From Coprobacillaceae bacterium (GTDB taxonomy: Bacteria > Bacillota_I > Bacilli_A > Erysipelotrichales > Coprobacillaceae), in NCBI GenBank assembly GCA_963675515.1, contig OY776328.1, forward strand, positions 2,340,001 to 2,372,000: a DNA stretch of 32,000 bases, in the 5' to 3' direction. Numbering within the stretch: the first letter of the stretch is position 1; the number at the start of each line of letters is the position of its first letter. Shown here piece by piece: positions 1-32,000 of the stretch. The notes under the pieces are model-generated. The model was not told the origin of the DNA and did no database searches. It saw only the letters and a program-made list of their open reading frames with translations. A program made the translations under genes and the position numbers.

Positions 1-97
1 GTATATTGTTCCTGGATATCACCAGATTATAAAGATCTATCCCGTAAGTATCATTGTTTAAACTCATTTGATACAACCAGTCAAAAGTTTCCTGCAT
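1..97 (-). CDS. Intron-encoded reverse transcriptase/maturase, first ~32 codons only (partial)
   Basis: ATG at 97..95 reads MQETFDWLYQMSLNNDTYGIDLYNLVISRNNI. The L..I(L)SR.N(L/I) stretch resembles the N-termini of group II intron-encoded proteins, and its distance from the GTGCG 5' end is typical. It is too short to appear in the ORF track. Confidence 0.4.
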   Translation of the reverse strand, partial: MQETFDWLYQMSLNNDTYGIDLYNLVISRNNI

Positions 98-829
98 ACT
101 GTAATATTCGTTGTTTCGTAATCCCGTGCTCACCGATGGATTATTCCTTTCGTTTAGAACAATTGTTTCCCATCATCTTATCAGACCCTGTGAGCTTCAT
201 TTAACTGTAACTGATTTTTAAAGAACCAGACTTGGGGCTATCCCTCCACCATTTTTCGTGGCTTCATCGGTACTGTGCCCCTACTTTCACGAGAATAAAA
301 ACACTTCGTTTACACTTATAGTTACCGTCCCGATAACAGTCGTTTAATAGACGTTTCTCGCTTACAACGTTCCAAATATTCTAGCTTTACATTTATCCTT
401 AGGTTCCTGCTATGAGCCTGATGAATTATACCCTCATTGTCGAGTATCTCGAATTTCATATCAACGATTCTTACTTTTCGATATTCACCGTTGCGCACGC
501 AACATGCCATCTTTCAATAGCACGACTTTCTAGACCCGTACATTCGCAGTTTCGTCAGTCCTTACACGGACATTCTCACCATAGATAATTTATAGCGTCC
601 CGGCCTATCCTTTACCATATGAAATATCACTTAGGTATTGTTCAGCCGACTTCACCTAGCTTCACACATAATTTTACTGTTATAACCTCATGCGTGTAGG
701 AGTATCAGACTACTTGTTTCAGGCTAACATGACAGCCATCATTCCAAGTATTGAATATTCAGTTGTGATTTTCCTATTGGAAAATCCTCCCATTTCATGC
801 CTAGGCACTTATAGGGAAACGTTTCGCAC
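1..829 (-). mobile_element. Group II intron, 5' portion (ribozyme region plus start of the intron-encoded protein ORF); runs off the left edge
   Basis: The minus strand reads ...ACT TTC AAC G|GTGCGAAACG at 830/829. GTGCG matches the GUGYG 5' consensus exactly where GH1 homology stops. About 730 nt follow with no credible ORF, then an RT/maturase-like ORF opens at 97 on the same strand. Confidence 0.65.
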
Positions 830-1418
830 CGTTGAAAGTCAGCCAGTACTTTACCTTGTCTCCGTAATTTTCAAACAGGACCTTGCACAGGCGCAAGTAA
901 CAATCAATCACCACCCGGCTTGACCAGCCGTCGTATTTGTCCGCGAGGACCACCGGAATCTCATCGTGGCAGATTGTAACCAATGGCTCGATGTTCCATT
1001 TGATGCATTCATCGATGACACCCTGGTAGAAGTCGATCCCTTCCTTGTTTGGTTCAGTCTCCTCACCGGTCGGGAAAATCCGGCTCCAGCAGATGGAAAA
1101 GCGCATCGTGGTCGATCCCATCTTCGCCAACAACTCGATATCCTCCTTGAAGCGGTGGTAGAAGTCTACCGCCTGGTGTGAGGGATAGTAGCGTTTTGGA
1201 TCGATATAGCCAACCGCATCATCAGGGATCGAACCGCGCATCGCCATCGCTCCCGTTGACCCGTCTTTTCTCTTGTAATTCATTTCTCGAGGCTTGTGCA
1301 ATGACCCGTCAGTTACGAAATCGCACGTCAGCAGGCCTCTGTTACCTTCGCCAAAGCCGCCTTCATACTGGAAGTCCGCACTGGCGCTGCCCCATAATAA
1401 ATCTTCAGGAAATCTCAT
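830..1418 (-). CDS. Glycoside hydrolase family 1 6-phospho-beta-glucosidase, exon 1 (N-terminal ~196 aa); the rest lies off-window beyond the intron
   Basis: MRFPEDLLWGSASADFQYEGG...YYPSHQAVDFYHRFKEDIELLAKMG...RFSICWSRIFP...KYWLTFN is a typical GH1 N-terminal half up to the TFNE acid/base motif. SD GGAGGA lies at 1428-1433. Confidence 0.8.
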
Positions 1419-1433
1419 TATCTCTGTCCTCCT

Positions 1434-1474
1434 AAAAAAATAATACCAAAATGTATCCGTTTACATTTTGGTAT
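1434..1474 (-). terminator. Rho-independent terminator after rpiR, directly abutting the GH1 SD
   Basis: Perfect 13-bp stem ATACCAAAATGTA / TACATTTTGGTAT (1443-1455 / 1462-1474) with a 6-nt loop, followed on the minus strand by UAUUUUUUU. Confidence 0.7.
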
Positions 1475-1500
1475 TTCATCATTAGGTTCACTGTTTCACA

Positions 1501-2283
1501 TCATGAAACAAAGTATTTGGTTTTGTATTCGATGGCGATTGCGGTCGAATAGAAATTAAGCAGCATGCATGAAGCGAAATTGTAGCTGTCCGCAAGCCTG
1601 ATGTATCTATGGACAAATTTTTCCTCCGGTGAATCATTGACGGTGATCACATATATCTTTGGGATGTTCTTCCTGTTCATGACGTTCTTCCGGGGCAGGA
1701 CGCTGTCGAAAAAAGACGAAGTCGCCGAGAAGACGACTATCAGATCATCGCTTGTGGCCTTTTCGATGATCTTACGCTGCTTGAAGATGTCGCAGACATT
1801 GGCAACTACCTTGTTGAAACTAAGCAGGTCCTTCTGGAGCGAATTTGATATGCAGGACGACTGATACAGCCCCATCAATATCACATTGTCATAATTATGG
1901 ATGTCTTTGACTAGTTCCTCAAGTTCCGCCTGATTGAAGTTATTCTTGAATTTTTCAAGATGGACCATCGACTCATCGATGAAGTCGACCACATTGTTAT
2001 CGCTCTTCGATTCGAATGCGTACTTTTGGGATACCCTTTTGTGGGGCTGATAGGTCGAAATCAGCACCTTCAGGGTGAAAAAATCCTCAAGACCGATGTT
2101 GCGGCAAAAACGGCTGATCGAGGATTTGGACACATTGCAGGCCTTGGCCAAGTCAAGACTTGAACACTTCGACAAATCATAGACATTATGCAATATGTAA
2201 TCCGCGATTATATAATCAGTACTCCCGGGATCTTCCTTTTCGATTACCCCCAGCAATAATCCATGCAGTTCCATTAAAATCAC
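1501..2283 (-). CDS. RpiR/MurR-family transcriptional regulator (N-terminal HTH + SIS domain)
   Basis: SLDLAKACNVSKSSISRFCRNIGLEDF is an HTH_6-type helix-turn-helix. The C-terminal half (VILMGLYQSS...DLIVVFSATSS) is SIS-like. It sits next to a phospho-sugar hydrolase gene. Confidence 0.8.
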   Translation of the reverse strand: MILMELHGLLLGVIEKEDPGSTDYIIADYILHNVYDLSKCSSLDLAKACNVSKSSISRFCRNIGLEDFFTLKVLISTYQPHKRVSQKYAFESKSDNNVVDFIDESMVHLEKFKNNFNQAELEELVKDIHNYDNVILMGLYQSSCISNSLQKDLLSFNKVVANVCDIFKQRKIIEKATSDDLIVVFSATSSFFDSVLPRKNVMNRKNIPKIYVITVNDSPEEKFVHRYIRLADSYNFASCMLLNFYSTAIAIEYKTKYFVS

Positions 2284-2460
2284 CTCTTTGACCAGGATAC
2301 CATATCTTTATTTATCGCTTACTGTAATTTCAAATTATGATGGGTCATCTTTGTGTATTCCCTTATGGATGTAACCTTAGGTGTTGTTTTTTATCCAAAT
2401 GTGTATTTTTGATCTGGTGGAACGATTTGATATCTGCTACAATGCTTCTAGAGGTGGACT

Positions 2461-2847
2461 ATGAAAACAATAAGGGTAGTGGCAGCAATTATCGAAGACA
2501 AGGGAAAAATCCTGATTGCCAGGCGCAGTTATGGCGAATTCGAGGGTCTCTGGGAGTTCCCCGGAGGCAAGATCGAAGAGGGCGAAGATGGGATTGCCGC
2601 ATTGAAAAGGGAAATATTCGAAGAACTTAACGTCCATATTGAGGTTCATGATTTTTTCATGAAAGCCACATTCCAGTATCCGCAATTCTACCTGGATATG
2701 GATTGTTACAGGTGCACCCTGGCCAGCGATGACTTCAGGCTCGATTCCCACAGCCAGATCAGGTGGATCGACACCAATCAGGCGAATATCGATTGGGTAC
2801 CCGCCGATGTGCAGATTATCGAAAGGATGAAAGAACATGGATTGTAA
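2461..2847 (+). CDS. NUDIX hydrolase, MutT-like (8-oxo-dGTP / (d)CTP pyrophosphohydrolase type)
   Basis: Nudix box GGKIEEGEDGIAALKREIFEELNV, a size of 128 aa, and SD GAGGTGG upstream of the ATG. Confidence 0.85.
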   Translation: MKTIRVVAAIIEDKGKILIARRSYGEFEGLWEFPGGKIEEGEDGIAALKREIFEELNVHIEVHDFFMKATFQYPQFYLDMDCYRCTLASDDFRLDSHSQIRWIDTNQANIDWVPADVQIIERMKEHGL

Positions 2848-5617
2848 TATTGAACTGGTTACCAACGATTATGGCAACGGCCAGGTTGTCCTTGACAATC
2901 TTGACAATCAGCTAAGAAACTGCCACAGTTTCGACTTTTCAATCGCATTTGTCAATCAGTCGGGAATATCGATGATCAAGCAGGACCTGCTCGACCTTTC
3001 GTCCCGGAATGTTCAAGGACGCCTGGTGACTTCGACCTACCTTGGCTTCAATTCGCCCGAGGCTTTCAGGGAATTGTTGAAATTCCCGAATATCGAGGTC
3101 AGGATATTCCAGGATGCCGGATTCCATCCCAAAGGTTACCTCTTCTATGGGGACGAAAAGGTCAGCTGCATCGTCGGGTCTTCCAACCTGACCCAAAGCG
3201 CCCTGAAGACCAACCAGGAGTGGAACATATCGTTTTGCGACTACCATGACAGCGACATCATCCAGGAAATAACCGGCCAGTTCGAACGCCAGTGGCTTAG
3301 CAGCGTACCCCTTGATGAGCGGTGGATTGAAGACTATGAACTAAGCTATCAGGCCCCAACAAGTTCCAGAAATCTACAGGCTCCTTCGACAATCAGACCC
3401 AACGCCATGCAGGAACAGGCACTTGGATCGCTGGCATCATTGCGGGAAAACAATAAGAAAAAGGCCCTGTTGATATCGGCTACCGGAACCGGGAAAACGT
3501 ACCTGAGCGCCTTCGATGTAAGGGAAGTGAATCCTGATCGGGTCCTGTTCGTGGTTCATCGGGAAAACATCGCCCGCAATGCGCTTGAATCATTCAGACG
3601 GATCATGCCTGATAAGCGATTTGGACTGTTTACCGGAACGCAAAAGGACGACTGCCCTTACCTGTTTGCGACAATCCAGACAATCGGAAAGCCGGAATAC
3701 TTCAGGCGATTCCAGCCGGACCATTTCGATTATATCATCATCGATGAGGTCCATCGTGCCGGGGCCCACTCTTACCAGGGGCTCATCGATTATTTCAAAC
3801 CCAAGTTTCTTCTTGGGATGAGTGCCACCCCGGAGCGTAATGACGACTTCGACATCTATGCCTTATTCGACCACAATATCGCCTATGAGATCAGGTTGAA
3901 ACAGGCCCTCGAATATGACCTGATCTGTCCTTTCCATTATTTCGGGATAACCGATCTGGTCGTCGAAGGCCAGACCCTTGACGACAATGCCCAGTTCAAC
4001 CTGCTCACCTCGCCAGAACGGGTCGACCACATAGTCAAGAACATCGAACTGTATGGCCATTATGGCAGCAAGGTGCGCGGCCTGATATTTGTGAGCCGCA
4101 ATGAGGAAGCCCGGGAACTGTCATCATTGCTTAATGTCCGGGGCTACCGGACGCTTGCCCTTAGCGGTTCGAGCAGCGAGCAGGAGCGGGAAGATGCGAT
4201 CAGCCGGCTTGAACTTGATGAATGCGATGACTGCCTTGACTACATATTCAGTGTCGACATATTCAATGAAGGAATCGACATCCCCAAAGTCAACCAGATC
4301 GTGATGCTCCGTCCCACCGAATCGGCGATCATCTTTGTCCAACAGCTGGGCCGGGGATTGCGCAAGGTTGAGCAGAAAGATTACGTCGTAGTCCTGGATT
4401 TCATCGCCAATTACCAGAACAACTACATGATTCCCCTGGCGCTTTCGGGTGACCGCAGCTACAACAAGGACATCATGCGCAAGACTCTCATCACCTCGAA
4501 AGCCTTCATCCCGGGCTGTTCAAGCGTGTCCTTCGATGAGATTTCCAAGAAGCGGATATTCAAGTCTATCGACCAGGTCTCATTCAACAGCCTGAGTCTG
4601 CTGAAAAAGGAATACTTCGCCCTTAAAAACAAGCTGGGCCGGATCCCCAACATCAGCGATTTTGACACCTACGATGCGGTGGATATCCAGATAATTTTCG
4701 ACAAGACCAAGAGCTATCATAACTTTTTGGTGAAAAATGACAAGGACTATAAGGTCAGGTTCGATAAAATCCAGGAAAACATGCTTGAGTTTGTCTGCAG
4801 CAAGCTGGCCAACGGCAAAAGGGATAACGAACTGATGATTCTTAAAAAACTGATATTCAAACACGCTTATAAGGTGGACAGTTCGAAGGAAATCAGTGAT
4901 CTGCTTACAAAAAACACCTACAAGGTTCTTACCAATGATTTTTGTGTCAGCTCAAACTCGGTCAAGACCTTCAAACATGCGGTATTTCTTGGCGTCGAAA
5001 ATGGTCATTACCTGATCAGCGAAAGCTTCAAGCAGGCCCTCAAAGATATCGAATTCGCCGACCATCTTTGCCAGGTTGTCGATTACGCCCTCGACCTGGC
5101 AAAAAGAAAATACGGCCATAAATACCCGGGCACGGATCTCACCCTTTATCAAAAATACAGCTACGAGGATGTCTGCCGCCTGCTTGACTGGGATACGAAT
5201 GTTGTCGCGACAAATATCGGCGGCTACAAATACGACAAAAAGACAAACACCCTCCCGGTATTCATCAACTATTCCAAGGAAGATACGATCAGCGAAACCA
5301 TCAAATACGAAGATCAGTTCCTGAATAATCGTACGCTGATGGCATTGTCCAAAAACAACCGCTCCTTGAATTCACCCGATATCCAAAGAATCAAGGATTC
5401 AACCAAAACAGGAACATTGATCCTGCTTTTCGTGAGAAAAAACAAGAACGATTCCCAAAGCAAGGATTTCTATTTTTTAGGCAAGATCGTTCCAACTGGA
5501 GATTTTGAAGAGATTTTGATGAAGAACACCAACTCCAATGCCATCGAGATAACGTATCGCTTGGAAACACCAGTTTTGGACGAGCTATATGATTACCTTA
5601 CAACTGCCATAGACTAA
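2837..5617 (+). CDS. Fusion protein: N-terminal PLD-family (NgoFVII-like) nuclease domain, SF2 ResIII/DEAD-type helicase core, and a C-terminal DUF3427-like domain
   Basis: PLD motif FHPKGYLF..CIVGSSNLT. Helicase motifs SATGTGKT (I), IIIDEVH (II), MSATPER (III) and QQLGRGLR (VI). C-terminal block YSYEDVCRLLDW...LILLFVRKNKNDSQSKDFYFLGKI matches my recollection of DUF3427. The start overlaps the NUDIX stop by 11 nt. Confidence 0.85.
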   Translation: MDCNIELVTNDYGNGQVVLDNLDNQLRNCHSFDFSIAFVNQSGISMIKQDLLDLSSRNVQGRLVTSTYLGFNSPEAFRELLKFPNIEVRIFQDAGFHPKGYLFYGDEKVSCIVGSSNLTQSALKTNQEWNISFCDYHDSDIIQEITGQFERQWLSSVPLDERWIEDYELSYQAPTSSRNLQAPSTIRPNAMQEQALGSLASLRENNKKKALLISATGTGKTYLSAFDVREVNPDRVLFVVHRENIARNALESFRRIMPDKRFGLFTGTQKDDCPYLFATIQTIGKPEYFRRFQPDHFDYIIIDEVHRAGAHSYQGLIDYFKPKFLLGMSATPERNDDFDIYALFDHNIAYEIRLKQALEYDLICPFHYFGITDLVVEGQTLDDNAQFNLLTSPERVDHIVKNIELYGHYGSKVRGLIFVSRNEEARELSSLLNVRGYRTLALSGSSSEQEREDAISRLELDECDDCLDYIFSVDIFNEGIDIPKVNQIVMLRPTESAIIFVQQLGRGLRKVEQKDYVVVLDFIANYQNNYMIPLALSGDRSYNKDIMRKTLITSKAFIPGCSSVSFDEISKKRIFKSIDQVSFNSLSLLKKEYFALKNKLGRIPNISDFDTYDAVDIQIIFDKTKSYHNFLVKNDKDYKVRFDKIQENMLEFVCSKLANGKRDNELMILKKLIFKHAYKVDSSKEISDLLTKNTYKVLTNDFCVSSNSVKTFKHAVFLGVENGHYLISESFKQALKDIEFADHLCQVVDYALDLAKRKYGHKYPGTDLTLYQKYSYEDVCRLLDWDTNVVATNIGGYKYDKKTNTLPVFINYSKEDTISETIKYEDQFLNNRTLMALSKNNRSLNSPDIQRIKDSTKTGTLILLFVRKNKNDSQSKDFYFLGKIVPTGDFEEILMKNTNSNAIEITYRLETPVLDELYDYLTTAID

Positions 5618-5640
5618 AAAAAGCCCATGCGGGCTTTTTC
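5616..5640. terminator. Bidirectional rho-independent terminator
   Basis: AAAAAAGCCC-ATGC-GGGCTTTTT: a GC stem flanked by an A-run and a T-run, immediately after the helicase stop. Confidence 0.7.
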
Positions 5641-5725
5641 ATTTGTACCCGCGGACCAGGAACATCAATACAAGTACCGGGAACAGGGCAATGTAGAAAA
5701 GCATCTTAAACATAAATCTGATCAT
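5639..5725 (-). CDS. Possible 28-aa hydrophobic peptide (MIRFMFKMLFYIALFPVLVLMFLVRGYK)
   Basis: ATG at 5725 is preceded by GAAAGGCAGG 8 nt upstream and lies 19 nt after the DUF1722 stop. It ends at the terminator. It has one predicted TM helix with a basic C-terminus. There is no homology evidence. Confidence 0.25.
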   Translation of the reverse strand: MIRFMFKMLFYIALFPVLVLMFLVRGYK

Positions 5726-5744
5726 AGATAAACCTGCCTTTCAA

Positions 5745-6431
5745 TCACTTGAAATACCTGAAAAGGGTCTGATTCGCCAGATAGTCGCTTCCATAAACGA
5801 TGGAAAGTTCATGAAGGATGCCTACAGGCTCCTTCAATACTACTTTGCCGGCATGGTATGAGTCGAGAATTTCCAGGAAATCCCGCTTTTGTTGCGAATC
5901 CAGCTCATTCTTGAAATAGCCAAACATATGAAGCAGGGTGTTGTTGACTTGCCCTAAAGTAGGAATCCCGCTAAGACAGCGGATCAGAGTGGTCCGGTAT
6001 TCTTCCAGTACGTCATCTTTGCCTTCCCTGTTTTGGCTAACCAGCGACCCCAGAATCTTTTGGTCGACCTGGCTGTACATCATAAGCAGGTATTTGTTTT
6101 CGCTTTGGAATGCAACCAGTTCCGGGAATGCGGAAACATCCCCGAAGTTAGACAAGGTTGCGATTCCAGCACGGACAAAGTCAAGATCACTTGTTTGTTC
6201 AACGAAGTATACCAGGAAATCCATTTTGTAAATAGATTCAGTAGTGGGGAATGATTTTGGCAAGATTAACGCTGCGATATCACTGGTGATTGGAGATTCA
6301 CCCAAACATGACTGGAAATCTTCCGGGTCAAAGAAACGTTTAATTTCATACGATTTTTCCAGGATACCAATCATATCATTGTAAACTGGATCATCACATT
6401 CGAGGGCCAGAATGATCTTTCCTGTACTCAC
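5745..6431 (-). CDS. DUF1722 (YbgA-like) domain protein with an extra ~100-aa N-terminal domain
   Basis: The C-terminal half (KYLLMMYSQ...NNTLLHMFGYFKNELDSQQKRDFLEILDSYHAGKVVLKEPVGILHEL...YLANQTLF) matches the YbgA/DUF1722 pattern. The GTG start overlaps the upstream stop (GTGA). Confidence 0.75.
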   Translation of the reverse strand: MSTGKIILALECDDPVYNDMIGILEKSYEIKRFFDPEDFQSCLGESPITSDIAALILPKSFPTTESIYKMDFLVYFVEQTSDLDFVRAGIATLSNFGDVSAFPELVAFQSENKYLLMMYSQVDQKILGSLVSQNREGKDDVLEEYRTTLIRCLSGIPTLGQVNNTLLHMFGYFKNELDSQQKRDFLEILDSYHAGKVVLKEPVGILHELSIVYGSDYLANQTLFRYFK

Positions 6432-7231
6432 GAATACCAGGGATTTTTACGATTTGACATGTCCCGCGCCAGCAATACCGCTCCTCCAAGTATTATCACA
6501 AATGAAAGAACCAGGCTGCCTAGCACAATCGGGTACTGCCCGTCGAAACCGGAACTCGCCAGATGCTTGATGCCAATTCCGATGTAGGCCCATACCAGTA
6601 CAGCGTTGTAGAAAAATGACCGGTATTTGACGGTCGCCCCAAGTCCGATGGCCGCTCCCACAACCAGGATGATGGCAGTCATCAGCTCCTGCGATAGAGG
6701 ATAGCCCTGGTATCCAAGCGATACAAGGAACACTGTGACATTGGCTATTGTAGCCACTGTGATCCAGCCAAAATAGACGAAAAACGGGATCCGGACAAGA
6801 ATGTTGTCCCTGGCATCGAAGCGCTCATCCTTAAGGATCAAGGCGATCCGGATCAGGCTGACCAGAATTACAGCCATCAAGATTAAAGTCGCGAAGATGA
6901 TCCGGTAGTGCCAGGCGAAAATCCAAAGTGTGTTGGCTATCGAAGAGACAATGTAATACTTGTTTATCTTGGTCACCTTGTCGGACAGATCGTAATCCTG
7001 GCTGGCTTTAAGCTGATAGAGCGTGTATCCACCAAGAAGAAGATAGATCACTCCCCAGATCGCAAAAGTCAGTCCCGTTGGAGCGAACAGGTTCCCATAA
7101 GAATCGGACACCGCTCCGGTAGTGACGTTGTTCAACGGCAAAGCGTTGGCCAGGAAATTGACGACGACCATTGCAATAAAACCAACCAGCGCCACCAATG
7201 ATGTGAATCGGGCATTTTTAGAGACTCTCAT
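6428..7231 (-). CDS. Polytopic membrane protein, TspO/MBR-related (tryptophan-rich sensory protein-like) by recollection
   Basis: There are 7-8 hydrophobic segments. The N-terminal NALPLNNVTTGAVSDSYGNLFAPTGLTFAIWGVIY resembles long Firmicute TspO/MBR-annotated proteins. SD AAGGAGGGAG lies upstream. Confidence 0.6.
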   Translation of the reverse strand: MRVSKNARFTSLVALVGFIAMVVVNFLANALPLNNVTTGAVSDSYGNLFAPTGLTFAIWGVIYLLLGGYTLYQLKASQDYDLSDKVTKINKYYIVSSIANTLWIFAWHYRIIFATLILMAVILVSLIRIALILKDERFDARDNILVRIPFFVYFGWITVATIANVTVFLVSLGYQGYPLSQELMTAIILVVGAAIGLGATVKYRSFFYNAVLVWAYIGIGIKHLASSGFDGQYPIVLGSLVLSFVIILGGAVLLARDMSNRKNPWYS

Positions 7232-7276
7232 AATCTCCCTCCTTTTATATTTATCTTATCAAATTGATTCCATTCA

Positions 7277-7289
7277 GGTAACAGTTACC
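7277..7289. promoter_or_regulatory. Perfect 13-bp palindrome GGTAAC-A-GTTACC in a divergent promoter region (candidate operator)
   Basis: It lies just downstream of a minus-strand extended -10 (TGCTATAAT, 7302-7310) that serves the TspO-like operon. A 1-nt spacer rules out an RNA hairpin. Confidence 0.35.
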
Positions 7290-7381
7290 TTCCTTGATAA
7301 CATTATAGCATACATTATTTGAGTTTGTGTTATAATAAGATTACAAATTTCAACACATTGTATCTTTGGATTGGAGGATAT

Positions 7382-7888
7382 ATGAATAAGAAAGTAATTG
7401 TGAACGACAAGATGCAGCGCAACTATGTCTATTATCTAAGCGAACCGGTTGGCGAAAACTTCCATCCCGATTTCCAGCCGGAACTTACTCCCAGCCAGAT
7501 GCTCGAGCTAGGAGTGTTCGGCGGCAAATACATGAGAGACTGCCAGAAGGAATTCCCGTCCCAATGGTTCGCCAATGCCAAACTGGCAAAGGGAAAAAAA
7601 GACATCAGTCTCAACTTTTTCCAGGTTGATGCCTCGCTTCCACTTCGCCATTGGCAGGAAAAAGGATGGATAAATCACAACGATCCCCGGGGTTGGTTCC
7701 AGTGGTATTGTCGCTATTATATGGGCCGTCGGCTACCAGAAGAAGACCAGCGCCAGATCAGACGATGGCTGGCGATAAAACGTCATGTGGGTGCGATCAG
7801 GAAAAACTGCATCCCGCTGGATCTGGATTGCCGGAAGAAGCAACGCCAGGCGCTGCTCCACTGGGCCTACGACAGCCGCAGAATATGA
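7382..7888 (+). CDS. Conserved hypothetical protein (168 aa)
   Basis: GGAGG lies 6 nt upstream of the ATG at 7382. The motif DPRGWFQWYCRYYMGRRLPEEDQRQIRRW looks like a conserved family that I cannot name. A terminator follows. Confidence 0.75.
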   Translation: MNKKVIVNDKMQRNYVYYLSEPVGENFHPDFQPELTPSQMLELGVFGGKYMRDCQKEFPSQWFANAKLAKGKKDISLNFFQVDASLPLRHWQEKGWINHNDPRGWFQWYCRYYMGRRLPEEDQRQIRRWLAIKRHVGAIRKNCIPLDLDCRKKQRQALLHWAYDSRRI

Positions 7889-7914
7889 AAAAAAAAAGAC
7901 CTTCGGGTCTTTTC
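7889..7914. terminator. Bidirectional rho-independent terminator
   Basis: AAAAAAAAAGACC-TTCG-GGTCTTTT. Confidence 0.75.
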
Positions 7915-8023
7915 ATATATTGGAAATCAACGATCAGGCGTGAGATTTTTGAAAAAGGTATGAAATAGTTGGCAATATAGTAATATAGAAAGTGTATGTG
8001 CCTGACGTTGACTTACAACCATT

Positions 8024-8170
8024 TTAATGGTTGCAGCTGTTGCCGCCTGTTTTTTGGGAACAGCTACAGCAGCTTGTGCAACTGCGGTTGTTCTTTTTGT
8101 CTTTGACCATCTTGCATATGATCCCACAAAGAATCAATGAGATGACGGCCAGTACGATATAATCTGCCAC
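8024..8170 (-). CDS. FeoB-associated Cys-rich membrane peptide (48 aa), absent from the ORF track
   Basis: GTG at 8170 with SD GGGGAGAG overlapping the feoB stop. It reads VADYIVLAVISLILCGIICKMVKDKKNNRSCTSCCSCSQKTGGNSCNH: one TM helix plus a Cys-rich tail, as in the family found downstream of Firmicute feoB. Confidence 0.7.
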   Translation of the reverse strand: MADYIVLAVISLILCGIICKMVKDKKNNRSCTSCCSCSQKTGGNSCNH

Positions 8171-8181
8171 TGTTCTCTCCC

Positions 8182-10176
8182 CTATCCTTTTTGATAGTTA
8201 GATCCCAATGACTCTCTAGGTTTTCTTGCCATCAGGTAGATCACGTATCCCGAAATCGCGCTTACAACAATCAGTCCCGGGATGAATCCTTGACCGATGG
8301 TTCCAGATTCTATAAGAGTTCCCACCTGATAGATGACAAAGGCAACCACATAACCCATAGCCAGCTGGAAGGCAATCGCTCCAATCAGCCATTTCTTGGA
8401 ATCAAGCTCGGCATTCATTGCGCCGATGGCCGCAAAGCATGGCGGGGTGAAAAGATTGAATGCCAGATAGGCCAGGGCTGAAGCGCTTGTCAACCCCATG
8501 ACTTGAGCTACGCTCGAAGCCCCATTTATCAACACAAGATCATCGACATTGATGAAATTTGTGATGGAAAATACAACCGCCAATGTTCCGACGACATTTT
8601 CCTTGGCGATGAATCCTGTAATGGCTGCAGCAGCCAATTGCCAGATCCCGAATCCAAGTGGTATCAGGATGATTGAAAATGGTGTGGCTACGCTAGCCAG
8701 GATGCTTGTAGCTTCCATTCCTTCTTCAATCACCTGGAATTGCCAGTTGAATGTCGACATGATCTGCACCAGGGCGTTGCAAAGCAAGATGATTGTAGCC
8801 GCCTTGACGATGAATGCCTTACCTTGGTTAAGCATTGAAATTGCAGCCCGTTTGACGCTAGGAATCCGATATTCGGGCAATTCCATGATGAAGTAATCGG
8901 TCACCTTTTCGTCTTTGGTGATTTTCCGGACTATCAGGGCGCTGAAAATGATAAGCACAATTCCCAACAAGTACATTGATGAACTCACCCATGATGCATC
9001 TTGGAAGAATACCCCGGCAAACAAGGCGATGACCGGCAGCTTGGCTCCACAAGGCATGAATGGTGTCAGCATCGCCGTTGTCCGGCGTTGCCTTTGGTCC
9101 TGGATTGTCCGGGTAGCCATGATTCCAGGAATCGCGCACCCTGTCCCGATAATCATCGGAATTATCGATTTTCCCGACAATCCGACCCATTTGAAGAACC
9201 GGTCCATGATCACCGCAACGCGGGCCATATAACCACTGTCTTCAAGCAAGGCGAGAAGGAAGAACAAGACCATAATCAAAGGCAAGAAACCGACCACGGC
9301 ACTCACTCCGCCGATGATTCCATCAAGAAGCAATGCCCCGATAACCGGAGATACGTTATCACCCATCAGCCCTGCCACAAAACCGTAGAACTGGTCAATC
9401 CACCCTACCAGGATGTCGGCCAGATAGGTACCGACATAGGTTTGGGAAATCGAGAAAACCAGCCACATAACCAGAGCGAATATCGGCAGCCCCAGCCACT
9501 TGTGAGCCAGAACCCTATCCAGGTTGTCCTGAATGTTTGAGACATTGGTTTTGGTTTGGCGCACTTCAACCTGGGCCACGATATCTTTGACAAAACTGTA
9601 ACGTTGGCCATCGAGTTCTTGGACCTCTTCTTTTGTCAAGCCATCAAGGTCAACCTGATTGAACTGCGGATTTTGGATATTGTTTTGGGATTTTGCACAT
9701 TGGTTGACCAGATCCTCAAGACCGGTATTCCCACTTGCGCTGACTGCGACAACCGGACAGCCAAGAAGGTTTGACAGCAAGTCGATGTCTATCTTCAATC
9801 CTTTTTTAGGTGCAAGATCCATCTTGTTCAACGCCACAACGACTGGAATATTCAGCTCGAGCAATTGGCTTGTAAAAAACAGACTGCGGCTGAGATTGGT
9901 GGCATCGACTATGTTGACGATGACATCCGGCGTAGCGTTCAATACGAACTCCTTCGTGATGTTCTCTTCAGATGTGTACGGAGACATCGAATAGGCACCC
10001 GGCAAATCGACCACGGTTATTTTCGCAATTCCCTTGTTCAATGACTTTTTAAGTGGAGCCTCTTTTTTGGCGATAGTAACGCCGGCCCAGTTACCTACTT
10101 TTTCAACCTTACCGGTAATCGCATTGAATAATGTCGTCTTACCGCTGTTTGGATTTCCTGTTAAAGCTATCTTCAT
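8182..10176 (-). CDS. feoB: Ferrous iron transporter FeoB
   Basis: G-domain MKIALTGNPNSGKTTLFN...VVDLPGAYS...NKMD followed by a polytopic membrane domain. The start is placed at the second Met (GGGGGAAG SD). Confidence 0.95.
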   Translation of the reverse strand: MKIALTGNPNSGKTTLFNAITGKVEKVGNWAGVTIAKKEAPLKKSLNKGIAKITVVDLPGAYSMSPYTSEENITKEFVLNATPDVIVNIVDATNLSRSLFFTSQLLELNIPVVVALNKMDLAPKKGLKIDIDLLSNLLGCPVVAVSASGNTGLEDLVNQCAKSQNNIQNPQFNQVDLDGLTKEEVQELDGQRYSFVKDIVAQVEVRQTKTNVSNIQDNLDRVLAHKWLGLPIFALVMWLVFSISQTYVGTYLADILVGWIDQFYGFVAGLMGDNVSPVIGALLLDGIIGGVSAVVGFLPLIMVLFFLLALLEDSGYMARVAVIMDRFFKWVGLSGKSIIPMIIGTGCAIPGIMATRTIQDQRQRRTTAMLTPFMPCGAKLPVIALFAGVFFQDASWVSSSMYLLGIVLIIFSALIVRKITKDEKVTDYFIMELPEYRIPSVKRAAISMLNQGKAFIVKAATIILLCNALVQIMSTFNWQFQVIEEGMEATSILASVATPFSIILIPLGFGIWQLAAAAITGFIAKENVVGTLAVVFSITNFINVDDLVLINGASSVAQVMGLTSASALAYLAFNLFTPPCFAAIGAMNAELDSKKWLIGAIAFQLAMGYVVAFVIYQVGTLIESGTIGQGFIPGLIVVSAISGYVIYLMARKPRESLGSNYQKG

Positions 10177-10207
10177 ATTGTCTTCCCCCTGAACTCTTTT
10201 TTGCAAA

Positions 10208-10222
10208 TGAAAATCATTCTCA
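10208..10222. promoter_or_regulatory. Fur box candidate in the feoA-feoB spacer
   Basis: TGAAAATCATTCTCA against the 7-1-7 consensus TGATAATNATTATCA gives 12/14. It lies within the longer palindrome AAATGAAAATCATTCTCATTT. Confidence 0.55.
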
Positions 10223-10251
10223 TTTGCTTCGTATAAAACCAGCCGCCAAGA

Positions 10252-10563
10252 TCAATCAACGACTATGCAGCTGGCTAATTGTTGATCGATGCTGTAGCGG
10301 GCATCTTTAATTACTATTACATACTGATTCGCAATTTTCGAAACCACAGTGACCGTCTCGCCGGGATAGCATCCCAGAGTGAAAAGGAAATCTTTGATTT
10401 TCATATCACCTGTCCGGATTTTCCTTATGGTATATTCCTGATTAAGATTGGCGTAGATCAAGGAATTGTCGCATTCGTGATTACGCTCAAATCCTCTTCC
10501 CTGACAATTCTTATGTTTACGTTGTCTTTTAAAAAAGCCGCGGAATTTTACTGTATTGTCCAT
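10252..10563 (-). CDS. feoA: FeoA-family protein
   Basis: The C-terminal segment YTIRKIRTGDMKIKDFLFTLGCYPGETVTVVSK...VIVIKDARYSI is a FeoA/SH3-like domain. AGGAGG lies 7 nt upstream of the ATG at 10563. Confidence 0.85.
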   Translation of the reverse strand: MDNTVKFRGFFKRQRKHKNCQGRGFERNHECDNSLIYANLNQEYTIRKIRTGDMKIKDFLFTLGCYPGETVTVVSKIANQYVIVIKDARYSIDQQLASCIVVD

Positions 10564-10600
10564 AACCAATCCTCCTGGAATATCGATCGCTCATTGAAAT

Positions 10601-10615
10601 TGAGATTCATTCTCA
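10601..10615. promoter_or_regulatory. Fur box candidate overlapping the feoA transcription start
   Basis: TGAGATTCATTCTCA matches the 7-1-7 consensus at 11/14 and lies immediately downstream of the -10 of the feoA promoter. Confidence 0.55.
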
Positions 10616-10620
10616 GGCAT

Positions 10621-10649
10621 ATATTATCAAACCTGATCCGCCCTGTCAA
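10621..10649 (-). promoter_or_regulatory. feoA promoter
   Basis: On the minus strand: TTGACA, a 17-nt spacer, then TAATAT. Confidence 0.6.
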
Positions 10650-10774
10650 CAGTAATCATAAAAAAATTAGACTCTTCTAACATTTCTTAATTCCATTGAC
10701 CTCACCAGCGATTTTCCATTACACCAAGCCCTTAATTGGTAAACCATCATGCCATTGCCAATACCGCATTAGAT

Positions 10775-10803
10775 TTGACAGTTCCGGGCAACTCTAATAT
10801 AAT
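10775..10803 (+). promoter_or_regulatory. fur promoter (consensus sigma-A type)
   Basis: TTGACA (10775-10780), a 17-nt spacer, then TATAAT (10798-10803). This argues for the ATG at 10830 rather than the TTG at 10803 as the start. Confidence 0.7.
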
Positions 10804-10829
10804 TGAGTCATGAAAGCAAGGTAGACACA

Positions 10830-11282
10830 ATGATCACAAATGAAAACATATACAAATCCATCAAAGATAAAGGTTACAAGCTGACCAAGCAGCGACAGAC
10901 TATAATCGAAACCCTGTTAAAGCATAGAAAAGAGCACCTGACCGCCGATGAGCTGTACCATCATGTCAAGGACATCCATCCCGAAATCGGGCTGGCTACC
11001 GTTTATCGCAATGTCAAGATGCTTTGCGATCTGGGTATAATCGAAACCTTGAATCTCAATGACGGCTTTGTCCGGTACGAACTTGCCCCAACCACAAAGA
11101 AACACCGGCACCACCATCTTATCTGCACCAACTGCCACAGGGTGATCGAGGTCGAAGAGGACCTGATGGATTCAATCGAACAACTGTTCGCCAAAAAATA
11201 CAACTTCAAAGTGAGTGATCATGAAACAAAGTTCTATGGCCTCTGTGATCAGTGCCAACAAGGAAACAAAGCTAAAGGATGA
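10830..11282 (+). CDS. fur: Fur-family metalloregulator
   Basis: Winged HTH (..GLATVYRNVKMLCDLGII..), HHHLIC, and two CxxC pairs (CTNC, CDQC). It is divergent from feoAB, which carries Fur boxes. Confidence 0.9.
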   Translation: MITNENIYKSIKDKGYKLTKQRQTIIETLLKHRKEHLTADELYHHVKDIHPEIGLATVYRNVKMLCDLGIIETLNLNDGFVRYELAPTTKKHRHHHLICTNCHRVIEVEEDLMDSIEQLFAKKYNFKVSDHETKFYGLCDQCQQGNKAKG

Positions 11283-11366
11283 CAGATAGGCTCCCTTTTG
11301 CGCAATCCGCTTTAAGGATCAGTTTATCCAAAAAGGACAATTTTCCGAGCTTATCTTAGGTGAATG
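10904..11366 (+). repeat. Direct repeat copy 1 (3' two-thirds of fur plus ~85 nt downstream)
   Basis: Aligns base by base with 15544-15958. The coding part has few substitutions, the tail is more diverged, and copy 2 carries a 48-nt deletion. Confidence 0.85.
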
Positions 11367-11423
11367 GAATTAATATTTTCAAAGTTCTCGTTCTAGAGAT
11401 CTCCCGGCTAATGCAAGTCCGAT

Positions 11424-11452
11424 TTGACAAGCTTTGATATATTTGTTATATT
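11424..11452 (+). promoter_or_regulatory. Strong orphan promoter
   Basis: TTGACA (11424-11429), a 17-nt spacer ending in TGT (extended -10), then TATATT (11447-11452). Confidence 0.65.
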
Positions 11453-11458
11453 CAGTAT

Positions 11459-11716
11459 GGTTTCATTAGAAACTTTTTATGAATTATGGTAAAGTAGCAC
11501 CTTGAGTATTTGGCTTATGAGTTGATACAGGTTAACTATCGGTATTTATAAGTCTGCCGCAAAAAAAGAAATTGGCTGTGAAAAATCAAAATTTTAGAAC
11601 TGGGACTTGGTTAGGATGATTCATCATGACCCATACTACTTAAGTGGTATGATTCGAGCGCAAGCGAAGTTTAAGTACTCTAACTCTATTTGAGTTGGGG
11701 TACTTTTTTATTTTTT
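11459..11716 (+). ncRNA. Candidate ~250-nt non-coding transcript (promoter-to-terminator unit without a credible ORF)
   Basis: It is bounded by the promoter above and the terminator at 11675-11716. Internal hairpins are GUUUC-AUUA-GAAAC (11461-11474) and CAUACUAC-UUAA-GUGGUAUG (11632-11651). The longest ORF is 25 codons and lacks a properly spaced SD. Confidence 0.35.
11675..11716 (+). terminator. Rho-independent terminator
   Basis: A 12-bp stem GTACTCTAACTC / GAGTTGGGGTAC (two G-U pairs), loop TATTT, followed by TTTTTTATTTTTT. Confidence 0.7.
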
Positions 11717-11808
11717 CAGTACCCAACACTAATCTATACGAGGAGCTAACTATCTTTAATTCAAGTTATTTTTGAAAATTAGCTAAATTTCTTTTAGATC
11801 ATTGAAAA

Positions 11809-13224
11809 GTGAATTTGTGTACACTGAAAACAACCACCGTCGTGGCTTAAATTTTATTTTACATTTGTATAATTATATTAATGCCGTTTCGTCAAATGGG
11901 ATGTTTTCAGATAACAATTTATAAATTACTCTTATTAGTTTGCGAACCGAATGGCCTTGGGCGCATCGATGGGATTTACCTTGGGAACGTTTTAGGTTAT
12001 AATAACTATTGAAAGTGGGATTATTGGAACATACTGTAAGAATGCATTGATAAAGTGTCTTTCTCAAATAACGCGAACCGCGTTTTGACAAAGCTGTCTG
12101 CGGAGAGTTGTATTCTCCGGACTGATAGGTCCCGGGATCAACCCCGGCAAAACCGATAATTTTTGTAGCTGAGCTGAAACTATCGATGTCTCCAATTTCA
12201 CTTAATATTGACATTCCTGAGTATGTACCGATGCCCGGGATAGTAAAGATAGGAGAGTTTAGTGTGATGGCTAATTCTTCTATTTTTTTATCCACAATTG
12301 ACAATTGGGATTTGATCAATTCTATTGCTTCGATAAGCATACCAATTTCCATGGTAATTACTTCATTGTTTTCACCGATTGACTGTTTTGCTGCTTCACG
12401 AAGTGATACAGCGTCGACATCCGCATGGTTACCTCTACCTTTTGGTTTGAGGACATTCTTGAGATGGGTAAGATTGGCATTGGCTAGATTATATGAGTTC
12501 CCAAACTCCTTTAAAATAGCCATGTAAGCCCGTGAGTACTTTGTTTTGAACCAAATGTTAATCTCAGGAATTACGATATCGATACACTTTTGAAGTCTGT
12601 TTTTATTTTGATTGAGATCTTCGGTAAGTGTTGCATGATACCGGGTCAATTCCTTGGCTTGTTTCAAAGCTAATTTGCGCTTTGTAACCCGGGTGTAGTC
12701 TTTGTCAAAAAGCACTGAGCAAATCAGGAAAGTGTCTTTCTTGTCATTTTTGGTTTTCCTGATTTTTCCACGACGTTTGGCGTCAGTGGTCAACGGATTT
12801 ATCATTCCGACTTCATAATCGTTTGAAATTAGAAAATTGACGATATTGTCGCCGTAATGGCCAGTGGCCTCTAGACCGACAATATGTCGCGAAGACTTGA
12901 ATTGGCTTGTATTGTTAAGAAACAAGTCGAATCCAGCGTGATCGTTGGTGAAGAAAAACGGTTTAACCAACACTTCACCATTAGAGTCAACAACGCAGGC
13001 ACAGTGTTTGAATTTACCTACGTCAATACCTATGTAATACATGATAACACGTCCTTTCGTATTCAGTGATGTGCGACTATCCACATACAAGGTATCAAAG
13101 ATCCTGGTGCAAAATACAAGTTCAAAGACTTATCTAACTAATTACAATTCAGATACAAAGATGTGGCAATGTCCTCCTCGAGGTAGTCAAGCTACAGGTA
13201 ATAAAAATCAAAGTACACATTCAC
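11809..13224 (-). mobile_element. IS110-family insertion sequence (boundaries approximate)
   Basis: It contains a DEDD-type transposase gene. Imperfect terminal inverted repeats are GTGAATTTGTGTAC (11809-11822) and the reverse complement of 13213-13224, GTGAATGTGTAC. The region is visibly A+T-rich, with 182 nt of non-coding 5' end and 64 nt of 3' end. Confidence 0.7.
11873..13042 (-). CDS. IS110-family transposase/recombinase
   Basis: MYYIGIDVGK...GLEATGHY...KTKNDKKDT (DEDD N-domain) and IPGIGTYSGMSILSEIGDIDSF...SKRGSRYLRKTLY (C-domain). GAAAGGA SD lies upstream of the Met at 13042. Confidence 0.92.
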   Translation of the reverse strand: MYYIGIDVGKFKHCACVVDSNGEVLVKPFFFTNDHAGFDLFLNNTSQFKSSRHIVGLEATGHYGDNIVNFLISNDYEVGMINPLTTDAKRRGKIRKTKNDKKDTFLICSVLFDKDYTRVTKRKLALKQAKELTRYHATLTEDLNQNKNRLQKCIDIVIPEINIWFKTKYSRAYMAILKEFGNSYNLANANLTHLKNVLKPKGRGNHADVDAVSLREAAKQSIGENNEVITMEIGMLIEAIELIKSQLSIVDKKIEELAITLNSPIFTIPGIGTYSGMSILSEIGDIDSFSSATKIIGFAGVDPGTYQSGEYNSPQTALSKRGSRYLRKTLYQCILTVCSNNPTFNSYYNLKRSQGKSHRCAQGHSVRKLIRVIYKLLSENIPFDETALI

Positions 13225-13271
13225 AATTTAATTTTAAAACAAAAAACTAAGAAAGGAAAATGTATATTAAA

Positions 13272-13300
13272 TTGACTGATAGATAAGTCATTTATAATAT
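13272..13300 (+). promoter_or_regulatory. kamA promoter candidate
   Basis: TTGACT (13272-13277), a 17-nt spacer, then TAATAT (or TATAAT with a 15-nt spacer). Confidence 0.55.
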
Positions 13301-13312
13301 ACCAGGATATGA

Positions 13313-14566
13313 ATGAATATCAAGAAAAACAATGAAAAATGGCATGACTACAAATGGCAACTGCAAAACCGGATCACCTCGATCGAGCAGGTCGAGAAGA
13401 TTCTCGAAATCCGTTTCGAACCCGGATTGCGCAGCCAACTCGAGAAAACAATAGCTACATTCCCTCTGTCGATAACCCCGTATTACCTATCCCTGGTGGA
13501 CGCGGGCGACTTCCATAACGATCCGGTATTCCAACAGGCATTCCCCAGTCCCAAGGAGCTCGATGTCTCAAGCTGTGACATCCTGGATCCGCTAAACGAG
13601 GACGGTGACAGCCCGGTGACTGGAATCACCCACCGCTACCCCGACCGGGTCCTGTTCCATGTTTCCAACGTATGCGCCATGTACTGCCGCCACTGTACCC
13701 GCAAACGCAAGGTTGGCGACACCGATTTCAACCCGACCATCGAACATTACCAGGCAGGAATCGAATACATAGCCTGCCATCCTGAAATCCGCGATGTACT
13801 TCTTTCCGGGGGCGATCCCTTCCTGCTCGAGGATGAGACTATAAGATTGTTGCTGGAAAAAATCAGTGAAATCGAGCACGTTGAAGTGATCCGCATCGGA
13901 ACCCGGACACCGGTAGTGCTGCCTTTCAGGATCACTGACAATCTTGTGGCCATATTGAAAAAACACAAAAACCTGTGGATCAACACCCACTTCAACCACC
14001 CCAAGGAGATATCATCGGAGGCGATTGCCGCCCTTGACAAGCTTGCAGAAGCGGGCATCCCACTAGGGAACCAAAGCGTCCTGCTCGCAAATGTCAATGA
14101 CTGCTCGAAAATCATGAAAAAGCTTGTTCAGAAGCTGACCGCCCACCGGGTCCGCCCTTACTACATGTACCAATGCGACCTCTCTTACGGCCTGGAACAT
14201 TTCCGGACCAGCGTAGGTAAAGGGATCGAAATCATGGAAAGCTTGCGCGGCCATACCAGCGGTTATGCGGTTCCGACATATGTCATCGATGCCCCCGGCG
14301 GCGGAGGGAAAATCCCGATCATGCCAAACTATCTGATGTCATGGTCCACCAACAAGGTTGTATTGCGAAACTACGAAGGCATGATAACGACCTACCAGGA
14401 ACCTGGCAACTACGAACCGAACTATTGTGACCTCAACTGCAAGGATTGCAGCCTGCAATTCAAATATGATCAAAAGGACAACTACAAGCCGATCGGACTC
14501 GAGAAACTCCTGTGCGACACCGATGACCTGATCACCCTGACCCCGATGGAGCTGTCAGGTGAATAG
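13313..14566 (+). CDS. kamA: Lysine 2,3-aminomutase (radical SAM, KamA/AblA family)
   Basis: [31 protein letters not shown] (CxxxCxxC) and [10 protein letters not shown], a length of 417 aa, and a C-terminal Cys cluster. Confidence 0.9.
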
Positions 14567-15413
14567 GGGCGATATCATCGAGGAATTGAACGGTTTTGCC
14601 ATCCAGTTTGGAAAACTCTCCGACCGGGTCTACCTTCTCGATTACCTCGAAAAATACGACAGGTTGCTCCTTGAAAACATCAATGTCCTGGCCAGATACC
14701 ACAATTACTCCAAGATCATCATCAAGGCAGGCAAAGATGCCGCCGCCAGGCTGGAAAAGGACGGATTCGCCTGTGAGGGCAAAGTCGAAGGATACCACAG
14801 AGGCCAACAGGATGCCTTTTTCATGGTGAAGTATCTTAACCCCAGACGGTATGAACATGACAAGACAGCCTTGAAGCAAGTGCTCGAAAAATCCGGCCGA
14901 CTGCAGGAAGATAATCCAGGAAGTCTGCCAAGCCAGTACCAGATCCGCCTGCTGAAATTGCAGGATGTTCCGGAAATGGCCGCTCTTTTCAAAAGAGTAT
15001 TCACTACCTATCCGTTTCCGATTTTCGAGGAAGAATATCTTCGCGAAACGATGGGGGACAACTGCATCTACCTGGGCGTCTTTTTCCAGGAAAAGCTAGT
15101 CGGCATATCTAATTGCGAAACCACCAAGGAACATCTGGCCTGCGAAATGACGGATTTCGCAATCGATGAGTGCCATCGGGGCCAGAAGCTGGCGCGCCAT
15201 CTTCTTTTGGCGATGGAAAACCGGCTCCGGGAAATGAATTTCAAGACCGTCTACACAATTGCCCGGTCCGCTTCCCTGCCAATGAACGCTACCTTCAAAA
15301 AATCCGGTTACATATATGGAGGAACTCTGATAAACAACACCCAGATCTCGGGGTCAATCGAGTCGATGAACATCTATTACAAGCCCCTGTCAATGCAAGC
15401 AAATCAGCATTAG
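14559..15413 (+). CDS. ablB: Beta-lysine N6-acetyltransferase-like GNAT (AblB/YodP family)
   Basis: The GTG start overlaps the kamA stop by 8 nt. GNAT core [18 protein letters not shown] and the C-terminal [19 protein letters not shown] are typical of AblB-type proteins encoded next to kamA. Confidence 0.75.
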
Positions 15414-15538
15414 AATTTGATACCCTATTTTATCTTGATCATAATCGGTCGTGGAAAGCAAGTTAAAGCCAATGATCCCAAATGCGCGATATACAAAAAC
15501 CTCAAACCCAAAGCCTAAAAGCTGAAATGGCTGCGTAA

Positions 15539-15874
15539 AAAATTATCGAAACCCTGTTAAAGCATAGAAAAGAGCACCTGAAAGCCGATGAGCTGTACCA
15601 TCATGTCAAGATGCTTTGCGACCTGGGTATAATCGAAATCTTGAATCCAAATGACGGCTTTGTCCGGTACGAACTTGCCCCAACCACAAAGAAACACCGG
15701 CACCACCATCTTATCTGCACCAAGTACCATAAGGTGATCGAGGTCGAAGAGGACCTGATGGATCCAATCGAACAACTGTTCGCCAAAAAACACAACTTCA
15801 AAGTGAGTGATCATGAAACAAAGTTCTATGGTCTCTGTGATCAGTGCCAACAAGGAAACAAAGCTAAAGGATGA
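15539..15874 (+). pseudogene. Decayed fur fragment (lacks the N-terminal ~24 codons and a start, lacks the recognition helix, first CxxC destroyed)
   Basis: Aligns to fur codons ~25-150. There is a 48-nt in-frame deletion between two ATGTCAAG repeats, which removes DIHPEIGLATVYRNVK. CTNCHR has become CTKYHK. I count about 8 nonsynonymous against 3 synonymous differences. A stop lies at 15536-15538 upstream in frame. Confidence 0.85.
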
Positions 15875-15958
15875 CAGATCGGCTCCCTTTTGGGCAATCC
15901 GCCTCTAGAACCGATTTGTCCAAAAAGCACAATTATTTCCGCTGATTTTAGGCGAATG
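15544..15958 (+). repeat. Direct repeat copy 2 (partner of 10904-11366)
   Basis: See copy 1. Homology ends about 55 nt before the ABC-transporter promoter. Confidence 0.85.
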
Positions 15959-16012
15959 ACACAAACATCCTCAAATATTTGATGCAAGCGCTATCATTGT
16001 CGTTCCGGCATA

Positions 16013-16041
16013 TTGACACCGAGGCCATAATGTTGTATTGT
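16013..16041 (+). promoter_or_regulatory. Promoter candidate for the binding-protein gene
   Basis: TTGACA, a 17-nt spacer, then TATTGT. Confidence 0.45.
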
Positions 16042-16064
16042 ATACAATATAGGAGGATTATTTT

Positions 16065-16826
16065 ATGTTTAAAAAATTGGTTAAAACAGTTTTGGCCGGT
16101 TCATTGGCAGTTGGCTTGGCTGCTTGTGGTTCAAGCACTTCGGATAATGGCGATACTGTCTACAAGATCGGTTGCGATGCTAAGTACGCCCCTTTTTCTA
16201 TGGAAGTCGATGGTGAATATGTGGGTATCGATGTTGAAATTCTTGATGCGGTCGCAGAAGCTGAAGGTTTCGAATACACTTTGACTCCGATGGACTTTTC
16301 AGGTATCATCCCTGGCTTGTCAACCGGACAGCTTGACGGGGCAATCGCCGGGATTTCGGTTACTGAAGAGCGTAAAGAAACCGTTGATTTCTCGGACGGT
16401 TACTATGATTCGGCTCTGGCGCTGGTAGTCAAAAACGACAATAGTGCAATCATGTCACTGGAAGACCTTGAAGGAACTTCTGCTGCGGTTAAAAAAGGAA
16501 CCCGTGGAGCGACATTCGCTGAGGAGTTCGGGGAAACTTATGGATTCTCTATCACTTACTATGATGATTCTCCATCAATGTTCCTGGCGGTGCAAAACGG
16601 AAACAATGACTTCCTGTTGGAAGACTATCCGGTAATCTCTTACCAGATCAATGAAGGTATCCAAACCGGACTGAAAGTCGCTGTTGAAACAGTCGGTGAT
16701 GGCGTGCCATATGCGTTCGCGGTTAAAAAAGGTGAAAACCAAGATCTATTGAATATGTTTAACGACGGGCTGGCAACTATCAAGGAAAACGGCACATACG
16801 ACGAAATTCTTGCCAAATATATTTAA
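16065..16826 (+). CDS. Amino-acid ABC transporter substrate-binding lipoprotein (polar amino acid family)
   Basis: Lipobox LAACGSS, SBP_bac_3-like DFSGIIPGLSTGQLDGAIAGISVTEERKETVDFSDGYY, and AGGAGG SD. Confidence 0.9.
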   Translation: MFKKLVKTVLAGSLAVGLAACGSSTSDNGDTVYKIGCDAKYAPFSMEVDGEYVGIDVEILDAVAEAEGFEYTLTPMDFSGIIPGLSTGQLDGAIAGISVTEERKETVDFSDGYYDSALALVVKNDNSAIMSLEDLEGTSAAVKKGTRGATFAEEFGETYGFSITYYDDSPSMFLAVQNGNNDFLLEDYPVISYQINEGIQTGLKVAVETVGDGVPYAFAVKKGENQDLLNMFNDGLATIKENGTYDEILAKYI

Positions 16827-16835
16827 AGATCGACG

Positions 16836-16867
16836 AACTCACATTGATTTGTGAGTTTTGTTTTTTA
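16836..16867 (+). terminator. Rho-independent terminator after the binding-protein gene
   Basis: AACTCACA-TTGATT-TGTGAGTT followed by TTGTTTTTT. Confidence 0.65.
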
Positions 16868-16892
16868 AGTTTAACTATGGGCTGGCATGTTC

Positions 16893-16921
16893 TTGACTTT
16901 TGCCCATATTCAAGATATTGT
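16893..16921 (+). promoter_or_regulatory. Internal promoter candidate for the permease and ATPase genes
   Basis: TTGACT, a 17-nt spacer, then TATTGT. Confidence 0.5.
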
Positions 16922-16976
16922 GAAAAATAAAGAGGCAGAAACTTGATGCTGTTTTCTTATTTAGGAGGAGTTTTAT

Positions 16977-17642
16977 ATGAGTGAATTCATTTCATTGTTT
17001 GTCAAGTACATGCCCGAACTGTTAAGCGGGCTGGTAATGACCATCTCGATTGCCGTGCTTGCCTTGTTCTTCGGGGTAATCATTGGTATGGTTTTCGGAC
17101 TGATGTCGATTTCGAAAAACAGATTTGTTTCAGGGATTGCCACTTTCTATGTCGGACTGATTCGCGGTATACCGGTATTCGTGCTTGCGATGTACCTGTA
17201 TTTCGGTATTCCCGGACTTCTTGGCATAACCATTCCGGCTTTCAATGCCGCAGTCATCATCCTGGCGATCAACTCGTCGGCATTCCTGTGCGAGATTTTC
17301 AGGGGAGGAATCCAGGCGGTCGACTTCGGTCAGATGGAAGCGGCCCGCTCTTTGGGGATTCCATATCGCCAGACGATGACCCATGTCATCCTGCCTCAGG
17401 CAGTCAAGATCATGGTGCCATCGATCATGAACCAGTTCATTTCAACATTGAAGGATACTTCAATCTTGTCAATCATCACCGTCCGCGAACTGATGATGAA
17501 CTCGCAGATCATCGTAGCCCGCACATTCGAACCGTTCTACATCTACACTTATGCCGTGATTTTCTATCTGATCATGGTTACCGCCTTGACTTTGTTGGCC
17601 CGATTAATTGAAAGGAAAATGAAATATGATAATAGAGGTTAA
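16977..17642 (+). CDS. Amino-acid ABC transporter permease (His/Glu/Gln/Arg/opine family)
   Basis: EAA-type loop [25 protein letters not shown], five hydrophobic segments, and GGAGG SD. Confidence 0.9.
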
Positions 17643-18354
17643 GAATCTTAAAAAAGCATATGGCGACAATGTCGTATTGAAAGACGTTTCCTTCAATGTC
17701 GCCGAAGGTGAAGTTGTCTGCATCATCGGTCCTTCGGGATCGGGAAAATCAACCCTGCTTCGCTGTCTTAACCGGCTTGAAGAAGCCCAGGCCGGAGAGA
17801 TCAACATCTTTGGCGATGACATCTTGAAGACCCGCAACCTTGACAAATTCCGCGAGAAAATCGGGATGGTCTTCCAGCATTTCAACCTTTTCCCCAACTA
17901 CACGGTGCTAGGCAACATGACCCTGGCTCCCCTGCTTACCAAAAAGATGTCAAAAAGCGAAGCGGTCGAAAAGGCGAAAGCCTTGCTTGACAAGGTAGGC
18001 CTGCTCGACAAGTCTAATGCCTACCCTTCAACCCTGTCGGGTGGACAAAAACAGCGGGTTGCCATCGCCCGGGCCTTGGAAATGAACCCTCAGATCATGC
18101 TGTTCGACGAACCTACCAGCGCCCTCGATCCGGAAATGGTCGGTGATGTCCTGGCGGCAATGAAGGAGCTGGCTGACGAAGGAATGACAATGGTCATCGT
18201 GACCCATGAGATGGCTTTCGCCAAGGAAGTGGCCGACCGGGTCATCTTCATGGACGGAGGATACATCGTCGAAGAAGGCGCACCTGAGCAGATTTTCAAC
18301 AGTCCGGAATCGGACCGCTGCAAATTGTTCCTTTCAAGGGTGTTGAACCACTAA
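17626..18354 (+). CDS. Amino-acid ABC transporter ATP-binding protein (GlnQ-like)
   Basis: Walker [10 protein letters not shown], signature LSGGQKQR, and Walker [13 protein letters not shown]. It overlaps the permease gene by 17 nt. Confidence 0.95.
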
Positions 18355-18365
18355 TAATCCATTTG

Positions 18366-18397
18366 AAAAGCTACCGGTTTATTCCGGTAGCTTTTTT
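18366..18397. terminator. Bidirectional rho-independent terminator between the convergent ABC ATPase and mscL genes
   Basis: AAAAGCTACCGG-TTTATT-CCGGTAGCTTTTTT. Confidence 0.8.
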
Positions 18398-18400
18398 GCA

Positions 18401-18757
18401 TCATCTTTTTTCTTTTAACAGATCCCTGATTTCTCCCAGAAGTTTTTCCTCGTTGGATACTTTAGGTTCCGGTTTGGGCTGCGGTTTTTTCATCTTGTTG
18501 AGCTGGCGCACAACCAGGAAGATGGAGAATGATATGATCAGGAAGTTGACGATCGCCTGGATGAAATTTCCGATCATGATCGGTCCCAGGGTGATTCCCA
18601 CAAAATTGGGTTCCCCGAAGATCGCCGCGAATGTCGGCATGATGATGTCATCGACCAGCGACTTGACAATTGCTGAAAACGCGCCTCCGACAATGACCGC
18701 AACCGCCAGATCGATCACATTGCCTTTGATGGCGAAATCCTTGAATTCCTTAAACAT
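18401..18757 (-). CDS. mscL: Large-conductance mechanosensitive channel
   Basis: MFKEFKDFAIKGNVIDLAVAVIVGGAFSAIVKSLVDDIIMP. GGAGGG lies 7 nt upstream of the ATG at 18757. Confidence 0.92.
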   Translation of the reverse strand: MFKEFKDFAIKGNVIDLAVAVIVGGAFSAIVKSLVDDIIMPTFAAIFGEPNFVGITLGPIMIGNFIQAIVNFLIISFSIFLVVRQLNKMKKPQPKPEPKVSNEEKLLGEIRDLLKEKR

Positions 18758-18774
18758 TTTAATACCCTCCTTTT

Positions 18775-19293
18775 TCATAATCGGTTGTAACTCACTGCAG
18801 TTCTTAGATACTTGTCCTTGGCTTTGAGCGTTCTCGATGGATAACCGATCGGGATCAGGCTCAAAGGGATGAGGTTGTCAGGCAGATTCAGGATCTTCTT
18901 GACCGCCACGACCCGTTCCTGTTCGGGATAAACCGCCGTCCATACCGCACCAAGTCCCAAGGCATGGGCGCAAAGCAGGATGTTTTGTGATGCCGCCGAA
19001 GTGTCATTGATCCAGTAAAGGTCGTCTTCACCTTTGAGAAATCTGTCCTTGTCACCGCAGACGAGTATGGCTACCGGGGCTTGGGTGACCATCTGGCAAT
19101 ATGGCAGCCCTTGAGCCAGTTCCATCTTCAGATCAGCCTGGTCCACAACGACAAAATGCCATGGTTGCCGGTTCACCGCACTTGGGGCCGCAAACGCCCC
19201 CTTGAGAATCATTTCCAGTTTTTCTTGTTCCACCGCCTGGTCATTGAATTCCCGGACGCTGGTTCTTGTCAGTATGTTTTCTATAGCTTCCAT
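18775..19293 (-). CDS. Nitroreductase-family protein
   Basis: RTSVREFNDQAVEQEKLEMILKGAFAAPSAVNRQPWHFVVV...LGLGAVW. GGAGG SD lies upstream of the Met at 19293. The stop is 17 nt from the mscL start. Confidence 0.85.
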   Translation of the reverse strand: MEAIENILTRTSVREFNDQAVEQEKLEMILKGAFAAPSAVNRQPWHFVVVDQADLKMELAQGLPYCQMVTQAPVAILVCGDKDRFLKGEDDLYWINDTSAASQNILLCAHALGLGAVWTAVYPEQERVVAVKKILNLPDNLIPLSLIPIGYPSRTLKAKDKYLRTAVSYNRL

Positions 19294-19353
19294 AATGCCT
19301 CCTATACATTGATTATATAACCGAAGCATTTAAACGTCAAACAAATACAATTG

Positions 19354-19378
19354 TGAAAAAAAAGTCCCGAAGGACTTT
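19354..19378 (-). terminator. Rho-independent terminator after hcp
   Basis: Minus strand AAAGTCC-TTCG-GGACTTTTTTTT, directly after the TAG stop. Confidence 0.7.
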
Positions 19379-21001
19379 CTATGCGTTCATGAATGTTTCG
19401 ATGTCTTTTTCCACTGAGTCGATTGGAGTGATGCCGAAGTTTTCGACCAGCACTTTGGCGACATTTGGTGAAAGGAATGCCGGCAGGGTCGGTCCAAGAT
19501 GGATATCCTTGACTCCTAGATACAGCAGCGCCAACAAGACGATAACGGCCTTTTGTTCATACCAGGCGATATTGTAGGCGATCGGCAGGTCGTTCACCGA
19601 ATCCAGTCCGAAGATTTCCTGAAGCTTCAAGGCGATCACTACAAGTGAGTATGAGTCATTGCACTGACCCGCATCAAGAACCCGTGGGATTCCGCCGATA
19701 TCGCCAAGTCCCAGCTTGTTGTAGCGGTATTTTGCGCACCCTGCAGTCAGGATTACCGTGTCTTCAGGCAAAGCCTGAGCAAACTCAGTGTAATATTCCC
19801 GGATGTTCATGCGGCCGTCGCAGCCTGCCATAACGAAGAACTTCTTGATTGCTCCCGATTTAACCGCATCGACAACCTTGTCCGCCAGAGCGAACACCTG
19901 GTCATGGGCGAAACCACCGACGATAGTTCCCGTTTCAATCTCAGTTGGAGCAGGAAGTTTTTTGGCATGTTCGATAATTTTGGAAAAGTCCTTCTTGCCG
20001 TTTTCATCAGCCACGATATGGTCGCATCCAGGATATCCCGAAGCTCCGGTCGTATAGATGCGTTGGCGGATTTCATCGCTTTTTGGTGGCACGATGCAGT
20101 TAGTCGTGAACAGGATCGGACCGTTGAAAGTTGCGAAATCCTTTGTCTGTTGCCACCATGAACCACCGTAGTTTCCCGCGAAATTGTCATATTTCTTGAA
20201 GGCCGGGTAATAGTGACCAGGCAGCATTTCACCATGGGTATAGACATCAACTCCGGTACCTTGAGTCTGGGCCAGCAGCTGTTCTAGATCAACCAGGTCA
20301 TGGCCGGAAATCAGGATTGCCGGGTTGTTGCGCACCCCGATATTAACTTCGGTAATTTCCGGGCTTCCGTATTTAGACGTGTTCGCATCATCAAGCAAAG
20401 CCATTGCCTTGACCCCGAATTCACCGGTTTTCAAAGTCAAACCGACCAGATCGTCAACCGATTTGGTGTCATCAAGAGTCGCCGCCAGGCCCTCATAGAT
20501 GAACTGGTAGATGGCATAATCGATCTTACCGATGTTCAATGCATGATGGACGTAAGCGGCCATCCCCTTCAATCCGTAGATAATCATCTCGCGCAGCGAT
20601 CGGATATCCTCATTTTCGCAGGCAAGGACACCCTGTTGCTTCCCTTTGGCAACCATATCTTCAATGCTCGCCACTTCGAATTCGGTGGCATCGATTGGCT
20701 GGTAATCACCTCTGGTCTTGAGCTCGTCGCGGACTGCGATCAGCTTGTTTACATGAGCCACGATGGCCTCTTCATCGAAGTTGGCATTGGTGATTGTCAT
20801 GAACAATGCATCCTGGACAGCGATATTGATTTCGTCAATGTCCTTGGCATCGATATCCAGCTGTTCAACCAGATACGAAATTCCCTTGGTGAGATACACC
20901 AGTAAATCTTGCAAATCAGCTACTACTTCATTTTTCCCACAAACCCCGACAACGGTACATCCGATGCCTTTGGCGGTTTCCTGGCATTGAAAACAGAACA
21001 T
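19379..21001 (-). CDS. hcp: Hybrid cluster protein / hydroxylamine reductase
   Basis: N-terminal [23 protein letters not shown] cysteine motif, a length of 540 aa, and AAGGAGG SD. Confidence 0.95.
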
Positions 21002-21115
21002 ATTACTTCCTCCTTGTTTTGGCTATTATCGACAACACTCCTGGGCGTCATCATCTTGATTGCGGAAATGTTGCTTTTCTCTTGTATTTCCACCATCATG
21101 ATATTATAATAAATG

Positions 21116-21139
21116 CAACAAGTATGTTGTATTTACAAC
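21116..21139. promoter_or_regulatory. Two overlapping palindromes in the hcp / Crp-Fnr divergent region (candidate HcpR-type operator)
   Basis: CAACA-AGTA-TGTTG (21116-21129) and GTTGTA-TT-TACAAC (21126-21139). They lie upstream of a minus-strand TATAAT (21103-21108) and directly 5' of the regulator's SD. Confidence 0.4.
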
Positions 21140-21152
21140 GAAAGGAGGATTT

Positions 21153-21809
21153 ATGGAAGATTATTTGAAAATAATGAGCCAGGTGTCATTGTTCCAGGAC
21201 TTTTCAATCAATGAGCTTTCCGGCCTGCTTGGATGCCTTCAGGTAGTGATAAAGGAATATAAAAAAGGCGATGTTATCTTCCGCCAGGGTGATGTCATCA
21301 ATGTTCTAGGCATCGTCATCTCGGGCGGGATCAACCTGCAAAAGTGCGACTATTATGGCAACAATGTCATCCTGGCAACCCTTAGCGCCAAAGATATTTT
21401 TGGGGAAAGTTATGCCGGCAGCCAGATGCCGATCCCGATCGAGGTTGTCGCCAATTCCAACAGCCAGGTTGCCTTCGTCGATTACGACAAGGTCATCCAT
21501 CCCTGTTCGAAAATGTGCTATAACCACAATATGATAGTGACAAGGATGATCAAGCTTTTGGCCACTAAGAACATCCTCCTTACCGCCAAGATCGACATCT
21601 TGTCAAAAAGGACAACCAAGGACAAGATTCTCGACTACCTGACCAACGAATCGCTCCGTAACAATTCCAATGAGTTTACCATCCCGTTCAACCGTCAGGC
21701 CATGGCCGACTACCTGGTTGTCGACCGTTCCGCTTTGAGCGCGGAGCTCTCAAAGCTAAAACTTGCAGGCATCATCGACTATGACCGGAACTTCTTCAAG
21801 ATCCTTTAA
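21153..21809 (+). CDS. Crp/Fnr-family transcriptional regulator (HcpR-like by context)
   Basis: cNMP-binding-like N-domain (LFQDFSINELSGLL...GDVIFRQGD) and C-terminal HTH RQAMADYLVVDRSALSAELSKLKLAGII. It is divergent from hcp. Confidence 0.88.
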   Translation: MEDYLKIMSQVSLFQDFSINELSGLLGCLQVVIKEYKKGDVIFRQGDVINVLGIVISGGINLQKCDYYGNNVILATLSAKDIFGESYAGSQMPIPIEVVANSNSQVAFVDYDKVIHPCSKMCYNHNMIVTRMIKLLATKNILLTAKIDILSKRTTKDKILDYLTNESLRNNSNEFTIPFNRQAMADYLVVDRSALSAELSKLKLAGIIDYDRNFFKIL

Positions 21810-21994
21810 CCGATGATTTGAAACGCTTTCGATAATTGTACTTTACTGAACACCCGTTTTTATTCATCTCTATGCCAGATATCGCCACAATCAAGGGCGA
21901 ACCCTCGATTTGTACTGGTTAAAAATATCATATTTGTCTATTTCTTTAACGACAAAAACGGCTATAATTATCCTCAACTACAGGAGGGGCAGTT

Positions 21995-22552
21995 ATGAAT
22001 TCAAACAGAACCAGAATTATTGCATTGAACGGATTGTTTATTTCCTTATGCTATATCGGCACGATGTTCAACATCACATTTAATTTCGGGGGCGCTAAGA
22101 CGATGATTCACTTCGGCAACGTCTTCTGCCTGCTTGGCGCGTTGATGCTTGGGGGAGTAAACGGAGGAATCGCCGCATCGGTCGGGATGGGCTTGTTCGA
22201 CTTGACCAACGGATGGGTGCCGTACGCCTTGTCTACCGTAATATTGAAATTCCTGATCGCATTTATTGCCGGGACAACTTTTACGAAATTGAAAATAGCC
22301 AGTGACAAGGTAAGGGTTGTCATTTCATGTGCTTTGGGAATGATGTTCAACTTTGTCTTTTCACCGATTGCTTCATTCTTGACAAGTGTTTTCATCCTGA
22401 ACATTCCCAGAGAGTCGGCTACGATTTTTGCGGGTTATTCTTCAATCGCAGTTGTCATCAACGCGGTTATGGCGACCATAATCGCTTCGACCTTGTATTT
22501 CTTTTTGACTCCGGCTTTGAAAAGCGTGAATTTTAATATCCAGCGCAACTAA
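21995..22552 (+). CDS. Small polytopic membrane protein, ECF-transporter S-component-like (substrate unknown)
   Basis: 185 aa with about 5-6 TM segments. The motif GALMLGGVNGGIAASVGMGLFDL is typical of S-components. GGAGGGG SD is present, and no adjacent ecfAAT genes are seen. Confidence 0.55.
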   Translation: MNSNRTRIIALNGLFISLCYIGTMFNITFNFGGAKTMIHFGNVFCLLGALMLGGVNGGIAASVGMGLFDLTNGWVPYALSTVILKFLIAFIAGTTFTKLKIASDKVRVVISCALGMMFNFVFSPIASFLTSVFILNIPRESATIFAGYSSIAVVINAVMATIIASTLYFFLTPALKSVNFNIQRN

Positions 22553-22578
22553 AAAATGACCTTAGCGGTCATTTTTTT
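22551..22578. terminator. Bidirectional terminator overlapping the dxr 3' end
   Basis: AAAAAATGACC-TTAGC-GGTCATTTTTTT. Confidence 0.65.
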
Positions 22579-23716
22579 CTCTGATCATCTTTTCCACGAA
22601 TTCCCGGGCCCAGCGGTCAGCTTCCATAAGCTGCTCGAGGCTCGGTTTTTCTACATGCTTGGCGTTTTCGACAGCCCCAAAAACCAGCTCTTCGATTTCC
22701 AGGAAGGAAACACGGCCATCCTGGAAAGCCTGATTGGCATGTTCATTGGCTGCGTTCATGACAGCCGGGAGGTTTCCGCCTTTCTTGCCGGTGTCGAATG
22801 CCAGCTTCAACAAAGGGAAGCGTTCGAAGTCGATCGGCTCGAAAGTAAGGTTAATAGCCTTAGTGAAATCCAACGGTTCGCTATCCATAAGCTCAACCCT
22901 ATGGGGATAGTGCATCGCATACTGGATCGGGATGCGCATATCGGCATTGCCAAGCTGGGCCATGATCGAATGGTCGACGTATTCCACCATCGAATGGACA
23001 ATTGATTGCTTGTGCAAGACAACCTCGATGTCTTCATAATCCACATCAAAAAGCCAGTGGGCTTCGATCACCTCAAGACCCTTGTTCATCATCGTCGCCG
23101 AATCGATTGTTATCTTGGCTCCCATCGCCCAGTTGGGATGCTTCAGGGTTTGCTCAAGTGTGACATCTTTCAATTGTTCCCGAGTCTTGTCCCTGAAAGA
23201 GCCGCCCGAGGCCGTTATAAGCAGGCGGCGGACTGTTTTTGGGTCGTTGCCCCGAAGCGCCTGGAATATTGCCGAGTGTTCCGAGTCGATCGGGAAAAGC
23301 TCGACTCCATGGGCATGCTTGGCGCCGTTGATGAATTCTCCAGCCACGACGAGGGTCTCCTTGTTTGCCAGGGCCACGTCATGCTTGGTTTCAATCGCCT
23401 CCAAGGTCGGTTTAAGTCCGACAAAGCCCACCAAGGCATTTACAAGCAGGTCATATTCTTTGTTCCGTGCCAGTTCCATCAATCCCTCTTCACCGCTCAA
23501 AAACACGATATCCGGGTATTTGAGCTCGAGTTGTTCATGGCGGTTGGTCGTGCATACATACTTCACCTTGACTTTTGCGAGGATGTCCTCCAGTACTTCG
23601 ATGTTCTTTCCGGCCGACAATCCCGTCAATTCAAAAAGTTCCGGATGATTGACGATGACATCGATTGTCTGGGTCCCAATCGACCCGGTCGCCCCTAAAA
23701 GCATGATTTTTTTCAT
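22562..23716 (-). CDS. dxr: 1-deoxy-D-xylulose-5-phosphate reductoisomerase
   Basis: MKKIMLLGATGSIGTQTIDVI...LANKETLV...DSEHSAIFQ...NKGLEVIEAHWLF. Confidence 0.95.
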   Translation of the reverse strand: MKKIMLLGATGSIGTQTIDVIVNHPELFELTGLSAGKNIEVLEDILAKVKVKYVCTTNRHEQLELKYPDIVFLSGEEGLMELARNKEYDLLVNALVGFVGLKPTLEAIETKHDVALANKETLVVAGEFINGAKHAHGVELFPIDSEHSAIFQALRGNDPKTVRRLLITASGGSFRDKTREQLKDVTLEQTLKHPNWAMGAKITIDSATMMNKGLEVIEAHWLFDVDYEDIEVVLHKQSIVHSMVEYVDHSIMAQLGNADMRIPIQYAMHYPHRVELMDSEPLDFTKAINLTFEPIDFERFPLLKLAFDTGKKGGNLPAVMNAANEHANQAFQDGRVSFLEIEELVFGAVENAKHVEKPSLEQLMEADRWAREFVEKMIREKNDR

Positions 23717-23811
23717 CAGTTATCTCCTTAATAATCAGTCATATTCGAAATATTGGTCTTTGTATTCATTTTTATTGTGTAATTGATCGACTTCCGCAAA
23801 TCTCCCCCGCA

Positions 23812-24705
23812 CTAACCGAGCACCTTGACTTCCATCACCAGATCCACATCATTGTCTTTCTTGATGCGGTTTTGGATCAGGTCGATAAGCTCAAGATAGT
23901 TGGTTGCTGTGGCGTTGTCGACATTGACAATGAAACCGGCGTGCTTGGTGGAAACCATCGCTCCGCCAATCCGGTGGCCTTGAAGATTGGCATCCTGGAT
24001 CAGCTTTCCGGTGAAATGGCCTTCGGGCCTTTTGAATACCGATCCACATGAAGGGTACTCCAACGGCTGGCGCGATCTGCGAAGGTACATCAGCTGTTCC
24101 ATCCGCTCCCTGATGAGATGGGAGCTGCCCGCCTTCAATTTCAGCGAACACTCGATGATGATATCCCCGCCGGATTGGAAGCGGCTGGTGCGATAGGAAA
24201 AATCGCATTCGCTGTTTTGGTACTTCTTTATTTGTCCTTTGGCTGTGATGACAGTCACCGATTCGATGACGTCCTTGAGCTCCCCGCCATAGGCTCCCGC
24301 ATTCATATAAGCCCCGCCACCAAGCGATCCGGGAATCCCGCTGGCGAACTCCAGTCCGGTCAGGCTGGAGTGATAGGCATATTCGCACACCTTTTTCAAG
24401 GAAGCCCCCGCCTGGGCGGTGATGGTTGTGTCCACAAGCTCATACTTGTTGAGGTGGTTGGTGAAAATCACGAACCCGGCCAGTCCGCTGTCCTTGATAA
24501 TCACATTGCTGGCGCGCCCAAGTACCGTCCAGGCGATATCGTTCGTGGAAGCAAAAGAAACAATATGCTCCAGTTGTTCAAGGGTTTCGGGGAAAAAAAC
24601 GACTTCGCCCCGGCCACCGGTAAGTGTATAGGTATATTTATTCAGGGATTCGTTGAAAAGTATTTGGCAATCCTGAAATTCTTTGATCAGTTCATCTTTG
24701 TTCAT
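23812..24705 (-). CDS. murB: UDP-N-acetylenolpyruvoylglucosamine reductase
   Basis: LGRASNVIIKDSGLAGFVI, GIPGSLGGGAYMNAGAYGGE, FSYRTSRFQ and PSCGSVFKRPEGHFTGKLI. Confidence 0.93.
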   Translation of the reverse strand: MNKDELIKEFQDCQILFNESLNKYTYTLTGGRGEVVFFPETLEQLEHIVSFASTNDIAWTVLGRASNVIIKDSGLAGFVIFTNHLNKYELVDTTITAQAGASLKKVCEYAYHSSLTGLEFASGIPGSLGGGAYMNAGAYGGELKDVIESVTVITAKGQIKKYQNSECDFSYRTSRFQSGGDIIIECSLKLKAGSSHLIRERMEQLMYLRRSRQPLEYPSCGSVFKRPEGHFTGKLIQDANLQGHRIGGAMVSTKHAGFIVNVDNATATNYLELIDLIQNRIKKDNDVDLVMEVKVLG

Positions 24706-24785
24706 TATTAAAAACCTCTTTTGATATTTGTTGCATATTACATTGTACTCCTATCAAACCAAAAATTCCATCTATTTGTTTCAAA

Positions 24786-24809
24786 TGAAAAAAGTGGCAG
24801 ATGCCACTT
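24786..24809 (-). terminator. Rho-independent terminator after the acidic-protein gene
   Basis: Minus strand GAAGTGGCA-TC-TGCCACTTTTTTC, directly after the TAG. Confidence 0.7.
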
Positions 24810-25958
24810 CTACAGTTTGTATCTAAGACGCATCTGGTCGATCAGTTCGTCGGTGTTGACATTGCCACAATAATCGCGATAAAGGTCGATGTATGATCCC
24901 GCGAAACACTCACCCTGTTCGCATTCCAGTTCGATGGCCCGCTCCAGGATTTCAACAATCTGGGGCAGCCGTTCGGGATCGATATTATGGATGTAATGGA
25001 CGATTTTCAAAGGGTCCTCCATCAGGTAATCGATCAAGGCGTCATCATCCTGGATCGATTCGACAAAGTAAAGATATTTTGCCATCAGCTCTTCATCCTT
25101 GAAGCGCTCCTCGTCGAGAAAGGCGCTTTTGATCTGACTGTTGATTTCCATCTCGTCATCAAAAAGCTGGTTCATTTTCTCATAATATTCGACATGACCA
25201 AGTATGAAAAGGCGTGCTCCGACTTCCAGGGCGTCAAGGACCCGGTCCTCGATTTCGAACAGTTCGAACTGGACCTTGAGCAGTTGGGCGATTTCCTCTT
25301 TTACAAAGCGGTCGTCCTCGAGGTACTTGTCGATGCAGATGATGGCGTCATCGTATTTCTTCGCGGCCATCTTGCCGGCGCAATATGACATGATCTGGTG
25401 GATTGTCAAAAAGCCCTCGTCGATTTCCAGATGCAGCTCAACCTTGTCCTCCTTGATCGCATTCATGCAATAGGCGATTGTTGCCACAACCCGCTCGTTG
25501 TAATCATTGCCGTCGCCACCCATCTTTTCCAGGTGGTCGTTGAAAATCTCCATTATTTCCTGGTCGAAGTCGAACTCCAGCACGCTTTCAAGACAGGCGG
25601 AGATGTACTCGTCATATTTTATGAACAGTTCCAGCTTGGTGGCTTTGATGATATTTCGATAAATGCTCATCCTGGTGGATTTTAAAGATGAAAGTGTGTC
25701 CTCGACCACGTCAGCGAGATTTTCAAGGACGCTTAGTCCTTCGAGATACAACGGCTCGAAAAGGTCATTGTCGCTGTCATAAATTTCCAGATACTTGTAT
25801 GCCGCCAACAAAAGCAGCTCTGAATACCGGATCTTGTCATCCTCATTATCTTCTAAAAACATGTTAATCGAATGGGTCAAAAAGTAAAAGTCGAACTCCT
25901 GATTATTGTCGTTCATCGATTCGAGTATTTCACTAAACCTCTGGTCAACCTCGTTCAT
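24810..25958 (-). CDS. Hypothetical, strongly acidic, predicted all-helical protein (382 aa)
   Basis: AAGGAG lies 6 nt upstream of the ATG at 25958. The gene has its own promoter region and terminator. D/E-rich runs include EDNEDD, DSDNDLFE, DDEMEIN and QDDDALIDYLMED. I recognise no family. Confidence 0.7.
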   Translation of the reverse strand: MNEVDQRFSEILESMNDNNQEFDFYFLTHSINMFLEDNEDDKIRYSELLLLAAYKYLEIYDSDNDLFEPLYLEGLSVLENLADVVEDTLSSLKSTRMSIYRNIIKATKLELFIKYDEYISACLESVLEFDFDQEIMEIFNDHLEKMGGDGNDYNERVVATIAYCMNAIKEDKVELHLEIDEGFLTIHQIMSYCAGKMAAKKYDDAIICIDKYLEDDRFVKEEIAQLLKVQFELFEIEDRVLDALEVGARLFILGHVEYYEKMNQLFDDEMEINSQIKSAFLDEERFKDEELMAKYLYFVESIQDDDALIDYLMEDPLKIVHYIHNIDPERLPQIVEILERAIELECEQGECFAGSYIDLYRDYCGNVNTDELIDQMRLRYKL

Positions 25959-26134
25959 TGCTGTCTCCTTAATCGTAATAATATCAATTATACCCCTTTT
26001 TATTGATGGCGACAACCGCTATCAATTAAGATGACGGCATATTTCAATTTTAAGCGATTTTGCCGGTTGCCCTTTTATCCTTTTCCCAAATCTACCGGCA
26101 TGAAGTGCATCTTGCAGGTCAAAAGCGGGCTAGC

Positions 26135-27166
26135 TCATAATTCTTCGTGATTGGCAAGGTGATTTTCCAGGATGTTTTTCTGGAAGTTGAACCGGTAGCC
26201 ATCCCCGTCATGATTGACAAGACCATCATTGACCAGGGGAGCCAGAGCCGATTCGATTTCGCTTTGGGTTTTTCCGCAATGTCCGGCCAGCTTTCTGGCT
26301 GTGACCCTATCAAGATTGAAATGGTTCAGGATTTCCCGGGTTGATTCGTATCTACTTGCAAGTGCTATCTGGCTTTGAATGACCAGATTTTCCTTATCGG
26401 TCCGCCGAAGTTTCTTGATGTTTGCCTCCCTGGACATCGCCTGGGACTTGTTGAATGCCTTTTCCAGGTAGACAAGTTCAACCGGTCCCTTGGCCCTGGT
26501 GTACTTCGAGGCTGATTTGTTGTTGTGGGCATCCAGCCGCTTTTCAATATCATTGGTCCAGCCAGTATACAGGCTGCCGTTTGCGCATCTAAGTATATAG
26601 GTGCAATTGTCATCAAGGATGTCTTTTAGATGAATGTTCAACTGGCACACCGGCAGGCCGACGACATTGTAATAATCGCCTTCGATCCGTCTGACAAACA
26701 GGGCGCCCAATCCCTGGATTCCATAGGACCCAGCCTTGTCGAGCGGTTCTCCTGTTTCGATATAGTCCGCAATTTCCTTGCTTTTAAGCTTGATGAATTC
26801 AACCGCCGTCTTTTCAAAAAAGGTGAATATCTGTCCCAGGTACAAGATGGCCACCCCGCTGTACACTTCATGTTTCCGACCTGAGAGCATCTTGAGCATC
26901 CTGAAGGCATCTTTCTTGTCCTTCGGTTTGCCTAGGATCTTATCGTTGGCAACCACTATCGTGTCCCCGCATATGACCAGGCGGTCAGGTTTATCGTCAT
27001 CCAAAAAAGCCTTAGCTTTCTGTCTGGCTATATCCATCGCAATCTCGCCAAACGTACCTTGAGTTATCTTCTCTTCGACTTCCCGTACCTCCACTGTGAA
27101 TGGGTGGCCTGTAAGCTCCAGGAGCTCCCTGCGCCGGGGCGAAGCTGATCCTAAAATTATTTCCAT
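26135..27166 (-). CDS. Three-domain fusion: Maf nucleotide pyrophosphatase + GIY-YIG (UPF0213/YazA-YhbQ-like) + C-terminal winged-helix
   Basis: Maf: MEIILGSASPRRRELL...DKAGSYGIQG...VVGLP. GIY-YIG: CTYILRCANGSLYTGWTNDIEKRLDAHN...KYTRAKGPVELVYLE...REANIKKL. C-terminal: LDRVTARKLAGHCGKTQSEIESALAPLVNDGLV. It is one uninterrupted 343-codon ORF. Confidence 0.85.
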   Translation of the reverse strand: MEIILGSASPRRRELLELTGHPFTVEVREVEEKITQGTFGEIAMDIARQKAKAFLDDDKPDRLVICGDTIVVANDKILGKPKDKKDAFRMLKMLSGRKHEVYSGVAILYLGQIFTFFEKTAVEFIKLKSKEIADYIETGEPLDKAGSYGIQGLGALFVRRIEGDYYNVVGLPVCQLNIHLKDILDDNCTYILRCANGSLYTGWTNDIEKRLDAHNNKSASKYTRAKGPVELVYLEKAFNKSQAMSREANIKKLRRTDKENLVIQSQIALASRYESTREILNHFNLDRVTARKLAGHCGKTQSEIESALAPLVNDGLVNHDGDGYRFNFQKNILENHLANHEEL

Positions 27167-27177
27167 AGTCCTCCATC

Positions 27178-27203
27178 AAAAAACCTGAGAGCAACTCAGG
27201 TTT
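27178..27203 (-). terminator. Terminator after galE, abutting the SD of the Maf-fusion gene
   Basis: Minus strand AAACCTGAG-TTGCT-CTCAGGTTTTTT, followed at once by GATGGAGG-ACT-ATG. Confidence 0.65.
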
Positions 27204-27208
27204 TGGTT

Positions 27209-28207
27209 CTACATCCGATTTTTCGCAAAGTTCCAGGAATCCTGGCACATCTGTTCAAGATTTTTGGTCGCCTGCCAACCTAGTTCGACTTTGGCTTTGC
27301 CTGGGTCGGCATAACAGGTCGCAATATCACCGGGCCGGCGCTCTTTTATAACGTAAGGCACCTTAAGACCGCTGACTTTTTCAAACGCCTTGATGACATC
27401 CATGACCGAATATCCAATCCCGGTCCCCAGGTTGGTGATGTTGATTCCGGGCTTATTGTATTTTTCCAGCGCCAACAGATGTCCCTTTGCCAGATCGACC
27501 ACGTGGATGTAGTCACGCACCCCGGTACCATCAGGCGTGTCATAGTCGTCACCGAACACTCCGAGGCTTTCAAGCTGGCCAAGCGCCACTTTCATGATGT
27601 ATGGAACAAGGTTGTTTGGGATCCCTTTGGGATTTTCTCCGATCAGTCCGGATTCATGGGCACCAATAGGGTTGAAGTAACGCAGCAAGGTTACGGTCAT
27701 TTCCGGGTTCGCATGCTGGATGTCGCTCAGGATCCTTTCCATCATCGCCTTCGATGCGCCATATGGGTTGGTCGTGATCCCCAGCGGGGTATCTTCCTTG
27801 ATTGGGACAACTGCCGGGTCACCATAAACTGTCGCGCTTGATGAAAATACGATGTTTTTCACGCCGTGACTTACCATTGCTTCAGTTACGACAAGCGTTC
27901 CCATCAGGTTGGTCGTGTAGTAATCGATTGGCTTTTCCACCGATTCCCCAACCGCCTTCAAGGCCGCGCAGTGGATAACCGCATCGATGTCATGGCTGTC
28001 GAAGACCATATTGACCTTTTCCTTGTCAAGGACATTGAATTCATAGAAGGTGATTCGCTTACCTGTGATTTCTTCGATGTAGTCGCAGACCTCTTTTTTC
28101 GAATTAGACAGATCGTCGATCACCACCACTTCGTGGTTGGCTTGAAGCAATTCCACGCACACATGGCTCCCGATATAACCAGTTCCCCCAGTTACCAATA
28201 CTTTCAT
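27209..28207 (-). CDS. galE: UDP-glucose 4-epimerase
   Basis: MKVLVTGGTGYIGSHVCVELL...SSSATVYG...YGASK... Confidence 0.95.
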   Translation of the reverse strand: MKVLVTGGTGYIGSHVCVELLQANHEVVVIDDLSNSKKEVCDYIEEITGKRITFYEFNVLDKEKVNMVFDSHDIDAVIHCAALKAVGESVEKPIDYYTTNLMGTLVVTEAMVSHGVKNIVFSSSATVYGDPAVVPIKEDTPLGITTNPYGASKAMMERILSDIQHANPEMTVTLLRYFNPIGAHESGLIGENPKGIPNNLVPYIMKVALGQLESLGVFGDDYDTPDGTGVRDYIHVVDLAKGHLLALEKYNKPGINITNLGTGIGYSVMDVIKAFEKVSGLKVPYVIKERRPGDIATCYADPGKAKVELGWQATKNLEQMCQDSWNFAKNRM

Positions 28208-28316
28208 AAGTTCCCCCCAAGTTATCTCAAATAACTTTCTTTCGCTTTAATTGTCACTAAGATTTCAAATATGATTCCCAAACATTATATCACTCCCTAA
28301 AATCCAGTGCAATATT

Positions 28317-28362
28317 TACATATTCCTGTCAACTTTGTCATACATATTCCAGTCAACTTTAT
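28317..28362 (+). repeat. Tandem direct repeat, 22-nt unit with 24-nt period
   Basis: TACATATTCCTGTCAACTTTGT (28317-28338) and TACATATTCCAGTCAACTTTAT (28341-28362), 20/22 identical, just upstream of hsdS cassette A. Confidence 0.6.
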
Positions 28363-28386
28363 ACTTACCCAAAAATGCTCTAAAAT

Positions 28387-28905
28387 ATGCTTAGTTTAAT
28401 TCAATTAGATATACTCGATTGGGAACAGCGAAAGTTAGGCGATATACTCAATGAATTTACAAAGAAATCAAAAATCGAAAATGAATATGAGGTACTTTCT
28501 AGTACAAATTCAGGAATGGAATTTCGAGACGGACGTGTATCAGGATCATCAAATTTGGGATACAAAATTATCGAAGATGGAGATCTGGTTCTATCACCAC
28601 AAAATTTGTGGTTAGGTAATATTAACGTAAATGATATTGGAACTGGCCTAGTTTCGCCAAGTTATAAGACCTTTAAGTTCAACAATATTATTGGCAAATT
28701 TGTTGAGCCTCAATTACGAACAAAAAAAATGCTGGAGGAATATAAGAATGCGTCCACACAAGGAGCGAGCGTTGTTAGACGTAATCTTGACATGGATGCA
28801 TTTAATCAAATAACAATTCGAGCCCCAAAGATTCCAGAGCAAGAAAAAATTGGGCACTTCTTTTCAAATTTGGACAACCTTATCACTCTTCATCAGCGTG
28901 TGTGA
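28387..28905 (+). CDS. hsdS: Type I R-M specificity subunit half-gene A (single target-recognition domain, truncated conserved region); probably a silent cassette
   Basis: ..DWEQRKLGDIL.. TRD ..EQEKIGHFFSNLDNLITLHQRV-stop. There is no SD in front of the ATG at 28387. Confidence 0.7.
   Translation: MLSLIQLDILDWEQRKLGDILNEFTKKSKIENEYEVLSSTNSGMEFRDGRVSGSSNLGYKIIEDGDLVLSPQNLWLGNINVNDIGTGLVSPSYKTFKFNNIIGKFVEPQLRTKKMLEEYKNASTQGASVVRRNLDMDAFNQITIRAPKIPEQEKIGHFFSNLDNLITLHQRV
28876..28904 (+). repeat. Inverted repeat, left copy (candidate recombination site)
   Basis: AACCTTATCACTCTTCATCAGCGTGTGTG. The partner at 29872-29900 is its reverse complement with 1 mismatch (19 nt perfect). Confidence 0.85.
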
Positions 28906-28930
28906 ACAGTCTATAAGGAGAAATTTTCTT

Positions 28931-29857
28931 ATGTTGACAGAAATTAAGAGTGCCGATCTATTTTACCAATATTATTTGCAATGGATTGAAATATATAAGG
29001 CAGGTGCAATTAGAGACGTAACAATGAAAAAGTATTATATGACCCAAAAATGGCTTGAGAAATTAATTCCAAATCTTTCTATAGGGGAAATGAACCGAAT
29101 CAATTATCAACAGTTGTTGAATGATTATGCCTTTTATCACGAACGACAAACAACCATGGATTTTCATCATCAATTGAAAGCCGCAATTATGGACGCTGTC
29201 GATGAAGGCTTGATTGAGCGTGACCCAACTAGGAAAGCGATAATAAAAGGAAAAAGTCCTCGGCCTAAGAAAACAAAATATCTAAATCAGTTTGAGTTAC
29301 ATAAACTACTTAGCAGTTTGGATTTATCTCAACAGGTAAATTGGAGCTGGTTTATATTATTGATTGCAAAAACAGGAATTCGTTTTTCTGAAGCATTGGC
29401 TCTTACCCCAAAAGACTTTGATTTTTCTCATCAGTCACTTTCAATTTCGAAAACCTGGAACTATAAAAGTCATGGTGGTTTCTTGCCCACCAAGAACGAA
29501 TCATCTATCCGAAAGGTACAACTGGATTGGCAAACAGTAATGCAATTTGCTGATCTATTAAAGAATTTACCGGAAGATAAGCCGATATTTGTGAATGGTG
29601 AAACTTATAACTCCACAATAAATGATATTTTAGCTCGGTATTGTGTAAAGTCAGGGGTCCCAGTAATAACTATTCATGGTTTACGTCACACCCACGCATC
29701 ACTTTTGTTGTTTGCTGGTGTTTCAATAGCAAGTGTTGCTAGAAGATTAGGACATGCAAGTATGACAACAACTCAAAAAACATATCTACACATAATTCAA
29801 GAACTTGAAAATAAAGATGTAGATCTGGTAATGCGTCTGCTATCCGGATTAAACTAA
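28931..29857 (+). CDS. Tyrosine recombinase / phage-integrase family (type I R-M associated invertase)
   Basis: TGIRFSEALAL (Arg box), IHGLRHTHASLLLFAGVSIASVARRLGHASMTTTQKTYLH (H-x-x-R ... H ... Y). AAGGAGA lies upstream of the ATG at 28931. Confidence 0.9.
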   Translation: MLTEIKSADLFYQYYLQWIEIYKAGAIRDVTMKKYYMTQKWLEKLIPNLSIGEMNRINYQQLLNDYAFYHERQTTMDFHHQLKAAIMDAVDEGLIERDPTRKAIIKGKSPRPKKTKYLNQFELHKLLSSLDLSQQVNWSWFILLIAKTGIRFSEALALTPKDFDFSHQSLSISKTWNYKSHGGFLPTKNESSIRKVQLDWQTVMQFADLLKNLPEDKPIFVNGETYNSTINDILARYCVKSGVPVITIHGLRHTHASLLLFAGVSIASVARRLGHASMTTTQKTYLHIIQELENKDVDLVMRLLSGLN

Positions 29858-30395
29858 TTATGATATTAAAACACACACGCTGATGAAGAGCGATAAGGTT
29901 ATCTAGGTTCCTGAAAAAGTCACCTATTCTATCCTGTTCCGCTTTTTTTGGGGTCCAAGTATTTAATTCTGAGAAATCTTTTTTATTTACAATTTGCATT
30001 GTTCCTGCGGCTGCAAATTTTTTCATAGTCGCAGACCACAATGAGCTTTCAGTAAATAAAAAGTATGGGTTCGTTTGTTCTTCGTTTGGGACCAATCCAT
30101 TTATCTGTTGGTTGAAACTGCCCACTGTTCCTAACATTGTGTTCTTTCCTATACTTGCAATGCACGTTACAAGTATAGTGTTCTTTGGCACAACTCGACC
30201 TACTTTTTGCCCTTCACTACTCAATTTTTTTATTGTCTCGAACGTGATATTTTCAGAAATGTCAGTCGGAGTAACCCAAGGTATTCCATCATCAGAATAG
30301 TAAGCTTGATTACTTGTAGACGGCGTTGATCCAGTGATAACATTTCCTAGTTCGCCAACCTTACGCTGTTCCCAAGTAAAAAAGAGAAGTAGCAA
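29739..30395 (-). CDS. hsdS: Type I R-M specificity subunit half-gene B (single TRD), downstream of hsdM; the last ~45 codons are antisense read-through into the recombinase gene
   Basis: TTG-LLLFFTWEQRKVGELG.. TRD ..AEQDRIGDFFRNLDNLIALHQRV, then CFNIIISL... HsdS similarity ends at ~29878. Confidence 0.7.
   Translation of the reverse strand: MLLLFFTWEQRKVGELGNVITGSTPSTSNQAYYSDDGIPWVTPTDISENITFETIKKLSSEGQKVGRVVPKNTILVTCIASIGKNTMLGTVGSFNQQINGLVPNEEQTNPYFLFTESSLWSATMKKFAAAGTMQIVNKKDFSELNTWTPKKAEQDRIGDFFRNLDNLIALHQRVCFNIIISLIRIADALPDLHLYFQVLELCVDMFFELLSYLHVLIF
29872..29900 (-). repeat. Inverted repeat, right copy
   Basis: The plus strand reads CACACACGCTGATGAAGAGCGATAAGGTT, the reverse complement of the left copy with 1 mismatch. 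Confidence 0.85.
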
Positions 30396-30408
30396 TCGCC
30401 ACTTCTCT
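30378..30408 (-). terminator. Terminator-like hairpin between hsdM and hsdS-B
   Basis: Minus strand AGAGAAGT-GGCGATTGCT-ACTTCTCT followed by TTTTTT. The only in-frame start (TTG at 30395) sits in the loop. Confidence 0.45.
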
Positions 30409-30420
30409 ATTACGCACTGA

Positions 30421-32000
30421 TTATGCTTTTATCTGTGCTAAAAAGTCTTTTAATTCATTATCTTCTATGCTGGTAGTACCTACCAACTCATCCAGCAAAC
30501 TATAAAGCTCCGCCGTTGTTTTTTCAATTTCATTGCGGTTTGCTTTGATATCACCAGCAATCTCCGATAGCTGTACAACTTCTTCTTCCTCAAATGTGTC
30601 AACATATCTAGGAATATTTAAGTTGAAGTCATTTTCCTTGATTTCCTCAAAACTTGCTAAATGTGCAAATTTTTCAACTGATTCACGATTCACATAAGCT
30701 TTTAGAATTTTACTGATATGATCATCAGTAATAGTATTTTGGTTTTTTCCCTTGTCAAATTCTTGCGATGCATCAATGAATAAAACATCTCGATTGGTTC
30801 GGTTCTTTTTCAGGATTATAACAGTTGTTGGGATACTAGTGTTATAGAAAATATTAGCTGGCATTCCGATAACTGTATCAATTGCACCATCCTCTAAAAG
30901 GTGTTGGCGGATGCGACCTTCAGCATTGCCTCTGAACAATACCCCATGAGGTAAGACAATTGCCATTACCCCTCCATTTTGTTTTAAATGATAGAAACCA
31001 TGAAGAAGGAAAGCAAAGTCGGCCTTAGATTTAGGAGCCAATGCACCAAAGCTTGAAAAACGTGGATCTTGCATAAATCCGGCATCAGCCGACCACTTGG
31101 CCGAATATGGTGGATTCATCAATACTCCATCAAAATCAGTTGGCTCCTGTGTCGGCCAATCATTATCTAAAGTGTCAGCGTTGTGCAGGAATTGATTTTC
31201 AACCGCAACGCCATGAAGAATCATATTCATTCGCGCCAAATTATATGTTGATGTATTCAATTCTTGGCCATAGTACGAAATCGTACCCGGTTCATTACTA
31301 TATTTTTTTGCATTCAACAACAACGATCCTGAGCCCATTGTTGCATCATAAACCGTAAATCCCTTCTTATTCTCCCGGCCATGTAGTACTATTTGCGTCA
31401 TCAGTTTTGCTACAGGTTGTGGTGTATAAAATTCTCCTGCCTTTTTTCCTGAATCACTTGCAAATTGACCTATCAGATACTCATAGGCATCTCCTAAAAT
31501 ATCACCTGCATGAGCTGCCACATCCAAAACCGACAATTCTTTCATAATCGCGGTTACTGTTGCATTCTGCTTCTGAGGTGTTGCGCCTAATTTTTTTGAG
31601 TAAAGATCAATGTCCTCAAATAAATTTTCAAAAGTTTCATTGGCTTGCTCAATATTTCTAAATCCTTGAGCTAACGATTCCAATTGGAACTCGCCATTAT
31701 TTGCGTGATTGACCAATGAGGTAAATGTCAATCCTGGATCAATTGTATAAGAAATTTCTTCCTGCAATACTGACAGCAAGTCATCTTTAGTTTCAACGTC
31801 TTTGTAGGCTTCTTCGTATATTCTTTGAGCCACTTGTAAATCATCTGTTTCTTCTTCCATTACTTTGGCAACGTAAAAAAGCATTTTGTCGGAAAGGTAT
31901 TTGTAAAAGACCAATCCTAAAAGATATGATTTGTATTCATTAGCATCCATTTTTGAGCGCAAAATATCCGCACTATTCCAAAGTGCTTGATATAGAGTTT
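30421..32000 (-). CDS. hsdM: Type I R-M DNA methyltransferase subunit HsdM (N-terminal ~10-20 codons off-window)
   Basis: The frame stays open to the window edge (..LYQALWNSADILRSKMDANEYKSYLLGLVFYKYLSD). SAM motif VYDATMGSGSLL and catalytic LMNPPYSAKW are present. Confidence 0.93.
   Translation of the reverse strand, partial: TLYQALWNSADILRSKMDANEYKSYLLGLVFYKYLSDKMLFYVAKVMEEETDDLQVAQRIYEEAYKDVETKDDLLSVLQEEISYTIDPGLTFTSLVNHANNGEFQLESLAQGFRNIEQANETFENLFEDIDLYSKKLGATPQKQNATVTAIMKELSVLDVAAHAGDILGDAYEYLIGQFASDSGKKAGEFYTPQPVAKLMTQIVLHGRENKKGFTVYDATMGSGSLLLNAKKYSNEPGTISYYGQELNTSTYNLARMNMILHGVAVENQFLHNADTLDNDWPTQEPTDFDGVLMNPPYSAKWSADAGFMQDPRFSSFGALAPKSKADFAFLLHGFYHLKQNGGVMAIVLPHGVLFRGNAEGRIRQHLLEDGAIDTVIGMPANIFYNTSIPTTVIILKKNRTNRDVLFIDASQEFDKGKNQNTITDDHISKILKAYVNRESVEKFAHLASFEEIKENDFNLNIPRYVDTFEEEEVVQLSEIAGDIKANRNEIEKTTAELYSLLDELVGTTSIEDNELKDFLAQIKA

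What the first reader, a model, noticed from the sequence alone, without database searches (positions are those of the whole stretch)
2461..5617. Overlapping NUDIX + PLD-nuclease/SF2-helicase/DUF3427 gene pair: candidate uncharacterised nucleic-acid surveillance or defence module
- A 128-aa MutT-type NUDIX gene overlaps by 11 nt the start of a 926-aa protein.
- That protein combines three parts: an NgoFVII-like PLD nuclease motif (HPKGYLF..GSSNLT), a complete SF2 helicase core (ATGTGKT, DEVH, SAT, QQLGRGLR), and a C-terminal block I recognise as DUF3427-like. A middle region of unknown function separates the last two.
- Nuclease + helicase + a possible reader domain in one polypeptide is the layout of modification-dependent (type IV-like) restriction enzymes and several phage-defence proteins. 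I know of no experimentally established role for this architecture.
- The tight overlap with a nucleotide-sanitising hydrolase suggests a functional link to non-canonical or modified nucleotides. The NUDIX could trim a modified (d)NTP pool while the helicase-nuclease acts on DNA containing such bases, or the NUDIX could act as a self-protection partner.
- The functional link is inference only.
Basis: partly seen in the sequence, partly recalled or inferred. Interest (0 to 1): 0.7.

Follow-up and report, generated by a model that had tools for sequence, protein, structure and literature searches.

The report
SauUSI-type restriction enzyme with NUDIX partner
This gene pair is a new member of an already characterised bacterial defence system, the SauUSI family of enzymes that cut foreign DNA carrying methylated cytosine; its small NUDIX partner gene is an almost universal companion whose job is untested but is probably to destroy methylated-cytosine building blocks so that the cell does not cut its own DNA.

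Summary
In detail: a 128-aa NUDIX gene (2461-2847) overlaps by 11 nt a 926-aa PLD-nuclease/SF2-helicase/DUF3427 gene (2837-5617). [quoted passage not shown] All catalytic residues are conserved. The NUDIX linkage was noted in 2011, and a 2012 deletion in S. aureus was reported not to give the transformable phenotype. I measured the linkage. In 72 of 74 informative SauUSI-family loci from several bacterial phyla and archaea, a NUDIX homologue lies next to the gene, upstream or downstream (69/144 adjacent versus 3/541 non-adjacent gene slots). Starting from the NUDIX, 16 of 26 loci with full flanks carry SauUSI, so the dependency runs one way. The closest characterised relative (B. fragilis 3GWY) hydrolyses 5-methyl- and 5-hydroxymethyl-dCTP at about 5e6 M-1 s-1, the triphosphates of the bases SauUSI recognises. 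Best explanation, by inference (about 0.5): the NUDIX clears these nucleotides from the pool to prevent self-restriction. Verdict: new member of a known kind, with modest interest.

The parts
2451..2457 (+). Shine-Dalgarno-like GAGGTGG, 3 nt upstream of the NUDIX start codon
   Evidence: Read directly from the sequence. The consensus promoter scan found nothing above chance in 2000-6000.
2461..2847 (+). NUDIX hydrolase gene (128 aa) of the MutT/NudG-like clade that PADLOC calls PDC-S07
   Evidence: ORF. Pfam NUDIX E 3e-18. PADLOC PDC-S07 E 1.2e-45 over the full length. Best PDB relative is 3GWY at E 1.9e-19.
2566..2631 (+). NUDIX box (aa 36-57, GKIEEGEDGIAALKREIFEELN), the catalytic metal-binding motif
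   Evidence: G36, E42, R50, E51, E54 and E55 are invariant in all 73 SauUSI-linked NUDIX homologues.
2794..2808 (+). C-terminal W-V-P-A-D motif (aa 112-116). A115-D116 is invariant in the linked clade and shared with the 5-methyl-dCTP-active enzymes 3GWY and MutT2; E. coli MutT has Asn at the D116 position
   Evidence: Column counts. A role in base recognition is recalled from the NudG/MutT literature and was not tested here.
2837..2847 (+). 11-nt overlap between the NUDIX stop and the start of the restriction gene, suggesting co-transcription and translational coupling
   Evidence: The 77%-identical relative L167 has a 17-nt overlap. The family-wide median gap is 14 nt when the NUDIX is downstream.
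2837..5617 (+). SauUSI-family type IV (5mC/5hmC-dependent, ATP-dependent) restriction endonuclease gene, 926 aa
   Evidence: PADLOC mREase_IV PDLC03658 E 9.6e-220, aa 16-922 on profile 38-952 of 953. PDB 7CLG E 1.4e-215, aa 15-922 on 37-952. 42.3% identity over 893 positions.
2837..3343 (+). PLD-family nuclease domain (aa 1-169, matching SauUSI 1-191). The catalytic HxK is H97/K99 at nt 3125-3133
   Evidence: Pfam PLDc_2 and RE_NgoFVII. H97 maps to SauUSI H119, whose H119A mutant is used as the nuclease-inactive enzyme. H and K are present in 78/80 homologues, with gaps in the other 2.
3392..4585 (+). SF2 DExH helicase-like ATPase and translocase (aa 186-583, matching SauUSI 221-617)
   Evidence: ResIII and Helicase_C. 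Walker A K220/T221, DEVH 303-306 and motif VI R506/R509 are conserved with SauUSI and in 78-80 of 80 homologues.
4586..5146 (+). Coupler domain (aa 584-770, matching SauUSI 618-805).
   Evidence: Boundaries taken from the SauUSI structure paper and mapped through the HMMER alignment. This is the least conserved stretch of that alignment.
5147..5614 (+). Target-recognition domain with an SRA fold (aa 771-926, the C-terminal part of Pfam DUF3427).
   Evidence: The SauUSI TRD 806-953 has an SRA fold. Modelled pocket residues Y831/F841/I842/D858 map to Y797/F809/I810/D826, which are conserved. W868 maps to A836 and M829 to G795; these are the majority residues in the family (A 64/80, G 72/80).

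Best explanation
The region is a two-gene operon.

**Gene 2 (shown by homology, confidence about 0.95).** It encodes a SauUSI-family type IV restriction endonuclease. By analogy with SauUSI it works as follows:
- It acts as a dimer.
- The C-terminal SRA-like domain flips out 5-methylcytosine or 5-hydroxymethylcytosine in incoming DNA.
- That recognition switches on the SF2 ATPase, which translocates along double-stranded DNA and extrudes loops.
- The N-terminal PLD nuclease then makes double-strand breaks, and repeated cycles shred the modified DNA.
- There is no protective methyltransferase. The host is safe only as long as its own DNA contains no 5mC or 5hmC.

**Gene 1 (inferred, confidence about 0.5).** It encodes a catalytically intact NUDIX pyrophosphohydrolase of the NudG/MutT2/3GWY clade. 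[quoted passage not shown] These triphosphates could arise from salvage of degraded methylated DNA, including the enzyme's own restriction products, or from phage metabolism. Polymerases do not discriminate against them. Removing them stops replication from writing sporadic modified cytosines into the chromosome, which would make it a target for the partner enzyme. On this reading the NUDIX is the self-protection arm of a restriction system that has no modification arm.
For: **Gene 2**
- End-to-end match to SauUSI and to the PADLOC type IV model.
- Nuclease, ATPase and most modelled pocket residues are conserved.
- The SauUSI mechanism comes from published biochemistry, structure and single-molecule work.
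- No methyltransferase gene is adjacent. The only one in the window is an N6-adenine HsdM about 25 kb away.

**Gene 1**
- (a) A NUDIX homologue is adjacent in 72 of 74 informative SauUSI-family loci. These come from Bacillota, Bacteroidota, Spirochaetes, Actinobacteria, Proteobacteria and methanogenic archaea. Counts are 69/144 adjacent versus 3/541 non-adjacent gene slots, odds ratio about 165.
- (b) Gene order varies (19 upstream, 54 downstream, 4 of these on the opposite strand) while linkage and tight spacing persist. The linkage also covers deeply divergent SauUSI-like proteins.
- (c) The dependency is one-way. Only 16 of 26 NUDIX-centred loci with full flanks have SauUSI, and the rest have unrelated neighbours. 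This fits an independently useful sanitiser that the nuclease cannot do without.
- (d) NUDIX-box residues are invariant in 73/73 linked homologues, so these are active enzymes.
- (e) The closest characterised relative, B. fragilis Q5LBB1 (3GWY), hydrolyses 5-Me-dCTP and 5-hydroxymethyl-dCTP at kcat/Km 4-5e6 M-1 s-1 with much lower activity on canonical NTPs. It is 45-53% identical to SauUSI-linked NUDIXes, and a 55%-identical relative overlaps a SauUSI gene in L171. E. coli NudG and mycobacterial MutT2 also prefer 5-methyl-dCTP.
- (f) 5-methyl-dCTP is incorporated like dCTP and probably arises from degraded methylated DNA.
- (g) SauUSI can start on hemimethylated sites, and cleavage can be triggered by preferred sequences or DNA ends. 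Sporadic incorporation would therefore be dangerous.
- (h) The same NUDIX clade sits in an operon with McrBC, another restriction system that depends on modified cytosine, in a Vibrio genome.
Against: - No experiment connects any SauUSI-linked NUDIX to 5-substituted dCTP. The window protein is only 37% identical to 3GWY. It scores below the NCBIfam cut-offs for both NudG (81 versus 156 bits) and MutT (72 versus 98 bits).
- 3GWY itself is not SauUSI-linked in B. fragilis-type contigs.
- The S. aureus nudix deletion was viable with SauUSI present (data not shown in that paper). The NUDIX is therefore not an essential antidote under laboratory growth, although no 5mC source was supplied in that test.
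- Whether bacterial kinases convert 5-methyl-dCMP to the triphosphate efficiently is not established here.
- Two SauUSI loci with adequate flanks lack an adjacent NUDIX (L001, L043).
- The clade also pairs with a nuclease-helicase candidate, PDC-S41, that has no recognisable 5mC reader.
- The sampled loci are phylogenetically related, so the p-value is nominal.
Confidence: 0.5

Rival explanations
1. The NUDIX is a second offensive arm rather than a safety device. It starves phages that build their genomes from 5-hydroxymethyl-dCTP or 5-methyl-dCTP, or it depletes dCTP itself, while the nuclease attacks DNA that already contains the modified base. The two genes would then hit the precursor pool and the polymer.
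For: - The substrate range of the characterised relatives is the same.
- PADLOC lists the NUDIX family as a stand-alone phage-defence candidate, PDC-S07.
- The NUDIX sits inside a multi-system defence operon in Vibrio: HsdR, NUDIX, PDC-S41, McrBC.
- It also pairs with PDC-S41, which has no obvious 5mC reader.
- From general knowledge, dNTP-depleting defence enzymes exist (dCTP deaminase, dGTPase).
Against: - Removing 5hm-dCTP would lower the modified-base content of phage DNA and so remove the partner nuclease's target. The two activities would work against each other.
- Most 5mC in foreign DNA is added after replication by methyltransferases and never passes through a triphosphate pool. That makes near-universal (97%) linkage hard to explain by a threat from a minority of phages.
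- PDC-S07 has no reported experimental anti-phage activity in the papers found.
- 3GWY has much lower activity on canonical NTPs, which argues against dCTP depletion.
Confidence: 0.2
2. The NUDIX is a general house-cleaning antimutator of the MutT/NudG type, acting for example on oxidised or deaminated nucleotides. It is co-transcribed with the nuclease because DNA shredding floods the cell with damaged or unbalanced nucleotides, or because a tightly fused operon is inherited as a unit. On this reading it has nothing specifically to do with 5-substituted cytosine.
For: - Best NCBIfam hits include MutT and generic Nudix models, all below their cut-offs.
- About 40% of the closest NUDIX relatives stand alone in ordinary metabolic neighbourhoods.
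- The literature treats 5-methyl-dCTP hydrolysis as an antimutator activity.
- The S. aureus deletion is reported not to give the transformable phenotype of the sauUSI deletion.
Against: - Inheritance as a unit does not explain linkage that survives repeated changes of gene order and strand, and that spans bacteria and archaea.
- The clade carries the invariant A-D motif of the cytosine-preferring enzymes, not the Asn of E. coli MutT. It is only 25-36% identical to MutT.
- A NUDIX occurs in only 3 of 541 non-adjacent flanking genes.
Confidence: 0.15
3. The NUDIX serves the nuclease's ATPase chemistry directly. It might break down pyrophosphate or nucleotide products of ATP/dATP hydrolysis (the 2011 suggestion), or act as a physical regulatory subunit.
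For: - Xu et al. 2011 proposed it.
- The 11-nt overlap suggests matched expression of the two proteins.
Against: - SauUSI was purified and is fully active without it.
- The deletion is reported not to give the transformable phenotype of a sauUSI deletion.
- From established enzymology, SF2 ATPases release ADP and phosphate, not pyrophosphate, and NUDIX enzymes do not hydrolyse free pyrophosphate.
- No NUDIX-SauUSI fusion appears among the 120 listed homologues.
Confidence: 0.03

Closest known systems
SauUSI (S. aureus SAUSA300_2431; PDB 7CLG), an ATP-dependent type IV restriction endonuclease
   Same: - Collinear over the whole length, aa 15-922 on 37-952.
- Same domain order: PLD nuclease, SF2 DExH ATPase, coupler, SRA-like TRD.
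- Catalytic His/Lys, Walker A/B and motif VI are conserved, as are four of six modelled pocket residues.
- A NUDIX gene lies immediately upstream in both.
- No adjacent methyltransferase.
   Different: - Only 42% identical, and about 27 aa shorter.
- W868 is Ala, M829 is Gly and R283 is Asn in the window protein. For the two pocket positions (W868, M829) the window has the family-majority residue and S. aureus is the outlier; at the R283 position the family mostly has Gln (64/80) and neither protein matches it.
- Sequence context (S5mCNGS in SauUSI) and the preference between 5mC and 5hmC are untested for this protein.
SAUSA300_2432-type NUDIX linked to sauUSI, the PADLOC candidate family PDC-S07
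   Same: - Same family: PDC-S07 E 1.2e-45.
- Same position upstream of the nuclease.
- Intact NUDIX box.
   Different: - The window protein belongs to the 'RGYGEF..WEFPGGK' sub-type, which usually lies downstream of the nuclease (44% mean identity to downstream-type versus 37% to upstream-type).
- The function is unproven in either organism.
B. fragilis Q5LBB1 (PDB 3GWY), a 5-methyl-/5-hydroxymethyl-(d)CTP pyrophosphohydrolase
   Same: - Best solved-structure match (E 1.9e-19).
- Shares the NUDIX box and the C-terminal W-x-x-A-D motif.
- Lies within the range of identity that SauUSI-linked NUDIXes show to one another.
   Different: - 37% identical to the window protein.
- Carries a short insertion before the EFPGGK motif.
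- Its own gene is not next to a SauUSI homologue.
E. coli NudG (Orf135) and mycobacterial MutT2
   Same: - Same NUDIX sub-clade by profile and PDB matches.
- Both are reported to prefer 5-methyl-dCTP.
   Different: - The window protein is below the NCBIfam equivalog cut-off for NudG (81 versus 156 bits).
- Both also hydrolyse CTP/dCTP.
- Neither is reported to be linked to a restriction enzyme.
Human DCTPP1 (works alike, not related)
   Same: It clears 5-methyl-dCTP from the pool and so limits unscheduled 5mC in DNA (title and abstract). This is the same logic as proposed for the NUDIX.
   Different: MazG-like fold, not NUDIX. Its context is eukaryotic epigenetics, not restriction.
McrBC and other 5mC-dependent type IV systems
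   Same: - Restriction that depends on modified cytosine, with NTP-driven translocation and no cognate methylase.
- In one Vibrio locus the same NUDIX clade sits in the McrBC operon.
   Different: Unrelated proteins: a GTP-dependent AAA+ motor plus a PD-(D/E)xK nuclease in two subunits.

Membership tests
SauUSI family (type IV modification-dependent restriction endonuclease) | N-terminal PLD-family nuclease with a catalytic HxK and a GSxN motif | tested here: met
   PLDc_2 and RE_NgoFVII are above their gathering scores. H97/K99 align with SauUSI H119/K121 and are present in 78/80 homologues.
SauUSI family (type IV modification-dependent restriction endonuclease) | Central SF2 DExH helicase-like ATPase with motifs I, II, III and VI | tested here: met
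   ResIII and Helicase_C. K220/T221, D303-E304-x-H306 and R506/R509 are conserved.
SauUSI family (type IV modification-dependent restriction endonuclease) | Coupler followed by a C-terminal SRA-fold target-recognition domain (Pfam DUF3427) with a 5mC pocket | tested here: met
   DUF3427 E 5.5e-71 over the full profile. Y797, F809, I810 and D826 match the modelled pocket. The positions of W868 and M829 differ but carry the family-majority residues. The fold is inferred from homology to 7CLG and was not modelled here.
SauUSI family (type IV modification-dependent restriction endonuclease) | Full-length collinear similarity to the type enzyme and the curated family model | tested here: met
   7CLG E 1.4e-215, aa 15-922. 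PADLOC mREase_IV PDLC03658 E 9.6e-220.
SauUSI family (type IV modification-dependent restriction endonuclease) | No cognate methyltransferase adjacent | tested here: met
   The flanking genes are an RpiR regulator and DUF1722. The only DNA methyltransferase in the window is a type I HsdM (N6-adenine) at 30421-31962.
SauUSI family (type IV modification-dependent restriction endonuclease) | ATP-dependent cleavage of DNA containing 5mC or 5hmC, and restriction of methylated plasmids or phages in vivo | not testable with these tools
   Requires purified protein and transformation or phage assays.
SauUSI family (type IV modification-dependent restriction endonuclease) | Linked MutT/NUDIX gene (a conserved accessory, not formally defining) | tested here: met
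   11-nt overlap in the window. Present in 72/74 informative homologous loci. Reported for S. aureus.
NUDIX hydrolase superfamily | NUDIX box GX5EX7REUXEEXGU with the catalytic Glu and Arg residues | tested here: met
   aa 36-57 GKIEEGEDGIAALKREIFEELN. The only departure is N57 at the penultimate Gly position, which varies across the clade. Pfam NUDIX 66.5 bits against a 21.1-bit cut-off.
NudG (pyrimidine (d)NTP / 5-methyl-dCTP diphosphatase) equivalog, NCBIfam NF007834 | Score at or above the curated equivalog cut-off | tested here: not met
   81.4 bits against a cut-off of 156. It is related to NudG but cannot be called NudG.
MutT (8-oxo-dGTP diphosphatase) equivalog, TIGR00586 / NF008044 | Score at or above the curated equivalog cut-off, and Asn at the base-recognition position | tested here: not met
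   71.9 bits against 97.9, and 56.6 against 148. Asp (D116) replaces the MutT Asn in all 73 linked homologues.
5-substituted dCTP pyrophosphohydrolase activity (as in 3GWY) | High kcat/Km for 5-methyl-dCTP or 5-hydroxymethyl-dCTP compared with dCTP | not testable with these tools
   Known only for the 37%-identical relative 3GWY.
Defence island context | Clustering with other defence systems or mobile elements | tested here: not met
   The neighbours are RpiR, a GH1 fragment, DUF1722, FeoB, Fur and metabolic genes. The locus is syntenic in a related species. The nearest other defence genes are a type I R-M locus about 23 kb away.

The most novel reading that the evidence does not exclude
Cleaning the nucleotide pool may be the self-protection arm of modification-dependent restriction. 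On this reading the NUDIX partner is an immunity factor. It keeps 5-methyl- and 5-hydroxymethyl-dCTP, which are partly produced by the nuclease's own shredding of foreign DNA, out of the chromosome. It would play the part that the methyltransferase plays in classical restriction-modification. The same NUDIX clade also sits beside McrBC and beside an uncharacterised nuclease-helicase candidate (PDC-S41). It could therefore be a portable safety module for several defence nucleases, and a weak point that phages or plasmids could exploit.
Probability: 0.45. Interest if true: 0.6.

Novelty: new member of a known kind. Interest (0 to 1): 0.3.

Why it matters
The large gene needs no new explanation. 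It can be annotated as a SauUSI-family type IV restriction enzyme, and it predicts that this organism will resist transformation with Dcm-methylated or other 5mC-methylated DNA. That is useful to know for genetic work in gut Bacillota.

The open point is the NUDIX partner. It was noticed in 2011, and in the searchable literature it has never been explained. The measurements here turn it into a specific experiment:
- linkage in about 97% of loci across bacteria and archaea;
- variable gene order with preserved linkage;
- one-way dependency;
- invariant catalytic residues;
- a characterised relative whose substrates mirror the nuclease's target bases.

If the self-protection idea holds, it would show how a restriction system without a modification enzyme avoids autoimmunity. 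It would also explain why PADLOC flags this NUDIX as a defence candidate.

Tried and rejected
- **Uncharacterised architecture:** rejected. The protein matches SauUSI over its full length.
- **Defence-island context:** rejected. The neighbours are housekeeping genes and the locus is syntenic in a relative.
- **Is the measured 5-Me-dCTPase (3GWY) itself SauUSI-linked?** No. Its B. fragilis-type orthologues (L081, L082) and a Parabacteroides relative (L083-85) stand alone. The biochemical link therefore rests on clade membership only.
- **Do NUDIX loci without SauUSI share another neighbour?** None was found among the 10 loci with full flanks. Their neighbours are unrelated.
- **Host organism:** not identified. 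Exact look-ups of the window proteins returned no record or name. The named relatives of the large protein are Erysipelotrichaceae, Thomasclavelia and Peptacetobacter at 51-53% identity.
- **Promoter and terminator scan of 2000-6000:** nothing above the shuffled expectation.
- **PDC-S41 partner against solved structures:** no match. No paper mentions it.
- **Published role for the NUDIX:** searches combining Nudix with SauUSI, type IV restriction, McrBC, 5-methyl-dCTP, nucleotide pool and PDC-S07 found only the 2011 note, the 2012 deletion and survey listings.
- **Altered specificity from the W868A and M829G differences:** rejected as evidence, because these are the majority residues in the family.
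- **Not attempted:** structure prediction, which full-length homology to a crystal structure makes unnecessary; and the identity of PDB 5X1X (a 130-aa 'MutT'), which resembles the upstream-type linked NUDIXes at 49-52% identity.

Full report
**1. Observation.**
- The window has a 128-aa ORF at 2461-2847 and a 926-aa ORF at 2837-5617 on the + strand, sharing 11 nt.
- Both start codons have purine-rich ribosome-binding sequences upstream.

**2. What the large gene is.**
- PADLOC matches it over its full length to the 'type IV methyl-directed restriction enzyme' model PDLC03658 (E 9.6e-220).
- A search of solved structures matches aa 15-922 to residues 37-952 of PDB 7CLG (E 1.4e-215). That entry is S. 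aureus SauUSI.
- Identity is 42.3% over 893 aligned positions.
- SauUSI is well studied:
  - It cleaves DNA containing 5mC and 5hmC, preferring S5mCNGS, needs ATP, and restricts Dcm+ plasmids and phage (Xu 2011).
  - It is the main barrier to transformation of S. aureus (Monk 2012).
  - Its crystal structure shows a PLD nuclease (1-191), an SF2 ATPase (221-617), a coupler (618-805) and an SRA-fold target-recognition domain (806-953) (Tumuluri 2021).
  - Single-molecule work shows unidirectional and loop translocation started by 5mC, including from hemimethylated sites. Cleavage is triggered by a distal site, by preferred sequences or by DNA ends (Shaw 2025).
- Mapping through the alignment gives window domains of 1-169, 186-583, 584-770 and 771-926.
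- H97/K99, K220/T221, D303/E304/H306, R506/R509 and pocket residues Y797, F809, I810 and D826 are conserved.
- The window differs at the positions of W868 (Ala), M829 (Gly) and R283 (Asn). Among 80 homologues, Ala (64/80) and Gly (72/80) are the majority residues at the first two, so at those pocket positions the S. aureus enzyme is the atypical one.

**3. What the small gene is.**
- The NUDIX box (aa 36-57) is intact.
- The protein matches PADLOC candidate PDC-S07 at E 1.2e-45.
- It scores below the curated cut-offs for NudG and MutT, so it is an equivalog of neither.
- Its best solved relatives are 3GWY ('putative CTP pyrophosphohydrolase', B. fragilis), 5X1X, MutT2 and NudG.
- 3GWY (Q5LBB1) has been characterised. 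Its kcat/Km values are 6.7e6 for 5-Me-CTP, 4.8e6 for 5-Me-dCTP and 4.4e6 M-1 s-1 for 5-hydroxymethyl-dCTP. Activity on canonical NTPs is much lower.
- The window NUDIX is 37% identical to 3GWY and 25% to E. coli MutT.
- All 73 SauUSI-linked NUDIXes share an invariant C-terminal Ala-Asp with 3GWY, 5X1X and MutT2. E. coli MutT has Asn at that position.

**4. Is the pairing conserved?**

*From the nuclease side.*
- I fetched 80 SauUSI-family loci from one-genome-per-species contigs (43-51% identity). They come from Bacillota, Bacteroidota, Spirochaetes, Collinsella, Succinatimonas and Methanosarcinaceae/Methanolobus archaea.
- 72 carry a NUDIX homologue (E 1e-19 to 1e-39) beside the nuclease gene.
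- Of the 8 without, 6 have contigs that end too close to the gene. That leaves 72 of 74 informative loci.
- NUDIX homologues fill 69 of 144 adjacent gene slots but only 3 of 541 other flanking genes. The odds ratio is about 165 and the nominal p is 7e-50. The loci are not independent.
- The NUDIX is upstream in 19 cases and downstream in 54, four of those on the opposite strand.
- The median gap is 14 nt for the downstream type and 66 nt for the upstream type, and some pairs overlap.
- The window's NUDIX lies upstream but is of the sequence sub-type usually found downstream. Gene order has therefore been reshuffled while linkage was kept.

*From the NUDIX side.*
- I fetched 80 metagenome loci centred on the closest relatives of the window NUDIX.
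- 31 to 37 have an adjacent SauUSI-like gene. Among the 26 with at least 3.2 kb on both sides, 16 do.
- These include a deeply divergent branch (E about 1e-85 to 1e-99) with the same four-domain architecture.
- The other 10 share no neighbour family, and their neighbours are unrelated genes.
- Among seven 3GWY-like NUDIXes, one overlaps a SauUSI gene on a Bacteroidota conjugative element (L171). Two overlap or abut a Schlafen-g3-type helicase that PADLOC calls PDC-S41. One of those two lies in a Vibrio operon of HsdR, NUDIX, PDC-S41 and McrBC. Four stand alone, including the 3GWY orthologues themselves.

*Conclusion.* The dependency runs one way. The nuclease almost never occurs without the NUDIX, but the NUDIX often occurs without the nuclease.

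**5. What was already known about the pairing.**
- Xu et al. 2011 wrote that a conserved MutT/NUDIX gene (SAUSA300_2432) is linked to sauUSI. They also reported that at least 60 SauUSI-like genes are linked to such hydrolases. They guessed at pyrophosphate breakdown and said the function remained to be examined.
- Monk et al. 2012 deleted the S. aureus gene. The mutant was obtained and did not gain the transformable phenotype, so the NUDIX is not needed for restriction (data not shown in that paper).
- PADLOC lists the family as candidate PDC-S07. The papers that mention it only tabulate it.
- I found no paper that connects this NUDIX with 5-substituted dCTP or with self-protection. The library covers open-access papers and bioRxiv only.

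**6. Most likely mechanism.**

*Shown by homology:* gene 2 is a SauUSI-type enzyme that reads flipped-out 5mC/5hmC, translocates on ATP and cuts with a PLD nuclease dimer.

*Inferred:* because the system has no methyltransferase, self DNA is safe only while it lacks 5mC and 5hmC. The argument has four steps:
- The nuclease itself generates such degradation products.
- SauUSI responds to hemimethylated sites and can cut without a second site. Sporadic incorporation would therefore be hazardous.
- A partner that hydrolyses exactly these triphosphates would remove the hazard.

This reading fits the near-obligate linkage seen from the nuclease side, the free-standing existence of the NUDIX, the invariant catalytic residues and the substrate range of the characterised relatives. 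I give this role about 0.5. SauUSI-family membership of the large gene I put at about 0.95.

**7. Rivals.**
- **Offensive pool depletion against phages that use 5hm-dCTP or 5m-dCTP (0.2).** It fits the defence-candidate listing and the Vibrio operon. However, it would remove the nuclease's own target, and it concerns a minority of threats.
- **A general antimutator with no specific link to 5-substituted cytosine (0.15).** It fits the stand-alone copies. It does not explain linkage that survives rearrangement across domains of life.
- **Direct service to the ATPase, or a regulatory subunit (0.03).** It conflicts with the activity of purified SauUSI alone and with the deletion result.

**8. Context.**
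- The pair lies between a divergently transcribed RpiR-type regulator and a convergent DUF1722 gene. Nearby are a truncated GH1 glycosidase, FeoB/Fur, an IS110 transposase and metabolic genes.
- A relative with a 77%-identical nuclease has the same order: intact GH1, RpiR, NUDIX, nuclease (17-nt overlap), DUF1722 and on to FeoB.
- The pair is therefore a stable chromosomal operon in this lineage and not part of a defence island.
- The only DNA methyltransferase in the window is an N6-adenine type I HsdM, which does not conflict with a 5mC-dependent nuclease.

**9. Verdict.** The finding is real and correctly described. It is a new member (42% identical) of a known and well-characterised system, and the gene pairing was itself noted 15 years ago. 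What remains open is the role of the NUDIX partner. The comparative data here give a specific, testable proposal for it. Interest is modest.

**10. Limits.**
- The host organism was not identified.
- Gene calls in the loci are ORF-based, with approximate start sites.
- Only 26 loci in the NUDIX-side test had adequate flanks.
- No substrate, structure or phenotype was determined for the window proteins.

Noticed in passing
L086:6400-8187, L168:5405-7402, L108:3-773: The same NUDIX clade (PDC-S07) overlaps or abuts a 595-665-aa Schlafen-group-3-type helicase that matches PADLOC candidate PDC-S41 (E 1e-240 and 7e-116). In the Vibrio locus the order is HsdS, HsdR, NUDIX, PDC-S41, McrB, McrC. The first ~235 aa of PDC-S41 have no Pfam match but contain a D...ExK pattern (RIDVILL..SLEFK), suggesting a PD-(D/E)xK nuclease. 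It has no PDB match and no paper mentions it.
   Followed up: partly
L172-L182 (viral contigs): Eleven SauUSI relatives occur on IMG/VR viral contigs. Nine of their ORFs begin at query residue ~200-300 and two others at ~96 and ~171, so they appear to lack all or most of the N-terminal PLD nuclease (helicase, coupler and DUF3427 only). Three (L172, L174, L176) have the NUDIX just downstream. I did not examine which nuclease, if any, partners them.
   Followed up: no
L144:3296-6059 and L163:2610-5203: Fragmented, frameshifted remnants of a SauUSI-like gene lie next to an intact NUDIX gene. The NUDIX seems to outlive the nuclease when the pair decays.
   Followed up: partly
L131:2989-9453 and L062:5426-9261: L131 has two SauUSI-like genes flanking one NUDIX. 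L062 has two NUDIX genes, one on each side of the nuclease gene.
   Followed up: no
window 26135-27166 (-): A 343-aa fusion of a Maf domain with a GIY-YIG nuclease domain. Maf proteins are house-cleaning pyrophosphatases for modified pyrimidine NTPs, so this is a second nucleotide-sanitising enzyme in the window, with an unusual partner domain.
   Followed up: no
window 28387-31962: A type I restriction-modification locus that looks phase-variable. Two HsdS half-genes on opposite strands flank a phage-integrase-type recombinase, next to an HsdM N6-adenine methyltransferase. GC content drops to 0.35-0.38 here, against about 0.47 elsewhere.
   Followed up: partly
window 801-1418 (-): A GH1 glycosidase fragment of 205 aa, where the Pfam profile is 453 positions long. 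The syntenic relative L167 has an intact 484-aa gene with a PTS EIIC gene beside it, so this is probably a decaying pseudogene.
   Followed up: partly
window 11873-15413: An IS110-family transposase, followed by an overlapping lysine-2,3-aminomutase and GNAT acetyltransferase pair. Both sit between Fur and the ABC transporter. None of the three has a counterpart (by Pfam annotation) in the syntenic stretch of L167, which suggests an insertion.
   Followed up: no
window 6428-7231 (-), 7319-7888 (+), 24810-26015 (-): Three sizeable ORFs (267-aa multi-pass membrane protein, 189 aa, 401 aa) have no Pfam match. The first two are conserved in position in L167.
   Followed up: no
PDB 5X1X compared with L003, L076, L002: The unpublished 130-aa 'MutT' structure 5X1X is 49-52% identical to upstream-type SauUSI-linked NUDIXes from Bacillota. 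It may itself be a SauUSI partner, possibly the staphylococcal one. I did not determine its source organism.
   Followed up: no

Follow-up and report, generated by a model that had tools for sequence, protein, structure and literature searches.

Two fur copies around kamA-ablB in a Coprobacillaceae genome: probable origin of a cargo-like layout by paralogue insertion and mosaic recombination

Why does a Coprobacillaceae genome carry fur twice, in direct orientation, on the two sides of kamA and ablB? In the 32,000-nt stretch of DNA that we analysed (the window), the two copies enclose a few-kb segment, and Campbell-type integration likewise leaves such a segment between directly repeated copies of a host gene. 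The original prediction was that a cargo of ~4.2 kb had entered an ancestral fur-transporter arrangement by that route. The main value of this work is corrective: once relatives are compared, the cargo-like layout is seen as the insertion of a paralogue plus allelic recombination and a conversion-type patch. These events are ordinary genome evolution.

Our repeat search and MAFFT alignment found fur twice in direct orientation, far beyond chance, and the predicted limits of the repeat (10904-11366 and 15544-15958) were essentially right. Two matching pairs were recovered by the repeat search, 10902-10970 with 15542-15610 (69 nt, 96% identity) and 11011-11310 with 15603-15902 (300 nt, 96%); they are offset by 48 nt in register, and in the MAFFT alignment copy 2 lacks 48 nt, a deletion that lies between two ATGTCAAG words. 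A start of the repeat near codon 25, as predicted, holds for the high-identity part, but homology begins upstream, reaching back at low identity past the start codon and promoter (10812-10884 with 15454-15525, 76-84%) and running forward to ~11383/15975. It covers the entire fur unit, from promoter (TTGACA-17-TATAAT at 10775-10803 in copy 1, TTGATA-17-CATAAT at 15417-15445 in copy 2) to terminator (10765-11383 and 15407-15975). Since homology passes through start codon, promoter and tail, copy 2 is a whole degraded fur unit and not a 3' fragment. Exact pairwise identity, whose calculation had been proposed, is not uniform: 95-96% in the core (the high-identity tract of Table 1) and ~62% in the 204 homologous nt of its flanks (10765-10901 and 11317-11383). 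With a copy-2 core of 367 nt and a longest perfect run of 74 nt, the repeats are usable as recombination substrates, as had been anticipated. The Pfam assignments likewise agreed with the predicted content between the copies (an A+T-rich RNA unit, an IS110-family element, kamA and ablB), and the ABC-transporter promoter does come after copy 2.

Table 1. Features of the fur-kamA-ablB locus (positions in the window)
Feature	Position	Strand	Description
feoB, feoA	8182..10569	-	feoB 8182-10206, feoA 10252-10569; divergent from fur copy 1; left flank
Copy-1 unit	10686..11383	+	698-bp insertion unique to this genome
fur copy 1	10830..11282	+	intact Fur, 150 aa from ATG 10830
High-identity tract, copy-1 side	10902..11316	+	415 nt; limits are informative-site switch points
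kamA leader RNA ("orphan RNA unit" of the original prediction)	11424..11716	+	promoter, structured RNA, intrinsic terminator
IS110-family element	11749..13302	-	transposase 11873-13090; boundaries +/-3 nt
kamA, ablB	13313..15413	+	kamA 13313-14566, lysine 2,3-aminomutase; ablB 14559-15413, beta-lysine N-acetyltransferase
fur copy 2	15407..15975	+	pseudogene at ancestral fur position, between ablB and ABC transporter
High-identity tract, copy-2 side	15542..15908	+	367 nt; deletion junction inside ATGTCAAG at 15603-15610
ABC transporter operon	16013..18354	+	promoter 16013-16041, SBP 16065-16826, permease 16977-17642, ATPase 17626-18354; right flank

What was the ancestral order? Five relatives were examined (G001, L091, L092, L093 and G002), of which three differ very little among themselves. 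The first four carry kamA-ablB-fur-SBP-permease with a single fur after ablB, and those with enough sequence to the left have feoB-feoA directly upstream of the leader, giving the order feoB-feoA<>leader-kamA-ablB-fur-ABC in the same Erysipelotrichaceae genus. The predicted position of fur directly 5' of the ABC transporter is therefore that of every relative with the locus. Both flanks are conserved: feoB and feoA (Pfam FeoB_N/Gate/FeoB_C and FeoA) have positional orthologues in G001, L091 and L092, and the ABC operon (SBP_bac_3) is syntenic in all four relatives with the locus, at a baseline synonymous divergence (pS) from G001 of 0.51-0.58. L092 was used as the outgroup (its helicase is 61% and 59% identical to those of this genome, G000, and of G001, which share 79%), a status that rests on few genes, some others being discordant. 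In the more distant G002, fur adjoins feoAB, and neither the ABC operon nor kamA is nearby. The empty site that a cargo insertion would predict, fur-ABC without kamA nearby, was not found among these five relatives, and kamA-ablB lies immediately upstream of fur-ABC in four of them, which does not support a Campbell cargo islet. The pair was present in 3/3 genomes of the genus and 0/78 other genomes of the family, and the same counts describe AblB, which no other genus of the family was seen to have; kamA-ablB is thus a genus-level trait and not strain-level cargo. Unlike in Campbell integration, the segment here is ancestral in the four relatives, the two repeats do not form a reciprocal hybrid pair, and no empty site was found. 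Neither integrase nor plasmid functions are present, the only mobile element being the IS110, a later and unrelated insertion.

What this genome has in addition to its relatives is the 698-bp upstream fur unit. When this unit and the IS110 element are removed, the feoA-kamA spacer is collinear with those of G001, L091 and L092 across the junction at TCTAACATTT, which identifies copy 1 as a derived insertion. The unit consists of 79 nt (10686-10764), the fur promoter, fur and a 3' tail/terminator region. Its first 79 nt matched neither the ablB 3' ends (best p ~0.03, uncorrected) nor the G002 feoA-fur spacer (p ~0.08), and no mobile-element ends flank the unit. Judging from its sequence, copy 1 is a Fur family transcriptional regulator, with a full-length PF01475 domain (positions 2-121 of 121, E 7.8e-36), both CxxC motifs (CTNC, CDQC) and the HHH motif (HRHHH); its promoter scores 12/12, its product is 73-76% identical to the Fur proteins of relatives, and it is presumably functional. 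The TTG start at 10803 proposed by the ORF caller overlaps the -10 box.

Copy 2, the positional orthologue of the single intact fur of G001, L091, L093 and L092, is a decaying pseudogene. Its frame from ATG 15472 stops after 17 codons, its promoter is degraded (10/12), the 48-nt deletion removes 16 codons, and a zinc cysteine is lost near 15724-15726, where CTNC has become CTKY (CxxC to KY). Among the 19 substitutions in the tract, 11 are derived in copy 2, most of them non-synonymous, 4 are derived in copy 1 and 4 are ambiguous; the branch lengths are 0.054 for copy 2 and 0.002 for copy 1.

Copy 2 is also a mosaic. Its flanks are 81-82% identical to the fur of G001/L091 and 62% to copy 1; of the two tails, its own is G001-like and the copy-1 tail stands out. 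Along the informative sites, the pattern changes at ~10902 and ~11316, points resolved within ~10 nt. With G002 as the root, site patterns in the 5' part are 5:0:0 for (copy 2, G001) and in the tract 25:1:2 for (copy 1, copy 2), a pair that the maximum likelihood tree of the tract joins with a bootstrap of 100; partitioned identities agree with the trees. Copy 2 therefore switches twice, from G001-type to copy-1-type and back, and copy 1 is G001-type on neither side. The original prediction took the repeats as the two halves of one crossover, and this fails here: reciprocal hybrids would carry a single switch, and the copy-1 tail is not donor-like. The grouping of the copy-2 flanks with the relatives' fur and of its centre with copy 1 indicates gene conversion or mosaic import, and the sharp identity boundaries and the discordance between tract and flank trees are, on the sequence evidence, those of a conversion tract. 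Within it pS is 0.08 between the copies and 0.70 to G001, the distance expected of a native allele; this distance and the near lack of private change in copy 1 point to the copy-1 type as the source, but a native patch kept through a mosaic import would look the same. The view that the diverged repeats are not recent holds for the copies themselves, but not for the near-identical core, which is comparatively recent.

The genes between the copies have a history of their own. Both are intact (kamA with PF04055 and PF12544; ablB a GNAT protein, whose homologues are named beta-lysine N-acetyltransferase by their sources), and their products are 96% (kamA) and 81% (ablB) identical to those of G001. 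The pS values to G001 are 0.34 for kamA and 0.35 for ablB, against 0.51-0.69 for ~20 flanking genes and 0.59 for copy 1 compared with the G001 fur. This difference, which gives the segment the distinct, younger history expected of cargo, indicates that the leader-kamA-ablB block was exchanged between lineages. Codon-level constraint could account for part of the low pS, but the comparison with L092 argues against it: kamA diverges by 9% from G001 and 22% from L092, against 16% and 18-19% for the SBP and permease genes. At the ablB/fur boundary (15390-15440) identity to G001 drops from ~90% to ~77%. L091, elsewhere 99-100% identical to G001, carries a patch of its own at this locus (ablB 85%, fur 89%, SBP 95%).

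Such a pattern recalls mosaic replacement by transformation or by homology-facilitated illegitimate recombination (HFIR), with which it shares a donor-like block of a few kb (leader-kamA-ablB plus outer fur) in a resident background and a second, independent patch at the same locus, that of L091. A passage of PMC13344027 describes discontinuous donor segments as a common outcome of natural transformation in B. subtilis, and according to PMC3240628 HFIR is an established way for DNA with homology at one end to become integrated. The likeness is one of sequence pattern, from which the route of DNA entry is not read.

We consider the following account, taken as a whole, to be probable. The ancestor had the order found in the relatives, with one fur. 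A unit that carried a complete fur together with its promoter and tail was inserted, in this lineage, into the spacer that separates feoA from the kamA leader; since its divergence from the fur of the sister species equals the genome baseline, it was most likely copied from the fur that the lineage already had. With two copies the downstream gene would have become redundant, and the early stop, the 48-nt slippage deletion and the loss of the zinc-binding cysteine record its decay. Leader, kamA, ablB and the outer parts of the downstream fur were probably replaced by homologous recombination from a G001/L091-like sister, as their low pS suggests. The 95-96% core would be a non-reciprocal recombination patch: either ectopic gene conversion by copy 1 overwrote the centre of copy 2, or that centre is a native stretch left unreplaced by discontinuous import, and the two routes fit equally well. 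The outcome in either case is a copy-1-type centre in both copies. The insertion of an IS110-family element into the ribosome-binding site of kamA came later. On this account the feoA<>fur adjacency, recreated as in G002, is a coincidence.

Textbook cases of ectopic conversion between bacterial paralogues are the duplicate tuf genes of Salmonella, the rRNA operons and pilE/pilS. The fur locus has in common with them a bounded patch, discordance between patch and flanks, non-reciprocality, and direct copies a few kb apart; it differs in that its copies are divergent alleles (62% in the flanks) and not concertedly evolving twins, and in that the recipient is a decaying pseudogene, so that conversion would be without evident function.

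Could the upstream unit instead be foreign? Such an origin is possible, since copy 1 is no closer to any sampled fur than to that of G001; its flanks, on a long branch, are 68-70% identical to G001/L091 and 55% to L092, and its 79-nt left end has no identifiable homologue. A xenologous fur from an unsampled related lineage, acquired by illegitimate recombination, possibly with a recombinant feoB-feoA, would then have functionally displaced the native downstream gene. The feoB-feoA segment (~7900-10685) does stand apart from its neighbours in affinity, with L092 slightly nearer to it than G001, and within the genus fur and feoAB have moved together as one module. We nevertheless find this origin unlikely: the pS of 0.59 between copy 1 and the G001 fur equals the baseline, as predicted for a native allele and only by coincidence for a foreign one, and the spacer left of the insertion is collinear with the relatives up to 10685, so that the unit did not come in a single piece together with a feoA-fur spacer of different organisation. 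Quite improbable, in our judgement, is a loss and reacquisition in which the ancestor was reduced to feoA<>fur-ABC and a G001-like donor segment, leader-kamA-ablB-fur, integrated downstream of the resident fur (copy 1) as a Campbell circle or by HFIR with fur, the fur tail or the ABC operon as anchor, copy 2 being the donor gene. This would account for copy 1 at baseline divergence beside younger, G001-like copy-2 flanks and kamA-ablB, and for the feoA<>fur adjacency of G002; it could call on HFIR, an established route in the relevant passage of PMC3240628, and displacement that leaves old beside new copies is known from Vibrio T6SS modules (PMC5361080). Against it, the left end of the prior deletion must match the start of the donor segment within ~3 nt, that is, two independent junctions must fall at one position; 0/5 relatives have the empty site; a crossover inside fur is excluded by a copy-1 tail that is not donor-like and a copy 2 that is donor-like on both sides of the core; and the core would still need a separate conversion. 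The earlier suggestion that fur served as a homology anchor for acquiring kamA-ablB is possible in itself, but carries this cost of prior block loss and coincident junctions.

An ancient duplication would explain why the flanks of the two copies are so divergent (62%) and why, in the 5' part, copy 1 falls outside the pair of copy 2 and G001 (5:0:0). The ancestor would have been fur-leader-kamA-ablB-fur, with the upstream copy lost independently in the G001/L091/L093 and L092 lineages and the downstream one pseudogenised here. This is hardly credible, as precisely these 698 bp would have to be lost twice, independently and without trace; copy 1 is no further from the G001 fur than the species baseline, and the younger recombinant block accounts for the similarity between copy 2 and G001.

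Under our preferred account, insertion of a copy of the native fur, the locus offers a clean, datable example of a functional gene and a pseudogene that share a near-identical core and have flanks from different alleles. It also illustrates how such a core misleads dating, with a pS of 0.08 beside flanks at 62% identity. For practical purposes, studies of fur should turn to copy 1, and copy 2 calls for annotation as a pseudogene. The repeats could still recombine, and a crossover would usually yield a damaged chimeric fur. Chimeric genes formed by deletion between paralogues have been described in E. coli evolution experiments (PMC13626634); the predicted outcome here, a 4.64-kb deletion with a hybrid fur, is of this kind, but is only a prediction for fur, where most crossovers would bring the pseudogene lesions into the hybrid.

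The putative orphan RNA proved to be a conserved structured leader of kamA. Its parts are a promoter (11424-11452, 11/12 with TG), a structured RNA of ~215 nt and, followed by a U-run, an intrinsic terminator (11673-11705, 14-bp stem); it is 94-98% identical to that of G001 and lies directly upstream of the kamA ribosome-binding site in G001, L091, L092 and G002. In its consensus fold, 10 of the 77 pairs show compensatory changes and a GCAA loop is exchanged for UUCG; the covariance model matches genus members only, always upstream of kamA, and a search of Rfam gave no match. Promoter, covarying structure, terminator and location have the layout of a riboswitch or transcription attenuator. We tentatively raise the possibility that the bracketed segment is a self-contained cassette in which the leader is an undescribed, genus-restricted riboswitch/attenuator for N-epsilon-acetyl-beta-lysine synthesis, passed between lineages by homologous recombination with the fur unit as one homology arm, the IS110 having uncoupled the genes here. 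N-epsilon-acetyl-beta-lysine is an osmolyte. The leader is the part of the region most likely to repay experimental work, and the genus-level kamA-ablB trait has here been cut off from this presumed native control element by the IS.

That element, with a DEDD transposase (PF01548 and PF02371), belongs to the IS110 family. It separates the leader terminator from the ribosome-binding site of kamA, into which it inserted, and G001, L091, L092 and G002 lack it at this site; six related copies occur elsewhere in the genome (85% identity). Members of the family that belong to the IS900 type insert in one orientation, between ribosome-binding site and start codon. This context recurs at the kamA copy and at five of its six relatives (L004-L008), with AGGAG at one junction, AGGA..ATG at the other and a single orientation. 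A 'hed' ORF, host-expression-dependent and devoid of its own ribosome-binding site or start, has been described (PMC8141618). The element in this genome differs from the IS900 type in its host phylum and in an outward sigma-70-like site at its right end.

The window sits in a complete 2.88-Mb genome (G000) and carries, 4.6 kb downstream of an intact fur gene (copy 1), a second fur copy (copy 2). A repeat finder matched 10902-10970 to 15542-15610 and 11011-11310 to 15603-15902, both at 96%, with weaker matches of 76-84% at the 5' side of the copies, and a formal alignment showed that copy 2 has lost 48 nt, with the deletion falling between two ATGTCAAG words. The repeat layout of the original prediction was thus borne out, with one correction: rather than a 3' fragment, copy 2 is an entire fur unit in degraded form, which runs from a promoter remnant at 15417-15445 to a tail ending at ~15975. 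The ORF-caller's TTG start of copy 1 (10803) overlaps the -10 box of the gene's own promoter (10798-10803); the real start is likely the conserved ATG at 10830, which has AAGG before it and would give a protein of 150 aa.

Features of the window, with leader homologues in relatives and further IS110-family copies
Feature	Position	Strand	Remarks
Group II intron domain	589-767	-	RF02004, 109 bits
fur copy 1 (intact)	ORF 10803-11282		full-length PF01475 match
kamA leader	11424-11716		A+T-rich non-coding unit between the fur copies; promoter 11424-11452, terminator 11673-11705
Leader homologue	L032:7050-7318	-	
Leader homologue	L092:7470-7737		
Leader homologue	L034:4132-4399	-	
IS110-family element	11749-13302		between the fur copies; PF01548/PF02371; six other copies in the genome (L004-L009)
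kamA			between the fur copies; radical SAM + LAM_C
ablB			between the fur copies; GNAT
ABC-transporter promoter	16013-16041		after copy 2

Relatives were gathered by a genome search, an AblB search of a large protein collection and contig look-ups. They comprise the Erysipelotrichaceae MAG G001, L091 and L093 (essentially G001 strains), L092, of a lineage more distant than G001, and G002, the most distant member of the genus. L092 appears to be an outgroup to G000 and G001 (a helicase is 79% identical between these two, and 61% and 59% identical to that of L092; a 267-aa protein gives 76%, and 68% and 71%). The order kamA-ablB-fur-SBP-permease occurs in G001, L091, L093 and L092, with one intact fur, after ablB; in those whose contig extends far enough, the kamA leader has feoB-feoA directly upstream. 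Once 10686-11383 and the IS are deleted in silico, the spacer between feoA and kamA in G000 is collinear with G001, L091 and L092 across '...TCTAACATTT|'. This collinearity, together with the kamA-ablB-fur order of the relatives, shows that the novelty in G000 is the 698-bp upstream fur unit, and not the 4.2-kb "cargo".

Our analyses of informative sites show that copy 2 is a mosaic, which tracks G001 up to ~10900 (copy-1 coordinates), copy 1 at 10902-11316, and then G001 again. Site patterns rooted with G002 are 5:0:0 for (copy 2, G001) in the 5' part and 25:1:2 for (copy 1, copy 2) in the central tract, and a five-taxon tree of the tract joins copy 1 and copy 2 with 100% bootstrap, on branches of 0.002 and 0.054, respectively. 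The flanks of copy 2 are 81-82% identical to G001/L091 and only 62% to copy 1. In the 3' tails copy 2 is G001-like (about 80-88%) and copy 1 is the outlier, which excludes a single crossover inside fur. The tract holds 19 substitutions, of which copy 2 carries 11 as derived states and copy 1 four, with four ambiguous; the longest perfect run within it is 74 nt. Copy 2 is clearly a dead gene, with a stop after 17 codons of its frame, a deletion of 16 codons and a change of CTNC to CTKY. An 87-codon remnant ORF (15611-15874) is unlikely to encode a functional, dimerisation-only Fur, since the copy-2-specific changes are mostly non-synonymous (pN/pS ~0.4, in a tiny sample) and one of them removes a zinc cysteine, no Shine-Dalgarno sequence lies upstream of this ORF, and the copy 2 promoter is degraded.

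Synonymous divergence (pS) between G000 and G001 is 0.51-0.69 in about 20 syntenic genes, and copy 1 lies at this baseline (0.59 to the fur of G001). The values are 0.34 +/- 0.03 for kamA and 0.35 +/- 0.04 for ablB, and 0.08 between copy 1 and copy 2 in the tract only. At the nucleotide level, the leader of G000 matches that of G001 at 94-98% and kamA at ~90%, and identity falls to 75-79% at 15390-15440, the ablB/fur boundary. kamA does not evolve intrinsically slowly, since it diverges by 22% from L092, as neighbour genes do, and by only 9% from G001. Judged from these divergences, the inter-fur block, like the outer portions of copy 2, shares with the G001/L091 lineage an ancestor younger than that of the surrounding genome, which points to allelic exchange. 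L091 (GCA_028690185.1, contig JAQVBS010000044) is 100% identical to G001 in feoB, feoA and permease and 99% in kamA, and departs from it in a patch of ~2 kb (nt identity 85% in ablB, 89% in fur, 95% in SBP), which is a separate import by recombination at this locus. The feoB-feoA region of G000 (7900-10685) is slightly but consistently closer to L092 than to G001 (FeoB 85% vs 76%, FeoA 78% vs 65% aa), the affinity switches near 7800-7900, and this stretch is another recombinant segment. The L091 patch and the affinity of feoAB to L092 make the locus demonstrably recombinogenic. AblB has 284 aa in G000 and L091, against 278 (window 15393-15413); the stop of G001/L092 is mutated, so that the protein runs six codons longer, into the fur promoter region.

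We propose that the locus most likely arose in six steps, starting from the gene order of G001, which is the ancestral one. A 698-bp fur unit has been inserted between feoA and the leader, and was probably copied from the lineage's own fur, as its divergence is at baseline. DNA of a sister lineage would then, probably after this insertion, have replaced leader-kamA-ablB as well as the outer portions of the downstream fur. The mosaic is there to be seen in copy 2, whose centre may have become copy-1 type by ectopic conversion, or stayed so as a native patch in a discontinuous import; PMC13344027 reports such imports for B. subtilis transformation. Copy 2 has decayed, presumably following these exchanges, and the IS110 element has been inserted, probably as the last step.

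The original prediction had kamA-ablB brought in by Campbell-type integration between fur repeats. The ancestral site that it supposed, fur followed by the transporter without kamA-ablB upstream, was not found in any genome searched, and the two repeats do not form reciprocal hybrids, so that the locus fails on two features that define such a cargo integration. A Campbell crossover inside the 96% core, accompanied by conversion, is likewise rejected by the tails, that of copy 1 not being donor-like. What survives of that scenario is a block lost and then re-acquired downstream of a resident fur, but this requires two independent junctions at one nucleotide. An ancient fur duplication is unlikely, as it needs two identical precise losses. 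We also reject a tandem duplication of leader-kamA-ablB-fur from which the first kamA-ablB was then deleted, because copy 1 is not sister to the flanks of copy 2 and the deletion must start exactly at the duplication boundary. It is possible that copy 1, although at baseline divergence, is of foreign origin.

The pattern fits an insertional duplication overlaid by ectopic gene conversion or by mosaic recombination of the paralogues, and the locus is a fresh instance of known processes. The left 79 nt of the unit (10686-10764) resemble in 'IFHYTKPL' the AblB C-terminus 'NIYYKPL', which prompted the idea of an ablB 3' remnant; local alignment to five ablB ends left this unsupported (at best 16/500 shuffles reach the score, in one comparison only), as is a match to the native feoA-fur spacer of G002 (41/500).

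A crossover in the 367-nt core would delete 4.64 kb (leader, IS, kamA, ablB) and leave a chimeric fur. Since the non-synonymous lesions of copy 2 extend to 15791 (Y to H), wild-type Fur would be expected only from crossovers within about the final 117 nt of the core. The predicted loss of the segment is thus possible in this way, but would usually be costly.

In G002, fur is divergent from feoAB, leader-kamA-ablB is 40 kb away and the ABC operon is elsewhere; the 8182-18354 block is a composite assembled in the G000/G001/L092 clade. We also observed that the genes flanking this 10-kb block are ~1.15 kb apart in G002, where fur-feoAB, leader-kamA-ablB and the ABC operon occupy three separate sites; the G002 regions compared were C1 ~109-113.5 kb, 482-485 kb, 442-444 kb and 1573-1575 kb. 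The fur-feoAB module of G002 lies between genes that adjoin each other in G000 and G001. A multi-copy transposase-like gene stands beside the G002 kamA block.

AblB occurs in 3/3 genomes of the genus and in 0/78 other family genomes (32 genera), and its best matches outside the genus, in many phyla and named beta-lysine N-acetyltransferase at source, reach 40-49% identity, so that kamA-ablB is a genus-level acquisition. A metagenome scan with AblB returned only distant relatives (~40%), along with two contigs too short to be informative (L084, L085). We take the role of the pathway to be that established for ablA/ablB, the synthesis of the compatible solute N-epsilon-acetyl-beta-lysine. The promoter-to-terminator A+T-rich unit, predicted to be an orphan RNA, is the 5' leader of kamA-ablB. 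In all relatives it ends in its terminator immediately before the kamA ribosome-binding site, and all members of the genus keep this structured RNA of ~250 nt, down to a kamA identity of only 73%. The consensus fold comprises 77 pairs, of which 10 show compensatory changes (four sequences), and includes a tetraloop swap from GCAA to UUCG (GNRA to UUCG). Rfam gave no credible match at gathering or permissive thresholds, and a covariance model found the leader in this genus only, with no match at kamA-ablB of other phyla or other Erysipelotrichaceae genera. The leader is a candidate for a new type of riboswitch or attenuator that would act on compatible-solute synthesis, and is the element of the region with the most potential novelty.

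In G000 the IS110 element lies exactly between the leader terminator and the kamA start codon, where it splits AAGGAGGATATG and cuts kamA off from its leader. The kamA copy and five of the six others (L004-L008) share a left flank that ends in (C/A)(G/A)AGGAG and a right flank that reads AGGA(A/T), from which the start codon is 3-8 nt away; L009 has the same left flank and a different, probably truncated right end. These common contexts indicate that the element targets Shine-Dalgarno sites in fixed orientation, with its transposase antisense to the gene. Insertion at Shine-Dalgarno sites is known for IS900-type elements in mycobacteria, and by analogy the targeting seen here is probably of this type. 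The right end of the element is conserved and carries an outward TTGACT-17-TAATAT site. PMC7823733 does not address Shine-Dalgarno targeting by IS110 elements, and PMC8141618 is only indirectly relevant to it.
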